DNA of 64,000 nucleotides from Pseudomonadota bacterium. Lineage in GTDB: Bacteria > Pseudomonadota > Alphaproteobacteria > Caulobacterales > Caulobacteraceae. Shown here one piece after another: positions 1 through 64,000 of the stretch. The stretch spans positions 1,960 to 65,959 of the forward strand of contig JAZKBZ010000021.1 of NCBI GenBank assembly GCA_040388315.1, in the 5' to 3' direction. Numbering within the stretch: the first letter of the stretch is position 1; every line of letters starts with the position of its first letter. The notes below the pieces were generated by a model. The model saw nothing but the letters and a program-made list of their open reading frames with translations, had not been told where the DNA came from and did no database searches. Both the position numbers and the translations under genes were made by a program.

Positions 1-629
1 TGCTCCCCGCCGTGGCGGGCGAAGGCGTGGTCGCAGCCGGGATAGGTGTGGATGGTGACGTGGGCGTGGTTCTTGAGGGCCTGGAGGATGACGGCCTGGG
101 CCTCCTTGGGGACGAACTGGTCCTCCTCGGCGATGTGCAGCATCAGCGGCCGCTCCAGCTTGTCGGCCTCGGCCACCCGGCTCTCGATGCCGACCCCGTA
201 ATAGCCGACGCTGGCGTCGCAGTCGGTGCGGGTGGCGGTGAGGAAGGCCAGCATGCCCCCCAGGCAATAGCCCACCGCGCCGACCTTGCCCGAACAGCCG
301 GGATCGGCGCGGATGTGGTCGATGACCGCGGCGATATCCTTGACCCCGGCGTCAGGGTCGAAGGCGTTGAACAGCTCGAAGGCCTTCTTCCACTCGGCCT
401 CGGACTTGTCGGTGATGTCGATCCCAGGCTCGATCCGCCAGAACAGGTCGGGGCAGATGGCCAGGTAGCCCTGGGCGGCCAGGCCGTCGGCGATCTCGCG
501 CATGACGGCGTTGACCCCGAAGATCTCCTGGATGACCACGATGGCCGGGGCCTTGGCGGCGGCGGGCCGCGCCACATAGGCGGTGAACGAACCGTCTTCG
601 GTGGTCAGGGTGAGGGTTTCGCCAGCCAT
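1..629 (-). CDS. Dienelactone hydrolase family protein (3' end runs off the window)
   Basis: Absent from the ORF track (no stop in window). Manual minus-strand translation from ATG at 629: MAGETLTLTTEDGSFTAYVARP...VVIQEIFGVN...PDLF...GAVGYCLGG (G-x-C-x-G nucleophile elbow). Confidence 0.9.
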   Translation of the reverse strand, partial: MAGETLTLTTEDGSFTAYVARPAAAKAPAIVVIQEIFGVNAVMREIADGLAAQGYLAICPDLFWRIEPGIDITDKSEAEWKKAFELFNAFDPDAGVKDIAAVIDHIRADPGCSGKVGAVGYCLGGMLAFLTATRTDCDASVGYYGVGIESRVAEADKLERPLMLHIAEEDQFVPKEAQAVILQALKNHAHVTIHTYPGCDHAFARHGGE

Positions 630-718
630 GGAAGGCTCCGTTTCTCTTGCGTTGTGTTGGCTACTAGCGTGCGGTGGCCAGTACCGGCCATAACTAATGC
701 GTCCAGGAAGGGCCCGCC

Positions 719-973
719 ATGAAGATGACCATCGAGATCGACTGCACCCCCATCGAGGCCCGCACCTTCATGGGCCTGCCCGACGTCACCGCCTTGAACG
801 ACAAGCTGGTGGAGGAGATGCAGAGCCGGATGACGGCCAATATCAACATGCTCTCTCCCGACGAGCTGATGAAGAACTGGACCGCCTTCGGGGTCGGGGC
901 CCAGGAACAGTTCCGCAAGCTGATGTCCACCGCGGTGGACATGGGCATGGGCGCCGCCAACCGCCCGAAATGA
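719..973 (+). CDS. DUF6489-like small protein
   Basis: [24 protein letters not shown]-terminus matches this family as I recall it. Stop overlaps the mnmE start (ATGA). Confidence 0.7.
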
Positions 974-2307
974 CCGACACCATCTACGCGGCCGCCACCG
1001 CGCCCGGCCGCGCGGCGGTGGCGGTGGTCCGGCTGTCCGGACCCGCGACCCGGGCCACGGTCAAGGCCTTGTCCGGACGGGTGACACGGGCGCGGACAGC
1101 CACCCTGCGCACCCTGCGGGACGCGCGCGGCGCGGCGATCGACCAGGCCCTGGTGCTGCGCTTCGAGGCGCCGGCCAGCTATACCGGCGAGGACAGCGCG
1201 GAGTTTCACGTGCACGGCGGCCCCGCGGTCGTGGCCGCGCTTCTGGAAGCTTTGAGCGCGCTTGGCCTGAGGCTGGCCGAGCCGGGGGAGTTCACCCGCC
1301 GGGCCTTCGAGAACGGCAAGCTGGACCTGGCCCAGGCCGAGGGGGTGGCCGACCTGATCGAGGCCGAGACCGAGGCCCAGCGCCGTCAGGCCCTGGACCA
1401 GGTGGAGGGGGCGCTGGGCCGCGCCCACCAGCGCTGGCGGGCCGATCTGATCGAGGCCCTGGCCAATTTCGAGGCCGCCGTGGACTTTCCGGACGAGGAG
1501 GTCCCCGCCGAGGTGGCCGAGCGGGCCCGACCCTATCTCGAACGCCTGGTGGGCCAGCTGCACGCCGCCCTGGCCGACGTCGACCGGGGCGAACGGGTGC
1601 GGGAGGGGTTCCGCATCGCCCTGGTGGGGTCGCCCAACGCCGGCAAGTCCACCCTGCTGAACGCCCTGGCGGGCCGCGAGGCCGCCATCGTCACCCCCAC
1701 CCCGGGGACGACGCGGGACGTGATCGAGGTTCCGATGCGGCTGGCGGGCTACAAGGTGCTGTTGGCCGACACCGCCGGCCTGCGGGAGACCGTCGACGAG
1801 ATCGAGGCCGAGGGGGTGCGCCGGGCGCGGGCCTGGGCCGACAGCGCCGACCTGAGGATCTGGGTGGTGGACGGCGCGTCCTCGGTCGTGGACCCGCCGC
1901 CGGCGGAGCTGCGGGCGGGCGACCTCTGCGTGATCAACAAGTGCGACCTGCCCCCCGGCGACGATACGGGGCGGGCCCTGCTGGAAGCCCGGGCGCTTGA
2001 GCTTGAAATGCACCGCATCAGCGCCCGGGAGACCGGCCATGTGGGGGTGATCCTGGCGGCCCTCACCGACCACGTGGTCGACCGCCTCTCCGGCGCCGAG
2101 CCCCCCACCGCCACCAGGCTGCGTCACAAAGACTTGCTCGGTGAGGCCCTGGCGCGGCTGGAGCACGCCCTCTTGGTCCAGGGATCGCCGGAACTGGCGG
2201 CGGAGGATGTGCGACTGGCCGGCCGGGCCCTGGACCGCATCACCGGCCGCATCGACCCGGAGGATGTGCTGGACCGGGTGTTCGCGACCTTCTGCATTGG
2301 AAAATAA
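970..2307 (+). CDS. mnmE: tRNA modification GTPase MnmE/TrmE
   Basis: Starts [24 protein letters not shown]; [14 protein letters not shown] (G1), PGTTRD, DTAG, NKCD, C-terminal FCIGK. Confidence 0.97.
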
Positions 2308-2309
2308 GG

Positions 2310-2325
2310 TGTTTCACGTGAAACA
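2310..2325. promoter_or_regulatory. parS site 1 (ParB-binding centromere)
   Basis: Perfect consensus TGTTTCACGTGAAACA, extended palindrome 2309-2326, directly after the mnmE stop. Confidence 0.95.
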
Positions 2326-2334
2326 CGGCTGACA

Positions 2335-2464
2335 CCCCCTCTCCCGCTCGCGGGAGAGGGTAGGGTGAGGGCTCTTTCTGAAGCGCCGGTATTGGTCCAC
2401 CGCAGGAATGCGCAGCCTTGCTGCGCGTCCCCTCACCCACCCTCTCCCCATGAATGGGGAGAGG
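2335..2464. repeat. REP-like palindrome doublet, family A (CCCTCACCC..CCCTCTCCC..GGGAGAGG)
   Basis: CCCCCTCTCCCGCTCGCGGGAGAGGGTAGGGTGAGGG (2335-2371) and the inverted copy CCCCTCACCCACCCTCTCCCCATGAATGGGGAGAGG (2429-2464). Confidence 0.75.
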
Positions 2465-2494
2465 AGGAGGCTCGCAAGCGCCTTGCGGTAAGAC

Positions 2495-2510
2495 TCTTTC
2501 ACGTGAAACC
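2495..2510. promoter_or_regulatory. parS site 2
   Basis: TCTTTCACGTGAAACC, 2 mismatches to consensus, upstream of mnmG. Confidence 0.85.
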
Positions 2511-2545
2511 GCCGGCCCCTTCCGCTATAGGAACCCCCCGCCCAT

Positions 2546-4420
2546 ATGGCGCGGATGCGGAGTTTCGGCGTGGCCTCCTGGGACGTGATCATCATCGGCG
2601 GCGGCCATGCGGGCTGCGAGGCGGCGGCGGCGGCCGCGCGGTTCGGCGCGCGGACCCTGCTGCTGACCCACAGGCTCGAGACCATCGGCGAAATGTCCTG
2701 CAATCCGGCCATCGGCGGCCTGGGCAAGGGCCACCTGGTGCGCGAGATCGACGCCCTGGACGGGGTCATGGGCCGGCTGGCGGACAAGGCCGGGATCCAG
2801 TTCCGGCTGCTGAACCGCTCCAAGGGCGCCGCCGTGCGCGGGCCCCGGGCCCAGATCGACCGCAAGCTCTATCGGGAGGCCATGCAGGCCGAGCTGGCCG
2901 CCACCCCCAACCTGACGATCAAGGCCGAGGCGGTCGAGGACCTGCTGGTGGTGGACGGCCAGGTCACGGGCGTGGTGGGCGCAAGCGGTGAAATCTATTC
3001 CGCCGGGCGGGTGGTGCTCACCACCGGCACCTTCCTGAAGGGCGTGATCCATCAGGGCGAGCAGCGCATCCCCGCCGGACGGGTGGGCGAGGCGCCGGCC
3101 ATCGGGCTGTCGGACCGGCTCTATGCCTTGGGCCTGGACATGGGCCGGCTGAAGACCGGCACCCCGGCCCGGCTGGCAGCGTCGTCCATCGCCTGGGAGA
3201 AGCTGGAGATGCAGGCGGCCGACGAGGTCCCCTCCCCCTTCTCGTTCCTGACCGACAAGATCACCACGCCGCAGATCGCCTGCGGCATCACCTACACCAA
3301 TGCGCAGACCCACAGGATCATCGCCGAGCGGCTGAACGAGTCGGCGGTCTATGGCGGACGGATCAATGGGCGGGGGCCGCGCTACTGCCCCTCCATCGAG
3401 GACAAGGTGGTCCGGTTCGCCGACAAGACCGCGCACCAGATCTTCCTGGAGCCCGAGGGCCTGGACGACGACACGGTCTATCCCAACGGCATCTCCACCT
3501 CGGTCTCGGCGGAGACCCAGGACCTGTTCCTGCGCACCATCGTCGGCCTGGAGAATGTCCAGGTCCGCCGGCACGGCTATGCGATCGAGTACGACTATGT
3601 CGATCCCCGCGAGCTCTCGGCCACCCTGGAGGTCAAGCGGCTGCCGGGCCTTTACCTGGCCGGCCAGATCAACGGCACCACGGGCTATGAGGAGGCCGCC
3701 GCCCAAGGCCTGGTGGCTGGGCTGAACGCCGCTCGCGCCGCCTCCGGCGCGGACGCCGCCGTGTTCGGCCGCGACGAAGCCTATATCGGGGTGATGATCG
3801 ACGACCTGGTGACCCGGGGCGTCACCGAGCCCTATCGGATGTTCACCAGCCGGGCGGAGTTCCGCCTGACCCTGCGCTCCGACAATGCCGACCAGCGGCT
3901 GACCGCCAAGGGCGTGGCCCTGGGCTGTGTCGGTGTTTCACGTGAAACCGCCTACAATTCAAAGGCCAGGGCCCTGGCGCAGGCCCGCGGCCGCGCCGCG
4001 GAGCTCACCCTGACCCCCGACAAGGCCGCCAAGGCCGGCCTGCCGGTCAAGGCCGACGGACAGCGCCGCGACCTGACCCAGCTGCTGGCCTATCCGACCA
4101 TCGGTTTCGAGGAGCTGGCGGTCATCTGGCCGGAGATTTCGGCCTGGGACCCGCAGGTGCGCGAACAGATCGAGATCGATGCGTCCTATGCCGGCTATCT
4201 GGACCGCCAGGAGGCCGATGTGGCCGCCTTCCGGCGCGACGAGAACCTGCGCCTGCCCGCCGAGCTGGACTATGCCAGCGTCGGCGGCCTTTCCAACGAG
4301 GTCCGCGACAAGCTGACGGCGATCCGTCCCCTGACCCTGGGCCAGGCTGCGCGAATCGAAGGCGTGACGCCCGGCGCGCTCACCGCCCTGCTGGCCCATG
4401 TCCGCCGAAGGGCCGCCTGA
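2546..4420 (+). CDS. mnmG: tRNA uridine-5-carboxymethylaminomethyl modification enzyme MnmG/GidA
   Basis: [16 protein letters not shown] motif, [42 protein letters not shown]. Confidence 0.98.
3934..3949. promoter_or_regulatory. parS site 3 (inside mnmG coding sequence)
   Basis: TGTTTCACGTGAAACC, 15/16 match to consensus. Confidence 0.85.
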
Positions 4421-5076
4421 TGACCGACACCCTTCCGACCGAGGTCACACCCGTCGAGGTGGCCGACGCCGCCGACTTCGCCCTGGCCACCGGCGCCGAC
4501 GAGAGCGTCATCAACGACCTTCGGCAATACCAGTCATACCTGGAGGACTGGAACCAGCGGATGAACCTGGTGGGGCCCTCCACCCTGGAAATCTTCTGGT
4601 CGCGGCACGCCTGGGACTCAGCCCAGATCCTGCCCCTGGCCCCCGAGGCGCTGACCTGGGCCGACCTCGGAGCGGGCGCAGGTTTGCCGGGCATCGTGCT
4701 GGCGATCCTCAACAAACACCGTCCCGGTTTCCACATGCACCTGGTGGAAAGTATGGCCAAGCGCTGCCGCTTCCTCACCGAGGTGGTGGAGGGTCTCCAC
4801 CTGCCGGCCACCGTTCACAATTCTCGTGCGGAGGACTTGTCCCTGACTGTGGATATCGTCACCGCCCGGGCTTGCGCCCCGATGACCCGGTTGCTTGGGT
4901 ATGCCCAGCCCTACCTGAAGCGCGGCGCGACCGCCTTGTTCCTCAAGGGGCAAGATGTTGCGGTCGAATTGGAAGAGGCTACCAAATCTTGGAAGTTCGA
5001 GGCGGATGTCCTGCCCAGCTTCAGTGATGCGCGTGGGCGCATCGTACGCGTAAGGACGTTGAGCCGTGGCCGCTGA
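4420..5076 (+). CDS. rsmG: 16S rRNA m7G527 methyltransferase RsmG/GidB
   Basis: WNQRMNLVG, RHAWDS, DLGAGAGLPG SAM motif, TARACAP, FLKG; sits between mnmG and parA. Confidence 0.95.
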   Translation: MTDTLPTEVTPVEVADAADFALATGADESVINDLRQYQSYLEDWNQRMNLVGPSTLEIFWSRHAWDSAQILPLAPEALTWADLGAGAGLPGIVLAILNKHRPGFHMHLVESMAKRCRFLTEVVEGLHLPATVHNSRAEDLSLTVDIVTARACAPMTRLLGYAQPYLKRGATALFLKGQDVAVELEEATKSWKFEADVLPSFSDARGRIVRVRTLSRGR

Positions 5077-5884
5077 TCCGAAACCCTTCCGGGCGCTGCG
5101 AATCCTGGTGGTCGCCAACCAGAAGGGCGGCGTGGGCAAGACCACCACCGCCATCAACCTGGGCACGGCGCTGGCCGCGGTCGGCGAGCGGGTGCTGCTG
5201 ATCGACTCCGATCCCCAGGGCAACGCCTCGACCGGCCTGGGCATCCCCCACTCCAAGCGCAAGACCACCCTCTATGACGTGCTGATGGGGGACGCTCCCC
5301 TCACCGCGGCCATCGTGCCGACCGACCTGCCCGGCCTGGACATCGTCCCGGCCCATGCGGATCTCTCCGGCGTCGAGCTGGAGCTGGGCCAGCAGGCCCG
5401 CCGCTCCTTCAAGCTGCGCGACGCCATCGACCCGATCCGCCAGTCGGGCGCCTATACCTATGTGCTGATCGACTGCCCGCCGTCCCTGAACCTGCTGACG
5501 GTCAACGCCATGGCTGCGGCCGACGCGGTGCTGGTGCCCCTGCAGTGCGAGTTCTTCGCCCTGGAGGGCCTGTCCCAGCTGATGCGGACGGTGGAGCTGG
5601 TGCGGGGCAGCCTCAATCCCAACCTGGAGATCCAGGGGGTGGTGCTGACCATGTACGACCGGCGCAACAGCCTGTCGGAACAGGTGGCCAAGGACGTCCG
5701 CGCCCACTTCGGCGGCACGGTCTACGCCACCGTGATCCCGCGTAACGTGCGGGTTTCCGAGGCCCCCAGCTTCGGCAAGCCGGTGCTGGTCTATGATCTG
5801 AAGTGCGCGGGGAGCCAGGCCTATCTGAAGCTCGCCCGCGAAGTCGTGCTGCGCGAGCGCGATCGCCGCGCCAAGGCCGCGTGA
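5066..5884 (+). CDS. parA: Chromosome partitioning ATPase ParA
   Basis: ANQKGGVGKTTT deviant Walker A, DSDPQGNAS, IDCPPSL, PLQCEFFALEG, IPRNVRVSEAPSFG. Confidence 0.97.
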   Translation: MAADPKPFRALRILVVANQKGGVGKTTTAINLGTALAAVGERVLLIDSDPQGNASTGLGIPHSKRKTTLYDVLMGDAPLTAAIVPTDLPGLDIVPAHADLSGVELELGQQARRSFKLRDAIDPIRQSGAYTYVLIDCPPSLNLLTVNAMAAADAVLVPLQCEFFALEGLSQLMRTVELVRGSLNPNLEIQGVVLTMYDRRNSLSEQVAKDVRAHFGGTVYATVIPRNVRVSEAPSFGKPVLVYDLKCAGSQAYLKLAREVVLRERDRRAKAA

Positions 5885-5891
5885 GGAAACA

Positions 5892-6764
5892 ATGATGGTC
5901 GAGAAACGCGGACTGGGCCGGGGGCTGTCGGCCCTGCTGGGGGAGGTCGAGGAGACGCCGGTCACCGCGGGCGCCGCCGGCGGCCTGCGGGACATCCCCA
6001 TCGAGCTGATCCATCGCAACGAGAAGCAGCCCCGCTGGGTCTTCCCCGAGGAGGAGATCGAGGAGCTGGCCGCCTCCATCCGCGAGAAGGGCGTCCTGCA
6101 GCCGATCCTGGTGCGGCCGGCGCCGGAGATGGACGGCCACTTCGAGATCGTGGCCGGGGAACGCCGCTGGCGCGCGAGCCAGAAGGCCGGGCTGCACGCC
6201 CTGCCGGCCCTGGTCCGCGAGCTGAACGATATCCAGATGCTGGAGATCGGGGTCATCGAGAACGTCCAGCGGACGGCGCTCTCCCCCATCGAGGAGGCCA
6301 ACGCCTACCAGCAGCTGGTGGAGGTCCACGGCCGCAGCGCCGCCGAGGTGGCCGACGCGGTGGGCAAGAGCCGCTCCCACGTCGCCAACCTGATCCGCCT
6401 GCTGGCCCTACCCGAGATGGTCCGGCACTACCTGATGAGCGGCCAGCTCACCGCCGGCCACGCCCGCGCCCTGCTGGGGACCCCCGACCCCCAGGCCCTG
6501 GCCGAGATCGTCATCGCCAAGGGCCTGTCGGTGCGCGACACCGAACAGCTGGCCCGCAAGGCGACCGCCGGCGAGAGCCCCGCCAGGGCGGCCCGTCCGG
6601 CGCCGGTCAAGGACACCGACACCCAGGCCCTGGAGGTCGACCTCTCCGAGGCGCTCGGCCTGACCGTCGAGGTGATCGACAGGGGCGGGGTCGGCGAGCT
6701 GCGGGTGAAGTATGCCAGCCTGGAACAGCTCGACGAGGTCTGCCGGCGGTTGACGCGGGCGTAG
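5892..6764 (+). CDS. parB: Chromosome partitioning protein ParB
   Basis: RGLGRGLSALLG, QPILVR, IVAGERRWRA (CTP-binding), ENVQR, GKSRSHVANLIRLL HTH. Confidence 0.97.
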   Translation: MMVEKRGLGRGLSALLGEVEETPVTAGAAGGLRDIPIELIHRNEKQPRWVFPEEEIEELAASIREKGVLQPILVRPAPEMDGHFEIVAGERRWRASQKAGLHALPALVRELNDIQMLEIGVIENVQRTALSPIEEANAYQQLVEVHGRSAAEVADAVGKSRSHVANLIRLLALPEMVRHYLMSGQLTAGHARALLGTPDPQALAEIVIAKGLSVRDTEQLARKATAGESPARAARPAPVKDTDTQALEVDLSEALGLTVEVIDRGGVGELRVKYASLEQLDEVCRRLTRA

Positions 6765-6946
6765 GTCCGAAAACCGCCAGACTGAAATTGGCCCTGTGGC
6801 GCACAGCGGGGCGATCGTCCGTATCCCTGGACGACGGCGAAACGCCATCCTGTGGATGGTTTCGGCGAAATTGGCGTAAGTCGTTCTAAAATATAGCCTA
6901 TTCGACGCACACGACAGGCGGCGCAAAGGGCCGTTTTAGGCTCTTT

Positions 6947-7999
6947 TCATAGACCCAGGCGCTTGGCCCGGCCGGCGATCTGCAGGGCCAGGCGTTCGGC
7001 GATCAGGGCGTCGGGAGAGCCCGCCGTCTTGCACGCCTTGTCGGCGGCGAACACCTCGGGCTGGATGCGGTCCAGTTCCGGCAGGGTCCAGGTGCGGGCC
7101 TGGCGCAGGAACTCCCGCTCGCTCTTCCAGAACACGCCCGAGGCCTTGGCCGCCTCCTGCAGGCCGGCGCCGGACTTGGCCAGGGTCAGGGTGCGGCGCA
7201 TGCGGCCCAGATACATGCCCAGCGCGCGGACGGCGGCGGGGCCCCCCTCCCCTTCGGCGGCGGCGCGGCGCAGGCCGGCCTGGGCCTCAGCGAGGCGCCC
7301 GCCGAAGGCGTCGGCGGCGGCGTCGGACAGGGAGGCCTCGGGCTCGACGCCGAGGAAGTCCTCCAGGTCTTTTGGGGTCGCTGTCACGCCGCTGCCCGGG
7401 CCGAGGAACAGGGCCAGCCGCTCGATCTCCTGGCGGGAGACGCCGCGCTCCTTGGGCATGCGGGCCACGAAGAGCTGCAGGGCCTCGGAGGTCAGCCCCA
7501 CCCCGTCCTTGGAGAGCAGGTCGCGCACCAGCCGGGCGATGTCGCCGGGCTCGTCCTCGTAGCAGGGGATGGTGGCGGCGCCGGGCGCCTTCTCGGCGGC
7601 CTTGCGCAGGGCGGAGTTGCGGTCGAGGGCGCCGGCCTCGATCAGCAGGAAGGCGTCGGGGTTGAGCTCGCCGGCGGCGTGGCGGGTCAGGGCCTCGGCG
7701 GTCATGCGGTCCAGGGCCTGCTTCTCGGTGGCGAACTTCAGCCGCACCAGTCGCCGGCCCCCCATCAGGGACTGGGCCGCCAGCTCGCCCTCCAGCCGCG
7801 CGCCGTCGCCGTCCAGGTCGCCATCGGTGAGCAGGGCCACGTCGAAGGGGTCGTCGGGCCGGTCGCAGACCTTGAGCGCCAGCTGGTTGGCGCGGTCGCG
7901 CACCACGCCCATGTCGCGGCCATAGATCAGGGCGGCGCGAACAGTCTTATCGGGCGCGCCGAGGAAGCGTTCGATGTCCGGCCGCTTGGCGAGGATCAT
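6947..7999 (-). CDS. holA: DNA polymerase III subunit delta
   Basis: Starts MILAKRPDIERF; LIYGRDMG, SLMGGRRLV; conserved position after leuS-lptE. Confidence 0.9.
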   Translation of the reverse strand: MILAKRPDIERFLGAPDKTVRAALIYGRDMGVVRDRANQLALKVCDRPDDPFDVALLTDGDLDGDGARLEGELAAQSLMGGRRLVRLKFATEKQALDRMTAEALTRHAAGELNPDAFLLIEAGALDRNSALRKAAEKAPGAATIPCYEDEPGDIARLVRDLLSKDGVGLTSEALQLFVARMPKERGVSRQEIERLALFLGPGSGVTATPKDLEDFLGVEPEASLSDAAADAFGGRLAEAQAGLRRAAAEGEGGPAAVRALGMYLGRMRRTLTLAKSGAGLQEAAKASGVFWKSEREFLRQARTWTLPELDRIQPEVFAADKACKTAGSPDALIAERLALQIAGRAKRLGL

Positions 8000-8009
8000 C
8001 GCGGAACCC

Positions 8010-8504
8010 TTACGACTTGGCGCCGGCCAGCCAGGTGGCGAGTTCGAGCTCGATCTTGCGGGCCGCCTCGCCGGCGGCGCGGTCCTGGGCGTCCTGCTGG
8101 GCGGCCACCGAGGCATAGGGCTGGTCGGCGGAGTCGTAGGTCACCTCCACCCGCACCCGCCCGACCTTGGCCGCGGCGCCCGAGGGCAGGGCCACCAGGG
8201 TGTAGGCCGCCACCAGGACGTATTCGTAGCGGGTGGCGACATTGTCGACCCGGATGCCGCGGGGATAGCGCTGCTCGGAGAGCTGGAGGTCCATGCGGTA
8301 CTGGGGCTTGAGGCCCGAATCGCGGGCCAGCGCGTCGTCCAGGTGCTCGCGGATCAGCTGGCCGGCCCGGCCGGTGGGGGCCGAGACCTGCACCGAGGAC
8401 AGGGTGGTCCCCACCCCGGGGCGGCCATAGAGCGGCGTGAAGCCGCAGGCCGCCAGGGCGAGGGCGGCGAGCGCCAGGGCGCCGGTGCGTGCGATGCGAG
8501 CCAT
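8010..8504 (-). CDS. lptE: LPS assembly lipoprotein LptE
   Basis: Lipobox LAAC followed by GFTPLYG; lies between leuS and holA. Confidence 0.88.
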   Translation of the reverse strand: MARIARTGALALAALALAACGFTPLYGRPGVGTTLSSVQVSAPTGRAGQLIREHLDDALARDSGLKPQYRMDLQLSEQRYPRGIRVDNVATRYEYVLVAAYTLVALPSGAAAKVGRVRVEVTYDSADQPYASVAAQQDAQDRAAGEAARKIELELATWLAGAKS

Positions 8505-8509
8505 GTGCC

Positions 8510-11095
8510 TCAGTTTGCCACGATGTTGACGATGCGATCCTTCACCACGATCACCTTGCGGATGGTGAGGCCCTCAAGGCGCCGCGCGATCTCGGGATCG
8601 TCAAGCACCATCTTCTCAACCTCGGCCGGTTCGGCGCCGGCCGGGGCGGAAATCTCCCCCCGGCGCTTGCCGTTGACCTGGACCGGCAGGACGCGGACGG
8701 CGTCCTGCGTCAGGGCGGGATCGAAGTCCGGCCAGGGGGCGGCCACCACCATGCCCGTCCCGCCGATGCGGGCCCAGGCCTCTTCCGCCAGGTGCGGCGT
8801 GAAGGGGGAGACCAGGCGGGCGAAGGCCGACAGGGCCTCGGCGCGGGCCGCCAGCAGGGCGGGGCTCGCGCCCTCGACGGGGGCGGCCTTCAGGGTGTTG
8901 AGGAACTCGTACAGGCGGGCGATGCCGGAGTTGAAGCGGAAGCCCTCCACCGCCTCGGTGACCGCCTTGATGGTGCGGTGGGTGGCGATGCGCAGGGCCA
9001 CGGCCTTGGGGTCGGCGGCGATATCGGCGGCCGCGACCGTCTCCGGCTGGGCGTCGAACTCGGCCCAGACCCGGTTGACGAAGCGCCAGGCGCCCTCGAC
9101 CCCGGAGGTGGACCAGATGGAGTCGCGCTCGGGCGGGGAATCCGACAGCACGAACAGCCGCGCGGCGTCGACGCCGTAGACCTCGAAGATGTCGCCGGGC
9201 GCCACGGTGTTGCGCTTGGACTTCGACATCTTCTCGATGTCGCCGATGATCACCGGCTGGCCGTCGGAGACGCGGACGGCGCGGCGGGTGTTTCCCTCCG
9301 CCGTGATCTCCAGCTCCTTGGGCTCGACCCAGTCGCCGTTCTGCAGGCGGTAGGTCTCGTGGGTGACCATGCCTTGGGTGAACAGCCCCGCGAAGGGCTC
9401 CTTGGCCTCCAGCATGCCGGCGTCGGAGAGCGCCCGGTTGACGAAGCGGGCATAGAGCAGGTGCAGGACGGCGTGCTCGATGCCCCCCACATACTGGTCC
9501 ACCGGCATCCAGTAGTCGGCGGCGGCCTTGTCGATGGGCTCGGCGGCGGTGGGATTGGTGAAGCGGGCGAAGTACCAAGCGCTGTCGACGAAGGTGTCCA
9601 GGGTGTCGGTCTCGCGGGTCGCCGGCCCGCCGCAGTCGGGGCAGCTCGTCTCTTTCCAAGTGGGGTGACGGGCGAGCGCATTGCCGGGCTTGGAGAAGTC
9701 CAGGTCCTGCGGCAAGGCGACCGGCAGCTGGCTCTTGGGCACGGCGACCACGCCGCACTTGTCGCAATGGACCACCGGCACCGGGCAGCCCCAGCCACGC
9801 TGGCGGGCCACGCCCCAGTCGCGCAGGCGATAGACGGTGGCGCCCTCCCCCTGGCCCTGGGACTCGATGCGGGCGATGGCGGCGGCCTTGGCCGGCTCGA
9901 TCTCCATCCCGTCCAGGAAGCCGGAATGGAAGAGGGTCCCCGGGCCCGTATAGGCCTCGGTCCCGACCTCATAGGCGGCGGGATCCTCGCCCGGCGGCAG
10001 GACGACCGGCTTGACCGGCAGGCCGTACTTGCGGGCGAAGTCCAGGTCACGCTGGTCGTGGGCTGGGCAGGCGAAGATGGCGCCCGTGCCGTAGTCCATC
10101 AGGATGAAGTTGGCGATCCAGACCGGCAGCCGCCAGGCGGGGTCGAAGGGGTGGGCCACGGTCAGGCCGGTGTCGAAGCCGATCTTCTCGGCGGTCTCGA
10201 TCTCGGCCTCCGAGGCGCCGCCCTTGCGGCAGGCCTCGATGAAGGCCGCGGCCTTGGGATCTGCGGCGGCGATCTGCTGGGCCAGGGGGTGGTCGGGGGC
10301 CACGCCCACGAAGCTCGCCCCGTACAGGGTGTCGGGACGGGTGGTGTAGACCTCCAGCCCGGCCTCGAAGCCTTCGGGGGCGGCGTCGGCGAACTTGAAG
10401 GCGAACTTCAGGCCCTTGGAGCGGCCGATCCAGTTCTCCTGCATCAGCCGGACCTTCTCGGGCCAGCGGTCCAGGGTCTTCAGGCCCTCCAGCAGGGCGT
10501 CGGCATAGTCGGTGATGCGCATGAACCACTGGTTCAGCTTGCGCTTCTCCACCACCGCGCCCGAGCGCCAGCCGCGGCCGTCCACCACCTGCTCATTGGC
10601 CAGGACCGTCTGGTCGACGGGGTCCCAGTTCACCACGCCCTCGCGGCGATAGACCATGCCGCGCGCCATCAGGTCGATGAACCAGGCCTGCTGCTGGCCA
10701 TAATAGGCCGGGTCGCAGGTGGCGAACTCACGGGACCAGTCGATGGACAGGCCCAGCTGCTTCAGCTCGGCCCGCATCTTGTCGATATTGGCGTAGGTCC
10801 AGGCGCGGGGGTCGACGCCGCGCTCCATGGCCGCGTTCTCGGCGGGCAGGCCAAAGCCGTCCCAGCCCATGGGGTGCAGGACATTGAAGCCCCGGGCGCG
10901 CTTGAACCGGGCGTTGGCGTCGCCGAGCGTGTAGTTGCGCACATGGCCCATGTGCAGGCTCCCCGACGGATAGGGGAACATCTCCAGGGCGTAGTATTTC
11001 GGCCGCGCGTGATCGATCTCCGCGCGGAACACGTCGGCGTCGGCCCAGGCCTTGCGCCACTTGGGTTCGACTTCTTTGGGATTGTACCGGGCCAT
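8510..11095 (-). CDS. leuS: Leucine--tRNA ligase
   Basis: [14 protein letters not shown] (HIGH), KMSKS, editing domain [15 protein letters not shown]. Confidence 0.98.
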
Positions 11096-11214
11096 GGCGG
11101 GGGCTTAGCGCGCTTTCACTGAGGAAGGGAAGCGGCCGGACACGCCGAGAGCGCGCCGACCTGATGAGTTCGGCGCGCCCGGTTATTTGTCAGATCCCCG
11201 AACGCGCCCGGGGG

Positions 11215-11721
11215 TTAGCCCCGGATGTTCGAGAGCTTAAGCTGACGCGCCTTGGTCAGGATGGCGTTTTCGATGTCGGTCTCGGTCTGGCCGGCCGACG
11301 GGGCGTCCACCCAGCCGCCCGCGCCGTCGCGGACCTGCTTGAAGACCGCCACGTTCAGGCCATCGGCCCGCAGGCGGGCGTCCAGGATATAGACCGTGCA
11401 CTTGAAGCGCTCGTCGGGCTTTTCCGGATTGATGTACCAGTCGGTGATCACCACGCCGCCGTAAGGGTCCGCGGAGGCCAGGGGCATGAAGGCCAGGGTG
11501 TCGAGGGTCGCCCGCCACAGATAGCCGTTGACCCCGATGGTCGGCTGCTCGCCGCTCGGGGCCGACTTGCCGCGTCCGCCGAAACCGAACCGGAAACCGC
11601 CTTCTTCCTGGGTCTGGAAGGTCTTAGGGCCACCACTCGAGCAGGCCGCGAGCGCCGAAAGGCTGAGAGCCAGAGCCCCCGCGGCCACGCCACGCATCCA
11701 TACTCCACGCACAAACGGCAT
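11215..11721 (-). CDS. DUF3576-like lipoprotein
   Basis: Lipobox LAAC; IGVNGYLWRATLDTLAFMPLASADPYGGVVITDWY; upstream of leuS. Start is approximate. Confidence 0.85.
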   Translation of the reverse strand: MPFVRGVWMRGVAAGALALSLSALAACSSGGPKTFQTQEEGGFRFGFGGRGKSAPSGEQPTIGVNGYLWRATLDTLAFMPLASADPYGGVVITDWYINPEKPDERFKCTVYILDARLRADGLNVAVFKQVRDGAGGWVDAPSAGQTETDIENAILTKARQLKLSNIRG

Positions 11722-11972
11722 ATATCCGCTCCCAGTCGCTGTTTCGCGTCGGTATCTCGCCGCGTCGCCGCCCCCGCGCCGGATGCCTCTATAACAACGC
11801 CCGGAGCGGCGCCAAACAGGAATCGCGTGGCCCTGCCGCCACAGGCGCCCAACGATCTGTCCACAGACCGGCCCTGCGGCGCGTTGACGTGTTGACCTCG
11901 CCCGTTGCGCGACTTTAATCGCATCAACGGTCACGCCTCTCATGGCGGGGCCGGGGCTTAGGGGCCATATAG

Positions 11973-12362
11973 GTGGTTATGTTCAATCGGACGGTCATGG
12001 CGCTGGTCGGCGCGGCGCTCATCTCGAGCGCCGGATCGATGGCTCATGCCCAGACGACGAAGAAGACCACCGACTTCACCGTGCGCAATGAGACTCCGAC
12101 GCTGGCCCCGCCCCAGGCGGCCAAGGCGCTGAAGTTCGACGCGCGCAAGGGGCGCTGGGGGATCACGCTCAATCTGCAGCAGCCGGACGGCCGCGACGCG
12201 CAATGGAACGACGTCCAGGCGGGCGCCTATTTCCGCGTGACGCCGTCGCTGCGGGTCGGCGGCGCGGTGGCCCTGGGGGAAAGGGAAACCCCCATGTACA
12301 AGAAGACCCAGCCCCAGGACGGCGCGCCGCGCGTCCGCCTCGAGACCGCCTTCAAGTTCTAA
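11973..12362 (+). CDS. ntrZ: NtrZ-like exported protein
   Basis: Signal peptide (AHA|Q); RWGITLNL...GAYFRVTPSLRVGGAVAL...RLETAFKF. Position (divergent from DUF3576/leuS, before thiE-like/yggS/cenR) matches Caulobacter ntrZ as I recall it. Confidence 0.65.
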   Translation: MVMFNRTVMALVGAALISSAGSMAHAQTTKKTTDFTVRNETPTLAPPQAAKALKFDARKGRWGITLNLQQPDGRDAQWNDVQAGAYFRVTPSLRVGGAVALGERETPMYKKTQPQDGAPRVRLETAFKF

Positions 12363-12387
12363 GGGTCTCTTCAGATCTGAACAAACG

Positions 12388-12410
12388 AGCCGCCTCCGGG
12401 CGGCTTTTTT
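12388..12410 (+). terminator. Rho-independent terminator after ntrZ-like gene
   Basis: AGCCGCC-TCCG-GGCGGCT followed by a T run. Confidence 0.85.
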
Positions 12411-12420
12411 GATTCCACCG

Positions 12421-12463
12421 CCTCTCCCCCCGCCTCTTCGGGGGGAGAGGGCAGGGTGAGGGG
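12421..12463. repeat. REP-like palindrome, family A
   Basis: CCTCTCCCCCC...GGGGGGAGAGGGCAGGGTGAGGG, same tail as the copy at 2335-2371. Confidence 0.7.
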
Positions 12464-12506
12464 GGCTTTTCGGCCAGGTGGTGAGCGTCGGCGCGGGGAG
12501 AGGAGA

Positions 12507-13088
12507 TCAGCTCGCGAACACCTCGACCCCTGCGATCCCCACGACCCCCGTGGCCAAGAGCCGCGCGGCGGTGGCCGCGTTCACGCCGCCCAGGGCGTAG
12601 ACCGGGCTGCGGGACAGCCTGACGATCTGCGCCAGTCGGATCGGCCCCAGGGGCTTGCCCGCCGAGGCGCTGCCCGAGGGGAAGATCGCCGAGACCACCA
12701 CGGCGTCGACCGGGGCCCGCGCCGCCCTGGCCCCGTGGGCGGCGGCGGTGATCAGCCAGGCCGGGCGCCGCGCGCGGATGCGGGCGGCGCGGTGGGCCAG
12801 GCGCTCGGGCAGGTGGACCCCGTCGGCGCCGACCCTGGCGGCCAGGGCCTCGTCGGCCCCGATCAGCAGCGTCAGGCCCCTTCGGCGGGCGATGGCCCTC
12901 AGGCGCAGGGCCACGGCCACGGCGTCGGCCGCCCCGAAGGAACGGTAGACGATGGCCGAGCCCCTCGGCAGGCGGGCGGCGATCGCCTCCGGATCGGGGG
13001 TTCGAATGGGGTCGGTGAAATGGAGCAGGGCGGGCAGGGGCTTCCGCTGGCCCGCGCGCCGCCGTAAGCAGGCCCCCGTCCGCGCCAC
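12507..13088 (-). CDS. Thiamine phosphate synthase-like (ThiE/TenI family) protein
   Basis: GADGVHLPE, ITAAAHG, VSAIFPSGS, VYALGGVN motifs. Start (GTG 13088) is approximate. Confidence 0.8.
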   Translation of the reverse strand: MARTGACLRRRAGQRKPLPALLHFTDPIRTPDPEAIAARLPRGSAIVYRSFGAADAVAVALRLRAIARRRGLTLLIGADEALAARVGADGVHLPERLAHRAARIRARRPAWLITAAAHGARAARAPVDAVVVSAIFPSGSASAGKPLGPIRLAQIVRLSRSPVYALGGVNAATAARLLATGVVGIAGVEVFAS

Positions 13089-13104
13089 TGTCCAGAACCC
13101 GCCT

Positions 13105-13770
13105 ATGACCCGCTCCTTCGATCCCGCCGCCGCCCGCGCCGACATCCTGGCCCGCATCGCGCTCGCGGCGAAGGCCTGCGGACGCGCGGCCGGCGATGTG
13201 ACCCTGGTGGCGGTTTCCAAGCAACAGCCCTGGGACCGGGTGGCGACAATCCTGGAGACCGGCCAGGCCGTGTTTGGCGAGAACCGGGTGCAGGACGCCA
13301 TGGCCGCCTGGGAGGGCCGCCGCGAGGGGATCGAGCTGCGGCTGATCGGGCCGCTGCAGACCAACAAGGTCAAGGAGGCCGTGGCCTTCTTCGACGTCAT
13401 CGAGACGGTGGACCGCGAGAAGCTGGCCGCCGCCCTGGCCGCCGAAATGGCCAAACAGGGCAAGGCGCCCCGGCTCTACGTCCAGGTCAATACCGGCGAG
13501 GAAGAGCAGAAGGCCGGCGTGATCCCCTCGCAGGCCGACGCCTTCATCAGGGCCTGCCGCGAGACCCATGGCCTGACCATCGAGGGCCTGATGTGCATCC
13601 CCCCCGCCGACGAGCCGCCAGGCCCCCACTTCGCCCTGCTGGCCAAGATCGCCGCCCGCAACGGGATCTCGAAGCTCTCCATGGGGATGAGCGACGACTT
13701 CGAGACCGCCGTGCGGTTCGGGGCCACCAGCGTGCGGGTGGGCTCAGCCCTCTTTGGTCCCCGGGGGTGA
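13105..13770 (+). CDS. yggS: YggS/PLPBP pyridoxal phosphate homeostasis protein
   Basis: LVAVSK, FGENRVQ, IGPLQTNK, QVNTGEEEQKAG, GLMCIPP, LSMGMSDDFETA, VRVGSALFG. Confidence 0.95.
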   Translation: MTRSFDPAAARADILARIALAAKACGRAAGDVTLVAVSKQQPWDRVATILETGQAVFGENRVQDAMAAWEGRREGIELRLIGPLQTNKVKEAVAFFDVIETVDREKLAAALAAEMAKQGKAPRLYVQVNTGEEEQKAGVIPSQADAFIRACRETHGLTIEGLMCIPPADEPPGPHFALLAKIAARNGISKLSMGMSDDFETAVRFGATSVRVGSALFGPRG

Positions 13771-14349
13771 GACCCGCAGGGTCGGCCGCTCCGGTCTGCG
13801 CGCCCTGTCCATATGCTCCATCGCGTCCAGGAACGGGTGCGGGTTGACGTCGACGATGGAGATGGCCGAGCCCGGCTGGGCCTTGGCGATCAGCTCCAGC
13901 ACGTCCCAGGCCTGCAGGGCCACGCAGCCCTCGGTGGGCTCCCAGTTCGGGCGGGCCACATGCAGGAAGATGGCCGAGCCCATCAGGGGGATCACCGGAT
14001 CGTCGTTGTGGGCCAGGACCAGGATGAAGTCATAGACCTTGTCGTCGCGCCACAGGGCCTCGGCGCTGGCCGGGTAGGGCAGCGTGACCGGGCGGTTGTA
14101 GTTGGGGTCGCCCGGCGCGTCGCACCAGCCGTCGGTGGGCGTGAGCGCCTGGATCGGCAGGGCGGTGGCCGGCGGCGGCATCTTGTCGGGGCGGTAGAGC
14201 ACCCGGCGGATCGGCCAGACCCCCAGGGGCGAACAGCCGTCCCCCTCGCGCTTGTCCTCGGCGGCGATCACCCCGCCCCGGCCCAGGGCGCAACGGGTTT
14301 CGCGGCCCCCGATATCGAAGCGCCCGTCTGACATCGCCGTGAACAGCAC
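13744..14349 (-). CDS. L,D-transpeptidase (YkuD) family protein
   Basis: KREGDGCSPLG and GSAIFLHVARPNWEPTEGCVAL (His...Cys catalytic motif). Confidence 0.88.
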   Translation of the reverse strand: MLFTAMSDGRFDIGGRETRCALGRGGVIAAEDKREGDGCSPLGVWPIRRVLYRPDKMPPPATALPIQALTPTDGWCDAPGDPNYNRPVTLPYPASAEALWRDDKVYDFILVLAHNDDPVIPLMGSAIFLHVARPNWEPTEGCVALQAWDVLELIAKAQPGSAISIVDVNPHPFLDAMEHMDRARRPERPTLRVSPPGTKEG

Positions 14350-14406
14350 GCTTCAATCCCCCTGAGCGGTTGGCGCTGGCGCCCGACACGGTGCATGTTC
14401 GCGCCC

Positions 14407-15093
14407 ATGGCCCAACGCAAGACCCTACTCGTCGTCGACGACAATGATGATCTGCGCGGCGAACTCGCCGAGCAACTGGAACTGCACGAAGAATTCGCCG
14501 CCCTGCAGGCCGCCACCGCCGGCGACGGCGTGCGCCAGGCCGTGGAGGCGCGGCCCGACCTGATCCTGCTGGACGTCGACCTGCCCGACATGGACGGCCG
14601 CGAGGCCTGCAAGGTGATGCGCTCCAAGGGTGTCACCTGCCCGGTGATCATGCTGACGGCGGCCGACACCGACGACGACACCATCCGCGGCCTGGAGTCC
14701 GGCGCCAACGACTACGTCACCAAGCCCTTCAAGTTCGCCGTCCTGCTGGCCCGCATCCGCGCCCAGCTGCGCAGCCACGAGCAGTCGGAGGGGGCGGTCT
14801 TCCACCTGGGGGCCTACGAGTTCCGGCCCTCGGCCAAGATGCTGGTGGACGCCAACCAGAAGAAGATCCGGCTGACGGAAAAAGAGACCAACATCCTGAA
14901 ATACCTCTACCGGGCCGGCGAGAAGCCGGTGAGCCGCGAGGAGCTGTTGGCCGAGGTCTGGGGCTATAACGCCGGCGTCACCACCCACACCCTGGAAACC
15001 CACGTCTACCGCCTGCGCCAGAAGATCGAGCCCGATCCCGGCAACGCCCGCCTGCTGCTCACCGAGGCCGGCGGCTACCGTCTCGCGCCGTAG
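14407..15093 (+). CDS. cenR: OmpR-family response regulator, probable CenR
   Basis: Receiver (VVDD, LLDVDLPD, KPF) plus winged helix (LTEKE, THTLETHVYRLRQKIE). Neighbourhood matches cenR as I recall it. Confidence 0.75.
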   Translation: MAQRKTLLVVDDNDDLRGELAEQLELHEEFAALQAATAGDGVRQAVEARPDLILLDVDLPDMDGREACKVMRSKGVTCPVIMLTAADTDDDTIRGLESGANDYVTKPFKFAVLLARIRAQLRSHEQSEGAVFHLGAYEFRPSAKMLVDANQKKIRLTEKETNILKYLYRAGEKPVSREELLAEVWGYNAGVTTHTLETHVYRLRQKIEPDPGNARLLLTEAGGYRLAP

Positions 15094-15176
15094 TTCTGAG
15101 CCCGGATTGGGCGCCTGACGGGGTCCTTTCGCGCCGGCCCGGTCCTATCGTCATCTCCTGAACCGGAGATCGATGC

Positions 15177-15365
15177 ATGGAGCCGCTGGTGAGCAAGGGA
15201 CCCTGGCGCGAGGCCTGGAACGCCGCATTTCCCGTGCGCCGCGCGCGATCCGCACAACAACTTTCCCTGCTCTACGGTTTCGGCGTCGGCCTGACGGCCG
15301 GCTGCGCCATGATGCTGATGGCCTTCGGCCTGGGAATTGGGGTGGGGATCCTGGCCGGGGTGTGA
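15177..15365 (+). CDS. Small single-pass membrane protein, unknown function
   Basis: GGAGA SD upstream; 62 aa with a Gly-rich hydrophobic C-terminus. Confidence 0.55.
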   Translation: MEPLVSKGPWREAWNAAFPVRRARSAQQLSLLYGFGVGLTAGCAMMLMAFGLGIGVGILAGV

Positions 15366-15402
15366 CGGCGGGCGCCCGTTCCTAAGGGTCGTGGACGGGG
15401 CT

Positions 15403-16209
15403 CTACAGCCCGAAGTCGGCGCTCACCGGGGCGTGGTCGCTGGGGCGTTCCCATTCGCGGACGTCGTCGTGGACGCGGGCGGCGGCCGCGCCGGAGCGGA
15501 AGGCGGCCTCCCGCAGGCCCGGCGAGATCAGCACGTGGTCCAGGCGCAGGCCGCGGTTGGAGGCGCGGAAGTCGGCGGCCCGGTAGCTCCACCAGGAAAA
15601 CAGCTTCTGCGGGTCGGGGATGGCTTCGCGCACCAGGTCGGTGAACTGGCCGCTGGCCATCAGCTTGGCGAAGGCGTCGAGCTCGATGGGGGTGTGGCTG
15701 ACGATCTTCGACATCTGCTTGTGGCTCCAGACGTCGAACTCACCGGGCGCCACGTTCAGATCGCCTACGATGGCCAGGGGCGCCTTGGGGTCGCGTTTCG
15801 CCATCTCGGCGGTGAGCTTCTCGTAGAAGTCCAGCTTGTGATCGAACTTGGCGTTGATGGTTCGGTCGGGAATGTCGCCGCCGGCCGGGATGTAGAAGTT
15901 CGCGATCTCGACCCCGGCCACCTTGGCCGAGACGCAGCGGGCGTGGCCCTCGCGGCAGACGTCCAGGGGCGCGACCTCCTCGAAGGGCAGGCGGGAGGCG
16001 ATGGCCACCCCGTGCCAGCCCTTCTGGCCGGCGATCTTGATGTGGGGGAGGCCCATGTCGATGAAGGCCTGGCGCGGAAACTCCGCCTCCTGGCACTTGA
16101 TCTCCTGCAGGCACAGGACGTCGGGGGCCTGCTCGTCGACGAAGCGGCCCACCTGCTCGGCGCGCAGGCGGACGGAGTTCACATTCCAGGTGCAGAGACG
16201 AAGGCGCAT
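15403..16209 (-). CDS. xth: Exodeoxyribonuclease III
   Basis: TWNVNSVR, LCLQEIK, GDLNVAP, FSWWSYR, RLDHVL, SDHAPV. Confidence 0.95.
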   Translation of the reverse strand: MRLRLCTWNVNSVRLRAEQVGRFVDEQAPDVLCLQEIKCQEAEFPRQAFIDMGLPHIKIAGQKGWHGVAIASRLPFEEVAPLDVCREGHARCVSAKVAGVEIANFYIPAGGDIPDRTINAKFDHKLDFYEKLTAEMAKRDPKAPLAIVGDLNVAPGEFDVWSHKQMSKIVSHTPIELDAFAKLMASGQFTDLVREAIPDPQKLFSWWSYRAADFRASNRGLRLDHVLISPGLREAAFRSGAAAARVHDDVREWERPSDHAPVSADFGL

Positions 16210-16235
16210 GCGCGGGGTGTAACGAGGGTCGGGGG

Positions 16236-16274
16236 AAAAAGAAAACGCCCGGGCACTGGAGAAAGCCCGGGCGT
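16236..16274 (-). terminator. Rho-independent terminator
   Basis: ACGCCCGGGC-loop-GCCCGGGCGT followed by TTTCTTTTT on the minus strand. Confidence 0.9.
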
Positions 16275-16352
16275 AGTGATGTCTCTCATGCCGCCGCCGG
16301 GAGGGGATAGGTTCCGGCACGGAACACGCCCGCTCGCACAGGCGCCATGAGT
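16236..16352 (-). ncRNA. Candidate ~115-nt sRNA or terminated leader between lolA and xth
   Basis: TTGACT -35 (16385-16380), GCAATAAT -10, internal hairpins, and a 10-bp terminator stem with U-tract. Confidence 0.6.
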
Positions 16353-16421
16353 GGCATTATTGCAACTGACGAATACAAAAGTCAACCAGATTCACGCGGC
16401 TTATTGCCTGTTGTCTGATTG

Positions 16422-17066
16422 TCACATTCTGGCGCGACCCACGCCCTTGGGTCGGGGATCGTTGAGGACGAAGAGGGTCGGGGCCAGGCCCGAGGCCCGC
16501 TGTAGGCCGCTGAGCCGGATACGGGTCGACTGGCCCTGGGCGTCGCTCACCGTCCAGCCCACCAGGGCCAGGGGATTGTCGGAGAAGGTGAGCGTGATCT
16601 GGCCCTCGGCCTGCTTCTTGCCGTCGCGGGCGGTGATGGAGAAGCCGTCGGCCATGCGGCTGACGTCGCTGATCACCACGCCGCGGTCGAGCTTGATCTG
16701 GCGGGCCAGGAAGATGGAGAGTGGGGTGGCCATCAGCGGATAGCGGTCGAAGGTCTTCAGGCGCGAATCCGCCACCGAGACATTGGCCCCGTCGGCCACC
16801 ACCAGCAGGCCCGAGGGCGCCTCATAGGCGAAGCGGGCCTTGCCCGGGCGCTTCAGATAGACCACGCCCTGGGTCATGGTTCCGCGCGCGTCGGTCTGCA
16901 CGAAGCGACCCTTGGCCTCGGTCAGGCCCTGCAGATAGGTGGCGGCGCGGTCCACCAGGGCCCTGTCGTCGGCGCTCAGCGGGGTGATGGCGGGACGGGC
17001 GGCGAGCGCGGGCAAGGGCAGGGCGGCGAGGCCGAGCGCCAGGGCGCGTCGTGTCAGTCGGGTCAT
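16422..17066 (-). CDS. lolA: Outer-membrane lipoprotein carrier LolA
   Basis: Tat-like leader; KGRFVQ, LKRPGKARFAY, LVVADG, YPLMATPL. Confidence 0.88.
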   Translation of the reverse strand: MTRLTRRALALGLAALPLPALAARPAITPLSADDRALVDRAATYLQGLTEAKGRFVQTDARGTMTQGVVYLKRPGKARFAYEAPSGLLVVADGANVSVADSRLKTFDRYPLMATPLSIFLARQIKLDRGVVISDVSRMADGFSITARDGKKQAEGQITLTFSDNPLALVGWTVSDAQGQSTRIRLSGLQRASGLAPTLFVLNDPRPKGVGRARM

Positions 17067-17184
17067 GGGCCAGGCTCCTTTTCGCGCAACAACCTATAGC
17101 GGCCGCGCGGCGTCAATAGGGCGGGAGAACGGCGCAGGGAGCCTGGCGTTCCCCGGAGCGGGTCCGGTTCAGACGGGAATCGCC

Positions 17185-19329
<2,145 letters not shown>

Positions 19330-19459
19330 CTGGCTCTCCGGGCCGTTTCCTCAACGTTATCTGGGGGATGTTGAGTTAGGATTACCGTGTTGGGTCTCCG
19401 ACGCAATCGGTCACGCAAGTTGAGTTGAGGTCGCCCCGCCCCGGCCCCAGGGTCGGGAC

Positions 19460-20254
19460 ATGAGCTTGATCCACCCCACCGCCGTCATCGCCCCGGGCGC
19501 CCGGATCGCGCCGGACGTGGCGGTCGGCGCCTATGCGGTGATCGGCCCCCAGGTGCGGCTGGCGGCCGGAAACATCGTCGGGCCCCATGTGGTGATCGAG
19601 GGGGCCACCGACATCGGCCCGGGCAACCGTTTCCTGCAGTTCTGCGCCATCGGGGCCGGGCCGCAGGTGGACGGCTGGGCCGGCGAGGCCGGCGCCCTGG
19701 CGATCGGGAGCGACAACGTGTTCCGCGAGTTCGTCACCGTCCACGCCTCCGCCGGCCGCGCCCCCACCCGCATCGGCTCGCGCTGCCTGATCATGACCGG
19801 GGCCCATGTGGCCCACGACTGCGTCGTGGGGGACGGGGTGCGCCTGGCCAACGCCGCCACCCTGGGGGGCCATGTGGAGATCGCCGACCATGCCCAGCTC
19901 AGCGGTCTGGTCGCCGTCCACCAGCACACCCGGATCGGAACCCACGCCTTCGTGGCCGGGGGCTCCATCGTCACCCAGGACGCGCCGCCCTTCTGCCTGG
20001 TGCAGGGGGACCGGGCGCGGCTGGTGGGGCTGAACGCCGTCGGGCTGAGGCGGGCGGGGTTCGCCGCGGGCGAGATCGCCGAGCTGCGGCGGGCCTACCG
20101 CATCCTGTTCCTCGGCGATGGCGACCGCGAGGACCGGCTGGCCGCCGCGCGCCTCGGCGCCGGCGACCATACCCTGGCCCTGATCGAATTCCTGGAAAGC
20201 TCCGGCCGCGGCTGCATCTCCACGCCACGCAGCCGGGCGAAGGTGGCGGCTTAG
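19460..20254 (+). CDS. lpxA: LpxA-like acyl-ACP--UDP-GlcNAc acyltransferase (divergent, orphan)
   Basis: IHPTAVI hexapeptide repeats, AHVAHDC, LGGHV, VHQ, QDAPPF, GLNAVGLRRAGF; lacks the QDLK motif. Confidence 0.8.
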   Translation: MSLIHPTAVIAPGARIAPDVAVGAYAVIGPQVRLAAGNIVGPHVVIEGATDIGPGNRFLQFCAIGAGPQVDGWAGEAGALAIGSDNVFREFVTVHASAGRAPTRIGSRCLIMTGAHVAHDCVVGDGVRLANAATLGGHVEIADHAQLSGLVAVHQHTRIGTHAFVAGGSIVTQDAPPFCLVQGDRARLVGLNAVGLRRAGFAAGEIAELRRAYRILFLGDGDREDRLAAARLGAGDHTLALIEFLESSGRGCISTPRSRAKVAA

Positions 20255-21429
20255 GCGACCGCCGGAACCACCTGCGGATCCTGCTCGGCGGCGTAGTCGA
20301 CGCCCTGCAGGCCGAAGCCGAAGATCTTCAGGAAGTCGGATCGGAAGCCGGCCAGGTCGGCCAGTTCGGGCAGGGTGTCGGTGGAGATCCTCGCCCAGCG
20401 GCGCTTGACCTCGTCCTGGACGGGCGCCGACAGCTCCCAGTCGTCCAGGCGCACGCGGCCGGCCTCGTCCAGGGCCTCAGGACCCGGCAGGACGGCGCGG
20501 AACAGGCGGTCGATCTGCTCGATGCAGCCCTCGTGCAGGCCCATCTCCTTCATCACCTTGAACAGCACCACCCCATAGAGCGGCACCACGGGGATGGCCG
20601 AGGAGGCCTGGGTGACCACGGCCTTCAGGGACACGACCCGGGCGGCGTGGTCGCCGTGCCTGGCGCGGACGGCGGCGGCGGCGCGGTCGAGGTCTTCCTT
20701 GGCCTTGCCCAGGGTGGCCTTCCAGTAGATCGGCCAGGTCAGCTCCGAGCCGATATAGGTGTAGCTGAGGGTCTTGAAGCCCGGCGCCAGGACCCCGGCC
20801 TCGGAGAGAGCGGCGATCCACATCTCCCAGTCCTCGCCGCCCATGACCGCCACCGTGCCGGCGGTTTCCTCGGGGGTGGCGGGCTGGAGCTCGGTCTCGA
20901 AGACCTCGCCCTTGTCGGTGTTCAGGGTCTTGACGGTGACGGGCGCGCCCAGGGGCTTGATGGCCGAGCGGAAGGTCTCACCGGTCCTGGGATGGGTCCG
21001 CACCGGGGCGGCCATGGAATAGACCACCAGGTCCACCTGGCCGAGATTGTCGGCGATGGCCTTGATGGTGGCGGCCTTCATCTCGTCGGAGAAGGCGTCG
21101 CCGTCCAGGGTGACGGCCTTGCGGCCGGCCTTGGCGGCCTCGGCCTCGAAGGCGCGGTTGTTGTACCAGCCGGCGCTGGCGGTCTTGGTCTCGCTGGGCG
21201 CCTTCTCGAAGGAGACCCCCACGGTGTCGGCGCCGCCGCCGAAGGTCGCCACGATCCGCGAGGCCAGGCCGTAGCCGGCCGAACAGCCCAGCACCAGGAC
21301 CCGCTTGGCCATGCCGGGGATCTCGCCCTTGCCGGCCACATAGCCCACCTGCTGGTGGACGTTCATGGCGCAGCCGGCCGGATGGGCGGTGGTGCAGATG
21401 AAACCGCGGATACGGGGCTCGATGATCAT
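20251..21429 (-). CDS. fabV: Enoyl-ACP reductase FabV / trans-2-enoyl-CoA reductase
   Basis: MIIEPRIRGFICTTAHPAGC, GCSAGYGLASR, AGWYNN, YIG...IYWKATLGKAK, TQASSAIP. Confidence 0.95.
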   Translation of the reverse strand: MIIEPRIRGFICTTAHPAGCAMNVHQQVGYVAGKGEIPGMAKRVLVLGCSAGYGLASRIVATFGGGADTVGVSFEKAPSETKTASAGWYNNRAFEAEAAKAGRKAVTLDGDAFSDEMKAATIKAIADNLGQVDLVVYSMAAPVRTHPRTGETFRSAIKPLGAPVTVKTLNTDKGEVFETELQPATPEETAGTVAVMGGEDWEMWIAALSEAGVLAPGFKTLSYTYIGSELTWPIYWKATLGKAKEDLDRAAAAVRARHGDHAARVVSLKAVVTQASSAIPVVPLYGVVLFKVMKEMGLHEGCIEQIDRLFRAVLPGPEALDEAGRVRLDDWELSAPVQDEVKRRWARISTDTLPELADLAGFRSDFLKIFGFGLQGVDYAAEQDPQVVPAVA

Positions 21430-21508
21430 GGGCGCCTCTTTTCGTGGAGGCGGAAGATACACGGGCGCGGCGCCAGGCCAAGCCGCTCTGCGCGGGGTGA
21501 CATCAAAC

Positions 21509-21616
21509 CCGCTCGTCCCGGCGAAGGCCGGGATCCAGGTCATAGGTCGCGACCTGCGCCAGCAATCCTGAAAACGGCGGATGCATCTGGGTCCCGGCCT
21601 TCGCCGGGATGAGCGG
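21509..21616. repeat. REP doublet / MITE-like element, family B
   Basis: 30-bp terminal inverted repeats with 2 mismatches: CCGCTCGTCCCGGCGAAGGCCGGGATCCAG and CTGGGTCCCGGCCTTCGCCGGGATGAGCGG. Confidence 0.85.
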
Positions 21617-21621
21617 AGGTC

Positions 21622-24015
21622 TTATGGCGGCGGACCCGCCAGCACCTCGCGCTTGCCGGCGTGGTTGGCGGGGCTGACGACGCCCTCGTTCTCCATCCGC
21701 TCGATGAGCGAGGCGGCGCGGTTGTAGCCGATCTGCAGGCGGCGCTGGACGTAGGAGGTCGAGGCCTTCTTGTCGCGGGTCACCACCGCCACGGCGCGGT
21801 CGTAGAGGTCGTCGCCGGAGCCGCCGTCGTCGAAGCCGCCCTCGCCCTCGCCGTCCTCGTCGTCGGCGCCGGCGGTGACTTCCTCAAGGTACTGGGGCTG
21901 GCCCTGCTCGCGCAGGAACTTGGCCACGGCCTCCACCTCGCCGTCGGAGACGAAGGGCCCGTGCAGGCGGGTGATGCGGCCGCCGCCGGCCATGTAGAGC
22001 ATGTCGCCCTGGCCCAGCAGCTGCTCGGCGCCCTGTTCGCCCAGGATGGTGCGGCTGTCGATCTTGGAGGTGACCTGGAAGCTGATCCGGGTCGGGAAGT
22101 TGGCCTTGATGGTGCCGGTGATGACGTCCACGGACGGACGCTGGGTGGCCATCACCAGGTGGATGCCGGCGGCCCGCGCCATCTGGGCCAGACGCTGGAC
22201 GGCGCCCTCGACGTCCTTGCCGGCGACCAGCATCAGGTCGGCCACTTCGTCGATGACCACGACCAGATAGGGCATGGGCTTCGGATCAATGCGCTCGCTC
22301 TCGTAGATCGGCCGGCCGCTGTCGTCGAAACCGGTCTGGACGGTGCGTTCGAAGTGCTCGCCCTTGGCGGCGGCCTCCTTGGCGCGCTCGTTATACGAGG
22401 CGACGTTCCGCACGCCGATCTTCGACATCAGGCGATAGCGGTCCTCCATCTCGCGGACGGTCCACTTCAGCGCGACGATGGCCTTCTTCGGATCGGTGAC
22501 GACGGGCGCCAGCAGGTGCGGGATGCCGTCATAGACCGACAGCTCCAGCATCTTCGGGTCGATCATGATGAACCGGCACTGATCGGGCGACAGCCGGTAG
22601 AGGATCGACAGGATCATGGCGTTGACGCCCACGGACTTGCCCGAGCCGGTGGTGCCGGCGATCAGCAGGTGGGGCATCTTCGACAGGTCGGCGATATAGG
22701 GCTCGCCGCCGATGGTCTCCCCCAGCGCCATGGGCAGGGCGGAGTTCGACTTTTCGTATTCCGCGCTGCCCAGCAGGTCGCGCAGATAGACGGTCTCGCG
22801 CCGCGCATTGGGCAGCTCGATGCCGATGGCGTTGCGCCCCGGCACCACGCTGACGCGGCAGGCGGCGACGGACATGGAGCGGGCGATATCGTCCGACAGG
22901 GCCACGACCCGGGCCGACTTCACCCCGGCGGCGGGGACCAGCTCATAGAGGGTGACCACGGGACCCGGACGGATCTGGTCGATGGCGCCCTTGACCCCGA
23001 ACTCGGCCAGCACGCTTTCCAGCAGCTGGGCGTTCTGGCGCAGGGCGCCCTCGTCGAACTGGCTGGCCCGCGGCTTGGGCTTGGCCAGCATGGAGAGCTC
23101 GGGCAGGGCGAAGCCGCCGGTCTTGACGAAGTCGAAGGCGCCCTGGGCCTCGCGCAGTTCGCGCCCGGATTCCTTCGGCGCGGCCTTGGGGATCTTCACC
23201 GCCACCGGGGGGGCGAAGGGTTCGGGCTCGGGCGCCGCTGGCTGCGGCGGGCCGGCGGCGGTTTCCGGCTTGGCGATGGGCGGCAGGGCCGAGGCGGGGA
23301 TGCGGTCCTCGCCGGTGGTGGCGGCGCGCGCGCTGGCCCGGCGGGCGACCGAGGGGCGGACGGGCTTGGGCTCGGGGGCGGCCTTGGGCTGCAGGGCGCC
23401 GGCCAGCCAGTGGGCGGCGGCGCCCAGGTCGAGGCGGCGCAGGCCCAGCGCATAGCCGAGGCCCGCGAAGGCGCCGATGGCCAGCAGCAGGGCGGCGATC
23501 AGGGTGGCGGCGGGCAGACGGGCGAAGGCCAGGACCCCGGCCACGCCGTGCAGCAGGCCGTCGCCCCAGAACCCGCCCAGGCCCTTGGCGAGCGGCCAGG
23601 CGGCGGGCGCCGGCGGGGCGGCCAGCAGGCCGGCCAGGGCCAGCAGGCCCAGGGTTCCGATCAGGGCGCGCAGGCGGACCTGGGCGCGGGTCTCGTCGGG
23701 GTGGGGGGAGACGGCGCGATAGAGTCCGAACAGCACCATAAGCAGGGCCGCGACGCCGGCGGCCAGGCCCAGGGACTGGACCCCGATGTCGGCGGCGGTG
23801 GCGCCCGGACCGCCCAGGGCGTTGGAGGCGCGGAAGGGGGAGGCGGCGTTGAGGCTGGGATCGCCGGCGCTATAGGTGGCGAGCGCCACGGCGAAGGCCG
23901 CGCCGCAGGCCGCGATCAGTCCGCCCCGAAGCCGCGCGGTGGTCGGATGGGTCCAGGCCAGGCTGGCGATATGCAGCCCCAGCTCCAAACCCGTCTTTCG
24001 CGCCGCCCGCGCCAT
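21622..24015 (-). CDS. ftsK: DNA translocase FtsK
   Basis: N-terminal TM domain, GPVVTLYE, PHLLIAGTTGSGKSV, IDPKMLEL, ATQRPSVDVITG, gamma domain LQIGYNRAA. Confidence 0.98.
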   Translation of the reverse strand: MARAARKTGLELGLHIASLAWTHPTTARLRGGLIAACGAAFAVALATYSAGDPSLNAASPFRASNALGGPGATAADIGVQSLGLAAGVAALLMVLFGLYRAVSPHPDETRAQVRLRALIGTLGLLALAGLLAAPPAPAAWPLAKGLGGFWGDGLLHGVAGVLAFARLPAATLIAALLLAIGAFAGLGYALGLRRLDLGAAAHWLAGALQPKAAPEPKPVRPSVARRASARAATTGEDRIPASALPPIAKPETAAGPPQPAAPEPEPFAPPVAVKIPKAAPKESGRELREAQGAFDFVKTGGFALPELSMLAKPKPRASQFDEGALRQNAQLLESVLAEFGVKGAIDQIRPGPVVTLYELVPAAGVKSARVVALSDDIARSMSVAACRVSVVPGRNAIGIELPNARRETVYLRDLLGSAEYEKSNSALPMALGETIGGEPYIADLSKMPHLLIAGTTGSGKSVGVNAMILSILYRLSPDQCRFIMIDPKMLELSVYDGIPHLLAPVVTDPKKAIVALKWTVREMEDRYRLMSKIGVRNVASYNERAKEAAAKGEHFERTVQTGFDDSGRPIYESERIDPKPMPYLVVVIDEVADLMLVAGKDVEGAVQRLAQMARAAGIHLVMATQRPSVDVITGTIKANFPTRISFQVTSKIDSRTILGEQGAEQLLGQGDMLYMAGGGRITRLHGPFVSDGEVEAVAKFLREQGQPQYLEEVTAGADDEDGEGEGGFDDGGSGDDLYDRAVAVVTRDKKASTSYVQRRLQIGYNRAASLIERMENEGVVSPANHAGKREVLAGPPP

Positions 24016-24164
24016 TCGTCACGCCTCCCATTCTGGAAGTCCCAGTCTATGGAGCCCAGGTGGTTAAGAGGCGTTTACCTCGCGGCGACCGATCGCGGCG
24101 ATTCACGCCGCTTCCTTCACGATACGATTCCACTTTGCCGCGATCCGCATTAGGACTTGGCGCC

Positions 24165-24593
24165 ATGTGGAGCATGCCGCGCAGCGTCCTGAGGGTTGTC
24201 GCCGTTCTCATCGCCCTGTGCGCGGTGAGCGGCTTTGTCCTGGGGGTCCGGGGCGCGCCGGAGAAGGCGCGTCTGCCGGGCGAGGGCCCCCCGGGCGCCG
24301 CCGCCGGGGTCCAGCTCCAGGCCACCGAGGCCAAGCCCCTGGGGGACGAGGTCCTGACCCCGCCGCCGCCGGTGGTGGTCGCCAAGGTCGAGGAGAAGAA
24401 GCCCGAGGAGAAGAAGCCCGAGGCCGACCCCCTGGATCTCGCCGCCGACCAGGCTCCGCCCCAGACCATCGCCAGCGCCACCCCGGCCAAGCCCGCCGCG
24501 CCCAAGCCCGCGACGCCCCCGCCGGCCGCCGAGGATCGGGTCGGCGACCTGCTGGACGGCATCACCCCGCCCCCAAGCGACCCGCCGCACTGA
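24165..24593 (+). CDS. Hypothetical membrane-anchored Pro/Ala-rich protein
   Basis: One TM helix then a low-complexity tail with EEKKP x2; codon usage looks coding. Confidence 0.6.
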   Translation: MWSMPRSVLRVVAVLIALCAVSGFVLGVRGAPEKARLPGEGPPGAAAGVQLQATEAKPLGDEVLTPPPPVVVAKVEEKKPEEKKPEADPLDLAADQAPPQTIASATPAKPAAPKPATPPPAAEDRVGDLLDGITPPPSDPPH

Positions 24594-24595
24594 AC

Positions 24596-25210
24596 CTAAG
24601 CCGCGAGGCCGGCCCGCCGCAGGGTCAGGTTGATCCGGCCGCCGCCGGGGATCAGGCGCGAGGAACCGGCCAGGATGCGGTCGACCCCGTGATGGAACAG
24701 GCGCGCCTCGCCCCCCAGCAGGCAAACATCCCCCGAGGCCAGCCGTAGCGAGCGGGTGGGATCGTTCCGTTTGAGGCCGCCCAGCCGGAAGACCGCGGTG
24801 TCGCCCAGGGAGACCGACAGCACCGGAAACTCGAAGTCGGCCTCGTCCCTGTCCTGGTGCAGGCCCATGCGGGCCTCGCCGCGATAGAGATTGACCAGGC
24901 AGGCGTCGGGCGGGGTCAGCGGATCGGCGAGCCGCGCCCAGAGATCCAGCAGAACCTGGGGGATGGCGGGCCAGGGTTGGCCGGTCCGCGGATGGGTGGC
25001 CTGGTAGCGGTAGCCGCGGGCGTCGGTGACCCAGCCCAGGGGGCCGAGATTGGTGGTCTCCACGCTCATCGCCTTACCGCCCGGCGTGATCGGCCGGTAG
25101 AAGGGCGCGGCCTGGGCTAGGTCGAGAACCTCGCCCACCAGGGCGCGTTGCGCCTCCGGCGACAGGGCGCCGGGATGGAGCACGAAGCCCTGCGTCGTCG
25201 AAACGGTCAT
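24596..25210 (-). CDS. alkB: Alpha-ketoglutarate-dependent dioxygenase AlkB
   Basis: CLVNLY, MGLHQDRDE (HxD), SVSLG, FHHGV, RINLTLRR. Confidence 0.92.
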   Translation of the reverse strand: MTVSTTQGFVLHPGALSPEAQRALVGEVLDLAQAAPFYRPITPGGKAMSVETTNLGPLGWVTDARGYRYQATHPRTGQPWPAIPQVLLDLWARLADPLTPPDACLVNLYRGEARMGLHQDRDEADFEFPVLSVSLGDTAVFRLGGLKRNDPTRSLRLASGDVCLLGGEARLFHHGVDRILAGSSRLIPGGGRINLTLRRAGLAA

Positions 25211-25229
25211 GAGGCGCCATATAGGCCAG

Positions 25230-25730
25230 ATGGACGCAACCGCACCCATGAGGCCTGGCGCCTTCCGGACCCTGACCTCCGGGGAGGCGGCCCTGGCCTG
25301 GGAGATGTTCGGGCCGGAGCTGGACCCCGACCCCGTGCGGATCTTCGCCATTCCCCTCTGGCCCCGCGCCTTCGTGCCCTTCGGACGGCTGATCGTCTGG
25401 CCGGCGGTCCAGGCGCTCGCCGACTTCGCCCGGGCGCCCCTGCCGCTGCAGGCGGTGTTCGTCCACGAACTGACCCACCTCTGGCAGGCTCAGGCCGGGG
25501 TCAATCTGCTCATGGCCAAGCTGCTGGCCGGGGACGGTCCGGGCGCCTATGCCTACGATCTTTCGAAAACCTGCGATTTCTCAAGGTTGAATATCGAGCA
25601 GCAGGCCATGGTCTTCCAACACGCGTTTTTGGCCGCGCGCGGCGGTTCCGCACCTCATGAAGGTGAAGCTTATGCAAGGATATTAGCGACTTGGCGGGAG
25701 GGCTCCGCCACAAGACCCCGCACACTTTAA
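25230..25730 (+). CDS. HExxH metallopeptidase-like 'Vgr-related' protein
   Basis: RTLTSGE, FVHELTHLWQ, YAY, NIEQQA. Start uncertain (25209, 25230 or 25248). Confidence 0.7.
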   Translation: MDATAPMRPGAFRTLTSGEAALAWEMFGPELDPDPVRIFAIPLWPRAFVPFGRLIVWPAVQALADFARAPLPLQAVFVHELTHLWQAQAGVNLLMAKLLAGDGPGAYAYDLSKTCDFSRLNIEQQAMVFQHAFLAARGGSAPHEGEAYARILATWREGSATRPRTL

Positions 25731-25741
25731 GGGCATTCGCC

Positions 25742-25769
25742 CTTGCGGGGACGCCCCGCCATCCCATAT
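25742..25769 (+). promoter_or_regulatory. RpoH (sigma32) promoter of dnaK
   Basis: CTTGCG-N15-CCCATAT, about 145 nt upstream of dnaK. Confidence 0.7.
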
Positions 25770-25912
25770 CGCGACTCGACGGCGGTTTCCGCACAGGTTA
25801 ACCGCCCGAGACCCTGATCGAACCGGGGACGGTGACAGAAAAAGTCGGGCGCTTGGAAACGAGGCCCCTCACGCACCGTCCGCCACTAGTGGAGCGAGCA
25901 AGAGACTCGAAC

Positions 25913-27820
<1,908 letters not shown>

Positions 27821-27973
27821 CCTCGCGCCCCATGGCGGCCCTTCGCATTCCTTGCGAAAGGTCGTCGTGGGGAGCGACACCGCGCCGCGGCGATCTCGCT
27901 TGGCCCGAGGCTTGCAGCCGGGGCCGGGCGATCCCACCTCCCTTGAAGATCAATTTGAACGCCTGATGATTTG

Positions 27974-29125
27974 ATGCGGGACTATTACGACATCCTGGGC
28001 GTGACGCGCGGCTGCGACGAAGCCGCGCTCAAGTCGTCCTTCCGCAAGCTCGCCATGGAGCACCACCCCGACCGCAATGGCGGTTGCGAGGAGGCCGAGG
28101 GGCGGTTCAAGGAAATCAACGAGGCCTATTCGGTCCTCTCCGACCCCCAGAAGCGCGCGGCCTACGACCGGTTCGGTCATGCGGGCGTGAACGGTTCGGG
28201 CGGTGGCGGTGGCGGAAACGGCCAGTTCCACGACGTGAACGACATCTTCAACGAGGTGTTCGGCGACGTCTTCGGCGACATGTTCGGCGGACGCCGCCAG
28301 CGCGGCGGTCCGGCCCGAGGCCAGGACCTGCGCTACGACCTGGAGATCAGCCTGGAGCAGGCCTATGCCGGCTCCGAGGTGGAGATCGTGGTTCCGGCCT
28401 CCATCCAGTGCGAGGCCTGCGACGGCTCGGGCGCCAAGCCCGGCACCAGTCCCACGGTCTGCGGCGGCTGCGGCGGCGCCGGCCGGGTCCGCGCCAGCCA
28501 GGGCTTCTTCTCCGTCGAACGCGCCTGTCCCCGCTGCGGCGGCTCGGGCCAGATCATCGCCGATCCCTGCGTCGAGTGCCGCGGCCACGGCCAGGTCCGC
28601 AAGGAGCGCACCCTTCAGGTCCGCATCCCGGCCGGGGTCGATGACGGCGCCCGCATACGACTTGCGGGAGAAGGCGACGCTGGAGCGAGGGGCGGGCCGC
28701 GCGGCGACCTCTACATCTTCCTGTCGGTGAAGCCGCACGAGCTGTTCGAGCGCGACGGCCTGGACCTGCTCTGCACCGTGCCCGTGCCCATGACGGTGGC
28801 CGCCCTGGGCGGCGCCATCGAGGCCCCCTGCCTGATGGGCGGGGAGAATTGCGACGGGAACTGCAAGATCGAGGTCAAGGTGCCCGAAGGCGCCCAGACC
28901 GGCCGCACCGTCCGACTCAAGGGCCGCGGCATGCCCTCCCTGCGCTCCCGCGAGCGGGGCGACCTGGTGGTGGAGCTCTTCGTCGAGACTCCAACCCGCC
29001 TGAACGCCCGGCAAAAGGAGCTGCTGCGCGAACTGTCGGACCTCTGCGGCGAGCAGCAGCATCCCAAGTCCGCCAACTTCCTGGGCAAGGCCAAACGCTT
29101 CTGGGAAGAGGTGACGGGGGCCTAG
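27974..29125 (+). CDS. dnaJ: Chaperone DnaJ
   Basis: J domain with HPD, four CxxCxGxG repeats, GDLYI. Confidence 0.98.
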
Positions 29126-29144
29126 GCCCCCTCCGCGGCCGGCC

Positions 29145-29879
29145 ATGATCCCGCCCGCCGACGCGATCGCCGCCGCCGACGTGTTCCTGGGCCTGATCGA
29201 CGCCCAGGCGCCGGGCCTGGTCCAGGGCTTCCACCTGGTGGGCTCGGCCGTGCTGGACGACTGGCGTCCCGGGGCCAGCGACGTCGACTTCCTCGCCGTC
29301 ACCGCCCAGCCACTCTCGGACCTCCAGCGGGAGGCGATCACCGCGGCCCTGCTGGCCTATAACCGGCTCCCGGGCCGCCCGCCGATCGAGGGCGAATGGA
29401 TGACGGCGGGCGACCTGACCCGGCCACCCGCCACCAACCCCGGCGTCATCGCCCTGCGGACCCTGGACCTTCACGGCTACGCCGTGCGTGGCGCGCGTCC
29501 CGCCGAGATCTGGCGTGACGAGGCCGCGGTCCGCGCCGCCATCCTGGACAATCTCGACACCTACTGGACCGCCTGGCTGCGCCGGGCGCGGCGGCTGCTG
29601 ACGCCGCTGGGGATCATGATGCTGAACGGCTGGGCGCCGGCCTGGGGCGTGCTGGGGGTGGCGCGGCTGGCCTACAGCCTGGAGACCGGGGACATCACCT
29701 CCAAGACCGGGGCCGGCCGCTGGGCCCTGGAGCGGTTTCCGAAACACCGTCGCATCCTCGCCGAGGCTCTGCGCCTGCGCGCCGGCGAGGGCGAGCCCCT
29801 CTATCGCAGCCGCTTTCCCCGCAAGCGCGAAGCCCTGGCCGCCATGGCCGACATCATGGCCGCCTGCCGCGCCGCCTAG
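29145..29879 (+). CDS. Nucleotidyltransferase (AadA/ANT-like, DUF4111-type C-terminus)
   Basis: HLVGSAVLDDWRPGASDVDFL (GS...DxD); C-terminal RLAYSLETGDITSKTGAGRWAL. Confidence 0.75.
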   Translation: MIPPADAIAAADVFLGLIDAQAPGLVQGFHLVGSAVLDDWRPGASDVDFLAVTAQPLSDLQREAITAALLAYNRLPGRPPIEGEWMTAGDLTRPPATNPGVIALRTLDLHGYAVRGARPAEIWRDEAAVRAAILDNLDTYWTAWLRRARRLLTPLGIMMLNGWAPAWGVLGVARLAYSLETGDITSKTGAGRWALERFPKHRRILAEALRLRAGEGEPLYRSRFPRKREALAAMADIMAACRAA

Positions 29880-30397
29880 CCGGCCAGCGTGCGGATATCT
29901 CGCCACCGGTAGCTGACCTCGTACATCAGGCCGCCGGGGCCGGGCTCCTTGCGCGGCGCCTGCGCCTCGCCGCCCAGGTGTTCGTAGAAGCCGCGGGCGG
30001 GGACGTTGTCGCGCAGGACCGAGATCATCAGCGACGTCGCCCCCTGGTCGGCGAACACCCGGGCCGCGGCGGTCAGCAGCCGCCGGCCCAGCTCCTGGCC
30101 CTGGTGGGCGCGCAGGACATAGAGGGTGGTGACCTCCGCCTCGCCGGGCGCGCGGCTGCGCGAGGGCCCGCCCGCCGCATAGCCCACGATCCCCGCCCGG
30201 TCGGCGGCGGCCAGAGTGATCTCGTGCTCGGCGGGGCTGACTAGGGCCCGGGTGAAGCGCCGGGCGTGGACCGCGGCGCTCATGCGGTCGAGATAGGAGT
30301 CCGGCAGCAGGCCCCGATAGGTCTCGCGCCAGGCGGTCACGTGGACCTGGGCCAGGGCCCAGGCGTCGTCGGGGCCGGCGGGGAAGATGACGTGCAT
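29876..30397 (-). CDS. GNAT family N-acetyltransferase
   Basis: HVTAWRETYRG, LYVLRAHQGQELG (motif A), NVPARGFYEHLGG. Confidence 0.9.
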   Translation of the reverse strand: MHVIFPAGPDDAWALAQVHVTAWRETYRGLLPDSYLDRMSAAVHARRFTRALVSPAEHEITLAAADRAGIVGYAAGGPSRSRAPGEAEVTTLYVLRAHQGQELGRRLLTAAARVFADQGATSLMISVLRDNVPARGFYEHLGGEAQAPRKEPGPGGLMYEVSYRWRDIRTLAG

Positions 30398-30493
30398 GGG
30401 AAACCTCCCGGACTTAACCACAGCTTGGACCTCGCGGGCTCTTGTTCAAGGGGCTGACGCGGACGGCGGGCGCCGTTAACCTCCGCGCCGAGC

Positions 30494-33181
30494 ATGAACG
30501 CCCAGATCCCCCCCTCCGCGGACTCCGCCGGCGCCACCCCGGTGATGGCCCAGTACTTCGAGGCCAAGGCCCGCCAGCCCGACGCGCTGGTCTTCTTCCG
30601 CATGGGGGATTTCTACGAGCTGTTCTTCGAGGACGCCGAGAAGGCCGCCGCGGCCCTGGGCATCACGCTCACGGCCCGGGGAAACCACGGCGGCGCGCCG
30701 ATCCCCATGTGCGGGGTGCCGGTCCACGCCGCCGAGGCCTATCTGGCCAAGCTGATCCGGTCCGGATTCAAGGTCGCCGTCTGCGAGCAGATGGAGGACC
30801 CCGCCGAGGCCCGCAAGCGCGGGTCGAAGTCCATCGTCCGCCGCGATGTGGTCCGGGTGGTGACGCCGGGCACGCTGACCGAGGACGGCCTGCTGGATGC
30901 GCGCGGCGCCAACCGGCTGGCCGCCGTGGCGATCCGCGCCGGGGCCGCCGCCGTGGCCAGCGTCGAGCTGTCCACCGGCGAGGTGGAGTGCTGGGCCGTG
31001 GCCCGGGAGAACCTGGCCTCGGCGCTCGCCGCCCTCGGGCCCTCCGAGATCCTGGTCCCCGACCGGCTGTTTGCCGATGAAGGCATGAACACCGCCCTGC
31101 GCAGCGCCGGCGGGGTTATCCAGCCCATGCCCTCGGCGCTGGCCGAACCCGCCGCGTCGGAGGCCCGGCTGAAGCGGCTCTACGGCGTCGAGACCCTGGA
31201 CGGCTTCGGGACCCTGTCGGGGGCCGAGATCTCGGCGCTCGGCCTGATCGCCGCCCACCTGGAGACGACCCAGGCCGGCCGCCTGCCGGCCCTGACCGCC
31301 CCGCGCCGGGCCGGCGAGGCCGATGTGATGGCCATCGACCCGGCGACCCGGACCAGCCTGGAGATCGAGAAGAGCCTGTCGGGCTCCCGCGAGGGCTCCC
31401 TGCTGGGCGCCATCGACCGCACCATCACCGCTCCGGGCGCCCGGATGCTGGCCGCCCGCCTGGCGAGGCCCCTGCTGGACCCTGACGCCATCGAGGCGCG
31501 CCTCGACGCCGTCGGCTGGTTCGTCGAGCGCCGCCCCCTGCGCCAGAAGCTGCGGGAGGAGCTGAAGGGCCTCGGCGACATGGCGCGCGCCCTGTCGCGC
31601 CTGGCCCTGGGGCGCGGCGGCCCGCGCGACCTCGGCTGCCTGCGCGACGGCCTGGCCCGGGGCGAGGCCATCGTCGGCCTGTTTTCCGGCGCGCCGGCTC
31701 CCCTCGACCCGCCGCCCCCCGCCGAGGTGGAAAGCGCGCTCGCCGTGCTGCACGCCCACGACCATTTCGACCTGGGCGCCTTCCGCCAGATGCTGGAGGG
31801 CGGCCTGGGGACCGACCTCCCGGCCCAGGCCCGCGACGGCGGCTTCGTGGCCCCCGGGGTCCGCCCGGAGCTGGATCAGGCGCGGGCTTTGCGCGACGAC
31901 AGCCGCCGGGTGATCCTGCAACTGGAGGCCCAGCTCCAGGCCGACAGTGGCGTGGCCCTGAAGATCCGCCACAACGCCGTCCTGGGCTATTTCGTCGAGA
32001 CGACGGCCAAGGCCGCCGAGCCCCTGATGGCGCCGCCGCTCAACGCCACCTTCATCCACCGCCAGACCCTGGCCAACCAGGTGCGCTTCACCACCGTGGA
32101 GCTGGCCGAGCTGGACGCCAAGATCGCCCAGGCCGCCGAGCGGGCGCTCGCCATCGAGGTGGCCACCTTCGAGGCCTGGCGCGAGGCCGCGATCGGCGTG
32201 GCCGCCGCCATCCAGGCCGCCGCCGAGGGCGCCGCCCGCCTGGACGTGGCCGCAGGGTTGGCCGAATGGGCCGACGACGTGGGCGGGACGCGCCCGATCA
32301 TCGACCGCTCCACGGCCTTCGAGGCGGTCGCCGCCCGCCATCCGGTGGTGGAGGCCGCGGTCAAGCGGGCCGGGGAGCCCTTCACCCCCAACGACTGCCG
32401 CCTGGACGGCGCCGGGGTCGTGGGCCCGCGCCTGGCCATCGTCACCGGGCCGAACATGGCCGGCAAGTCCACCTTCCTGCGCCAGAACGCGCTCCTGGCC
32501 GTGCTCGCCCAGTCGGGCTGCTACGTGCCCGCCCAGAGCCTGCGGATCGGGGTGGTGGACCGCCTGTTCAGCCGGGTCGGCGCCGGCGACGACCTGGCCC
32601 GCGGCCGCTCGACCTTCATGGCCGAGATGGTGGAGACCGCCGCCATCCTCACCCAGGCCACCCCGCGCTCCCTGGTCATCCTCGACGAGATCGGCCGGGG
32701 CACGGCCACCTATGACGGCCTGGCCATCGCCTGGGCCTGCGCCGAGGCCCTGCACGAGACCAACCGCTGCCGGGGCCTGTTCGCCACCCACTATCACGAG
32801 CTGGCGGTGCTGGAGGGCCGGCTGGCCCACGTCGCCAACCTGTCGCTGAAGGCCAAGGAGTGGAACGGCGACCTGATCTTCCTGCACGAGGCCGGCCCCG
32901 GCCCCGCCGACCGCTCCTACGGCGTGCAGGTGGCCAAGCTGGCTGGCGTCCCCGCCCCGGTGGTGATCCGCGCCCGCGAGGTGCTGGAGCGCCTGGAGCG
33001 GGAGACCGGCGCCCCGGCCCATCTGGAGGACCTGCCCCTGTTCGCCGCCAGCGCCCCCGGGCTCGCCGAGCGCTCGGGGCCCAGCGCGGTGGATGCGGCC
33101 GTCGCCGAACTCGACCCCGACAGCATGAGCCCCCGTGAGGCCATGGCGGCCCTCTACCGGCTCAAGGGCCTCCTGACCTGA
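30494..33181 (+). CDS. mutS: DNA mismatch repair protein MutS
   Basis: FFRMGDFYELF, TGPNMAGKST, STFMAEM, DEIGRGT, ATHYHEL, SYGVQVAKLAG. Confidence 0.98.
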   Translation: MNAQIPPSADSAGATPVMAQYFEAKARQPDALVFFRMGDFYELFFEDAEKAAAALGITLTARGNHGGAPIPMCGVPVHAAEAYLAKLIRSGFKVAVCEQMEDPAEARKRGSKSIVRRDVVRVVTPGTLTEDGLLDARGANRLAAVAIRAGAAAVASVELSTGEVECWAVARENLASALAALGPSEILVPDRLFADEGMNTALRSAGGVIQPMPSALAEPAASEARLKRLYGVETLDGFGTLSGAEISALGLIAAHLETTQAGRLPALTAPRRAGEADVMAIDPATRTSLEIEKSLSGSREGSLLGAIDRTITAPGARMLAARLARPLLDPDAIEARLDAVGWFVERRPLRQKLREELKGLGDMARALSRLALGRGGPRDLGCLRDGLARGEAIVGLFSGAPAPLDPPPPAEVESALAVLHAHDHFDLGAFRQMLEGGLGTDLPAQARDGGFVAPGVRPELDQARALRDDSRRVILQLEAQLQADSGVALKIRHNAVLGYFVETTAKAAEPLMAPPLNATFIHRQTLANQVRFTTVELAELDAKIAQAAERALAIEVATFEAWREAAIGVAAAIQAAAEGAARLDVAAGLAEWADDVGGTRPIIDRSTAFEAVAARHPVVEAAVKRAGEPFTPNDCRLDGAGVVGPRLAIVTGPNMAGKSTFLRQNALLAVLAQSGCYVPAQSLRIGVVDRLFSRVGAGDDLARGRSTFMAEMVETAAILTQATPRSLVILDEIGRGTATYDGLAIAWACAEALHETNRCRGLFATHYHELAVLEGRLAHVANLSLKAKEWNGDLIFLHEAGPGPADRSYGVQVAKLAGVPAPVVIRAREVLERLERETGAPAHLEDLPLFAASAPGLAERSGPSAVDAAVAELDPDSMSPREAMAALYRLKGLLT

Positions 33182-33203
33182 CCTGCGGCGCCCTGCCGCA
33201 GGT
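33181..33203 (+). terminator. Hairpin after mutS (probable terminator)
   Basis: ACCTGCGGC-GCCCT-GCCGCAGGT; no clear U-tract. Confidence 0.5.
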
Positions 33204-33326
33204 GGAAATTGTGCGCCGCAAAATATTAAGCATCGCGCTGCACCATTTTTTAAGCGCCAGGGTACAAAAACACCTCCGACGAGCGCGGGCCTCCTCCCCA
33301 TTTTCCGCGCCGCAGGAGATTAGAAC

Positions 33327-33566
33327 ATGATCCGCATCGCCGTTATCGCCGCCGCCGCCGCCCTCCTCGCCTCCTCGGCCAGCGCCACCGAAGTCCGCGT
33401 CTCCCTGACCGGCAAGTCCGCCGACCAGATCAACGCCGACATCGCCGATGCGGCCCGCACCGTCTGCCTGAAGGACACCGCGGGCGACACCATGATCCTC
33501 GGCGCCTACAGCCGCTGCGTCCGCGACACCCTGAAGGTGACCCGCGAGAAGCTCGCCGCGCTCTAA
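33327..33566 (+). CDS. UrcA-like small secreted protein
   Basis: GGAG SD, signal peptide (ASA|T), AARTVC...YSRCV Cys pair. Confidence 0.65.
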   Translation: MIRIAVIAAAAALLASSASATEVRVSLTGKSADQINADIADAARTVCLKDTAGDTMILGAYSRCVRDTLKVTREKLAAL

Positions 33567-33593
33567 GCCGCGCAAGCTCCATCCGATTGCAGG

Positions 33594-33628
33594 AAGGCCG
33601 GCGCTCACGGGCGCCGGCCTTTTTCTTT
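33594..33628 (+). terminator. Rho-independent terminator
   Basis: AAGGCCGGCGC-TCACGG-GCGCCGGCCTT followed by TTTCTTT. Confidence 0.88.
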
Positions 33629-33706
33629 GACCGCGGCTCCGTGCGGGGTTCGCCCGGGGGGCGGCGCGGCCCTATATGTCGGGGATCGTCTCCCCAAGGG
33701 CCCCCC

Positions 33707-36535
33707 ATGCCGCCACGCCTGCGTCCCACGCGCCTGGAATATGTCGTCGACGGAATCCGGCTGCGCGCCCAGCTCTCCGCCGCGGCCCTGGACGCCGCCG
33801 GCGACGAGGCCGAGCAGCGGCGGCGCGCCCTGGACATCCTCAAGCAGGCCCTGTTCCGCGGCCGGATGATCGCCAAGGAGCGGCTGGAGAACGGCGCCGG
33901 CGGCATCGAGACCGCCCGCCTGCTCTCCGGCGTCACCGACGAGGTGGTCACCGCCCTCTACGACTTCACCACCGTCCACGTCTTCCGGGCCCGCAATCCC
34001 ACCGAGGGCGAGCGCCTGGCCCTGATGGCGGTCGGCGGCTACGGGCGCGGCACGCTCGCGCCCTTCTCCGACCTCGATCTGCTGTTCCTGCGTCCCTACA
34101 AGCAGACGGCCCACGCCGAGAGCGTCATCGAATACATGCTCTACGCCCTCTGGGACCTGGGCTTTAAGGTCGGCCACGCCTCGCGCACGGTCGAGGAGTG
34201 CATCCGGCTCTCCAAGGAAGACTTCACCATCCGCACCTCCATCCTGGAGGCCCGACGCCTGACCGGCGACGAGAAGCTGGCCGAGGAGCTGACCCGCCGC
34301 TTCGCCGCCGAGGTGGTGAAGGGCACCGGCGCCCAGTTCGTCGCCGCCAAGCTCAAGGAGCGCGACGAGCGCCACGACCGGGCCGGCGCCACCCGCTACC
34401 TGGTGGAGCCCAACGTCAAGGAGGGCAAGGGCGCCCTGCGCGACCTCAACACCCTGTTCTGGATCGCCCAGTACCTGAACCCCTCGGCCCAGGCCCGCAT
34501 GGACGGCATCGTCCACCTGGAGATGTTCGAGCGCCGCGAGGTGGCCGCCTTCCTGCGCGCCTTCGACTTCCTCTGGGCGGTGCGCTGCCACCTGCACTTC
34601 GCCACCGGCCGCCCGGAGGAGCGCCTGACCTTCGACCTGCAGCCGGAGATCGCCCGGCGCATGGGCTATGGCGACCGCGGCGACGCGCCGGCCGTCGAGC
34701 GCTTCATGCGGCGCTATTTCCTGATCGCCAAGGAGGTGGGCGCGCTCACCCGGGTCTTCGCCGCCAAGCTGGAGTCCGAGCGGGTCAAGCAACAGCCCAG
34801 GGGCATCTCCCGCCTGCTGCCGGGCCGGGGCCAGTCGCGCAAGAAGGTGCTGGACCCCGGCTTCCACGAGGAGGGTGGCCGTCTCAACATCGACGGGCCC
34901 GAGATTTTCGAGGCCGACCCCATCAACCTGCTGCGCCTGTTCCGCCTGGCCGATCAGCGGAACCTGGACCTGCATCCCGACGCCTTCACCGCCGCCACCC
35001 GCTCCCTGCCGCTGATCACGTCGAAGACCCGGCGCGATCCCGCCGCGGCCAAGGTGTTCCTGGACATCCTGGCCCGGGGCCGCGACCCGCAGCGGACGCT
35101 GACCCTGATGAACGAGGCGGGCGTCCTGGGCCGCTTCCTCCCGGAATTCGGCCGCATCGTCGCCCAGATGCAGTTCAACATGTACCACTCCTACACGGTG
35201 GACGAGCACACCCTGCGGGCCGTCGGCGTGATCGCCCAGATCAAGGCCGGGCGCTTCGCCGAGGACCATCCGCTGTCGACGGCCATCATGCCGCTGATCG
35301 ACGACCCCGAGGCCCTGTTCCTGGCCATGCTGCTGCACGACACCGGCAAGGGCGGGGCCGGCGGCCAGGAGAAGGCCGGGGCCCGGGCCGCGCGCCAGGC
35401 CTGCGAACGCCTGGGTCAGGACCGCAAGCGCATCGAGCTGGTGGCCTGGCTGGTGGAGCATCACCTGGTGATGAGCGACTACGCCCAGAAGCGCGACGTC
35501 TCCGACCCGCGCACGGTGGTGGACTTCGCCCGCATCGTGGAGACCCCCGAGCGCCTGCGCCTGCTGCTGGTGCTCACCGTGGCCGACATTCGCGCCGTGG
35601 GGCCTGGCGTCTGGAACGGCTGGAAGGGCCAGCTGCTGCGCGAGCTCTACGCCGCCACCGAGGCCGTGTTCCGTGGCGGCCGGGGCTCGGACGCGGCGGC
35701 CGCCGTGCGCCGCTATCACGAGAACGCCGCCTATGACGCCCGCATGCGGCTGGTGGCGGTCGATCCCGCCGCCACCGCCTGGGCCCAGGCCATGGAGGAC
35801 GCCTATTTCACCTCCTTCGCCGAGGCCGAGGTGCAGCGCCACGCGATCCTGGCCCGCCGCGCCGAGACCTCCGGCGCCGCCGCCGAGGGCCATATCCGGC
35901 CGGGCCTCAACGCGTCTGAAGTGGTGGTGGCCGCCCCCGACCGGCCCCGTCTGTTCGTCGACCTCGCCCACGCGGTGACGGCGCTCGGCGCCAATGTGGT
36001 GGGCGCCAGGGTCTTCACCTCGCGCTCGGGCCAGGCCCTGGACGTCTTCTATGTGCAGGACGTCACCGGGGCGGCCTATGGCAGCGACAACGCCAAGGCG
36101 CTGGCCCGCCTGGCCGAGGCCCTGGAGGCCGCGGCCCGCGGCGAGCCGGTGAAGACCGAGACCAAGCGCACCTCCGACTTCAGCCGCGCCGCGGCCTTCT
36201 CCATCACCCCCACCGTCATGCTCGACAACGACGCCTCGGAGGTCTCGACGGTGGTGGAGGCCTCGGGCCGCGACCGCCCAGGCTTGCTGGCGGCCCTGGC
36301 CCAGCCGATCTCCGAGGCGGGCCTCTCCATCCTCTCGGCCCATATCGACGGCTATGGGGAGCGGGCGGTGGACGCCTTCTACGTGGTGGACGCGGCGGGC
36401 AAGAAGCTCACCGATCCCAAGGCCATGACCAGCCTGAAGGCCGACCTGATGGCGGCCCTCGACGAAGGCGAGGCCGCCGCCGCGCCGAAGAGCCGCGCCA
36501 ACCTGCAACGGGCGCGGGCCAGCGTCGCGCGCTGA
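33707..36535 (+). CDS. glnD: [Protein-PII] uridylyltransferase GlnD
   Basis: AVGGYGRGTLAPFSDLDLL NTase, EPNVKEGKGALRD, YHSYTVDEH, LLHDTGKG HD domain, two ACT domains (DRPGLL). Confidence 0.97.
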   Translation: MPPRLRPTRLEYVVDGIRLRAQLSAAALDAAGDEAEQRRRALDILKQALFRGRMIAKERLENGAGGIETARLLSGVTDEVVTALYDFTTVHVFRARNPTEGERLALMAVGGYGRGTLAPFSDLDLLFLRPYKQTAHAESVIEYMLYALWDLGFKVGHASRTVEECIRLSKEDFTIRTSILEARRLTGDEKLAEELTRRFAAEVVKGTGAQFVAAKLKERDERHDRAGATRYLVEPNVKEGKGALRDLNTLFWIAQYLNPSAQARMDGIVHLEMFERREVAAFLRAFDFLWAVRCHLHFATGRPEERLTFDLQPEIARRMGYGDRGDAPAVERFMRRYFLIAKEVGALTRVFAAKLESERVKQQPRGISRLLPGRGQSRKKVLDPGFHEEGGRLNIDGPEIFEADPINLLRLFRLADQRNLDLHPDAFTAATRSLPLITSKTRRDPAAAKVFLDILARGRDPQRTLTLMNEAGVLGRFLPEFGRIVAQMQFNMYHSYTVDEHTLRAVGVIAQIKAGRFAEDHPLSTAIMPLIDDPEALFLAMLLHDTGKGGAGGQEKAGARAARQACERLGQDRKRIELVAWLVEHHLVMSDYAQKRDVSDPRTVVDFARIVETPERLRLLLVLTVADIRAVGPGVWNGWKGQLLRELYAATEAVFRGGRGSDAAAAVRRYHENAAYDARMRLVAVDPAATAWAQAMEDAYFTSFAEAEVQRHAILARRAETSGAAAEGHIRPGLNASEVVVAAPDRPRLFVDLAHAVTALGANVVGARVFTSRSGQALDVFYVQDVTGAAYGSDNAKALARLAEALEAAARGEPVKTETKRTSDFSRAAAFSITPTVMLDNDASEVSTVVEASGRDRPGLLAALAQPISEAGLSILSAHIDGYGERAVDAFYVVDAAGKKLTDPKAMTSLKADLMAALDEGEAAAAPKSRANLQRARASVAR

Positions 36536-36574
36536 TCCCTTGACGGCGCGCGCGGCCCTGCGCACAGAGCCAAG

Positions 36575-38206
36575 GTGAGCGATCCAACCCCGACTCCGAC
36601 GTCCGCCCCCGCCAAGCCCGGCGGGATGATCCGCTCGTCGATGATCTATTCGGCGCTCACCCTGGTCAGCCGGTTCATGGGCCTGGCCCGGGACCTGGTG
36701 ATCACCGCCCGCCTGGGGGGCAGCTCCAATATCGCCGCCGACGCCTATTTCACGGCCCTGACCTTCCCTAACCTGTTCCGCCGGATCTTCGCCGAGGGCG
36801 CCTTCGCCGCGGCCTTCGTGCCCGACTATTCGCGCCGGCTGGCCAGCGACGGCCGCGAGGCCGCCGACGCCTTCGCCGCCGACTCCCTGGCGACGCTCGC
36901 GGCCGCCACCGTGGCGGTGACCATCGCCTGCCAGCTGGCCATGCCCTGGCTGATGATGGCCTACAGCCCCGGCTATATGAGCGACCCGGCCAAGTTCAAG
37001 CTGGCGGTGCTGCTCACCCAGATCACCATGCCCTACCTGCCCTGCATCTCGATCGCCTCGCTGTTCGCGGGCATCCTGACGGCGCGGGGCCGGTTCGTGA
37101 TCTACGGCCTCTATCCCACCATCCTCAACGTGGTGATGCTGATCGCGGTCCTGCCGCAGAAGGATCCCACCCAGGCGGCCTTCGCGGCCTCGGTGGGGGT
37201 GGTGATCGCCGGCGTCGGCCAGGCCGCCATCTGCTGGTGGGGCGCCCATCGCACCGGCGCCCGGGTCCACCTGAAGGCCCTGAAGTTCACCCCGGAGATC
37301 AAGGCCCTGGCCCGACGCGCGGTGCCCGGCGTGATCGCCTCCAGCGCCGTGCAGATCAACCTGTTCATCTCCGCCATCCTGGCCTCCCAGGTGGCCGGCA
37401 TGCGGGTCTGGCTGAACGTCGCCGAGCGCTTCTACCAGCTGCCGCTGAGCCTGGTGGGGGTGGCCATCGGGGTGGCCCTGCTGCCGCGGCTCTCCACCGC
37501 CTTCCAGCTGGAGGACCACGAGGACACCCAAGGCGCCATGGACCAGGCCATCGTCTTCGCCCTGGCGCTAAGCCTGCCCGCCGCCGCGGCCCTGATGGCC
37601 ATGCCGGTCTATCTGGCCGACGGCCTCTTCGCCCGCGGCGAGTTCACCCACGCCGACGCGGCCTCCTCCGGCGCCCTGATCTTCCACTATGGCTGGGGGC
37701 TGCCGGCCTTCATCCTGATCAAGATCCTGCAGCCGGCCTTCTTCGCCCGCGGCGACACCAAGACCCCGATGCGGTTCTCGTTGATCTCGGTGGGGGTCAA
37801 CATCGTGCTCGGGGTGGCGCTGTTCTACACCCTCGGCTTCCCCGGCATCGCTATCTCCACCGCCATCGCGTCCTGGGGCACCGTGGCTCAGATGGCGCTC
37901 CTGCTCTGGCGCCAGAAGGTCTATCGCCCCTCGGCCAAGGCCACCGGCAAGATCATCCGCGTGATCGCCGCCAGCACCGTGCTGGGCGTTCTGCTGGCGC
38001 TGGCCACCCACTTCCGGAGTGTCATCGAAGCGCCGTTGGCGGGCATCGGCGGCGCCAAGGAGATCACCGTCCTGGCGGTCTCCCTGGTGGGCGGCCTGCT
38101 CTATCCGGTCCTGCTGTTCGCCTTCGGCGGGGTCACCCCGGCGGAGGTGCGCGGGGCGCTGCGGCGGCGCAAGGGCGACGTGGCCGTGGCCGTCCCCGAC
38201 CTCTGA
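36575..38206 (+). CDS. murJ: Lipid II flippase MurJ/MviN
   Basis: SRFMGLARD, FPNLFRRIFAEGAFAAAF, ERFYQLP, FFARGDTKTP; many TM helices. Confidence 0.95.
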   Translation: MSDPTPTPTSAPAKPGGMIRSSMIYSALTLVSRFMGLARDLVITARLGGSSNIAADAYFTALTFPNLFRRIFAEGAFAAAFVPDYSRRLASDGREAADAFAADSLATLAAATVAVTIACQLAMPWLMMAYSPGYMSDPAKFKLAVLLTQITMPYLPCISIASLFAGILTARGRFVIYGLYPTILNVVMLIAVLPQKDPTQAAFAASVGVVIAGVGQAAICWWGAHRTGARVHLKALKFTPEIKALARRAVPGVIASSAVQINLFISAILASQVAGMRVWLNVAERFYQLPLSLVGVAIGVALLPRLSTAFQLEDHEDTQGAMDQAIVFALALSLPAAAALMAMPVYLADGLFARGEFTHADAASSGALIFHYGWGLPAFILIKILQPAFFARGDTKTPMRFSLISVGVNIVLGVALFYTLGFPGIAISTAIASWGTVAQMALLLWRQKVYRPSAKATGKIIRVIAASTVLGVLLALATHFRSVIEAPLAGIGGAKEITVLAVSLVGGLLYPVLLFAFGGVTPAEVRGALRRRKGDVAVAVPDL

Positions 38207-38247
38207 CGGACTTGCCCAAAGCGTCCGCGCGGACTATTCGCATCGCC

Positions 38248-38292
38248 ATGGCTTATCCGGACGCATTCTCCTGGCGATGGCGCAGCGCCTGA
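38248..38292 (+). CDS. Candidate Trp-containing leader peptide MAYPDAFSWRWRSA upstream of trpS
   Basis: ATG GCT TAT CCG GAC GCA TTC TCC TGG CGA TGG CGC AGC GCC TGA, ending 60 nt before trpS. Confidence 0.55.
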   Translation: MAYPDAFSWRWRSA

Positions 38293-38352
38293 TCCCGCTT
38301 CCGCGGCGCGCGACCGCGCGCCCCCACGTCCTCCGTTTCAAAGCCTGATCCC

Positions 38353-39387
38353 ATGACCGAACAAGCTCCCGCCGCCTATGCCGGCAAACGACGCGTGCTC
38401 TCCGGCGTTAAACCCACCGGCGATCTGCACCTGGGCAACTATCTCGGCGCCCTGGTGAAGTTCACCCGCATGCAGCACGAGGCCGAGACCTTCATCTTCG
38501 TGGCTGACCTGCACGCCATCACCGAGTGGCAGGACCCCGCCAAGCTGACCGCCCAGACCCGCGAGATCGCCGCGGCCTATCTGGCGGCCGGTCTGGATCC
38601 GAAGATCGCCACCATCTTCCCGCAGTCGGCGGTGACCGAGCATGCTGAACTGGCCTGGATCTTCAACTGCGTCGCCCGGGTCGGCTGGCTCGATCGGATG
38701 ACCCAGTTCAAGGACAAGTCGGGGAAGAACAAGGAGAAGGCCAGCGTCGGCCTCTACACCTACCCGGTGCTCCAGGCCGCCGACATCCTGCTCTACAAGG
38801 CCACCCACGTGCCGGTGGGGGACGACCAGAAGCAGCACGTCGAGCTGACCCGCGACATCGCGGCCAAGTTCAACCACGACTTCGACGCCCCCGGCTACTT
38901 CCCCCTGCCCGAGCCCATCCACCAGGGCGCCGGGGCGCGGATCATGTCCCTGCGTGACGCCAGCGAGAAGATGAGCAAGTCCAACCCCTCGGACGCCGCG
39001 CGCATCAATCTCACCGACGACGCCGACGCGGTGGCCCAGAAGATCCGCAAGGCCAAGACCGATCCCCTGCCCCTGCCGGAGACGGTCGATGAGCTGAAGG
39101 ATCGGCCCGAGGCCCAGAACCTGGTGGGCATCTACGCCGCCCTGGACGGCCGCACCTCCGCCGAGGTGCTGACCGAGTTCGCCGGCGAGGGCTTCGGCGC
39201 CTTCAAGCCCCGCCTCGCCGACCTGGCCGTCGCCAAGCTGGGGCCGGTGGGGACCGAGATGCGCCGGCTGATGGCCGACCCTGCCGAGATCGACAAGGTG
39301 CTGGCCGCCGGCGCCGAACGGGCCCGGGCCGCCGCCGCCCCGACGCTCGCCGAGGTGAAGAAGCTCGTCGGCTTCTGGGGCGCCTAA
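38353..39387 (+). CDS. trpS: Tryptophan--tRNA ligase
   Basis: [14 protein letters not shown] (HIGH), [24 protein letters not shown]. Confidence 0.98.
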
Positions 39388-39442
39388 ACCCTAGCTGCGG
39401 AGGTGGCTTGCATCCGGACCGGGAGCAAGCCACCGTCGCTCC

Positions 39443-39916
39443 ATGAGCCAACGCAAGTTCCTGGTCATCGCCGACGACAGTCCGGAGTTCCTGGCCGCGC
39501 TGAAGTTCGCCTGCCGCCGCGCCCGCTCCACCGGCGGCCACGTGGCCCTGCTGCGGGTGATCGAGCCGGCCGTCTTCGAGCACTGGTCGGGCGTGCGGGA
39601 GGAGATCGAGCGCCAGGCTCGCGAGGAGGCCGAGGCCGCCCTGCAGAAGATGGCTCAGTTCGTGGTCACCGAGACCGGGGTCGCCCCCGAGTTCATCATC
39701 GAGCACGCCGACAACACCCGCGCGGCCCTGCGCAAGGTGGTCTCCGAGGACCCGGACATCAAGATCCTGGTCCTGGCGGCCGCCGTGGAGGGCCGCGGTC
39801 CCGGCCCCCTGGTGGCCTCCATCGCCAAGGAGGGGGTCAAGTGGGGCGCCCGCAAGCTGCCGGTCACCATCGTCCCGGGCGATCTGACCGACGACGAGAT
39901 CGCCGATCTGGCGTAA
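39443..39916 (+). CDS. Universal stress protein (Usp)
   Basis: KFLVIADDSPE, ILVLAA, PVTIVPG alphaproteobacterial Usp pattern. Confidence 0.88.
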   Translation: MSQRKFLVIADDSPEFLAALKFACRRARSTGGHVALLRVIEPAVFEHWSGVREEIERQAREEAEAALQKMAQFVVTETGVAPEFIIEHADNTRAALRKVVSEDPDIKILVLAAAVEGRGPGPLVASIAKEGVKWGARKLPVTIVPGDLTDDEIADLA

Positions 39917-39947
39917 CTAGACCGTATCGATACGGGCGAGGCGTTTC

Positions 39948-40748
39948 ATGGACCGCAAGTTGGCGCTGATCACGGGGGCTTCGGCCGGGATCGGGGCGGC
40001 CTTCGCCAGGATCTACGCCAGCCACGGCTATGACGTGGCGCTCACCGCCCGCCGCGCCGACCGGCTCGACCGCCTGGCCGAGGACATCCGCCTGCGCCAC
40101 GGCGTGGAGACCCTCACCGTCGCCGCCGACCTGGCCGATCCGGCCGCCCCCGGCGCCATCCTCGACCATCTCACCGCCCACGGCCGGCGGGTGGACGCCC
40201 TGATCAACAACGCCGGCTTCGGTCAGCCCGGAACCTATGCCGACACCACCTGGGAGCAGCAGCAGGCGGTGATCCAGGTGATGCTGACCGCCCCCAGCGA
40301 GCTGGCCCACCGGGTGCTGCCGGGCATGGTGGACCGCCGGTTCGGCCGCATCGTCAATGTGTCCTCACTCGCGGGCCTGATCCCCGGCTCGGCCGGCCAT
40401 ACCCTCTACGGCGCCACCAAGAGCTACCTGGTGAAGTTCTCCCAGAGCCTGCACCTGGAGAACCTGGCCACCGGGGTCCATGTCAGCGCGCTCTGCCCCG
40501 GCTTCACCTATTCGGAATTCCACGACGCCAACGGGACCCGGGAGCGGATCAGCGCCTCGACGCCCACCTGGCTGTGGCTGGGCGCCGACGAGGTGGCCGC
40601 CGCCGGCTACGAGGCCGTGGAGGCCAACCGCGCCGTCGCCGTCCCCGGCGCCCCCAACAAGGCCATCGCCGGCTTGGCCAGGCTCATCCCCGACGACTGG
40701 GCCTTGGCCCTGATGGCCTGGCAGGGACCACGCTTCCGGAAGGTGTGA
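39948..40748 (+). CDS. SDR family NAD(P)-dependent oxidoreductase
   Basis: TGASAGIG, NNAG, NVSS, YGATK (YxxxK), CPG. Confidence 0.93.
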   Translation: MDRKLALITGASAGIGAAFARIYASHGYDVALTARRADRLDRLAEDIRLRHGVETLTVAADLADPAAPGAILDHLTAHGRRVDALINNAGFGQPGTYADTTWEQQQAVIQVMLTAPSELAHRVLPGMVDRRFGRIVNVSSLAGLIPGSAGHTLYGATKSYLVKFSQSLHLENLATGVHVSALCPGFTYSEFHDANGTRERISASTPTWLWLGADEVAAAGYEAVEANRAVAVPGAPNKAIAGLARLIPDDWALALMAWQGPRFRKV

Positions 40749-40782
40749 CGCCCTCCCTCCCTTTTATGGAGGAAGACTTCGC

Positions 40783-41469
40783 TCAGTGCGCCCCGTAGGG
40801 CGCGGCGGCCTTGCGCAGGATGACGTCGTGGGTGCTATCGGCGATGCCGATCATCACGAACTGGACGGCCAGCGCGCAGAGGATCAGGCCCAGGACCCGG
40901 ACCACGATGGTCAGACCGATCTTGCCCAGCATGCGGGTGATCAGCGGGCTCGCCCAGAAGGCCAGCATGGTCGACAGCGCCGTGGCCGCGATGACGCCGA
41001 CCCCCACCGCCGCGCCCACCAGGCCGAAGCGCTTGGCCTCGCTGGCGTAGATGATCACCGTGGAGATGGCGCCGGGCCCGATCAGCAGGGGCATGGCGAA
41101 GGGCACGATCATCCGCTCGAAGCGCTTGCGGGCATGGGCCCGGCCCTCGCCGGGGGTGGTGTCGGCGGCCTCGACGCTCGCAGCCATGTCGCCGCGCACC
41201 ATATCCAGGCCCAGCAGGAACAGGATGATCCCGCCGGCCATGCGGAAGGCCGGCAGGGAGATGCCGAAGAAGGCCAGCAGGGACAGGCCCGAGAAGTAGA
41301 AGAAGGTCAGGAAGAACAGGATGAAGAAGGCGATATAGACCGCGATCAGCCGCGAATCCTTGCTCTTCACCCCCATGGTCGCCGCGGCGAACAGGGGCAC
41401 GGTGCCGATCGGGTCGATCAGCGCGAAAAGGGCGACGAAGAAGTTGACCGCGAAGTCTGCCGGGCTCAT
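40783..41469 (-). CDS. MarC family membrane protein
   Basis: FVALFALIDPIG, GISLPAFRMAGGIIL, PFAMPLLIGPGAI, RVLGLILCALAVQF. Confidence 0.92.
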   Translation of the reverse strand: MSPADFAVNFFVALFALIDPIGTVPLFAAATMGVKSKDSRLIAVYIAFFILFFLTFFYFSGLSLLAFFGISLPAFRMAGGIILFLLGLDMVRGDMAASVEAADTTPGEGRAHARKRFERMIVPFAMPLLIGPGAISTVIIYASEAKRFGLVGAAVGVGVIAATALSTMLAFWASPLITRMLGKIGLTIVVRVLGLILCALAVQFVMIGIADSTHDVILRKAAAPYGAH

Positions 41470-41545
41470 TGCAGCGTCTTAGCCCAATTCGTCTCCCGCG
41501 CCGACCTCCTGGCTGAGGTCCCGCGCGCCTGCCCGGAGCTAAGCC

Positions 41546-42253
41546 ATGTCCGAGACCCTGGTCAAAGCCGACCCCCGCCTCATCATCCCCCTGGACCTGC
41601 CCACGGTGGCCGAGGCCAAGGCCATCGTCGAGGCCCTGGGGGCTGCCGTCAGCTTCTACAAGGTGGGGCTGGAGCTGTTCGCCACCGGCGGCGGCATGGA
41701 CCTGGCCCGCGACCTCAAGGCGGCCGGCAAGCAGGTCTTCCTGGACTGGAAGCTGCACGACATCGGCACCACGGTGCAGCGGGCGACCGCCGTCCTGGCC
41801 GACTCAGGCTGTGACTTCCTCACCGTCCATGGTGAGCCCCAGGTGATGGAGGCCGCCGTGCGCGGCAAGGGGCGCTCGAACCTGAAGATCCTGGCGGTGA
41901 CGGTGCTCACCAGCCTGTCGGACGCCGACCTGCTGGAGATGGGCTTCTCCGAGACCGCGCGGTCCCTGGTGGAGCGCCGCATCCACCAGGCGGTGAAGGC
42001 CGGCTGCGACGGGGTGGTGGCCAGCCCGCACGAGGCGGCCCTGGCGCGCGCCATCGGCGGCAAGGACTTCCTGGTGGTGACCCCGGGGGTCCGCCCCGAC
42101 TGGTCGGCCAGGAACGACCAGGCCCGCGCCGCCACCCCGGCCGACGCCCTGAAGGCCGGCGCCTCGCATCTGGTGGTGGGCCGCCCCATCACCGCGGCCA
42201 ACGACCCGCGCGAGGCCGCGATCCGCGTGGCGGGCGAGATGGCGGGGATCTGA
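41546..42253 (+). CDS. pyrF: Orotidine-5'-phosphate decarboxylase
   Basis: KVGLEL, FLDWKLHDIGTTV, VTVLTS, VTPGVRP, VVGRPIT. Confidence 0.97.
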   Translation: MSETLVKADPRLIIPLDLPTVAEAKAIVEALGAAVSFYKVGLELFATGGGMDLARDLKAAGKQVFLDWKLHDIGTTVQRATAVLADSGCDFLTVHGEPQVMEAAVRGKGRSNLKILAVTVLTSLSDADLLEMGFSETARSLVERRIHQAVKAGCDGVVASPHEAALARAIGGKDFLVVTPGVRPDWSARNDQARAATPADALKAGASHLVVGRPITAANDPREAAIRVAGEMAGI

Positions 42254-42257
42254 CGCC

Positions 42258-42803
42258 CTACTTGTGGCCGTAGCCGCCGCAGGTATTGCACCCGCCGCCC
42301 CCCTTGCGCCCGCCGCCGCGGCCGATATTGACGCTGACATGGCTGCTGGAGCTGGCGAAGGCCGAGGCCCGCGCGCTGGCGCTGGCGCCCGCCCCGGCTC
42401 CGGCCCCGGCGAATCCGCCGCCGCCGCTCATGGCGTAGCCGCCGCCCCCGCCGTAGCCGCCCTCGGGATAGGGGCCGACGCCGCCGTCATAGTAGAAATC
42501 GCCCAGGGTCAGCTCGCCGCACTGGCGGCAGTCGCCGCAGCGCTGCCCGCGGCAGGGGGGCGGGCCGCGATCGTCATAACGATCGTCGCGGTCATACCCG
42601 CGGTCCCCGTAGCCATACCCCCGGTCGTCATGGCGAGAGGCGCAGCCTCCGCAGCTGGGATATCCGTAGTGCTGGGCCACGTCGCCATAGGTGGGCAGGT
42701 TGAACCCGCCGCCCCCGCCGCAGCGATCGGGGCAACCGGCCAGGGCCGCGCTCGCGCCGAAGGCCAGGGCCAGGCCCATCGCCATCCGAATTAACCAGGA
42801 CAT
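42258..42803 (-). CDS. Secreted Gly/Cys/Tyr-rich hypothetical protein
   Basis: Signal peptide (ALA|G), CxxC-type pairs, DDRGY-type repeats, Gly/Ala/Ser tract. Confidence 0.7.
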   Translation of the reverse strand: MSWLIRMAMGLALAFGASAALAGCPDRCGGGGGFNLPTYGDVAQHYGYPSCGGCASRHDDRGYGYGDRGYDRDDRYDDRGPPPCRGQRCGDCRQCGELTLGDFYYDGGVGPYPEGGYGGGGGYAMSGGGGFAGAGAGAGASASARASAFASSSSHVSVNIGRGGGRKGGGGCNTCGGYGHK

Positions 42804-42924
42804 GCCGCGTCTCCACCACGTCTCGCGGAGACAAACCTAGGCCCGGCAAGCGGTTGCGGCGACCGCTCACGCCTCAGGCGCGAAAGCTGGCGCGGAAAGG
42901 GTTAATGATGACGGAAGGGCGCGT

Positions 42925-43122
42925 TCAGAAGTCGACGGCGATGCCCTTGCGCTCCCAGTCGCCGAAGCGGGTGGGTTCGGGGCCGGCGGGGCCGCCGTTC
43001 TCGGCCGCCGCCTGGGCGGCCTGCGCCTCGGCGTGGCGGGCGGCGGCTTCCTCCAGGGCCCGGCGGGCGGCGGGGGTCAGGGGTTTGCCGGGGGCGGCGT
43101 TCGGGGGCGCGGGGTCTTCCAT
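42925..43122 (-). CDS. DUF1674 / SdhAF4-like protein
   Basis: C-terminal GGPAGPEPTRFGDWERKGIAVDF signature. Confidence 0.9.
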   Translation of the reverse strand: MEDPAPPNAAPGKPLTPAARRALEEAAARHAEAQAAQAAAENGGPAGPEPTRFGDWERKGIAVDF

Positions 43123-43268
43123 GGGGGCAATCTAGAGCCTCCGGGGCTCCCGCGCCAGTTGTCGGGGCAAAGCGTTGCCATGGCGTTCAACCCATTTTAG
43201 GTAGAGCGATCAGCGTTCGCTCCGCGTCAGGCGAGGGCGGATGCGCAACATTCGGGGGAGTGTTTCAA

Positions 43269-43655
43269 ATGTCCAAGATTTCTGTCGCCTTCTTCGGCGC
43301 CGCGGTCCTCTACGCCCTGCTGGGCATGAGCCTCGGCATGTACATGGGCGCCACCGAGGATTTCACCCTCGCGCCCGTCCACGCCCACATCAACCTGCTG
43401 GGCTGGGCGACCCTGGCCCTGATGGGGACCTTCTACGGCCTGGCCGGCGCCCAGGCGCCGGCGCGCCTGGCCTGGACCAATTTCGCGGTCTCCAACCTCG
43501 GCAACCTCATCAGCCTGCCCCTGCTGGCCATCCTGCTGAAGGGGAACAAGGCCTATGTGCCGATCATGGTGGGCGGCGAGGTGCTGCTGGTCCTGGGCAT
43601 GGCGATCTTCGCCGTGGCGGTGCTCAGCGTGGCCCGCAAGCCGGCCATCGCCTAG
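43269..43655 (+). CDS. Small 4-TM membrane protein with HAHINLLGW motif
   Basis: GGGAG SD; LGMSLGMYMG, APVHAHINLLGWATLALMG. Start is 43260 or 43269. Confidence 0.75.
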   Translation: MSKISVAFFGAAVLYALLGMSLGMYMGATEDFTLAPVHAHINLLGWATLALMGTFYGLAGAQAPARLAWTNFAVSNLGNLISLPLLAILLKGNKAYVPIMVGGEVLLVLGMAIFAVAVLSVARKPAIA

Positions 43656-43711
43656 GGCGCCGCGCGACGTCAGGGCTTGCCTAAGGCCCGCTTTGGGGGC
43701 ACGCCGCCCGC

Positions 43712-45001
43712 GTGACCGACCTTGCATCCCCTGACGCCGCCGGCCTGCCGGCCCGCCGCGCCGCGCTCGACCTGCTGAGCGCGGCCCTCGCCCGCCGCAC
43801 CGGCTTCGACGAAGCTGCCGCCACCCCGGCCTTCCGCAACCTGGCGCCCCGCGACCGGGGCTTCGCCCGCGCCCTGGTGCTGGCTACCCTGCGCCACCTG
43901 GGCCCCATCGACCGGGCCCTGGATGCGCGGCTGTCGCGGGACCCGCCCGACGTGGTGCGCAACATCCTGCGCCTGGGCGCGGCCCAGGCCTTCGTCCTGG
44001 GAACCCCGGCCTTCGCGGCCGTCGGAACCAGCGTCGACCTGGTGGCCGCGCTGAAGGAGGGCCGCGCCTTCAAGGGGGTGGTCAACGCCATCCTGCGGGC
44101 GCTCACCCGCGAGCCGCCGGACATGACCGATCCGGAATCCCTGGCCCCGCCCTGGCTGTTCAGCCGCTGGTCGGCCGCCTTCGGCCCCGAGGCCGCCCGC
44201 GCCATGGCCACCCTGATCGCCGCCGAGCCGGCCACCGACCTGTCCCTCAAGGGGCCGGCCACCCCGGAGCTGCTCGCCGCCCTCGAGGCCGAGGAACTGC
44301 CGGGGGGAACGCTGCGCTCGGCCCTGCGGGGCGAGATCTCCACCTGGCCGGGCTTCGCCGAGGGGACCTGGTGGGTGCAGGACGCCAGCGCCGCCATCCC
44401 CGCCCGCCTGCTCGCGGTGAAACCCGGCGAGACCGCGCTCGACCTCTGCGCCGCCCCGGGGGGCAAGACCCTGCAACTGGCCGCCGCCGGCGCCGAGGTC
44501 ACCGCCGTCGACCGCTCCGCCGCCCGCCTGGTGCGGGTGGCCGAGAACCTCGCCCGCCTGGGCCTGACCGCCGAGACGGTGGCCGCCGACGCCGGGGCCT
44601 GGAGCGACGCGCGGGTCTTCGACGCCGTCCTGCTGGACGCCCCCTGCAGCGCCACGGGCACCTATCGTCGCAATCCCGACGTGCTCTGGGCCGCCAAGCC
44701 CGGCGATGTCGCGGCGCTCGCGGGCGTCCAGGCCAAGCTGCTGGACTCCGCGGCCCGCCGTGTGAAGCCCGGCGGCCGCCTGGTCTATTGCGTCTGCTCC
44801 CTGGAGCCGGAGGAGGGCGAGGCCCAGACGGCCGGCTTCCTGGCCCGCAATCCCGACTTCGCCCTGGCCCCCATCTCGCCCGGCGAGGGCGGGGCGCCGG
44901 AGGCCAGCGTCAGGGCCGACGGCACGCTCAGAATCCTGCCCCACCACCGCATCGGGGGCACGGACGGCTTCTTCGTCGCCCGCTACGTCCGCGGCGCCTA
45001 A
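43712..45001 (+). CDS. rsmB: RsmB/Sun-family RNA m5C methyltransferase with NusB-like N-terminus
   Basis: WWVQD, DLCAAPGGKT, LLDAPCSATG, YCVCSL, DGFF. Confidence 0.9.
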   Translation: MTDLASPDAAGLPARRAALDLLSAALARRTGFDEAAATPAFRNLAPRDRGFARALVLATLRHLGPIDRALDARLSRDPPDVVRNILRLGAAQAFVLGTPAFAAVGTSVDLVAALKEGRAFKGVVNAILRALTREPPDMTDPESLAPPWLFSRWSAAFGPEAARAMATLIAAEPATDLSLKGPATPELLAALEAEELPGGTLRSALRGEISTWPGFAEGTWWVQDASAAIPARLLAVKPGETALDLCAAPGGKTLQLAAAGAEVTAVDRSAARLVRVAENLARLGLTAETVAADAGAWSDARVFDAVLLDAPCSATGTYRRNPDVLWAAKPGDVAALAGVQAKLLDSAARRVKPGGRLVYCVCSLEPEEGEAQTAGFLARNPDFALAPISPGEGGAPEASVRADGTLRILPHHRIGGTDGFFVARYVRGA

Positions 45002-45043
45002 CTCCGCCTTGTCCCGGGCGCCGGGCCCCGTTAAGTCGGGACC

Positions 45044-45703
45044 ATGACCGCGCGCACCCCGATCATCGCCCCCTCCATCCTGGCGTCGGATTTCGCCAGG
45101 CTGGGGGAAGAATGCCGCGCCGTGGCCGCGGCCGGCGCCGACTGGCTGCACATCGACGTGATGGACGGCCATTTCGTGCCCAACATCACCCTCGGCCCCG
45201 ACGTGGTGAAGGCGCTGAAGCCCCACGTCTCGATCCCCTTCGACGTCCACCTGATGATCGCTCCGGTCGATCCCTATCTGGAGGCCTTCGCCGCCGCCGG
45301 AGCCGACCTGATCAGCGTGCACCCGGAGTCCGGCCCCCACCTGAACCGCACGCTCAAGCGCATCCGCGAACTGGGCTGCAAGGCCGGGGTGGTGTTCAAC
45401 CCCTCGACCTCGCCCTCGGTGATCGAGTGGATGATGGACGAGGTCGATCTGATCCTGGTGATGTCCATCAATCCCGGCTTCGGCGGTCAGAAGTTCATGC
45501 ACTCCCAGCTCGCCAAGATCGCCAAGCTGCGGGAGATGATCGGTGACCGCGACATCCACCTGGAGGTGGACGGCGGGGTGACGGTGGAGACCGCCCCCCT
45601 CTGCGTGGCCGCCGGCGCCACGGCCCTGGTGGCCGGGACCGCGGTGTTCAAGGGCGGCCCCGCCGCCTACGCCGCCAATATCGCCGCCCTGAAGGGCGGG
45701 TAG
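45044..45703 (+). CDS. rpe: Ribulose-phosphate 3-epimerase
   Basis: IAPSILASDF, HIDVMDGHFVPN, DVHLM, MSINPGFGGQ, VDGG. Confidence 0.98.
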   Translation: MTARTPIIAPSILASDFARLGEECRAVAAAGADWLHIDVMDGHFVPNITLGPDVVKALKPHVSIPFDVHLMIAPVDPYLEAFAAAGADLISVHPESGPHLNRTLKRIRELGCKAGVVFNPSTSPSVIEWMMDEVDLILVMSINPGFGGQKFMHSQLAKIAKLREMIGDRDIHLEVDGGVTVETAPLCVAAGATALVAGTAVFKGGPAAYAANIAALKGG

Positions 45704-45711
45704 GATCCGGC

Positions 45712-47439
45712 ATGGCGGGCGGCCTTCCGGCTCTGACGCGCCTGCCCGGCCGAGTCTTCCTCCAAGCCCTGGCCCAGGGAGCCCGCCGCCAGGCGCAGCG
45801 GGAGTGGGCCGGAACCCCCATGCACCGCTGGCTGCTGGCCAGGCCGCGGCCCGAGGGGCTGGCCGCCGATCCCCACGATCCGCGCCCGGTCGATCCGGAG
45901 GCCGGCCGCCGCATCCTGGACGGCCGCTTCGTGTTCGGCGGCGCGACCCTGGAGACCGGAACCCGCGGCGATCCCTGGGACCGCCCCAGCCCCACCCGCC
46001 GCTTCGCCGCCCTCCTGCACCGCTTCGACTGGATGCCCGACCTGCTGGCGACCGGCGAGGCCGGCGCCGCCGAGGGCCTGCGCCTGACCCTGGACTGGAG
46101 CCGGGTGTTCGGCCGCTGGAACGGCTTCTCCTGGGCCCCGGAGGTGCTGGAGCGGCGGACCTTCAACCTGGCCTGCGCGGTCCACACCCTCTGCGCGCGG
46201 GCCTCCGACGCCGAGGCCGCCCTGATCACCCTCGATCTCGCCCGCCAGGCCCGCCACCTGCTCTCCAGCATCGAGGGGCCGGTGCGCGCCGCCGAGCGCG
46301 CGGCCGCCGCCACCCTGGCCGGGACCGCCCTCTCCGGCGAGGCCGGCGAACAGCTCGTCGACCGCGGCCTGGTGCGGCTGGAACGCGCCCTGCACATCAC
46401 CGTCCAGCCCGACGGCGGCCACGCCTCCCGCAGCCCCCGCGCGGCCCTGGAGCTGCTGCTGGACCTCCAGGCCCTGGACGAGGCCCTGGTCCAGCGCGGC
46501 ATCGCCGCCCCCGACGAGATGATGCGGGCCATGGACCGGCTCACCGGCGCCATCCGCTTCTTCACCCTGGCCGATGGATGCCTGCCCGACCTGCAGGGGG
46601 GCGAGGCGGGGCGCAGGCCCTATGTCGCCGCCGCCCGGGCCAGCGAGGAAGCTTCCGCCCGCCCGCCGGCAGCCCGCAACGGCTATCAGCGCCTGGAGTC
46701 CCGCAGCCTGCAGATCCTGGCCGACTGCGCGCCCCCGGCGCAAGGGCCCTGGAGCGTCACGGCCTGCGCCCAGCCCCTGGCCCTGGAGGTGCTAGCGGCG
46801 GGCCGGCGGATGATCGTAGCCTGCGGCTGGTCGCCGGAGGCCAACGGCCCCCAGGCCCTGCGCCTGGCCGACGCCGCCTCCACGGTCAGCGTCGGCGACG
46901 CGGCCTGCGGCGAGCCCCTGCGCGGCTTCCGGGCCGGGGCGCTGGGCCCCCGCCTGGTGGACGCCTATGAGACCGTCGCCGCCCAGCGCCACGAGACCCG
47001 CGAGGCCCTGTGGCTGGAAATGTCCCACGACGGCTGGGTCCCACGCTTCGGCCTGCGCCACGAGCGGCGGCTGTTCCTGGACCTGATCGCCGACGAACTG
47101 AGGGGCGAGGACCGCCTGATCCCGGCCCACGCCGCCGCGGGCGACCACGACGGCCGCCGTTTCGTTCCCTTCATGGTCCGCTTCCACGTCCACCCGGATG
47201 TCCGCGCCAGCCTGGCCCGCGACGGCAAGAGCGTGCTGCTGCGGGCCGAGGGGGACGAGACCGGCTGGTGGCTGCGCAACGACGCCCAGGAGGTGGCCGT
47301 CGAGACCTCCGTCTACTTCCAGGACGGCCTGCCCAAGCGGACCCACCAGATCGTCCTGCGCGGCAATGCCCGCCTGGACGCCGGCGCGCGGGTGCGCTGG
47401 AAGCTCGCCGCGGCCGAGGCCTGGCCCCCGCCGCATTGA
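45712..47439 (+). CDS. Heparinase II/III family protein
   Basis: LHRFDW, PDGGHASRSP, SHDGW..RFGLRHERR, RFHVHP; lies in the rsmB-rpe-X-purH cluster. Confidence 0.8.
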   Translation: MAGGLPALTRLPGRVFLQALAQGARRQAQREWAGTPMHRWLLARPRPEGLAADPHDPRPVDPEAGRRILDGRFVFGGATLETGTRGDPWDRPSPTRRFAALLHRFDWMPDLLATGEAGAAEGLRLTLDWSRVFGRWNGFSWAPEVLERRTFNLACAVHTLCARASDAEAALITLDLARQARHLLSSIEGPVRAAERAAAATLAGTALSGEAGEQLVDRGLVRLERALHITVQPDGGHASRSPRAALELLLDLQALDEALVQRGIAAPDEMMRAMDRLTGAIRFFTLADGCLPDLQGGEAGRRPYVAAARASEEASARPPAARNGYQRLESRSLQILADCAPPAQGPWSVTACAQPLALEVLAAGRRMIVACGWSPEANGPQALRLADAASTVSVGDAACGEPLRGFRAGALGPRLVDAYETVAAQRHETREALWLEMSHDGWVPRFGLRHERRLFLDLIADELRGEDRLIPAHAAAGDHDGRRFVPFMVRFHVHPDVRASLARDGKSVLLRAEGDETGWWLRNDAQEVAVETSVYFQDGLPKRTHQIVLRGNARLDAGARVRWKLAAAEAWPPPH

Positions 47440-47470
47440 CGGAAAGCCGCTCCCGGCCTAAAGCGACCCC

Positions 47471-47545
47471 GACCTGCGTGACTGGCGAAACTGAGGTGGG
47501 AGACCACCGGGGAGCGCAGGGACCCTACGCCGCTCGCCTGGGCAT
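47471..47545 (+). ncRNA. ZMP/ZTP (pfl) riboswitch upstream of purH
   Basis: P1 CCTGCG/CGCAGG, GTGACTGGCGAAA, P2 GGTGG/CCACC, GGGGAGC, 3' GCCGCTCGCCTGGGC; matches the class consensus and its usual target gene. Confidence 0.9.
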
Positions 47546-47572
47546 TTTCCTTGAAACGATGAAGGATTTGCC

Positions 47573-49165
47573 GTGCCCGCAGCCCCCGACTTCCCCAAGC
47601 CCGCCGACCGCGCCCCCATCAAGCGCGCCCTGATCTCGGTCTCCGACAAGACCGGCCTGGTCGAGGCCGCCAGGGTGCTGGCCGAGCTCGGCGTCGAGCT
47701 GGTTTCCACCGGCGGCACCCGGGCGGCCATCGCCGGCGCCGGCCTGGCGGTAAAGGATATCTCGGACCTGACCCGCTTCCCCGAGATGATGGACGGCCGG
47801 GTCAAGACCCTGCACCCCATCGTCCACGGCGGCCTCCTGGCGGTGCGTGACGCCCCCGACCACGCCAAGGCCATGGCCGACCACGGCATCGGCGGCATCG
47901 ACCTGGTCTATGTGAACCTCTACCCCTTCGAGGCGACGGTGGCCGCGGGCGCCGACTTCGAGACGGCGATCGAGAACATCGACATCGGCGGCCCGGCCAT
48001 GATCCGTTCGGCGGCCAAGAACCACGGCTATGTCTGCGTCTGCACCGAGATCTCCGACCTGGAGGAGGTGCTGGCCGAACTGAAGGCCACCGGGACCACC
48101 AGCCTAGCCCTGCGCAAGTCGCTGGCCGCGCGCGCCTACGCCCGCACCGCCACCTATGACGCGGCCATCTCTACCTGGTTCGCCCAGGCGCTCGGCGAAA
48201 CCGCGCCCAAGCGCCGGGCCATCGGCGGCGAGTTGGTCCAGACCATGCGCTATGGCGAGAATCCTCACCAGTCGGCCAGCTTCTACCGCTTCGCCGACCC
48301 GCGCCCGGGCGTGGCGACGGCCAAACAGCTCCAGGGGAAGGAGCTCAGCTACAACAACATCAACGACACCGACGCGGCCTTCGAGCTGATCGCCGAGTTC
48401 GACCCCGCGGCTGGTCCCGCCTGCGCCATCATCAAGCACGCCAATCCCTGCGGCGTGGCCACCGGAAAGACCATGGTGGAGGCCTATGAGAGGGCGCTCG
48501 CCTGCGACCCCACCAGCGCGTTTGGCGGCATCATCGCCCTGAACCAGAAACTGGACGCCGCCACCGCCACCGAGATCCTCAAGCTGCTCACCGAGGTGGT
48601 GATCGCGCCCGACGCGGACGCCGACGCCGTGGCCTTGTTTTCCAAGAAGAAGAACGTGCGCCTGCTGACCACTGGCGGCCTGCCCGACCCCCTGGCGGCC
48701 GGGACCACCTTCAAGTCGGTGTCCGGCGGCTTCCTGGTGCAGAGCCGCGACGACGCCCGGCTGACGGCCGCCGACCTCAAGGTCGTCACCAAGCGCGCGC
48801 CCACCGAGGCGGAGGTGCGCGACATGCTGTTCGCCTTCACCATCGCCAAGCACGTCAAGTCCAACGCCATCGTCTATGCCCGTGCGGGGCAAACCCTGGG
48901 GGTCGGCGCCGGCCAGATGAACCGCAAGGACTCCGCCCGCATCGCCGCCCTGCGCGCCGCCGACTTCGGCCTGGACCTCAAGGGCTCGGCCTGCGCCTCG
49001 GAGGCCTTCTTCCCGTTCCCCGACGGCCTGATCCAGGCCGCCGACGCCGGCTGCACCGCGGTGATCCAGCCGGGTGGCTCCATCGGCGACCAGAAGGTCA
49101 TAGACGCCGCCGACGAGCGGGGCCTGGCGATGGTCTTCACCGGGGTGCGGGTCTTCCGGCACTAG
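47573..49165 (+). CDS. purH: Bifunctional AICAR transformylase/IMP cyclohydrolase PurH
   Basis: [57 protein letters not shown]. Confidence 0.98.
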
Positions 49166-49171
49166 CTCCGG

Positions 49172-49402
49172 TCAGGCCGCCCGCGTATCCCACCAGCGCC
49201 ACAGGGCCGCGAGGCCCCAGAAGATCTCGATCAGTCCGAAGGGCCAGGCGCCCTGCAGGAAGGCGTAGGACGAGGCCGCGAAGTTGGCGAAGGCGAAGCC
49301 CAGGGTCCACCAGGGGCTTCGCCTTTCCATGATGTAGCAGAACAGGCTGGCGCAGACGGCGGCGAGGCCGAACAGCGACAGGGCGTCGAAGTGAAATCCC
49401 AT
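49172..49402 (-). CDS. Small membrane protein, unknown function
   Basis: 76 aa, about 3 TM, AFLQGAWPFGLIEIFW; start overlaps the M16 peptidase stop (TGATG). Confidence 0.75.
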   Translation of the reverse strand: MGFHFDALSLFGLAAVCASLFCYIMERRSPWWTLGFAFANFAASSYAFLQGAWPFGLIEIFWGLAALWRWWDTRAA

Positions 49403-52224
49403 CAGGGGGCTTTAGCAGCTTTCCTCAAGCTGGGGCTGTCCAGATCGAGCTCGGCGGCGGGGATCACCTCCAGGTCGGGGCGGCGGGTCTTCAGACCCTC
49501 GGCGAAGCTCTTGGCGTCGCCGGCGACGATGACGCTGACCTTGGCCGGATCAAGCTTGGTCCTGGCGAAGTCCTGCACCTGGGCCCCGGTCACCGCCTCC
49601 ACCTTGCCCGTATAGGCGTTCATTTCGGTGAGCGGCACGCCGTAGAGGGCGAGGTTCCCCAGGATGTCGGCCAGGCCGTCGGTGGTCTCCAGCTGGCGGC
49701 CGAAACCGCCGATCAGCACCGACTTGCGGGCCTTCAGTTCGTCGGCCCCGGGCAGGGTCGAGGTCAGGCCCTTCATCTCGGCCAGGATCAGGTCCAGCAC
49801 CTGGGGCGCGGACTCGTTCTTGGTCTGGGCCGCGGCGCGGAACAGGCCGGTGGTCCGCCGCGGCGTCAGGGACGAACTGGCGCCGTAGGACAGGCCGCGC
49901 TTGATGCGAATCTCCTGGTTCAGCCGGGCCGAGTAGCCGCCCCCCAGCACGGTGTTGGTGACGATGCCCGGATAGTAGGCCGGGTCGTTGCGGGGGATGG
50001 AGGGGCCGGCCACGCTCACCGCCGCCTGGCCGGTTCCGGGCAGGTCGATGGCGATGGCCCGCGGCTTGGCGGCCGGCGTGATGGTCGGCGCGGCGGGGGT
50101 CGCGGTCGCCGGCTTCTTCCAGTCGCCGAAGGTCCGTTCGGCGAGCGCGAAGCCCTGGGCCGGGGTGATCTTGCCGGTGAGGATCAGGATGGCGTTGTCG
50201 GGCCGATAGTAGGCGTCGTGCAGCTTCACCAGGTCGCCGGTGGCGAACCTGGCCACCGAGGCCGGGGTGCCGCCGGCCACATGGCCGAAGGCGGTGCCGG
50301 CGAAGACCGTCGGGCCCGCGGCGAAGGACGCCAGCTGTCCCGGCTCCTGATAGGCCACCGACAGGCCGTCCAGGGTCTGGGCCCGCTGGCGCTCCAGCTC
50401 CTCGCTGGCGAAGGCCGGGTTCTTGGCCACGTCGGCCATGATCGCCATGGCGGCGTCCAGGTTGCCCGGCATGACATTGAGGGTGACGGAGCTGCTCTCC
50501 TGGCCGCCGCCGGACTCCAGGGTCGCCCCCAGGGCCTCGGTCTGCTGGGCGATCTGCGGGGCGCTGCGGGTCTTGGTCCCTTCGGTCAGCATGCCGGCGG
50601 TCATGTTGGCGACGCCCGCCAGGCCGACCGGATCGGCCCAGGCGCCGGTCTTCACGGTGAGATCGGCGGTCACCAGGGGCAACTTCGTGGACTGGGCGAC
50701 GATCACCCGCAGGCCGTTGGCCAGCGTCTTCTCGGCGGGCTTGGGCAGGACGGGGCTGACGGGTTCGGCGAGCGGCGGCGGGGCGACGCGCTGGCCTTCC
50801 GGGGCCAGTTCGCTGACCGGGCCGGCATACTTCACCGAGGCGACGACGGGGGCGGTCTCGGCGGCGGCGACCTCGCCCTTGGGCCGGTCGGAGTCCGGCA
50901 GGTAGCGGATGGTCATCCGCCGGTCGTCGGCCAGGTACTTGGCGGCCACCCGCTGCACGTCGGCGGCGGTCACCGCCTGCAGCTCGGCCAGTTCCTTGTT
51001 GGCCTGGGCGGCGTCGCCCTCGGTGCGCAGGGCGTAGCCCAGGGCGAAGGCGCGGCCGTCGATGGTCTCCCGCTCGCGAAGCTTGCCGGCCACCAGCTCG
51101 TTCTTGGCCTCCGACAGCTCGGCCGGCGTGGGCGGCGCGTCCCGCAGACGCTTCACCTGCGCCAGCAGGGCCTTCTCGCCCTCGTCGATGGTGTGGCCCG
51201 AGGCCATGATCGAGCCCACCATGAACATGCCGGGCTGCTGCGGCAGGTCGGCGCTGGAGAAGACCTGGGCCGAGATCTGCTGGTCGTAGACCAGCGCGTC
51301 ATAGAGCCTGGCCGACTTGCCCGAGGACAGGATGGCGTCCAGCACCTTCAGGGCCGGGGCGTCCGGGTCGGCGGCCTTGGGGCCCAACCAGGTGATGGCC
51401 ACGGCGGGCAGGGGGACGTTGGGACCGTAGCCGGTATAGACCCCGGGCCCGGTGCGTGGCGGCTCGACGGCGGTGACGCGCGCCAGCGGCTGGGCCGGGG
51501 GTTTCAGCGGGCCCATATATTTGTCGACCCAGGCGTTCAGCGCCTTCTCGTCGAAATTGCCCACCACGATCAGGGCGGCGTTGTCGGGCCGGTAATAGGC
51601 GGCGTGGAAGGCGCGCACGTCGTCGATGGTGGCGGCGTCCAGCTCCTCGATGGAGCCGATCCCCGGCCGCTTGTAGGGGTGGGTCGTGTAGCTGGCCTTG
51701 GGCAGGTACAGGGCGAACAGCCGGCCATAGGGGCTGGCCAGGACCCGCTGGCGCAGCTCCTCCTTCACCACGTCGCGCTCGGACTTGAAGTTGGCCTCGT
51801 CCACCACGAGGGAGCCCAGCCGCTCGCTCTCCACCCAGATCAGCCGCTCCAGGTGGTTGGCCGGCACCACCTCGTAATAGTTGGTGAAGTCGTCATAGGT
51901 CGACGCGTTGTTGATCCCGCCCACGTCCTCGGTGAAGCGGTCGATGCTCTCGGCCGGGAAGTCCTTGGTGGCCTTGAACATCATGTGTTCGAACAGGTGG
52001 GCGAAGCCCGAGCGGCCAAGCGGGTCGTCCTTCGACCCCACGCCGTACCAGACCTGCACCGTCACGTTCGGCGTGGCGCGGTCCAGCGAGGTGTACAGCT
52101 TCAGCCCATTGGCCAGGGTCCGTTCCTTGTAGGCGATCGGCGGAACCGTGTCGGCGGCGAAGGCGGGCGCGGTGGCGGCGAGCCCCAGGCTCAGGGCGGC
52201 GGCGCAGGCGAAGGTGCGGAACAT
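49402..52224 (-). CDS. Exported M16 (pitrilysin/PqqL-like) zinc peptidase
   Basis: Signal peptide, GFAHLFEHMMF (HxxEH), NASTYDDFTNY, duplicated M16 halves. Confidence 0.93.
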   Translation of the reverse strand: MFRTFACAAALSLGLAATAPAFAADTVPPIAYKERTLANGLKLYTSLDRATPNVTVQVWYGVGSKDDPLGRSGFAHLFEHMMFKATKDFPAESIDRFTEDVGGINNASTYDDFTNYYEVVPANHLERLIWVESERLGSLVVDEANFKSERDVVKEELRQRVLASPYGRLFALYLPKASYTTHPYKRPGIGSIEELDAATIDDVRAFHAAYYRPDNAALIVVGNFDEKALNAWVDKYMGPLKPPAQPLARVTAVEPPRTGPGVYTGYGPNVPLPAVAITWLGPKAADPDAPALKVLDAILSSGKSARLYDALVYDQQISAQVFSSADLPQQPGMFMVGSIMASGHTIDEGEKALLAQVKRLRDAPPTPAELSEAKNELVAGKLRERETIDGRAFALGYALRTEGDAAQANKELAELQAVTAADVQRVAAKYLADDRRMTIRYLPDSDRPKGEVAAAETAPVVASVKYAGPVSELAPEGQRVAPPPLAEPVSPVLPKPAEKTLANGLRVIVAQSTKLPLVTADLTVKTGAWADPVGLAGVANMTAGMLTEGTKTRSAPQIAQQTEALGATLESGGGQESSSVTLNVMPGNLDAAMAIMADVAKNPAFASEELERQRAQTLDGLSVAYQEPGQLASFAAGPTVFAGTAFGHVAGGTPASVARFATGDLVKLHDAYYRPDNAILILTGKITPAQGFALAERTFGDWKKPATATPAAPTITPAAKPRAIAIDLPGTGQAAVSVAGPSIPRNDPAYYPGIVTNTVLGGGYSARLNQEIRIKRGLSYGASSSLTPRRTTGLFRAAAQTKNESAPQVLDLILAEMKGLTSTLPGADELKARKSVLIGGFGRQLETTDGLADILGNLALYGVPLTEMNAYTGKVEAVTGAQVQDFARTKLDPAKVSVIVAGDAKSFAEGLKTRRPDLEVIPAAELDLDSPSLRKAAKAP

Positions 52225-52320
52225 GGACGCGTCTCGAAGGGGCTGGGTCACCGCGAACCTAGCACCCGCGACGCGCGAGGGAAGCTTACGGGATTGTCAT
52301 GGAAAGCCGTTCCCCAACCT

Positions 52321-52357
52321 GATCGTCATGGCCGGGCTTGTCCCGGCCATGACGATC
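52321..52357. repeat. REP-like palindrome, family B
   Basis: Perfect 16-bp stem GATCGTCATGGCCGGG-CTTGT-CCCGGCCATGACGATC. Confidence 0.8.
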
Positions 52358-52366
52358 TTCAGGGTT

Positions 52367-53059
52367 CTACGCCGCCAGACCCAGCCCCTCGCTCAGGTGG
52401 GCGAAGTCGTCGGCCGAGATGTTGGGTCGGACGGCCACCGACAGGATGGCGCCGAAGGCCTCGGCGGGCGCATTGGCGCGCATCGCGCTGAGCATGCCGA
52501 TGCGGTCGGCGCGGGTGGCGGCCGGAATCATCAGGCTGGCCACGGCCACCATCTCCTCGGGCGGGATCTGGCTGACGATGGCGTCCTCCAGGGCCATCAG
52601 CTCCTCGTCGGAAAACAGGCTCTGCAGGATCGGCAGCATCAGCTGCTCCTCCTCGGCCATGTGGGCGAAGTCGTCGGCGGCGAACAGCGAGAAGCGCAGA
52701 TAGAGCGCCCGCAGCAGGGGCGTCTTAGCCGGCCCCTCGGCGTGTTCGATGCGGCAGACCAGGGTTTCGATGTCCTCGAAGGTCGCCCGGTGATGCTCGT
52801 GGGCCTGGGCCAGGCGGGAGGTGGAGCCGGGGGCGCGGGCCTCCAGGGCGGTGTGGATCACCGCGTCCTCGTGGACCAGGTGCTGCTCCGACAGGCGCAG
52901 CTGGGCGCGCAGGTCGGCCAGCAGCTGGGGCAGGTCGGCGTCGCCGGCGTCGGCGGCGCCCAGGCGGGTCAGCATCTGGCAAAGGCCCAGACGGATACCC
53001 TTGTGGATCGGGGCGTAGAAGTCGTGGGTGGCGCGGGGTTTGGCTTGGATGAAGGACAC
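52367..53059 (-). CDS. Hemerythrin/HHE-domain protein
   Basis: GTG start with GGAGA SD; IHKGIR, HLVHED..IH, HEHH, HMAEEE di-iron pattern. Confidence 0.82.
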   Translation of the reverse strand: MSFIQAKPRATHDFYAPIHKGIRLGLCQMLTRLGAADAGDADLPQLLADLRAQLRLSEQHLVHEDAVIHTALEARAPGSTSRLAQAHEHHRATFEDIETLVCRIEHAEGPAKTPLLRALYLRFSLFAADDFAHMAEEEQLMLPILQSLFSDEELMALEDAIVSQIPPEEMVAVASLMIPAATRADRIGMLSAMRANAPAEAFGAILSVAVRPNISADDFAHLSEGLGLAA

Positions 53060-53120
53060 AGGAGTCTCCGCCCGCCGCGGCGTCCGCGGCGGGTCTCCAG
53101 AAGGGGGATGGGGAGGGGGG

Positions 53121-53783
53121 CTAGGCGGCCTTGGCCTGGCCGAGGGCCGAGACGAAGCCGTTGAAGCCGGCATAGGTGGCGTCCCAGGACGGCAGGGCCT
53201 TCATCCGCGCGATCCAGGCCTGGATGTTGGGATAGGGGCTGAAGTCGAAGCTCGAGGCCTCGCCCAGGGTCACGAAGGCCGAGCCGAGATAGTCGGCCAG
53301 GCTGATCTCGCCGCCGCAGACGAAGGGCCGGTCGCCCAGCATGTGACGGTCCAGCACGGTCAGCCAGCGCGGGGCGTGCTCGGTCCCGAAGGCCACCATG
53401 GCCTGGGCCAGGTCGGGGTCCACCCCGTGTGGGATGCCGAAGTTCGGATAGACCGTGAACAGGCAGAAGTACTCGTGGAAATTGGTGGCGAACCAGTCGA
53501 GCGCCTCGTTGACCCGGGCCCGGGCCTTGAGTTCGGTGGGATAGGCGGGCGAGCCGACCTTGTCGGCCAGGTACTTCAGGATCGCCGAGGATTCGCCCAG
53601 CGCGAAATCGCCGTCCGCCAGGAAGGGCACCACGCCGTTGGGGTTCACCGCCAGATAGGCGGCCTCGCGGTTGGCCTGGGTCATCAGGTCCACATGGACC
53701 CGCTCCAGCGGGATGCCGGCCTCGGCGGCGAACAGCATCACGGGGCGCGAGGTGGTGGAGATCGGGTCACAATAGAGTTTCAT
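53121..53783 (-). CDS. Glutathione S-transferase family protein
   Basis: VNPNGVVPFL, LGESSAILKYL, SLADY, YPNIQAW. Confidence 0.93.
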   Translation of the reverse strand: MKLYCDPISTTSRPVMLFAAEAGIPLERVHVDLMTQANREAAYLAVNPNGVVPFLADGDFALGESSAILKYLADKVGSPAYPTELKARARVNEALDWFATNFHEYFCLFTVYPNFGIPHGVDPDLAQAMVAFGTEHAPRWLTVLDRHMLGDRPFVCGGEISLADYLGSAFVTLGEASSFDFSPYPNIQAWIARMKALPSWDATYAGFNGFVSALGQAKAA

Positions 53784-53894
53784 CGGGGCGTCTTGTTCTT
53801 GTCAGGGTTGCGGGGGGCGGGGTTTAGTTCGACGAACGTGGGTCAGCAATCAGCGGTCTTGCAGGAAGGTTCTGCGGAAATGCAGAATGGGGCG

Positions 53895-54848
53895 ATGTTC
53901 GACTGGAACGATCTCAAGGCCTTTCTCGCCGTCGCCCGCGGCGGCTCGACCCTGGCCGCGGCCAGGACCCTGAAGATCAACCAGACCACGGTGGCCCGGC
54001 GCATCGAGGCCCTGGAGACGGCCCTGGGGTTGAAACTGTTCGAGCGCGGCCAGGCCGGCAGCCGGCTCACCGAGGCCGGCGAGGACCTGCTGGCCGAGGC
54101 CGAGCGGATGGAGGTTTCCGCCAAGGCCTTCGCCAACCGGGCCGGCGCCCACCAGCGCGGCCTGGCCGGGACGCTGAAGGTCACCTCCACCGAGATCCTC
54201 GCCAACCTGGCCATCACCCCGGCCCTGGTGGGATTCCGGGAGCTCTATCCCGACGTGAAGGTCGATCTGATCCTCAGCGACCTGCCCCTCGACCTGGCGG
54301 CCGGCGAGGCCGACGTCGCCATCCGGGCGGGCCAGGCCCTGACGGTGTCGGACCTGGTGGCCCGCAAGCTGGCCGATTTCGAGTTCGCCCTCTATTGCAG
54401 CCGCGACTACGCCGCCCGCCGCGGCGTGCCCGCCACCCTGGAGGACCTGCGCCAGCACGACCTGATCGGCGGGGAGGGGGGCCGCCTGGCGCTGCCGGGA
54501 ACCCGCTGGATGTTCGAGCAGGTGCCCGGCGCGGTCCCGGCCCATTCCTCGAACTCGATGACCAATCTGAACCTGGCGGTGAAGGCGGGCCTGGGCATCG
54601 CGCCCATCGGTTGCCTGCTGGCCGACCTCGACCCCGACCTGATCCAGATCTGGCCGCCGATCCCCGACTTGAGCGCCAGCGCCTGGGTGGTGACCCGGGC
54701 CGAACTGAAGGACACCCCGCGGGTGCGGGCCTTCATCGACTTCATCGTCCCCCACGTCGCCACCCTGCGCCGCACCCTGGAAGCCCAGGGCGCGGCCATG
54801 AAGGCCGAAAAGGCCGCCGCGGTGGTGGCCTTCCCGAAGACGGGTTGA
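53895..54848 (+). CDS. LysR family transcriptional regulator
   Basis: MFDWNDLKAFLAVARGGSTLAAA..NQTTVARRIEALE..LFER HTH; divergent from the GST. Alternative start at 53880. Confidence 0.95.
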   Translation: MFDWNDLKAFLAVARGGSTLAAARTLKINQTTVARRIEALETALGLKLFERGQAGSRLTEAGEDLLAEAERMEVSAKAFANRAGAHQRGLAGTLKVTSTEILANLAITPALVGFRELYPDVKVDLILSDLPLDLAAGEADVAIRAGQALTVSDLVARKLADFEFALYCSRDYAARRGVPATLEDLRQHDLIGGEGGRLALPGTRWMFEQVPGAVPAHSSNSMTNLNLAVKAGLGIAPIGCLLADLDPDLIQIWPPIPDLSASAWVVTRAELKDTPRVRAFIDFIVPHVATLRRTLEAQGAAMKAEKAAAVVAFPKTG

Positions 54849-54896
54849 ATAGGTTTCCGCCCCCTGGCGAAGCGTCTGGGGGAGGGGAACCCAGTC

Positions 54897-55880
54897 CTAC
54901 TCCGCTAGCTTCACCAGCATCTTGCCGGCGTTGCGGCCTTCCATCAGGCCGATCAGGGCGGCCGGCGCGTTGGCGATCCCGTCCAGGACGGTCTCCTGGT
55001 ACTTGACGCGGCCGTCCTTCAGCCAGCCGGCCATGTCGCGCTGGAAGTCGGCGTACATGTGCATGAAGTCCGTGCCCACGAAGCCCCGCAGCATCACCCG
55101 CGAATAGATGATGTTGGACAGGTTCGAGACGTTGGAGTGGCCGGAATTGTAGCCGGAGATGAAGCCGCAGACCGGGATGCGGCCGAGCGTGTTCATGCGG
55201 CGCAGGGCCGCCTCCAGGTGATCGCCCCCGACATTGTCGAAATAGACGTCGATCCCCTTGGGGGTGGCGGCCTCCAGCTGGCCGCGGATCGGGGCGTCCT
55301 TGTAGTTGATGACGGCGTCGAGGCCGACCTCGTCCTTCAGCCAGGCCGCCTTCTCCGCGCTGCCGGTGGAGCCCACCACGTAGCAGTCCTTGATCTTGGC
55401 GATCTGGGCGGCCACCGAGCCCACGGCCCCGCCGGCGGTGGAAACGAAGACCTGTTCACCGTCCTTCAGGGCGCCGATGTGCAGCAGGCCGCCATAGGCG
55501 GTGAAGCCGGTCATGCCGAGGGCGTGCATGTGGACGGTCAGGGAGAGGTCCGGATCGGGGGTGAGCTTGGTGAGGCCCTTGCCGTCGCTGGTGAAGTATT
55601 CGCGGAAGCCCAGGCGGTTGGAGACCAGGTCGCCGACGGCGAAGTCCCCGTTCTTCGACTGGACGACGCGGCCCAGGGCCCCGCCCATCATGGCCTCGCC
55701 CAGGGCCTGGCCGGCGGTCAGGCGCGGCCGCATGGCCGGGTCCACCGACATATAGAGGTTCTGCACCAGCACCTCGCCGTCGGCGGCGTCGGGAACCTGG
55801 GTTTCGACGACCGCGAACTGGTCGACCGTGGGCATGCCCTTGGGGCGCTCGATGAGGTGGATTTCGCGGCTGACGGGCAT
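54897..55880 (-). CDS. NADP-dependent oxidoreductase (CurA/YncB, MDR superfamily)
   Basis: YMSVDPAMR, LGMTGFTAYGGL, AGGAVGS, GIDVYFDNVGG, GRNAGKMLV. Confidence 0.93.
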   Translation of the reverse strand: MPVSREIHLIERPKGMPTVDQFAVVETQVPDAADGEVLVQNLYMSVDPAMRPRLTAGQALGEAMMGGALGRVVQSKNGDFAVGDLVSNRLGFREYFTSDGKGLTKLTPDPDLSLTVHMHALGMTGFTAYGGLLHIGALKDGEQVFVSTAGGAVGSVAAQIAKIKDCYVVGSTGSAEKAAWLKDEVGLDAVINYKDAPIRGQLEAATPKGIDVYFDNVGGDHLEAALRRMNTLGRIPVCGFISGYNSGHSNVSNLSNIIYSRVMLRGFVGTDFMHMYADFQRDMAGWLKDGRVKYQETVLDGIANAPAALIGLMEGRNAGKMLVKLAE

Positions 55881-55975
55881 GTCGCCCTCCCATTCTGGAA
55901 TTTGAAAAAGCTAAAAATTCACCGATCACGCAATGTGATGGATCGGTGGGTCCAGTCTGTCACAGGCCCCTCCCG

Positions 55976-56956
55976 TCAGGGAAGGGCGTCGCCCCAGTCG
56001 AGGCGCCGGGCCCAGGCGTAGGCGGCCTTGTCGCGGCGGGGGACGTCGGCCAGCTCGGCGGTCCCCGACGGCGTGCAGAGCTTGAAGGTGATGGCGGGCT
56101 TGGCGGTGCGCGGCGGGGCCAGGATGCGGGCGGTGGGCGTCCGGGCGCTCACCGAGGCCCGGGCGGCGACCAGGTAGATAAATTTTTCGTCTTCGAAGGG
56201 CAGGTCGGCGCCCTTGGCCAGGCGGTGGTCGCGGGACCGCGGCAGGCGCTGGACGAAATGGCACCAGTCCGGCGGGGTCAGCGGGCAGGCCAGGGCGTGG
56301 GGGCAGGGGGCCAGCAGGGTCGCGCCGGCCGCGATCAAGGTCTCGCGGGCGGCCAGGATGCGGCGATAGCCGTCCGGGGTTCCAGGCTCGACCAGGGCCA
56401 GCATCCCGTCGGTCGCGCCCCACAGGTCGGAGACGGTCTCCGCCTGACGCGCCGCCGGGATTTCGGCCAGGGCGTAGCTGGCGATCACCAGGTCGGCCTG
56501 GGGCCAGTCGGCAGCCGGCGCGGTGAGGTCGCCGCGTAAGAATTTCGCGTCCTTGAGCGCCCCGTGGCCCTCGGAGGCCAGCTTGGCGGCCATGTCCAGG
56601 AAGGGGCGGCTGGAATCCAGCAGGGTCACCGACCCCAGGCCCGGCCAGGTCTCCAGGGCCGCCCAGCTCGCCCCGCCGGGGCCCGCGCCGGCGTCGAGCA
56701 GGCGGGCCGGCGCGAAGTCCGGCGCCATCCGCCGGGCCTCGGCCAGCACATAGGCGCAGGCGGCGTAGGTGGCCGGCAGGCGCGAGAGCACATAGGCGAT
56801 CGCGTCGGCCTCGTCGGTGACCACCACCTTGGAGGTCTCGCCGCCGCGATAGCCGCTCGAAATCCTGGCCGAGCGCTCGGCCAGGCCCTTGCGGGAGACG
56901 CCGTCGAGCAGGCGGTCGGCGGCGAGGCGGAGGGCGGCGGGCAGGTCGGGGCTCAT
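55976..56956 (-). CDS. Rsm22/METTL17-family SAM-dependent methyltransferase-like protein
   Basis: AYVLSRLPATYAA, LLDAGAGPG, LVEPGTPDGY, APCPHALACP..DWCHF, EDEKFIY. Confidence 0.85.
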   Translation of the reverse strand: MSPDLPAALRLAADRLLDGVSRKGLAERSARISSGYRGGETSKVVVTDEADAIAYVLSRLPATYAACAYVLAEARRMAPDFAPARLLDAGAGPGGASWAALETWPGLGSVTLLDSSRPFLDMAAKLASEGHGALKDAKFLRGDLTAPAADWPQADLVIASYALAEIPAARQAETVSDLWGATDGMLALVEPGTPDGYRRILAARETLIAAGATLLAPCPHALACPLTPPDWCHFVQRLPRSRDHRLAKGADLPFEDEKFIYLVAARASVSARTPTARILAPPRTAKPAITFKLCTPSGTAELADVPRRDKAAYAWARRLDWGDALP

Positions 56957-56965
56957 GGGAAGGCT

Positions 56966-57556
56966 TTAGCCCGCCGGGGCCGCCCGCGCCAAACTCTCCC
57001 GCTTCAGGGCGCCCAGGGCCATCAGCACGTCGCGGCGCAGGGCCAGGCGGGCGAGGGTCCCAGGGACCGCATAGGGGCTGGCGGCGCGGTTCTCATAGAC
57101 CACGCGGGTGGCCCGGCCGCCGCGCAGGGGGATCAGCCGCCACTCGCCCTCCAGGACCTTCAGGTCGCCGTCGGTGCGCTTGAAGCGCAGGCGCCTCGGC
57201 GGATCGAAATCCGAGCGCACCACGCTGCGGAACCGGGGCATCAGGCCGGGGCGGGCGATCTGTTCGCGTATGTCCCAGCGTCCGGCCGGATCGCGCTCCA
57301 GGACCCGGCAGCTCTTGAGGCTGGGCGCCATGCGAGGGGCGAGATCGCAGTCGGTGAGCACCGCCCAGACCACCTCCGGCGCGGCGGCGATCTCCACCCC
57401 GGCGCGGATCAGGCCCGAGGCGCCGTCCGGATCGGGACGGACCTCCACATAGGTCTGGCCCCGGGTCAGCTGCGACAGGACCTGGCCCGGCGGCTCCCAG
57501 GCCCAGACCGGAGAGGCCTGGACCAGGAGGGCGGCGAGGGCGAGGGCCAGGCGCAT
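56966..57556 (-). CDS. Exported SRPBCC (START-like) family protein
   Basis: Signal peptide; VEIAAAPEVVWAVLTD, GDLKVLEGEWRL. Confidence 0.8.
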   Translation of the reverse strand: MRLALALAALLVQASPVWAWEPPGQVLSQLTRGQTYVEVRPDPDGASGLIRAGVEIAAAPEVVWAVLTDCDLAPRMAPSLKSCRVLERDPAGRWDIREQIARPGLMPRFRSVVRSDFDPPRRLRFKRTDGDLKVLEGEWRLIPLRGGRATRVVYENRAASPYAVPGTLARLALRRDVLMALGALKRESLARAAPAG

Positions 57557-57571
57557 GCCGCGGGCCCGCCC

Positions 57572-59512
57572 TCAGCTTCCGACGCGGTTCTTCACTAGGT
57601 CGTCCACCACCGACGGGTCGGCCAGGGTCGAGGTGTCGCCCAGGTTGGAGAGGTCGTTTTCGGCGATCTTGCGCAGGATGCGGCGCATGATCTTGCCCGA
57701 GCGGGTCTTGGGCAGGCCCGGCGCGAACTGCACCACGTCGGGCGCCGCGAAGGGCCCGATCTCCCGGCGGACCCAGCCCTTGAGCTCGGCCTGCAGGATG
57801 TCGGTGGGGACCACCTCGGCCTTCAGGGTCACGAAGCAGTAGACGCCCTGGCCCTTGATGTCGTGCGGGAAGCCGACCACGGCGGCCTCGGCGACGTTCT
57901 CGTTGCTCACCAGGGCGCTCTCGATCTCGGCGGTGCCAAGGCGGTGGCCGGAGACGTTGATCACGTCGTCCACCCGGCCGGTGATCCAGTAATAGCCGTC
58001 CTCGTCCCGGCGGCAGCCGTCGCCGGTGAAATATTTACCGGCATAGGTGGAGAAATAGGTGTCGAAGAAGCGCTGGTGGTCGCCATAGACGGTGCGCATC
58101 TGGCCGGGCCAGGAGTCGGTGATCACCAGGTTGCCGCTGACAGCCCCGTGCAGGGTCTGGCCCTCGGCGTCCACCAGCTCGAACTTGATCCCCGGCAGGG
58201 GCTTGGCGCAGGAGCCGGGCTTCAGCGGCGTGGCGCCGGGCAGGGGGGAGGCCAGGCAGGCCCCGGTCTCGGTCTGCCAGTAGGTGTCGACGATGGGGCA
58301 GCGGCCGTCCCCCACCACCCGGTGGTACCAGAGCCAGGCCTCGGGATTGATCGGCTCGCCCACCGTGCCCAGCAGGCGCAGGGACTTGCGCGAGGTCTTC
58401 TTCACCGGGGCGTCGCCGTCGCGCATCAGGGCGCGGATGGCGGTGGGGGCGGTGTAGAAGGTGTTGACCTTGTGCTTGTCGATCACCTCCCAGAACCGGG
58501 AATTGGTCGGATAGTTGGGCACGCCCTCGAACATCACTGAGGTGGCGGCGTTGGCCAGGGGTCCGTAGACCACATAGGAGTGGCCGGTGACCCAGCCCAC
58601 GTCGGCGGTGCACCAGAAGACCTCGCCGGGCTGGTAGTCGAAGACCAGTTCGTGGGTGTGCGCCGCCCACACCAGATAGCCGCCGGTGGTGTGCAGCACC
58701 CCCTTGGGCTTCCCGGTCGACCCCGACGTGTAGAGGATGAACAGCGGGTCCTCGGCGTTCATCGGCTCGGGCTCGCAGGTGTCGGCGACGCTCTGCTTGA
58801 GGTCCGAATAGAAGGCGTCGCGGCCGGCTTTCATCGGCACGTCGGCCCGGGTACGGCGCACCACGACGACGTCGGTGACGCCCGGGCACTGCTCCAGGGC
58901 CTCGTCGACATTGCGCTTCAGGGGCACGATCTTGCCGCCCCGCAGGCCCTCGTCGGCGGTGATGACGATCCTGGAGTCGCAGTCCTGGATGCGGCCGGCG
59001 ATGCTGTCGGGGGAGAAGCCGCCGAAGATCACCGAATGGACCGCCCCGATGCGGGCGCAGGCCAGCATGGCCACGGCGGCCTGGGGGATCATCGGCAGAT
59101 AGATGGTGACCCGGTCACCCTTCTGGACGCCCTTGGCCTTCAGCACATTGGCCATGCGGCAGGTTTCGGCGTGCAGCTGGCGGTAGGTCAGGTTGTCCCA
59201 GGGCTCGCCCTCGTCGCTCTCCCAGATGATCGCCACCTGGTCGCCGCGGGCCTCCAGGTGCCGGTCCAGGCAGTTGACCGAGACGTTCAGCACGCCGTCG
59301 GCGTACCAGCGGATATGGAAGGGATGCTTGTGGAAGGAGGTGTCCTTCACCTCCGTGAAGGGCTTGATCCAGTCGAGCCGGCCGGCGACGTCGCGCCAGT
59401 AGCCGTCGGGGTCGGTCTCCACGCGTTGAACCGCCGCCTCATAGGCCTGCGCGTTCATCTTGGTCCGCTTGGCCCAGGCCGCGGGAACCGGGAAAACTTC
59501 GCCCTCGCTCAC
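57572..59512 (-). CDS. acs: Acetyl-CoA synthetase
   Basis: [45 protein letters not shown]. Confidence 0.98.
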
Positions 59513-59588
59513 CGTTCACACTCCCATCAAATCTTGGCTGCGAGTTATGCGGAGGGCGCCACGTCGGCGCAACAGGCTCGGCTAGAAA

Positions 59589-60272
59589 TCAGCGTTTCGG
59601 AATGAGCTGCTCGAAGCCGGCGATCAGGCAGTTGAGGCCGAAGGCGAACTGGCCGTCGACATCGCCCCCCACCTCGAAGGCGCTCATCACCTGGGCGAAG
59701 TGGGGATAGGCGCCGGTGGCCAGCATGGCCTTGGCCAGGTCGTCATTGCCGTCGTGGCCGGTCGCCTGGCGGGCGCGCAGCTCGGCCTCCCCCACCGCCC
59801 AGCTCACCACATAGGAAAATCCCGTGCTCATGGCGTAGGCGGCGTCCTTGGGCGACAGGCCCGCCCGCATCAGGATCGCCAGGATCATCTCGGCCTGGGC
59901 CATGATGTTGGGGCCGACGAAGAAGCCGTGCGGCAGCAGCTTGGCCACGTCGCGCCGGGCCAGCAGGTGGCGGCGCAGCTGCTGGGCCATGCGGTAGATG
60001 TCCTCGCGCCAGTCCCGCCCGTCCAGGGTGAAGGTCAGGTCGGCCATCAGGTGGTCGTAGAGCGCCACCTGCAGGGCGTCCTTGCTGGGGAAGTGCCAGT
60101 AGAGGGCCGGGGCCTGGACGTTCAGCTCGGCGGCCACCGCCCGCATGGTCAGGCGCTCGATCCCCTCGCGCTCCAGGACCCGCGCCGCGGCCTCCACCAC
60201 CAGGTCGGGACTGAGCTGCGGACGGGCCTTGGACGGGACGCGGGAGACCATGCCCGTCATTCTGTCATTCAT
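59589..60272 (-). CDS. TetR family regulator with TetR_C domain
   Basis: LTMRAVAAELNVQAPALYWHFPSK HTH; C-terminal FAFGLNCLIAG. Confidence 0.93.
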   Translation of the reverse strand: MNDRMTGMVSRVPSKARPQLSPDLVVEAAARVLEREGIERLTMRAVAAELNVQAPALYWHFPSKDALQVALYDHLMADLTFTLDGRDWREDIYRMAQQLRRHLLARRDVAKLLPHGFFVGPNIMAQAEMILAILMRAGLSPKDAAYAMSTGFSYVVSWAVGEAELRARQATGHDGNDDLAKAMLATGAYPHFAQVMSAFEVGGDVDGQFAFGLNCLIAGFEQLIPKR

Positions 60273-60327
60273 TTAACGTTGTAAATCTCCTTCGCGGGGG
60301 TAGGCTCAGCTTAACGACGTTAAATGA
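60269..60327. promoter_or_regulatory. Two inverted copies of a probable TetR operator
   Basis: TCATTTAACGTTGTAAA (60269-60285) and TTAACGACGTTAAATGA (60311-60327) share ACGTTAAATGA in opposite orientations. Confidence 0.7.
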
Positions 60328-60344
60328 GCCTGGGAGGGCGCGCC

Positions 60345-61718
60345 ATGACCGCCGTCGAGATGTCGCCGAAGCTGGTGGGGTCCGATCCGCCGCCGCGCCG
60401 CATGCCGCTGTTTGGCCTGGACAAGGCCCTGCGCAAGCACCCCTTCCCCACCATCCCGCCGCAGGCCTACCGGGCGCCGGTGCTCAAGGTCCCCACCGTG
60501 GGCGGCCAGCGCTTCTACGTGGTCAGCGACCCGGCCGGGGTGAAGCGAATTCTGCTGGATCATGTCGCCAACTATCCGAAGACCGAGCGCGAGCGGCGGT
60601 TCTTCTCGGCCATGTTCGGCGATGGCCTGCTCTCCACCGACGGCGAGGTCTGGCGCGCCCATCGACGGACCATGGCGCCGTCCTTCTCGCCCCCCAGCGT
60701 GGCCTCCTACGCGCCGACCATGGCCGCCTGCGCCGAGGCCTTCCGCGGACGTTGGGATCAGGCGCCGGAGGGCGCCGAGATCGACGTGGCCGAGGCCATG
60801 ACCGACCTGACCCTGCAGATCATCGCCAGGACCATGTTCTCCACCGATAGCGCCGATGTCGCAGGCGTGGTGCGCGGGGCGATGAGCCGGGCCATGGACC
60901 AGCTGGACTTCAATATCCTCGACCTGCTGCCGGTGGTGGGCGAGGCGCGGTTCAAGGCGCGCGAACGGCGGATCGAGACCATCTTCGCCGAGTTGGACGC
61001 CGCCATCGCCCGGATGATCACACAGCGCCAGGCCGATCCGCAGGGTGGGCCGCAGGACCTGCTGGCCCGGCTGATCGCCGCCCGCGACGGGGAGACCGGC
61101 CAGGCCATGAGCCCCAAGGAGATCCGCGACCAGGTGGTGACCATCTTCCTGGCCGGCCACGAGACCACCGCGGCCACCATGTGCTGGCTCTGGTACCTGC
61201 TCTCCCAGCACCCGCAGGTGGAGGCCCGCCTGCACGCCGAGCTCGACCAGGTCCTGGACGGCCGCACGCCCGGCCACGAGGACCTGGCCGACCTGCCCTA
61301 CGCCAGGATGGTGGTGGACGAGGCGCTGCGGATCTATCCGGCCGCCCCGGGCCTCTCCACCCGGGTGGCCCTGGAGGCCGACGAGATCTGCGGGGTGAAG
61401 ATCCCCAAGGGCGGGATGATCGCCGTCGCCCCCTGGATTCAGCACCGGCACGAGAGCCTGTGGGCGGACCCCGGCCGGTTCGATCCCGAGCGCTTCGCCC
61501 CGGGCGTCGAGCGGCCGCGCTTCGCCTACATGCCCTTCGGCGGCGGGCCCAAGGTCTGTATCGGGGCGGCGCTGGCCACCACCGAGACCCTGCTGATCCT
61601 GGCCACCCTGGCCCAGCGCTACAGCCTGGCCCTGAAGCCCGGCCACCAGGTGGAGATCCTCCAGAAGATCACCATGCGCCCGCGCGGCGGGCTGCCGATG
61701 ATCCTGCGCCGGCGTTAG
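60345..61718 (+). CDS. Cytochrome P450
   Basis: AGHETT I-helix, EALR (ExxR), FDPERF, FGGGPKVCIG heme Cys. Alternative start at 60324. Confidence 0.96.
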   Translation: MTAVEMSPKLVGSDPPPRRMPLFGLDKALRKHPFPTIPPQAYRAPVLKVPTVGGQRFYVVSDPAGVKRILLDHVANYPKTERERRFFSAMFGDGLLSTDGEVWRAHRRTMAPSFSPPSVASYAPTMAACAEAFRGRWDQAPEGAEIDVAEAMTDLTLQIIARTMFSTDSADVAGVVRGAMSRAMDQLDFNILDLLPVVGEARFKARERRIETIFAELDAAIARMITQRQADPQGGPQDLLARLIAARDGETGQAMSPKEIRDQVVTIFLAGHETTAATMCWLWYLLSQHPQVEARLHAELDQVLDGRTPGHEDLADLPYARMVVDEALRIYPAAPGLSTRVALEADEICGVKIPKGGMIAVAPWIQHRHESLWADPGRFDPERFAPGVERPRFAYMPFGGGPKVCIGAALATTETLLILATLAQRYSLALKPGHQVEILQKITMRPRGGLPMILRRR

Positions 61719-61794
61719 CGCCGCAGCCGCTTACGGGGCGGGCGGGAACCGACTATGTGGGATGGGACGTCATTTCCCAGCCCAGGACCGCTTC

Positions 61795-62544
61795 ATGCTG
61801 CTGCACCTCTCCACCTGGCCCGAGATCGAAACCTTCCTTACGCGCTCGAGGACGGTGGTGATCCCGATCGGGTCCAATGAGCAGCATGGGCCCACCGGCC
61901 TGCTGGGCACCGACTGGCTGTGCCCGGAGATCATCGCCCACGAGGCCCAGAAGACCGGCGACATCCTGGTGGGGCCGACCTTCAACATCGGCATGGCCCA
62001 GCATCACCTGGGCTTCCCGGGCACCATCTCCCTGCGGCCCTCGACCTTCATCGCCGCCATCGGCGACTGGTGCCGGTCCCTGGGGCATCACGGGTTTGAG
62101 AGGATCTATTTCCTCAACGGCCACGGCGGCAATGTCGCCACCATCGAGGCGGCCTTCTCGGAACTCTATGCCGAGGCGAGCTTCGCCGGCCGCCCGCGCG
62201 GCTTTTCCCTGAAGCTGAAGAACTGGTGGGAGCTGAAGGGGGTGATGGCGGTGGCCAACCGCCAGTTCCCCGTGGGCCACGGCAGCCATGCGACCCCCTC
62301 GGAGGTCGCGGTGACCCAGTGGGCCTATCCCGACCACATCAAGAGCGCCAACTACGCCCCCCAGATCGCGCCCACCGGCCCGATCCGCGAGGCCCTGGAT
62401 TTCCGCGCCCGCTATCCGGACGGCCGCATGGGGTCGGACCCGGCGCTGGCCACCCCGGAAAAGGGCGGCGAACTGGTGTCGACGGCCGCGGCGGGCCTGA
62501 TCGAGGACGTGAACGCCTTCTCGGCGGAGGTCGCGCCGGGCTAG
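61795..62544 (+). CDS. Creatininase family amidohydrolase
   Basis: PIGSNEQHGP..GTD, FPGTISL, NGHGGN, HATPSE. Alternative start at 61762. Confidence 0.9.
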   Translation: MLLHLSTWPEIETFLTRSRTVVIPIGSNEQHGPTGLLGTDWLCPEIIAHEAQKTGDILVGPTFNIGMAQHHLGFPGTISLRPSTFIAAIGDWCRSLGHHGFERIYFLNGHGGNVATIEAAFSELYAEASFAGRPRGFSLKLKNWWELKGVMAVANRQFPVGHGSHATPSEVAVTQWAYPDHIKSANYAPQIAPTGPIREALDFRARYPDGRMGSDPALATPEKGGELVSTAAAGLIEDVNAFSAEVAPG

Positions 62545-62564
62545 CTAGGCCTTCGCAAGAATCC

Positions 62565-62604
62565 CGTCATCCCGGGTCTCCCCTGCGGGTCGCCCGGGAT
62601 GACG
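62565..62604. repeat. REP-like palindrome, family B (between convergent genes)
   Basis: CGTCATCCCGGG-N16-CCCGGGATGACG. Confidence 0.75.
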
Positions 62605-62660
62605 ATGGATTGGGCGGCCTGGCGAGATCACCCGCCAGGTGGCGCCGGAGGCTTCCGCCC

Positions 62661-63875
62661 CTAGAACATCGAACCGGGCATGGCCAGGCGCGGCGGGCCC
62701 TTCCTCTTGGGCTGGCCGGTCCAGTCGAGGTCCTCGGCCTTCAGCAGGGCGCCGGCGTCCTTGGCGGCGTCGGCCACGGTGATCAACTCCTCGGCCTTGG
62801 CGACGGGCGCCTCATGGCCGCCGCTGGGCGACTTGCCGTCGGCGCCCTTGGGGGCTTTGGTCAGCACGGCCTCCTCCACCGGGAGGGCTTCCTCCACCGA
62901 ATCCTTGGTCAGCGAGGCGTCGATCTTCGGGGTGGTGGCGTAGCGGTCGAGGGCGGCGATCTGCATGCCCTCGGCCTCGGTGCCGAGATACTTGCCGGAG
63001 AAGGCGGGCGGCAGGCCCGAGCCGCCGGTCCAGCGATAGAAGATGTGCGCGCCGATGGTCCCGACCTTGACCAGGCTGGGGCTCCAGTAAGCGGCCACGT
63101 AGTTGGCGTGATAGTGGGTGGCGGTGCCGACCTTGCGCATCACGAAGCCGTTCAGGGCGGCCGAGGCGACGCTGCGGGCCCGCAGCCAGGCGGCTTCCTG
63201 CGGCTGACGGTTCATGGAGCCGTCGCAGGTGAAGCTGAACTGGCAGCCGGTGGTGCGGTTGGAGCCCTGGAAGACCACGCCGCAGACCGTCTTGGGGAAG
63301 GCCGGGTGGCGCATGCGGTTGAGGACCACCTGGGCCACGGCGCGCTGGCCGTCCAGGCTTTCCCAGGCCGCCTCGTAATAGATGGCCGCGGTCATGCAAT
63401 CGATGGCCCGGGCCTCGTCCAGCACGCCGCCGGTCTTCAGCTTGAAGGGTCGGGCGGCCGGATTGGGCAGGGCCGAGGTGGGGTTGGCCAGGTTCCAGGC
63501 GCGGGCCTGGTCGGGATCGAGGTCCTGCAGTCGGATGACGGCGGCGTCGGCCGCGGCGCCTTCCGGCAGGGCGTCGGGATCGATCATCCCACCGGCCTTC
63601 TGCAGGACGCCGCCCATGCGGGGCTCGACCCGGCTGGCCAGGGTCAGCATGGCGGGATCCATGCCGGAGGTGAGGCGGGCGAAGGCCTGGGCCGACATCT
63701 CGCCGCCGGTCAGACGGGCGAGGCGCGCGTTGCGGCCGTCCGGGGCCGCGGCGAAGGCGAGACCGGCTGTGAGCGCGGCCGCCAAGCCCAGCTCCACGCC
63801 CACGAGGTGGATCGCGTCGCGTCGCGGCAGGCGGCTCGAGAGGAGCTGCGAGAGATGACGGAAGCGGTTCAACAC
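62661..63875 (-). CDS. SleB-like cell wall hydrolase (Hydrolase_2)
   Basis: AIYYEAAWE..GQRAVAQVVLNR, VCGVVFQG, CQFSFTCDG, ATHYHANYV, HIFY. Start is approximate. Confidence 0.9.
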   Translation of the reverse strand: MLNRFRHLSQLLSSRLPRRDAIHLVGVELGLAAALTAGLAFAAAPDGRNARLARLTGGEMSAQAFARLTSGMDPAMLTLASRVEPRMGGVLQKAGGMIDPDALPEGAAADAAVIRLQDLDPDQARAWNLANPTSALPNPAARPFKLKTGGVLDEARAIDCMTAAIYYEAAWESLDGQRAVAQVVLNRMRHPAFPKTVCGVVFQGSNRTTGCQFSFTCDGSMNRQPQEAAWLRARSVASAALNGFVMRKVGTATHYHANYVAAYWSPSLVKVGTIGAHIFYRWTGGSGLPPAFSGKYLGTEAEGMQIAALDRYATTPKIDASLTKDSVEEALPVEEAVLTKAPKGADGKSPSGGHEAPVAKAEELITVADAAKDAGALLKAEDLDWTGQPKRKGPPRLAMPGSMF

Positions 63876-64000
63876 GTGATGTCTTCTCCTGGGACAGTGC
63901 ACCGCAGCAAATGCAAGTGGGACGCCATAAACCCGAAACGGGGATCGCGCCACCAGGATTCTTTTATTTTGCATTAACTATGCGTGAGGCGCCGCCCAAA

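Follow-up and report, generated by a model that had tools for sequence, protein, structure and literature searches.

The window analyzed here is a stretch of DNA of 64,000 nucleotides from the genome of a soil/water bacterium, a Phenylobacterium of the family Caulobacteraceae. Within it lies the gene for a paralog of LpxA, and the name LpxA2 is used here for the product of this open reading frame (ORF; 19460-20254, forward strand). In the source genome, the gene is part of an insert of approximately 4.5 kb that comprises a kinase, LpxA2, and FabV and is situated between lolA and ftsK. The features of the locus, with positions numbered in the window, are as follows:

16422-17066, reverse strand: lolA (Pfam LolA), a core gene that forms the left edge of the insert.
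17185-19329, reverse strand: PAS hybrid histidine kinase/response regulator (Pfam PAS_3, HisKA, HATPase_c, and Response_reg), divergent from LpxA2.
19400-19427, forward strand: upstream box GACGCAATCGGTCACGCAAGTTGAGTTG, a candidate operator or activator site conserved in 19 aligned loci.
19425-19459, forward strand: candidate promoter, with a -35 element TTGAGG (19425-19430), a spacer of 17 nt, a -10 element CAGGGT (19448-19453), and 6 nt before the ATG.
19460-20254, forward strand: LpxA2, an intact ORF of 264 amino acids encoding an orphan paralog of acyl-ACP--UDP-GlcNAc O-acyltransferase (LpxA).
20251-21429, reverse strand: FabV enoyl-ACP reductase (NF043048 and NF010177, 566 and 547 bits), convergent with LpxA2.
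21622-24015, reverse strand: ftsK (Pfam FtsK domains), a core gene that forms the right edge of the insert.

LpxA2 and FabV overlap by their stop codons (20251-20254), and 145 bp separate the two genes in a relative of 85% identity. The span of FabV has also been given as 20251-21543 of the window; homology to FabV begins at residue 39 of this long ORF, and the gene of the relative encodes 392 amino acids. In five Phenylobacterium genomes without LpxA2, ftsK directly adjoins lolA. The nearest relatives (80-92% identity) have the same arrangement of the insert, but the closest of them (L046) lacks the kinase. LpxA2 is also found beside lolA in P. aquaticum (64% identity) and in another lineage (59-62%). 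In a third group, of 14 loci, LpxA2 adjoins genes for an rRNA methyltransferase and a pseudouridine synthase, and the downstream gene is FtsZ-like or encodes a thioesterase. At these methyltransferase-type loci, a gene for an FtsZ/tubulin-like protein of 356 amino acids (Tubulin and FtsZ_C domains) follows LpxA2 on the same strand, as at L041:8963-10033 and at 10 more loci (L060-L076). This gene is probably a second, truncated FtsZ paralog of a kind known in some Alphaproteobacteria.

The kinase of the insert (17185-19329) has a dN/dS of 0.24-0.42; it is missing from L046 and 74-94% identical elsewhere. Given this fast evolution and its absence from L046, the kinase appears to be a variable passenger rather than a fixed regulator of LpxA2. 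FabV occurs in 12 of 120 genomes of the genus, nine of which also carry LpxA2, eight of them within 5 kb; approximately two such genomes would be expected by chance, with the reservation that related genomes are non-independent. FabV is absent from 13 of the 22 LpxA2 carriers, and the neighbors in other subclades are quite different. FabV is thus a frequent companion in part of the clade and not a fixed partner, and an obligate LpxA2-FabV module was ruled out, as FabV lies nearby in one part of the clade only. Hence, the link to the adjacent FabV drawn in the initial annotation stands as far as co-insertion and the nine shared genomes are concerned, but does not extend to the carriers that lack FabV. 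The source genome encodes two enoyl-ACP reductases, FabV and a FabI homolog (G000 C154:24928-25692; 43% to E. coli FabI).

Public records label the gene plain LpxA. LpxA2 scores above the cut-offs of two LpxA equivalog models, NF003657 (295.1 bits, cut-off 226) and TIGR01852 (277.5 bits, cut-off 231.05), and far under the cut-offs of LpxD and other hexapeptide transferase models. Pfam assigns Hexapep (PF00132; 80.9 bits) and Acetyltransf_11 (PF13720; 72.5 bits). LpxA2 is matched by 17 solved LpxAs with E-values from 1e-56 to 1e-37, and it shares fold family and domain order with E. coli LpxA (1LXA, 2QIA) at 39% identity. The monomer model has the expected LpxA fold, a beta-helix followed by four helices, with a mean pLDDT of 77.8 and low pLDDT at two interface loops. 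The homotrimer model has a score of 0.94, compared with 0.02 for the best of three controls. Among proteins with solved structures, 20 of 30 pairs of one chain and one of 23 single chains reach the mark set for this score. Across the runs of the trimer model, contact agreement was at least 98% and partner pLDDT at least 90. Since LpxA trimers have already been solved, the model is to be read as a likeness only, maybe an echo of solved structures. On this basis, LpxA2 is predicted to form a homotrimer with its active sites between subunits.

When the LpxA model was run against the complete assembly, two sequences exceeded its cut-off: LpxA2 itself (277 bits) and a copy on contig C71 (351 bits). 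The C71 copy lies in a cluster of the order rseP-bamA-(unassigned ORF)-lpxD-fabZ-lpxA-lpxI-lpxB, adjoining gltA, and is 38% identical to LpxA2. LpxA2 is a true second LpxA copy. The initial annotation had placed the gene outside the usual lpx operon, had taken it for a second paralog, and had proposed a look for a canonical lpxA elsewhere in the genome; all three proved sound, as the standard operon with its own lpxA is found on C71. Location in an lpxD-fabZ-lpxA-(lpxI)-lpxB cluster is a usual though not obligatory trait of LpxA, and LpxA2 does not have it: no lpx neighbors were found in the window or at 46 orthologous loci. Complete or near-complete genomes of relatives carry both types on one contig, as in P. 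haematophilum, which backs the assignment of the two copies to one organism. LpxC, LpxD, FabZ, and LpxB are each encoded once in the genome, and LpxA2 is accompanied by no second LpxC or LpxD. A search of the genome for GnnA/GnnB, as a sign of UDP-GlcNAc3N synthesis, returned one DegT-type sugar aminotransferase (contig C129); with no Gfo/Idh/MocA gene beside it, it was not assigned as GnnB. The gene adjoins others for a patatin-like lipase, a fatty-acid--CoA ligase, and a cyclopropane-fatty-acid-synthase-like methyltransferase (L146:2811-8554).

Intact LpxA2 is present in 22 of 120 Phenylobacterium genomes of other species and in 17 of 88 high-quality ones when the source is included, and two of 23 matches in the genus contain an internal TAG. 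LpxA2 is accordingly an accessory gene, found in approximately one in five of the sampled species of the genus, and it must be dispensable, since it is lost or absent in approximately four fifths of them. Among 150 other genomes of the family, from 27 genera, operon-type LpxA is found in every genome with a match, and a second copy of the LpxA2 type is found in two genomes besides the source; outside the genus, where 140 genomes of 26 genera were covered, two genomes have the LpxA2 type. In a set of 1.84 billion representative proteins, only approximately four clusters exceed the general LpxA background (approximately 45% identity to LpxA2). A scan of named genomes recovered the LpxA2 type in many Phenylobacterium species, without lpx neighbors throughout, and in Inquilinus, Aliidongia, and Tanticharoenia at 52-56% identity, again without lpx neighbors. 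No copies of the LpxA2 clade were found on PLSDB plasmids, where all matches fell below 43% identity. Inquilinus ginsengisoli encodes three LpxA genes, two of them of the LpxA2 type and located 1.8 kb apart on the same strand (L082:3482-6777). An opposite-strand amidase gene lies between the pair, which is preceded by a DegT-type aminotransferase gene and followed by an SRPBCC/AHSA1 gene.

The most similar named operon copy is the single LpxA of the Myxococcaceae, at 50-57% identity to LpxA2. The operon LpxA of Corallococcus and Myxococcus and LpxA2 both contain AFVAGG and PPFCLVQGDRA, Met or Ile at 176, and Arg191. In the Myxococcaceae, however, LpxA is the sole, operon-encoded copy and forms its own clade (100/98), whereas LpxA2 is an orphan.

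Phylogenetic placement was based on a careful tree of 83 rows (IQ-TREE, LG+C20 PMSF). In this tree, the orphan LpxA copies form one clade (97/86, or 98/95 with two metagenomic proteins) that holds only stand-alone copies from scattered Alphaproteobacteria. One subclade comprises Phenylobacterium (100/98), and the other comprises Inquilinus, Aliidongia, Tanticharoenia, and one Caulobacteraceae metagenome-assembled genome (95/82). The operon LpxAs of the same alphaproteobacteria form a clade apart from the orphan copies. The branching order of the orphan, alphaproteobacterial operon, and Myxococcaceae clades was not settled by the trees, and a Myxococcaceae origin of LpxA2 is not claimed. A tree constrained to unite Phenylobacterium LpxA2 with the operon LpxA of the family is worse by 114 log-likelihood units (AU p 3.8e-24); this grouping was picked after the tree had been seen, yet is the same one that the initial annotation had named beforehand as counting against its view. 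The trees and the AU test thus rule out that LpxA2 arose by recent duplication of the lpxA resident in the family. The phylogeny proposed in the initial annotation has therefore placed LpxA2 outside the vertical Caulobacteraceae LpxA, and neither of the two adverse outcomes it had listed that were checked, a sole lpxA in the genome and clustering with the vertical copies, was found, given the existence of the operon lpxA and the separate clustering of LpxA2. As judged from the trees, LpxA2 comes from an older lineage of orphan copies, subject to gain and loss. An unpublished genome (G025) supplied a single operon-LpxA row each to the first tree, which has 28 such rows, and to the site table described below, which has 32; it is absent from the careful tree, and no claim depends on it.

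Residues of LpxA2 were aligned to E. coli LpxA as given in the MG1655 record. The initial annotation had listed the equivalents of H122, H125, D126, H144, H160, Q161, and R204 as retained and had read the QDLKY loop as QVDGW (K76 to Gly) and HRG as HAS, and the alignment agrees on each of these; the equivalents of Q73, H99, G143, G173, and N198 are retained as well. Further differences from E. coli LpxA, besides K76 to Gly and R100-G101 to Ala-Ser, are G176 to Ile, H191 to Arg, and R205 to Ala. The roles of the conserved residues are taken from a review, in which Q73, H122, and the H99-water read the R-3-hydroxyl of the acyl chain, H125 and D126 form the catalytic dyad, and Gly143 provides the oxyanion amide (PMC6286764). 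The acceptor is contacted by K76 (sugar), H144 (6'-OH), Q161 (alpha-phosphate), and N198 and R205 (uracil), and H191 serves as the C14 cap in E. coli (PMC6286764). Conservation was assessed in a site table of 120 Phenylobacterium orthologs, 124 diverse LpxAs, and 32 operon-LpxA rows. In the orthologs, the equivalents of Q73, H122, H125, G143, H160, Q161, N198, and R204 are 99-100% conserved, with 100% for H125, G143, Q73, and H122, and D126 is kept in 80%.

The hydrocarbon ruler is the one site at which the residues of the initial annotation have to be corrected. It had assigned Ile to the G173 position and had argued from this bulky residue for short acyl chains. E. coli V171-G172-G173-C174-S175-G176-V177 pairs with V-A-G-G-S-I-V of LpxA2, so that Gly is the counterpart of G173 and Ile that of G176. 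The bulky residue at 173 was thus a numbering slip; Gly occupies this position in 97% of the 120 orthologs, and the argument for short chains falls with it. The M169 ruler of P. aeruginosa (C10) and the E. coli G173M variant illustrate how shorter chains are selected once a bulky side chain occupies the cleft (PMC6408518, PMC6286764). P. aeruginosa LpxA has an acyl cleft like that of LpxA2, but M169 aligns with the same LpxA2 Gly as E. coli G173, and with Gly at that position a short ruler of the P. aeruginosa type is inapplicable to LpxA2. Position 176 is Ile in 65% and Met in 34% of the 120 orthologs; Met is found there in 22% of the diverse LpxAs and in 100% of the Myxococcaceae operon LpxAs. 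In the trimer model, residue 170 of LpxA2 (Ile, equivalent to E. coli G176) and residues 167-168 are located at the inter-subunit cleft. By coordinate arithmetic, we take the C12 ruler of Leptospira LpxA, Lys171, to occupy the column of Ile170. An effect of Ile170 on chain length is possible, for a reason other than G173.

On the acceptor side, H144, Q161, N198, and R204 are present in LpxA2, with K76 and R205 replaced by Gly and Ala. Across the 120 orthologs, Gly takes the place of K76 in 80% and Ala that of R205 in 89%; R205 is replaced by any residue in approximately 95%, and H144 in 25%. The K76 loop is degenerate and variable throughout the Phenylobacterium clade (Q-[IVA]-[DTS]-G-[WR]), and the members from Inquilinus, Aliidongia, and Tanticharoenia have an intact QDLK loop. 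The operon LpxA of the same genome, from which the same reaction is expected, also lacks K76 and HRG, with QHTAY (K76 to Ala) and NVG in their place. K76 is present in 59% of the 124 diverse LpxAs and in 12% of the sampled alphaproteobacterial operon copies. The changes at K76 and HRG are therefore not special to LpxA2. The operon copy does differ from LpxA2 in having H191, R205, and W188, where LpxA2 has R191, A205, and Q188. The replacements of H191 by Arg and of R205 by Ala were rejected as specialties of LpxA2, both being common (Arg191 in 47% and Ala205 in 26% of the diverse LpxAs). The weaker conservation of acceptor residues would also fit a changed acceptor or a relaxed function.

Within the orthologs, Asp126 of the dyad is replaced by Gly in 24 of 120 (e.g., P0023 in alignment A2). 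An acid (Glu or Asp) occupies position 144 in 22 of the 24 orthologs with Gly126 and in none of the 96 that keep Asp126. The distance of 18 residues between the two positions equals one turn of the beta-helix, and the carboxylate may therefore have shifted by a single rung. The pairing looks compensatory, as if the dyad carboxylate had been relocated, and would fit selection for catalysis, though it is suggestive only, as it possibly reflects one or two evolutionary events.

A conserved element (19400-19459 in the window; loci L046-L076) precedes nearly all Phenylobacterium LpxA2 genes, whatever their neighbors. It begins with the box, whose consensus is CG[AT]CGCAATCGG[AT]CAC, two bases, and AAGTTGAGTTG, with the box also written in short as CGCAATCGG..AAGTTGAGTT. 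The box is followed by a variable stretch of approximately 17 nt, the -10-like CCTAGGGTC or a variant of it, and the ATG 6-8 nt further on. In most orthologs (alignment A3), the layout is TTGGCG-N16-TAGGGT-N6-ATG. A simple scan for the sigma-70 consensus found no site upstream of LpxA2. As the candidate promoter would put the start of transcription at or beside the ATG, LpxA2 is probably transcribed as a leaderless mRNA, and leaderless mRNAs are common in Caulobacter. The box would then serve as an operator or activator site at approximately -60 to -36. A structured 5' RNA was also considered and rejected, as the element has no Rfam match and the sequence that separates its conserved blocks varies. 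The full box occurs once in the genome, and two other copies of its 10-mer core lie within long open frames and look like chance; a regulon sharing the box was thus ruled out. A further copy of GTTGAGTT is located at 19370-19377. In 19 aligned loci from two genomic contexts, with orthologs at approximately 60% protein identity, conservation of the box exceeds that of the coding sequence. Conservation of non-coding DNA in excess of that of the protein is a good indication that the expression of LpxA2 is specifically controlled.

The pairwise dN/dS of LpxA2 is 0.17-0.41, in pairs down to approximately 60% identity, and in the genome pairs used for comparison it is 0.20-0.41, against 0.07-0.18 for FabV, FtsK, and LolA, so that LpxA2 evolves two to three times faster. 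Values below 1 yet above those of the three neighbors indicate purifying selection that is looser than on these housekeeping genes. LpxA2 is most likely an active enzyme, as suggested by the invariance of the catalytic residues and those reading the acyl 3-hydroxyl, by the dN/dS values, and by the compensatory-looking swap at 126 and 144; activity data for any member of the LpxA2 clade were not found in the literature.

With moderate confidence, we favor the reading of LpxA2 as an accessory LpxA isozyme, active and separately regulated, whose product enters the cell's one Raetz pathway. In this proposal, LpxA2 would take an R-3-hydroxyacyl chain from acyl-ACP and attach it at the 3-position of the UDP-sugar with which lipid A synthesis starts. 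It would do so not as the housekeeping enzyme but as an accessory isozyme, inserted with the kinase and FabV between lolA and ftsK. The gene would be transcribed alone from its conserved promoter, with the operator-like box upstream, and be switched on by its own regulator. Because the genome encodes only one LpxC, one LpxD, and one LpxB, the product would have to enter the same Raetz pathway as that of the operon LpxA. The likely effect would be a change in the primary acyl chain, in length or type, at the 3 and 3' positions of lipid A, or added capacity, and it would appear under a condition set by the gene's own regulation.

The same acceptor residues could be read as a sign of another UDP-sugar as acceptor or of a role outside lipid A synthesis, on another acylated glycolipid or a polysaccharide precursor. 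The degenerate K76 loop, the replacements of H144 and R205 among orthologs, the absence of other lpx genes beside LpxA2 at any locus, and the two Inquilinus genes that flank an amidase near a DegT-type aminotransferase would all suit such a role. However, the operon LpxA of the genome lacks K76 and HRG too, and K76 and R205 are absent from 41% and 63% of the diverse LpxAs and are thus not diagnostic, while Q161, N198, and R204 are invariant. In addition, no conserved partner enzymes adjoin LpxA2, its neighbors vary by subclade, and the Inquilinus, Aliidongia, and Tanticharoenia members have kept the QDLK loop. We therefore consider a different acceptor unlikely. It is rather improbable that LpxA2 is a redundant, slowly decaying back-up without a distinct role, kept for a while after transfer. 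Its patchy presence in the genus and in the other genera of the family, its evolution at a faster rate than its neighbors, the loss of some substrate contacts in subclades, and the internal TAG in two matches agree with decay; purifying selection that persists down to approximately 60% identity, the conservation of catalytic residues in 120 orthologs, and the compensatory look of the Gly126/acid144 pairing do not. An upstream element more conserved than the protein in two contexts would also be hard to explain without a function.

A role as a non-catalytic or mixed-trimer partner, which modulates the operon LpxA or titrates acyl-ACP, seems highly improbable. Active sites of LpxA lie between subunits, so mixing could alter specificity in principle, and the trimer interface of LpxA2 is predicted to be intact. 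Yet the catalytic His and the acyl-binding residues are fully conserved, which favors catalysis, and the identity to the operon copy is only 38%. The accessory isozyme of the lipid A pathway thus remains the preferred reading. A bolder form of it can be put forward only tentatively: LpxA2 may represent a conserved, separately regulated class of first-step acyltransferase of free-living Alphaproteobacteria, with a specificity for acyl chain or acceptor sugar unlike that of the operon enzyme, through which lipid A would be remodeled in response to a signal read at the box, and in one subclade of which the dyad Asp may have moved by one rung (Gly126/Glu144).

Lineage-specific duplications of lpxA are on record, including that of Geobacter sulfurreducens (PMC3087551). 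LpxA2 itself belongs to an orphan clade of several lineages and is not a recent duplicate within its genome. Another parallel is the condition-switched pair LpxD1 and LpxD2 of Francisella, which differ in acyl preference and regulation, along with other paralogous pairs of lipid A acyltransferases, as in each case one genome encodes two paralogs of an early acyltransferase of the Raetz pathway. One copy lies outside the operon, and the likeness may extend to separate regulation, in that LpxA2 has a separate conserved promoter region. The Francisella pair, however, is a duplication of LpxD, whereas here LpxA is duplicated. In a literature search that was incomplete, no description of the orphan LpxA clade was found, and the name lpxA2 was found only for a temperature-sensitive E. 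coli allele.

For annotation, these results carry a warning, as the plain label LpxA hides a distinct orphan clade. The Gly126/acid144 pairing offers a natural test of rebuilding the LpxA catalytic dyad. Variation in lipid A is usually credited to late acyltransferases, to LpxD paralogs, or to post-synthetic remodeling. If the reading favored here is true, a widespread but optional second LpxA with its own conserved control region would allow lipid A to be varied under regulation as early as the opening step of its synthesis. The bacteria concerned are environmental Alphaproteobacteria, in which lipid A has been little studied.

Follow-up and report, generated by a model that had tools for sequence, protein, structure and literature searches.

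The same short open reading frame (ORF) was found at the same position in 54 murJ-trpS leaders from Caulobacterales, and its conservation ahead of trpS, the gene for tryptophan--tRNA ligase, goes beyond chance. Of 80 genome loci 26 contain it, C. vibrioides does so as well, and a further 27 come from 80 metagenome loci, which were retrieved by TrpS similarity only; the motif described below played no part in finding the 54 leaders. All 54 carry an intact ORF of 11-18 codons containing CGA-TGG-CG(N), which reads Arg-Trp-Arg. The case studied here lies in a window of 64,000 nucleotides, by which we mean the whole stretch of DNA that was analysed, and is the Phenylobacterium orthologue of the trpS leader CDS CCNA_03913 of C. 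crescentus. This leader ORF probably senses charged tRNA-Trp, and our preferred reading, to which we give slightly less than an even chance, is that of a Trp-tRNA-sensing translational attenuator of trpS.

In the window, murJ (36575-38206, start as predicted in the ORF list), the leader ORF (38248-38292) and trpS (38353-39387) follow each other on the plus strand, to which all coordinates refer, an order shared by C. vibrioides and the related loci. Both flanking genes pass the respective NCBIfam cut-offs (TIGR01695 murJ_mviN, 341.7 bits, cut-off 235.55; TIGR00233 trpS, 322.9 bits, cut-off 176.75), in agreement with the gene identity given in the initial annotation. The leader ORF consists of 14 codons, encoding MAYPDAFSWRWRSA, and a TGA stop (38290-38292), it contains TGG-CGA-TGG at 38272-38280, and 60 nt separate its stop from the trpS ATG at 38353, all of which had been noted correctly. 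The tetramers GGAG, GAGG and AGGA are absent ahead of the ATG of both the leader ORF and trpS, so that the earlier description of trpS as a gene without Shine-Dalgarno (SD) sequence holds; family-wide, only 7 of 54 loci have an SD-like tetramer ahead of the trpS ATG, the other 47 lacking one. The 10-mer GCCTGATCCC, which had been pointed out as a repeat, does occur at 38287 and at 38343 but is retained in the closest relatives only.

Arg-Trp-Arg are the sole conserved residues of the leader peptide, with no conserved Pro or Asp. At the nucleotide level, the conserved unit is the 8-mer CGATGGCG (38275-38282), which spans CGA, the Trp codon at 38278-38280 and bases one and two of the following Arg codon and is invariant in 54 of 54 leaders. 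Between 7 and 13 codons precede CGA, and the stop follows the Trp codon at a distance of 1-7 codons (3 in the window). Two Trp codons had initially been proposed to be functional; the second is indeed invariant, whereas the first (38272-38274) is clade-specific and present in only 22 of 54 leaders, its place being taken elsewhere by CGC, CGG, GGN, CAT, GTG, CCG or GAG. The second Arg codon ends in C in 37, in G in 11 and in T in 6 leaders; synonymous change is thus seen at this codon, but never at CGA. As had been suspected, CGA is rare, accounting for 59 of the 1834 Arg codons of the window (3.2%), and none of the 24 Arg-Trp pairs in the genes of the window uses it. The junction of CGA and TGG also creates an out-of-frame ATG in the -1 frame (38277-38279), from which an ORF runs to TGA at 38346-38348 in the window. 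We rejected it as a conserved second ORF, as it may be anything from 2 to 35 codons long and lacks a conserved end; downstream stop codons across the family number 43 in the -1 frame versus 11 and 7 in the other two.

The second Arg is kept as an amino acid while its codons vary synonymously, and by the time the ribosome reaches the motif, the peptide comprises 9-15 residues. Both observations would suit an arrest by the nascent peptide, in which Arg-Trp-Arg, a motif of the '+x+' type, stalls the ribosome through the peptide itself; such a stall might answer free tryptophan or a small molecule rather than the charging of tRNA-Trp. R/K-x-R/K is the commonest macrolide-dependent arrest motif. 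We nevertheless regard this explanation as highly improbable, given that the N-terminal sequence and the distance from motif to stop vary freely, that for the first Arg the codon itself, beyond the amino acid, is fixed, that the conserved unit can equally well be read as a string of 8 nt, and that neither a TnaC-like Pro nor a TnaC-like stop-codon spacing is present.

A promoter-like region (38213-38241) lies directly upstream of the leader ORF of the window. It consists of a -35 element TTGCCC (38213-38218), a 16-nt spacer and a -10-like element CTATTC (38235-38240; as TATTCG it extends to 38241) that ends 7-8 nt ahead of the ATG. Counted from this ATG, TA is found at -13 and TTG at -35 in the window, and the same geometry recurs in the family, the -10 element being placed about 7 nt from the ATG. 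Of the 54 leaders, 53 have TA at -15 to -11, and TTG falls between -39 and -35 in 47; a generic sigma-70 promoter scan made no call at the leader of the window. In C. crescentus NA1000, the primary transcription start site (TSS) 64487 is the A of the CCNA_03913 ATG and the only primary TSS listed for trpS (Zhou et al. 2015, PMC4287350). For -35 of this TSS, a sigma-70 motif with the sequence TTGCCCTGCGCAGCGCAGAACGGTA is given. Orthology and promoter geometry together suggest that the ORF of the window is translated from a leaderless mRNA as well, which is the arrangement that the initial annotation had put forward.

Ribosome profiling in C. crescentus had already led to the description of a 'putative small leader CDS on the trpS mRNA' (Schrader et al. 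2014, PMC4117421). Since both ribosome profiling and a mapped TSS are available for C. crescentus, the existence and the leaderless status of the element were already known there, and the supposition that no such leader had been described for an alphaproteobacterial trpS has to be withdrawn: it was reported by Schrader et al. 2014 and is annotated as CCNA_03913. The searchable literature on this leader records its existence only; we found neither a mechanism nor a family-wide analysis in it, and the locus tag 'CCNA_03913' itself had no match in searchable papers. The C. crescentus peptide, MAVIGLYAPRWRGSH, shares with that of the window the position between murJ and trpS, the promoter geometry, the R(CGA)-W-R ending, a GC-rich leader and a trpS gene without SD, but it contains a single Trp codon instead of the two of the window, and the remaining peptide and leader sequences differ. 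The C. crescentus TSS for trpS is strong and not regulated by the cell cycle, and RNA-seq coverage in M2G medium amounts to 409 per bp in the leader and 179-256 per bp inside trpS, a fall of only about 2-fold.

In the translational attenuator that we favour, transcription of trpS would start at, or one base from, the A of the 14-codon ORF, which a 70S ribosome would translate without any 5' leader. Near the end of the ORF, this ribosome would meet the rare, slowly decoded Arg codon CGA and then the Trp codon UGG, followed by one more Arg codon and by the stop 1-7 codons on. Under a shortage of charged tRNA-Trp, caused by low levels of Trp or low activity of TrpRS, the ribosome would dwell while CGA occupies the P site and UGG the A site, and would thereby cover the inner part of the leader ORF, which in the free RNA may pair with a pyrimidine-rich segment upstream of the SD-less trpS start. 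As the held ribosome would cover this pairing partner, the trpS start region would stay open and more trpS would be translated; a stall is thus predicted to turn trpS on. With sufficient charged tRNA-Trp, the ribosome would terminate and depart, the 5' end would pair again with the region before trpS, and both start sites would be closed, an OFF state that Rho-dependent polarity on the untranslated C-rich leader may strengthen. Taken separately from the sensing step, the proposal that the output is translational is a tentative one, which we consider somewhat doubtful.

The pairing is suggested by a complementarity between the two ends of the leader. A C-rich, G-poor tail precedes trpS (38323-38352), and two of its segments, CGTCC (38327-38331) and AAGCC (38341-38345), are complementary to GGACG (38259-38263) and GGCTT (38250-38254) at the 5' end of the leader ORF. 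Across the family, the complementarity between the 5' end of the ORF and the region before trpS is specific to the cognate combination (-12.4 vs -9.9 kcal/mol, P<0.0005), as determined with one representative for each of 23 clusters in 20 draws, in each of which 0 of 2000 permutations reached the observed value. RNAalifold recovers the head-tail pairing in one clade (L039), and the minimum free energy structure of the leaderless RNA of the window pairs head with tail segments. The head-tail pairing of the window itself is no better than that of non-cognate combinations. When a ribosome footprint was masked at UGG, the modelled opening energy of the region from -32 to -7 fell by 1.4-1.9 kcal/mol (p about 1e-5), as opposed to a non-significant fall of 0.34 for a ribosome masked at the stop codon. 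For the start site proper (-14 to +13), the modelled effect was small (0.5-0.8 kcal/mol), and the start site of the window showed no modelled opening at all (5.4 free vs 6.2 stalled). An equilibrium model of start-site occlusion gave no consistent effect with the first 27 leaders and a modest one with 54 leaders and the upstream segment included. The first 9-15 nt of the RNA remain exposed when a ribosome is stalled at UGG, so that the outer part of the head-tail helix could still form in this state. Altogether, the modelling weakly favours the translational route. The pairing model alone leaves the invariance of CGA, and of the CG after UGG, unexplained. It is also weakened by two results given below, whole-leader folding and the pairing of the invariant motif with downstream sequence, neither of which surpassed shuffled sequences.

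For mycobacterial leaderless sORFs rich in Cys codons (the 'Cys ribulon' of Canestrari et al., bioRxiv 10.1101/834739), it was proposed that a stalled ribosome blocks a duplex that would occlude the start site. The two systems have in common a leaderless sORF with a sensory role, both features being predicted ones in the window, a GC-rich genome and the lack of an obvious terminator, and the head-tail and masking results obtained here fit this logic. They differ in that the mycobacterial sORFs contain runs of Cys codons instead of one Trp codon in a fixed context and target biosynthetic operons, and in that the mycobacterial duplex was shown by mutagenesis, whereas the duplex in the window is a prediction.

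A head-tail helix would shield the 5' end of the mRNA irrespective of Trp limitation, and it would therefore also suit an ORF that is no Trp sensor but acts constitutively, in loading ribosomes for an SD-less gene or in protecting the mRNA 5' end, or encodes a peptide acting in trans, the conservation of Arg-Trp-Arg serving that role. The strong TSS without cell-cycle regulation in C. crescentus is in line with such a constitutive function, and a trans-acting peptide has a counterpart in peTrpL, the trp leader peptide of S. meliloti, which has functions in trans (PMC7298713). This explanation appears improbable to us, because the invariant Trp codon stands ahead of the gene for the Trp-specific synthetase and nowhere else in the window, because the rest of the peptide varies freely, and because there are analogies with trp and trpS leaders of other phyla.

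The GC hairpin seen in the initial annotation is present downstream of the leader ORF (GGCGCGC-GACC-GCGCGCC, 38305-38322, arms 38305-38311 and 38316-38322, -14.2 kcal/mol), and a stable hairpin was found in 46 of 54 leaders, the median distance from its 3' end to the trpS AUG being 31 nt. Such a hairpin could act as an intrinsic terminator without U-tract in a classical ribosome-mediated transcription attenuation. In the clade of the window, the end of the leader ORF, GGCGCAGC, can pair with the 5' arm of the hairpin and the invariant motif with its 3' arm, and these pairings make alternative structures possible in this clade. Attenuation is said to have been shown for trpRS1 of S. coelicolor by Vecchione and Sello in 2010. 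The TrpRS under the control of the Streptomyces leader trpL2 is an auxiliary, antibiotic-resistant enzyme, whereas that of the window is the housekeeping enzyme. A terminator without U-tract has been proposed for this leader of Streptomyces trpS/trpRS1 (MMTRTCTQLWRAA followed by the stop). This ORF is leaderless, as is predicted for the ORF of the window, and like the latter it lies upstream of a TrpRS gene and is accompanied by GC hairpins, two in number and without U-rich stretch (PMC8079986, PMC1262725). It has 13 codons with a single Trp codon, then Arg, and a stop two codons later (PMC8079986, PMC1262725), but it belongs to another phylum, has no detectable homology to the element described here, lacks the Arg(CGA) before Trp and is described as a case of transcription attenuation.

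Several results make classical attenuation an improbable explanation for the leaders studied here. The absence of a U-tract terminator, observed initially for the window, is general: only 3 of 46 hairpins are followed by at least 5 U in the next 8 nt, and in the window any 8-nt stretch starting 0-2 nt past the stem contains at most 2 U. A terminator scan called none at the leader of the window. In the geometry of the window, a ribosome at UGG would leave the hairpin free to form, and the drop in RNA coverage from leader to gene is just about 2-fold. Furthermore, neither a conserved antiterminator nor covariation was found. The folding of whole leaders was no more stable than that of shuffled sequences (z = 0.05 and 0.30), RNAalifold on a MAFFT alignment of 25 leaders returned no consensus structure, and at the level of the window's clade it yielded structures, including alternative GGCGC/GCGCC pairings, but no covariation. 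The comparison of murJ-trpS gaps that had been suggested as a check accordingly produced one conserved Trp codon, whereas covarying stems did not emerge. In a cmscan of 37700-38900 against Rfam with E up to 10, the only hit was a chance match to mir-132, and neither the T-box riboswitch nor the Trp_leader covariance model matched at the leader of the window.

Two further pairings were considered and dropped. The stem between CATCGCCA (38241-38248) and TGGCGATG (38272-38279) had been proposed on account of the sequences being complementary, and they are exact reverse complements; the stem itself, however, lies outside the leaderless RNA, since its 5' arm is upstream of the likely start site, and it is broken by a SNP in L001, the reference of the same species as the window, and not conserved. 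Likewise, the invariant motif does not appear to be kept for base-pairing, as its duplex energy with downstream sequence was similar to that of shuffles (z between -2.2 and +0.8, close to 0 in most cases), and the A of CGA is usually without a pairing partner.

The composition of the leader brings up Rho-dependent premature termination, the main rival of the translational attenuator, even though we consider it unlikely. Rho would load on the naked C-rich, G-poor leader after the stop of the ORF, where two C-rich stretches flank the GC hairpin in a manner resembling rutA-boxB-rutB of lambda tR1, and would end transcription in the early part of trpS; a ribosome that is retained at CGA-UGG would cover the C-rich stretch near the stop, as in tnaC, and RNA polymerase would pass. 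In each of the 54 loci, C outnumbers G in the post-stop leader (0.44 and 0.24 for C and G, vs 0.38 and 0.29 in the trpS coding sequence), no U-tract terminator is present, the leader sequence is degenerate with no excess of folding stability, the distance from UGG to the stop is short and conserved, RNA coverage in C. crescentus is about 2-fold lower in trpS than in the leader, and the SD-less start of trpS would give Rho an opening. On the other hand, a tail of about 60 nt stays uncovered with the ribosome at UGG, without a stall the head-tail helix would make the tail inaccessible to Rho, which is the opposite of what would be needed, and the drop in RNA in M2G medium is only modest. We found no Rho or bicyclomycin data for the trpS leader locus and no genome-wide Rho data for Caulobacter. 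E. coli tnaC likewise consists of a short leader ORF with C-rich RNA at the stop; its Trp is essential, and its output runs through Rho and not through an intrinsic terminator, as this rival would have it for the window. TnaC differs by its fixed W12-D16-P24 spacing and by stalling at the stop on free Trp, the Trp-to-stop distance varying here between 1 and 7 codons.

All eight invariant bases would be accounted for if CGA-U-GGC were a site of 'hungry-codon' +1 frameshifting similar to that of Ty3, in which a tRNA-Arg held weakly by I:A pairing sits in the P site, UGG stays unread and Gly-tRNA reads GGC. In yeast Ty3, only few P-site codons, CGA among them, support +1 shifting (PMC5009743). 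The shifted ribosome would cross the leader (in the window from 38279 to the TGA at 38354-38356) and end on an AUGA overlapping the trpS start, which would couple trpS translation to a shortage of charged tRNA-Trp. In 44 of 54 leaders (36 expected), the +1 frame extends as far as the trpS AUG or beyond it, and an AUGA closes it in 25 of the 29 loci whose leader ORF shares the frame of trpS. After weighting by cluster, however, this excess loses significance (18.4 vs 15.1 of 23), and the outcomes of a shift would vary, with 25 AUGA overlaps, 13 in-frame fusions, 6 out-of-frame passages and 10 early stops, 9 of them lying over 12 nt upstream of the AUG and the remaining one closer, within 12 nt. 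In addition, the leader tail shows no coding periodicity in another frame, as judged from GC3, and no bacterial precedent is known; according to a 2016 review, no natural regulatory use of 'hungry-codon' frameshifting was known. We therefore hold this explanation to be very improbable; if it were true, the site would be the first natural regulatory use of the phenomenon. In a milder version, CGA-UGG may simply be a codon pair with an inhibitory effect, through which one Trp codon would reach the gain of a tandem run.

The trpL leaders of E. coli and of rhizobia, the latter ahead of trpE(G), resemble the ORF of the window in having 14 codons with Trp codons near the C-terminus, an Arg and a nearby stop (the peptides ending in WWRTS and WWWAR, respectively), and in a logic, a probable one for the window, by which ribosome dwell senses charged tRNA-Trp. 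They differ in their SD-led ORF, in two or three tandem Trp codons and in a U-tract terminator with a defined antiterminator. Moreover, they control biosynthesis genes and belong to Rfam Trp_leader, whereas the window has neither an Rfam match nor a U-tract.

For most bacteria outside the Firmicutes, we know of no means by which the output of tryptophanyl-tRNA synthetase is matched to the charging of tRNA-Trp. The element described here is compact, consisting of one promoter, an ORF of 45 nt and one Trp codon, and it is conserved in an order to which a genetically tractable model organism belongs. The rare invariant CGA, the missing canonical terminator and the cognate-specific pairing turn a one-line annotation from 2014 into something that can be tested cheaply, with a bearing on the regulation of leaderless mRNAs, on the switching of SD-less genes and on codon-pair effects of the yeast type as regulatory devices in bacteria. 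If the element is simply a variant attenuator, the gain would be a modest one, namely an annotated family of regulatory upstream ORFs for Caulobacterales genomes.

Direct reading of the sequence recovered every element that the initial annotation had described in the forward-strand leader between murJ and trpS (assigned by NCBIfam), namely the 14-codon uORF MAYPDAFSWRWRSA (ATG at 38248, stop at 38290-38292) with its TGG-CGA-TGG (38272-38280), the promoter-like TTGCCC (38213-38218) and CTATTC (38235-38240; spacing 16 nt, ending 7-8 nt from the ATG), the hairpin GGCGCGC/GCGCGCC (38305-38322), two copies of the 10-mer GCCTGATCCC (38287 and 38343) and the trpS ATG (38353), 60 nt after the uORF stop. 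The encoded TrpS is 100% identical to that of L001, a Phenylobacterium locus, which places the organism of the window in this genus. The window has a G+C content of 70%, and in its high-GC3 ORFs, CGA makes up 59 of 1834 Arg codons (3.2%) and is used in none of the 24 Arg-Trp codon pairs. The motif CGA-TGG-CG alone occurs 20 times in this GC-rich window, both strands counted, and only the copy ahead of trpS sits within such an ORF.

For comparison, trpS loci were gathered via the TrpS protein only, and the upstream regions were then searched for short ORFs; the sample comprised 80 species-representative genomes, 80 metagenome contigs and C. vibrioides (through its TrpS). The element was present in 54 loci (26 from genomes, 27 from metagenomes and that of C. 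vibrioides), carried by Phenylobacterium, Caulobacter, Brevundimonas, Terricaulis-like and further Caulobacterales, with a lowest TrpS identity of 62%. Nothing comparable was found in the remaining alphaproteobacterial loci of the same sample, whatever Arg codons were allowed. The 54 uORFs are 11-18 codons long, their N-terminal parts are without sequence relationship, and the invariant unit is CGA-TGG-CG, coding for Arg-Trp-Arg. It is preceded by 7-13 codons (mode 9), and 1-7 codons (mode 2-3) separate the Trp codon from the stop. The first Arg codon is CGA in 54/54 leaders and the third base of the second one is C in 37, G in 11 and T in 6; ribosome arrest by the R-W-R peptide itself is a highly improbable explanation. 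The initial annotation had built on two Trp codons and had named a lack of conservation as grounds for refutation; the outcome favours the element. The second TGG is invariant in all 54 leaders, whereas the codon preceding CGA is TGG in only 22, and therefore the pair in the window is a clade feature and a single Trp codon is the conserved sensor.

The leaderless placement of the uORF proposed earlier was supported and is probable for the window. TTG is found at -39 to -35 in 47/54 leaders, TA at -15 to -11 in 53/54, and an SD-like tetramer ahead of the ATG in only 5/54. In Caulobacter crescentus, the primary TSS 64487(-) is listed for 'CCNA_03913, NEW', the leader CDS of trpS in strain NA1000, with the sigma-70 motif TTGCCCTGCGCAGCGCAGAACGGTA at -35 and no further primary TSS for trpS (Zhou et al. 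2015, PMC4287350). Since TTGCCCTGCGCAGCGCAGAACGGTA lies at 1340-1364 of the C. vibrioides locus (L082), +1 falls on the first base of the uORF start codon (ATG at 1375), and the leaderless start in C. crescentus is more than an inference. At the same position, deposited C. vibrioides genomes carry a called gene of 15 residues, translated as MAVIGLYAPRWRGSH. The initial annotation, which a lack of ribosome occupancy would have refuted, knew of no such leader for an alphaproteobacterial trpS; the C. crescentus one had in fact been published, annotated only as putative, and was seen occupied by ribosomes (Schrader et al. 2014, PMC4117421), an outcome in favour of the element. We are highly confident that the element in the window is of the CCNA_03913 type and thus orthologous to this ORF. 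A paper on its mechanism was not found in the searchable literature. The published TSS table also has two entries about 370 nt inside trpS, an antisense TSS under cell-cycle regulation (63970(+) of NA1000) and an internal TSS in the sense orientation (63989(-)). In a Phenylobacterium MAG (L008:2300-2500), promoter and uORF are lost and the GC hairpin plus tail (GGACCTTGCGCC...CAGAAGCC) is retained immediately 3' of the murJ stop; trpS there would depend solely on murJ read-through.

In 46/54 leaders, the uORF is followed by a hairpin at least as stable as -8 kcal/mol, its 3' end lying mostly 24-37 nt (median 31 nt) ahead of the trpS AUG. At least 5 U within the next 8 nt were found for only 3 of these 46 hairpins, and the window has 2 U there at most, which generally bears out the reported lack of a U-tract terminator. 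Therefore, a canonical intrinsic terminator is not the conserved output. An Rfam search of the leader at E-values up to 10 gave no match, so that the element fails the terminator and Rfam tests defining the classical attenuator family, and compared to dinucleotide shuffles there was no excess folding stability in the leaders of the window (z = 0.05) and of C. vibrioides (z = 0.30). Of the trp/trpS leader peptides known from E. coli, rhizobia and Streptomyces, the closest match is trpL2 of S. lividans (MMTRTCTQLWRAA*), which is leaderless, has a single Trp codon and is without a U stretch (PMC8079986); U-less intrinsic attenuation as claimed for this leader is an improbable output here. Rho-dependent polarity on the C-rich leader is somewhat less improbable, yet still unlikely. 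C exceeds G after the uORF stop in 54/54 leaders (0.44 and 0.24), and published RNA-seq coverage of C. crescentus in M2G medium goes from 409/bp right after the TSS to 179-256/bp inside trpS, a drop that does not exceed about 2-fold. Within the trpS leader of one relative (L006:2336-2500) we noticed a palindromic, GAGCATTTTTCGATCCGATAACCGCTTCACACTTATCGGAAAATGCTC-like insert about 50 nt long, and a like one upstream of the uORF in the promoter region of another (L016); it looks like a small mobile repeat of the MITE/REP type.

We propose a leaderless leader peptide that would sense Trp-tRNA and act mainly on the translation of trpS. While a ribosome dwells at CGA-UGG, the inner half of the uORF would be unable to base-pair to the pyrimidine-rich segment ahead of the SD-less start of trpS, and upon termination and release the 5' end would re-pair and shut both start sites. 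We consider sensing of Trp-tRNA probable, a role other than sensing improbable, and a translational output step a tentative assignment. RNA nt 1-16 are lineage-specifically complementary to the 34 nt preceding the trpS AUG, as in GGCUU/AAGCC (window), GGUCUUC/GAAGACC (a Caulobacter locus) and GAACAUGAGAAC/GUUCUCGUGUUC (L039, another of the loci). The duplex energy was -12.4 kcal/mol for cognate and -9.9 kcal/mol for permuted partners, and in 20 draws, each with one representative for each of 23 clusters, the observed value was matched by none of the permutations. For the L039 clade, RNAalifold gives a closing head-tail helix enclosing two inner hairpins; the pairing in the window had no advantage over non-cognate combinations. 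Ribosome footprints were then modelled as unpaired constraints on the leader RNA. With UGG in the A site, the opening energy of the region from -32 to -7 decreased by 1.4-1.9 kcal/mol (p about 1e-5), compared to a non-significant 0.34 kcal/mol with the ribosome at the stop codon; the effect at the trpS start site proper was 0.5-0.8 kcal/mol and was absent for the window's own sequence. The CATCGCCA:TGGCGATG stem of the initial annotation could not be upheld, as it lies 5' of the start site and is unconserved; position 38243 is T in the window and A in L001, the reference contig of the same species, and this single change destroys the complementarity. Retention of the invariant motif for base-pairing was rejected too, since its duplex energy with downstream sequence equalled that of shuffles and the A of CGA was usually unpaired. 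The 16S rRNA 3' tail contains GGAUCA beside the anti-SD. Its exact complement UGAUCC is present twice, close ahead of the trpS AUG (38346-38351) and at the uORF stop (38290-38295), and many relatives have a GAUCC or AUC box ahead of the trpS AUG; judged from sequence, UGAUCC could be a non-canonical rRNA pairing site for the SD-less start.

CGA is read via I:A wobble (see also PMC10454642 and the yeast papers on CGA codon pairs). It is plausible that CGA in the P site while UGG is awaited gives a single Trp codon high gain. CGA followed by UGG unavoidably creates an out-of-frame AUG, which in the window opens a -1 frame at 38277-38348 (+). Between Trp codon and trpS, the 54 leaders contain 43 stops in the internal-AUG frame versus 11 in +1 and 7 extra in frame 0, a bias that persists after cluster weighting (15.2, 5.4 and 2.3); of 19 stops lying no more than 20 nt away from the uORF stop, 18 are in the internal-AUG frame. 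This bias may be a curb on stray translation of the leader tail. The +1 frame is open up to or past the trpS AUG in 44/54 leaders (expected 36), an excess that is not significant after cluster weighting (18.4 vs 15.1), and ends on an AUGA overlap in 25 of the 29 loci with uORF and trpS in frame. In the window, if the first base of the invariant UGG is passed over, there follow 25 codons (GGC GCA ...; 38279-38356, +) whose TGA overlaps the trpS ATG (ATGA). No coding periodicity was detected in the leader tail. Because CGA is among the few P-site codons supporting Ty3-type +1 shifting (PMC5009743), we keep a hungry-codon frameshift as a reading of very low probability.

The proposed Trp-tRNA-sensing element can be likened to the E. 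coli, rhizobial and streptomycete trp/trpS leader peptides, and it follows the same stall-blocks-pairing logic as the leaderless poly-Cys sORFs of mycobacteria (bioRxiv 10.1101/834739), where this logic was shown and not, as here, proposed. A Trp leader ahead of trpS will not surprise a specialist. The family-wide picture, i.e. a single Trp codon that is invariant and always set within CGA-UGG-CG, the absence of a terminator, a cognate-specific helix between 5' end and trpS start, and frame-biased stops, is not found in the searchable literature, and the system is compact and present in a model organism.

Follow-up and report, generated by a model that had tools for sequence, protein, structure and literature searches.

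An Rsm22/METTL17-family protein with a conserved four-cysteine motif in a Phenylobacterium-like genome, and linkage of rsm22 to isc operons in other Alphaproteobacteria

METTL17/Rsm22 is a key link between Fe-S cluster supply and mitochondrial translation, with a bearing on Friedreich's ataxia and ISC disorders. A bacterial RNA methyltransferase that carries a [4Fe-4S] cluster is E. coli RumA (RlmD), which forms m5U in 23S rRNA. Human METTL17 (PDB 8csp chain 7 and related entries) is a [4Fe-4S] mitoribosomal small-subunit assembly factor, and according to the available sections of PMC11046306 four cysteines coordinate its [4Fe-4S]2+ cluster; a Cys-to-Ser mutant carried just 0.2 Fe per polypeptide compared to 3.7. 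The same cluster is found in both the yeast and the human protein (PMC9892005, PMC12375894), and in the Trypanosoma brucei mt-SAF1/Mettl17 structure 9hny both SAM and Fe4S4 were modelled (PMC11785013). Methyltransferase activity of the eukaryotic family members is disputed (PMC11785013, PMC12375894), as are the enzymatic activity and the target of METTL17/Rsm22 in general (PMC11785013, PMC12375894 and the same sections of PMC11046306); in the assays described in the accessible part of PMC8171064, yeast Rsm22 methylated tRNA and not rRNA in vitro. We found no literature on the function of any bacterial member, in agreement with an earlier reading of the present DNA from sequence only (the sequence-only reading), which had called the bacterial homologs largely uncharacterised. 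That there is no strong match (E<=1e-10) in 14 named control genomes may explain this lack of study.

The window, by which we mean the whole 64,000-nt stretch of DNA that was analysed, holds an rsm22 gene (Table 1) that is the only copy in its genome by Pfam match. The encoded protein matched Pfam PF09243 (Rsm22) with E 5.1e-74 and 249.6 bits against a cut-off of 23, residues 50-326 falling on positions 2-275 of the 275-position profile, and it matched human METTL17 with E 1.4e-25 when searched alone, improving to 3.6e-49 with a profile built from 107 sequences. Five Pfam families were matched at E<=0.01, the weaker ones including Methyltransf_25/12/11, and NCBIfam, which has no model specific to Rsm22, gave just BioC and Tam matches far under their cut-offs. 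Cluster representatives from Phenylobacterium with 64-94% identity bear Rsm22 family names, existing labels being 'small ribosomal subunit Rsm22 family protein' or 'ribosomal protein RSM22 (predicted rRNA methylase)', and orthologs with 45-53% identity occur in Bradyrhizobium, Rhodopseudomonas palustris, Nitrobacter, Methylocystis and Devosia. The open reading frame is thus a genuine bacterial member of the Rsm22/METTL17 family, which is known and already annotated. The names in the databases are automatic and follow the Pfam/COG family rather than experiments.

Table 1. Features of the rsm22 region, with positions counted along the window
Feature	Position	Strand	Remarks
NADPH-dependent medium-chain oxidoreductase gene (CurA/LTB4-dehydrogenase-like)	54897..55880	(-)	Pfam ADH_N_2, ADH_zinc_N; 95 nt downstream of rsm22
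rsm22	55976..56956	(-)	326 aa, ATG start, stop codon included; Rsm22/METTL17-family class I SAM methyltransferase-like protein
Y313 codon	56018..56020	(-)	middle residue of A-Y-A; lines up with the 'LYR' Tyr of human METTL17
C294 codon	56075..56077	(-)	putative distal fourth ligand, C-terminal beta domain
Basic loop HFVQRLPRSRDHRLAK	56213..56260	(-)	conserved, residues 233-248, right behind the third Cys; candidate RNA-contacting element
Cys loop APCPHALACPLTPPDWC	56261..56305	(-)	C218, C224, C232, the first three putative [4Fe-4S] ligands
SAM-binding Gly-rich motif LLDAGAGPG	56675..56701	(-)	residues 86-94; script translation
SRPBCC (Polyketide_cyc) gene	56966..57556	(-)	Pfam PF03364, E 1.1e-20; 9 nt upstream of rsm22
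acs, acetate--CoA ligase	57572..59512	(-)	NCBIfam NF001208 1064 bits, TIGR02188 998 bits, both above cut-offs; 15 nt upstream of the SRPBCC gene
TetR-family regulator gene	59589..60272	(-)	Pfam TetR_N E 4.6e-15, TetR_C_1 E 5.5e-24; 76 nt upstream of acs

An AlphaFold2 model of the protein was obtained with pLDDT 96.9 and pTM 0.94, and its order of strands and helices agrees with the core of a class I (Rossmann-like) SAM methyltransferase. Foldseek returned only METTL17/Rsm22/mt-SAF1 chains at ranks 1-11 (E 8.9e-23 to 5e-13, TMq 0.66-0.81), with human and yeast chains at TMq 0.77-0.81 and T. brucei chains at 0.66-0.68, and the best chain from outside the family was 1wy7_C at TMq 0.41, generic methyltransferases matching the core at about 0.4. 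The homology to Rsm22/METTL17 that the sequence-only reading had proposed thereby holds over the whole length, by the full Pfam profile as well as by the family chains in Foldseek. The predicted architecture is a class I SAM methyltransferase core with an inserted Cys loop of the family pattern APCPHxxxCP...C and a small C-terminal beta (OB-like) domain. The Gly-rich motif noted in that reading was recovered by translation at residue 86 and is intact; D88, G92 and G94 are invariant in our alignment A1 (107 sequences), with 148 of the 150 best cluster representatives agreeing at each of the three positions. Since the SAM site is invariant in the bacterial relatives examined, bacterial Rsm22 probably still binds SAM.

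The protein has cysteines at residues 67, 218, 224, 232 and 294, and the pattern C-x5-C-x7-C-x61-C matches from residue 218, so that the spacing and the codon positions given in the sequence-only reading (first bases 56305, 56287, 56263 and 56077) were exactly reproduced. In phmmer and profile alignments C218/C224/C232/C294 align one-to-one with human METTL17 C333/C339/C347/C404, where the human residue numbers were counted along the printed alignment and the ligand identities come from the available text of PMC11046306. Misalignment with the METTL17 ligands had been set beforehand as the outcome to refute the proposed motif, and with all four cysteines in register the refutation fails. The four positions hold Cys in 150, 150, 149 and 147 of the 150 best cluster representatives, the three misses at the last position being gaps, and all four are present in each of the 128 alphaproteobacterial sequences taken from loci; with such conservation the motif is not a chance feature. 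Its retention in a bacterial ortholog has already been published (Ast et al. 2024, in their text on Fig 4A). The spacing here, C-x5-C-x7-C with a fourth Cys ligand, is not that of the radical SAM motif CxxxCxxC, and METTL17 was likewise set apart from radical SAM spacing in that text of Ast et al. 2024.

Directly behind the third cysteine lies a conserved basic loop, in which R240 and K248 are invariant in A1 and R237, H244, H233 and F234 are at least 90% conserved; among the 128 alphaproteobacterial rows R240 is found in 128 and K248 in 127. By analogy to the descriptions of the T. brucei and yeast proteins in the accessible part of PMC8171064, this loop is a candidate for contact with RNA. 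The Y313 position is Tyr in 98 of the 128 alphaproteobacterial rows and otherwise F, H or A, and the LYR motif is incompletely conserved even among eukaryotes (PMC12375894). Compared to human METTL17, the conserved 48-residue N-terminus is peculiar to bacterial Rsm22, with Y36 invariant in A1.

The closest described system is human METTL17, where residues 49-326 of the bacterial protein correspond to 152-438 with 26% identity and TMq 0.81, and where the Gly-rich SAM motif and a C-terminal WGD motif are shared and the LYR Tyr aligns with Y313. The two proteins differ in that the bacterial one, of 326 aa, is without a mitochondrial presequence and carries R-x2-R-S-R-x-H-R-x2-K behind Cys3, where human METTL17 has a gap and different residues; moreover, the cluster source would be SUF here, whereas it is ISC for human METTL17. 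Yeast Rsm22 (PDB 8om2, 8d8j-l) has the same fold (TMq 0.77-0.81), and its profile alignment takes in APCPH..CP, the basic stretch past Cys3 and the C-terminal domain with the fourth Cys. However, it is 628 aa long with long insertions and extensions, its pairwise similarity to the bacterial protein is weak (E 0.044), and its SAM motif, intact in the bacterial protein, is degenerate as described in the available sections of PMC11046306. The T. brucei mt-SAF1/Mettl17 protein (PDB 6sg9, 6sgb, 9hny) aligns over the methyltransferase core and the Cys loop (E 8.8e-13, TMq 0.66-0.68), but it is 1041 aa long and sits inside a huge assemblosome, forming a heterodimer with Mettl15 (PMC11785013). E. coli RumA shares with the bacterial protein the likeness of a SAM-dependent RNA methyltransferase with a non-catalytic, oxidant-sensitive [4Fe-4S] cluster (named in PMC11452305), but it belongs to another family with another domain order, and no RumA-type match was among the five Pfam families.

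The distribution of rsm22 is patchy. The gene is found in 23 of 24 other genomes of its own genus, yet above the Pfam cut-off in just 2 of 25 genera of the family (the own genus and one further), three further genera giving weak matches below the cut-off. None of 16 genomes from the five other families of the same order was above the Pfam cut-off, 34 of 301 sampled Alphaproteobacteria genomes hold the gene, and none of the 14 named controls, including Caulobacter vibrioides, E. coli and B. subtilis, gave a match at E<=1e-10. The protein sequence nests among Hyphomicrobiales sequences. The sequence-only reading had described an alphaproteobacterial counterpart of the mitochondrial factor, and it is indeed a true homolog, but one that is not general in Alphaproteobacteria or Caulobacterales. 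Since the gene is absent from most relatives a universal 30S role is excluded, and because its distribution is patchy across family and class a core ribosome-assembly checkpoint is unlikely; on this evidence Rsm22 appears to be an accessory rather than a core factor.

What is new here is the linkage of rsm22 to isc operons in other Alphaproteobacteria, which we did not find in the published literature. Of 32 other alphaproteobacterial genomes, 11 have an isc-type ferredoxin gene immediately in front of rsm22 in the same orientation; they come from 9 of the 22 other families with rsm22. In 8 of the 11 ferredoxin-linked loci an IscX gene (PF04384, E about 1e-29) lies between fdx and rsm22, with gaps to rsm22 of -22 to +25 nt and of 96 nt in one locus, the small iscX (64-68 aa) and fdx genes having been located by tblastn and DNA alignment. 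In 6 loci further isc genes stood upstream, in varying combinations of IscS/IscU/IscA/HscB/HscA, and the gene order is hscA-fdx-iscX-rsm22 where upstream genes are visible. The linkage is restricted to certain lineages: of the 57 metagenome loci that were usable, each offering 700 nt or more in front of rsm22, just 2 showed it; a test of 101 Phenylobacterium and Hyphomicrobiales-like loci for IscX was negative throughout; and it is absent at the window's own rsm22, where the SRPBCC gene and acs stand upstream instead. The isc-operon placement in the other genomes lends independent genomic support to an Fe-S link of Rsm22. The isc-linked rsm22 genes are scattered over Alphaproteobacteria with small genomes, and where iscX precedes rsm22 the junction is tight or overlapping. 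The possibility that isc-linked Rsm22 proteins are closer to human METTL17 was rejected, as they scored 87.4 and 73.2 bits compared to 93.7 bits for the window's protein.

The gaps of 15 nt (acs/SRPBCC) and 9 nt (SRPBCC/rsm22) on which the sequence-only reading had based an operon were confirmed from the ORF table, and rsm22 is probably co-transcribed with acs and the SRPBCC gene. The operon is plausible by these gaps, but the order is restricted to Phenylobacterium: acs precedes rsm22 in the same orientation in 18 of the 23 other loci from the genus, the SRPBCC gene is in between in 6 of the 23, and no acs was found beside rsm22 in the named loci L056-L134 apart from 11 Phenylobacterium-like loci. 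With this limited range, the acs order tells little of function. In the RNA-labelled runs the shares were only 0.05-0.08 and the contigs were short, mostly conserved parts of acs from relatives; no contig from an RNA run bridged the acs/SRPBCC/rsm22 junctions. The one long contig, 1783 nt with 112 differences, belonged to a run of unknown kind. A promoter and terminator scan of 54700-60400 returned 0 sites of either kind, a scan that is uninformative for a GC-rich alphaproteobacterium. The SRPBCC protein, taken as exported in the sequence-only reading, has an N-terminus (MRLALALAALLVQASPVWA-WE) that by eye looks like a signal peptide, and the oxidoreductase scored 335.9 bits against NCBIfam NF058644, under its cut-off of 440.

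Taken together, we think it reasonably likely that the protein is an Rsm22/METTL17 member with a [4Fe-4S] cluster and a SAM site that acts, as an accessory factor, on RNA of the translation apparatus. From the conservation of the ligands and the isc-operon context in other genomes we infer that bacterial Rsm22 binds an Fe-S cluster. Through C294 on one side and C218/C224/C232 on the other, this cluster would tie the C-terminal domain to the methyltransferase core, and would be needed for stability and for presenting the basic loop (R237, R240, H244, K248) to RNA. By analogy to the eukaryotic proteins the RNA target would most likely be the 30S subunit during its maturation, at the junction of head and body (h31/h34 region), and both binding to 30S and a 'checkpoint' role are conceivable on the same grounds; Rsm22 may act as a methylating enzyme or simply as a chaperone. 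The present Phenylobacterium-like genome (94% complete) has SufB/D but yielded no HscB, and for the latter reason the SUF system would supply the cluster. Elsewhere rsm22 has translation-related neighbours: the next gene downstream is MnmA in 3 genomes and encodes a DTW-domain protein in 1 genome, and rimP-nusA is close by in 2. A role as a substitute for a missing h31 methyltransferase was rejected, since RsmD and an RsmB-like gene are encoded in the own genome; RsmH is encoded as well, so that no missing 16S enzyme points to Rsm22. A more far-reaching idea, which we put forward tentatively and regard as rather unlikely, is that the coupling of Rsm22/METTL17 to Fe-S supply predates mitochondria, the small-subunit checkpoint being inherited from the bacterial ancestor and not a eukaryotic invention, with the Phenylobacterium version as a SUF-fed, free-living form that would hold back 30S maturation, or a single RNA methylation, under shortage or oxidation of clusters.

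Three other explanations were weighed against this accessory role. The protein could be an Fe-S-containing tRNA methyltransferase and no 30S factor, with the OB-like domain and the basic loop binding tRNA and SAM serving catalysis. The invariant SAM motif is consistent with this, and so is the proposal, in the accessible part of PMC8171064, of tRNA as substrate, based on SAM-dependent methylation of mitochondrial tRNAs by yeast Rsm22 in vitro; the signal reported there was low, however (about 816 dpm vs 47-145 dpm in controls), and every solved structure of the family sits on small-subunit rRNA. The genomic neighbours point the same two ways: MnmA comes straight after rsm22 in L029, L158 and L159, and in L136 it lies two genes downstream on the other strand; the gene that follows rsm22 in L149 encodes a DTW-domain protein, and TruA is divergent in L160, but such tRNA-gene neighbours occur in few of the 32 genomes and none adjoins rsm22 in the window. 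We therefore consider a tRNA enzyme unlikely. Even less probable is a metabolic methyltransferase of acetate/acyl-CoA metabolism, for small molecules or protein, with a likeness to METTL17 of fold only. It would suit the acs gene directly upstream in the 18 genus loci and the 11 named Phenylobacterium-like loci, and the other AMP-binding acyl-CoA synthetase genes that adjoin rsm22 in L140 and L153. Against it, acs adjacency was not seen outside Phenylobacterium and the SRPBCC gene is in just 6 of the 23 loci, the conserved basic loop and the OB-like domain suit nucleic-acid binding, and the METTL17 similarity extends beyond the Rossmann core over the whole chain, which makes this explanation highly improbable.

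The third explanation concerns the metal. Cys4 sites are able to bind either Zn or Fe-S. The four cysteines could accordingly hold a structural zinc ion in a zinc-knuckle and no Fe-S cluster, leaving the protein insensitive to Fe-S supply, and a Zn2+ was in fact first placed at this site in the T. brucei cryo-EM model, while the available text of PMC8171064 speaks of a 'zinc-finger-like loop'. The T. brucei density was later re-assigned to Fe4S4 (PMC11785013), and for the human and yeast proteins the [4Fe-4S] cluster was established by ICP-MS, UV-vis, EPR, cryo-EM and 55Fe labelling (PMC9892005, PMC12375894 and the available sections of PMC11046306), the last of these also describing the displacement of a labile cluster by Zn in aerobic preparations as a known artefact. 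The position of rsm22 behind hscA-fdx-iscX in other Alphaproteobacteria suits an Fe-S client, and we regard zinc as decidedly improbable.

The window's gene is itself an ordinary and correctly nameable family member, and the wider interest lies in the isc-operon linkage elsewhere. The bacterial proteins are compact (about 325 aa), have SAM and cluster sites that are both invariant in the relatives examined, and occur in tractable free-living bacteria, e.g. Rhodopseudomonas palustris and Bradyrhizobium; therefore they could settle the ancestral activity of the family. No universal neighbour of rsm22 emerged: among 80 metagenome loci no neighbour family was seen in more than 8 loci, and the commonest neighbours were ABC ATPase, NUDIX, MarR, AlkZ-like and MFS genes, neighbour clusters 1-3 being shadow ORFs on the strand opposite rsm22. 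In Hyphomicrobiales-like loci recurrent ORFs downstream of rsm22 read as LemA-like and M48/HtpX-like, as judged by eye from two sequences.

By every feature that can be tested in sequence or fold the window protein is a member of the Rsm22/METTL17 family, as the sequence-only reading had proposed, since it matches the Pfam family, aligns with METTL17, keeps the ligand register and resembles the known structures when modelled. The Pfam Rsm22 profile (PF09243) was matched almost end to end (residues 50-326 against positions 2-275 of 275, E 5.1e-74, 249.6 bits vs. a cut-off of 23); residues 85-175 also match generic methyltransferase domains in Pfam, and NCBIfam holds no model specific for the protein. 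Among PDB sequences human METTL17 (8csp_7) was the top match (E 1.4e-25, residues 49-326 against 152-438), and with the single sequence as query T. brucei mt-SAF1 (E 8.8e-13) and yeast Rsm22 (E 0.044) matched more weakly. With a profile of 107 bacterial relatives as query the three values were 3.6e-49 (human), 2e-33 (T. brucei) and 3.8e-22 (yeast). This was further supported by an AlphaFold2 model for which the alignment of 107 sequences served as input (mean pLDDT 96.9, pTM 0.94). All eleven of its top Foldseek matches in the PDB were chains of METTL17, Rsm22 or mt-SAF1, at TMq 0.77-0.81 (human and yeast) and 0.66-0.68 (T. brucei), while the best chain from outside the family reached 0.41 and covered the Rossmann core only.

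The ORF table and a script translation reproduced exactly the ORF, the SAM motif LLDAGAGPG (from residue 86) and the C-x5-C-x7-C-x61-C pattern (from residue 218) first described from sequence. The cysteines of the protein are residues 67, 218, 224, 232 and 294, and the codons of the last four start at window positions 56305, 56287, 56263 and 56077. Alignment with METTL17, a check named beforehand, showed that these four do match the published human ligands: counted along both the single-sequence and the profile alignments, C218, C224, C232 and C294 lie opposite C333, C339, C347 and C404. In the available text of Ast et al. 2024 (PMC11046306) these four human residues hold a [4Fe-4S]2+ cluster, and the iron content drops from 3.7 Fe per chain to 0.2 in the Cys-to-Ser mutant. 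The same cluster is reported for the human and yeast proteins in the available text of Harper et al. 2022 (PMC9892005) and of a 2025 yeast study (PMC12375894). A structural zinc site at the four cysteines would be a rival reading. Directly after the third cysteine stands a conserved basic stretch, HFVQRLPRSRDHRLAK, in which R240 and K248 show no variation across the 107 aligned sequences. Yeast Rsm22 has a Lys/Arg-rich stretch at this position, whereas human METTL17 has a gap and other residues; in T. brucei basic residues of this loop are rRNA contacts, according to the available text of Alam et al. 2021 (PMC8171064). Y313 lies opposite the tyrosine of the LYR motif in human METTL17, although the window protein reads A-Y-A there.

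With a limit of E<=0.001 an exhaustive representative search gave 4630 cluster representatives, of which 1207 reached E<=1e-30. Among the top 150 of the 4630, the four positions are Cys in 150, 150, 149 and 147 (the three misses at the fourth being gaps), and each of the SAM-motif residues D88, G92 and G94 is retained in 148. All four cysteines with D88, G90 and G92 were present in 128/128 alphaproteobacterial sequences extracted from loci (128 of 134 candidate rows, leaving out matches of <250 query residues or without a start codon). This conservation, together with that of the basic loop, suggests strong selection on the SAM site, the putative metal site and the probable RNA-contact loop in the bacterial relatives examined.

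The occurrence of rsm22 is patchy. The gene is single copy in the window's genome and present in 23 of 24 other genomes of the genus, and close cluster representatives carry names such as 'small ribosomal subunit Rsm22 family protein [Phenylobacterium sp.]' and 'ribosomal protein RSM22 (predicted rRNA methylase)'. Among 81 genomes drawn evenly from the family it was above cut-off in the own genus (5/5) and one other genus (3/5) only; three of the remaining genera had weak sub-cut-off matches and 20 had none. None of 16 genomes from the five other families of the order was above cut-off. At E<=1e-10 it was found in 34 of 301 genomes of the class (30 of 248 genera; one unpublished genome included), many of the holders having genomes of 1.0-2.3 Mb. 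A phylum-wide draw of 401 genomes gave 25 holders, all from the window's class, and 14 named control genomes, including Caulobacter vibrioides, E. coli and B. subtilis, had no match at E<=1e-10. Actinomycetota also have the family (atlas clusters). The closest named relatives outside Phenylobacterium (Bradyrhizobium, Rhodopseudomonas palustris, Nitrobacter, Afipia, Methylocystis, Devosia) are 45-53% identical. All Phenylobacterium sequences fall into a single clade (33 rows, support 98) on a 128-row FastTree, and this clade is nested with Hyphomicrobiales-like sequences in one of 99 rows (support 97). The tree, which is unrooted with many unresolved forks, is as compatible with an old transfer as with vertical descent and many losses. 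Under either history the patchy occurrence makes rsm22 an accessory gene and no core part of ribosome biogenesis in the window's order.

In some other Alphaproteobacteria rsm22 is linked in position to genes of iron-sulfur cluster assembly. We surveyed widened flanks in 32 class-level genomes, comparing neighbours with Pfam and by tblastn, and in 11 of them rsm22 is immediately preceded, on its own strand, by the gene of an isc-type [2Fe-2S] ferredoxin, fdx (loci L139, L143, L144, L145, L150, L151, L155, L159, L161, L162 and L166), spread over 9 of the 22 other families holding rsm22. One further genome has fdx-mnmA 2.2 kb downstream of rsm22 on the opposite strand. Conservation of the ~200 nt that seem to separate fdx from rsm22 follows a codon-like pattern, and in eight of the 11 loci this apparent spacer is an ORF of 64-68 aa matching IscX/YfhJ (PF04384; E ~1e-28 to 1e-30 in all eight). 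Here the fdx-iscX gap is -1 to 31 nt and the iscX-rsm22 gap -22 to +25 nt, except for a single locus with 96 nt; where iscX is lacking, in three loci, fdx and rsm22 are 9, 43 and 117 nt apart. Further upstream, varying sets of IscS, IscU, IscA, HscB and HscA genes were seen in six loci (see table). In the fdx-linked lineages rsm22 thus stands immediately behind the isc gene cluster. The linked rows are scattered on the tree (9 changes among 10 rows), which fits an old arrangement repeatedly lost, in a part of the tree with long branches. The linkage is not general, since it is absent from the window and from all 101 loci searched with IscX (those of Phenylobacterium and the Hyphomicrobiales-like ones), HscB is not detectable in the window's genome, and among 57 usable metagenome loci just two have the arrangement. 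The open-access literature searched held no description of an rsm22-isc linkage.

A metabolic methyltransferase linked to acs, the acetate--CoA ligase gene, is another rival reading. In the window the minus-strand order is TetR regulator, acs, SRPBCC, rsm22 and CurA-like oxidoreductase. The gaps reported earlier, 15 nt (acs-SRPBCC) and 9 nt (SRPBCC-rsm22), agree with the ORF coordinates and make co-transcription plausible; the TetR-family regulator may control the string. A consensus scan of this region returned neither promoters nor terminators. Of the 23 other loci from the genus, 18 have acs ahead of rsm22 in the same orientation (the exceptions being one convergent locus, two without acs within 1.35 kb and two ended by contig ends), and six of the 23 have the SRPBCC gene. 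Since acs is also found at 11 named Phenylobacterium-like loci and at none of the other named loci, the linkage is genus-specific. A tRNA methyltransferase is the third rival. Translation-tied neighbours recurred but were rare among the 32 genomes: MnmA directly downstream in three, a DTW-domain gene in one and rimP-nusA close by in two. As RsmD, an RsmB-like gene (~11 kb from rsm22 in the window) and RsmH are all in the window's genome, Rsm22 is not obviously a stand-in for a missing 16S enzyme; RsmH lies on two contigs, most likely because the assembly is broken there and not because the gene is split.

Our preferred reading is that a [4Fe-4S] cluster would link the C-terminal domain with the methyltransferase core and be required for stability and RNA binding, by analogy with METTL17. 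The cluster would come from SUF in the window's genome, where SufB/D were found, and the substrate would be RNA from the translation machinery, the likeliest target being the maturing 30S subunit, on which the protein may act by methylation or by chaperoning alone. Methylation activity of the eukaryotic members is described as disputed in the literature available. Taken together, the earlier interpretation is supported in part: it stands for family, SAM motif and ligand register and has to be narrowed in that the acs linkage is confined to the genus and the gene is accessory in the order. Its central sequence point, the four cysteines kept in a bacterial ortholog, is already known from the available text of Ast et al. 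2024 (PMC11046306), and the window protein belongs, as an ordinary member, to a family already annotated. The main weight lies on the isc-operon linkage in other Alphaproteobacteria and on the use of the bacterial orthologs; being compact, these offer a prospect of settling what METTL17-type proteins do, and we found no experimental work on any in the open-access literature searched, in line with the earlier claim.

Positions and composition of rsm22 and associated features (L numbers, rsm22 loci from other genomes; G000, the window's genome, with C numbers its contigs)
Feature	Position	Strand	Remarks
rsm22	window 55976..56956	-	ATG start, 326 aa; ORF table, agreeing sequence read-out
TetR-family regulator	window 59589-60272	-	Pfam TetR_N and TetR_C_1; 76 nt upstream of acs
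RsmB-like 16S rRNA m5C methyltransferase	window 43787-44986 (= G000:C21:45746-46945)	+	TIGR00563 238.8 bits, below equivalog cut-off 269
RsmH (Methyltransf_5) halves	G000:C139:6628-7095 and G000:C102:28186-28602		profile 151-306 and 2-150
949-aa ORF	window 49402-52251	-	N-terminal signal-like segment, HLFEH (HxxEH) motif
L151 fdx, iscX, rsm22	5312-5641, 5658-5861, 5863-6864	all +	
L162, upstream of fdx			IscS-IscU-HscB-HscA (Pfam)
L151, upstream of fdx			IscU-IscA-HscB-HscA (Pfam)
L150, upstream of fdx			order as in L151; ORF at HscB position without Pfam match
L161, upstream of fdx			IscA-HscB-HscA (Pfam)
L143, upstream of fdx			IscA-HscB-HscA-2OG oxygenase (Pfam)
L159, upstream of fdx			IscU, ORF without Pfam match, HscA, 2OG oxygenase (Pfam)
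L139 tRNA-Met and group II intron reverse transcriptase/maturase	4959-5035 and 6162-7463		upstream of fdx-iscX-rsm22
L140 AMP-binding acyl-CoA synthetase	7729-9321	-	adjoins rsm22
L153 AMP-binding acyl-CoA synthetase	4748-5980	-	adjoins rsm22

Several minor observations concern single loci. The tRNA-Met and maturase genes of L139 occupy the place of hscA in other isc-linked loci. The mnmA gene (tRNA 2-thiouridylase) lies directly downstream of rsm22 in L029/L138, L158 and L159, all from small-genome Alphaproteobacteria, and two genes from rsm22 in L136, where a ferredoxin gene precedes it; this adjacency gives rsm22 a second connection, with sulfur trafficking and with tRNA modification. In L142 and L147, from one family, rsm22 is the last gene of an NDUFA12-like/MlaD/DUF2155 string divergent from rimP-nusA, whose products are factors of 30S maturation and of transcription, respectively. 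The synthetases adjoining rsm22 in L140 and L153, from unrelated alphaproteobacterial genomes, are not orthologous to Acs (identity 29% in L032/L140); the pairing echoes that of acs and rsm22 in Phenylobacterium and may be a coincidence. The 949-aa ORF in the window looks from its translation like a two-domain M16 (pitrilysin/insulinase-type) zinc peptidase.
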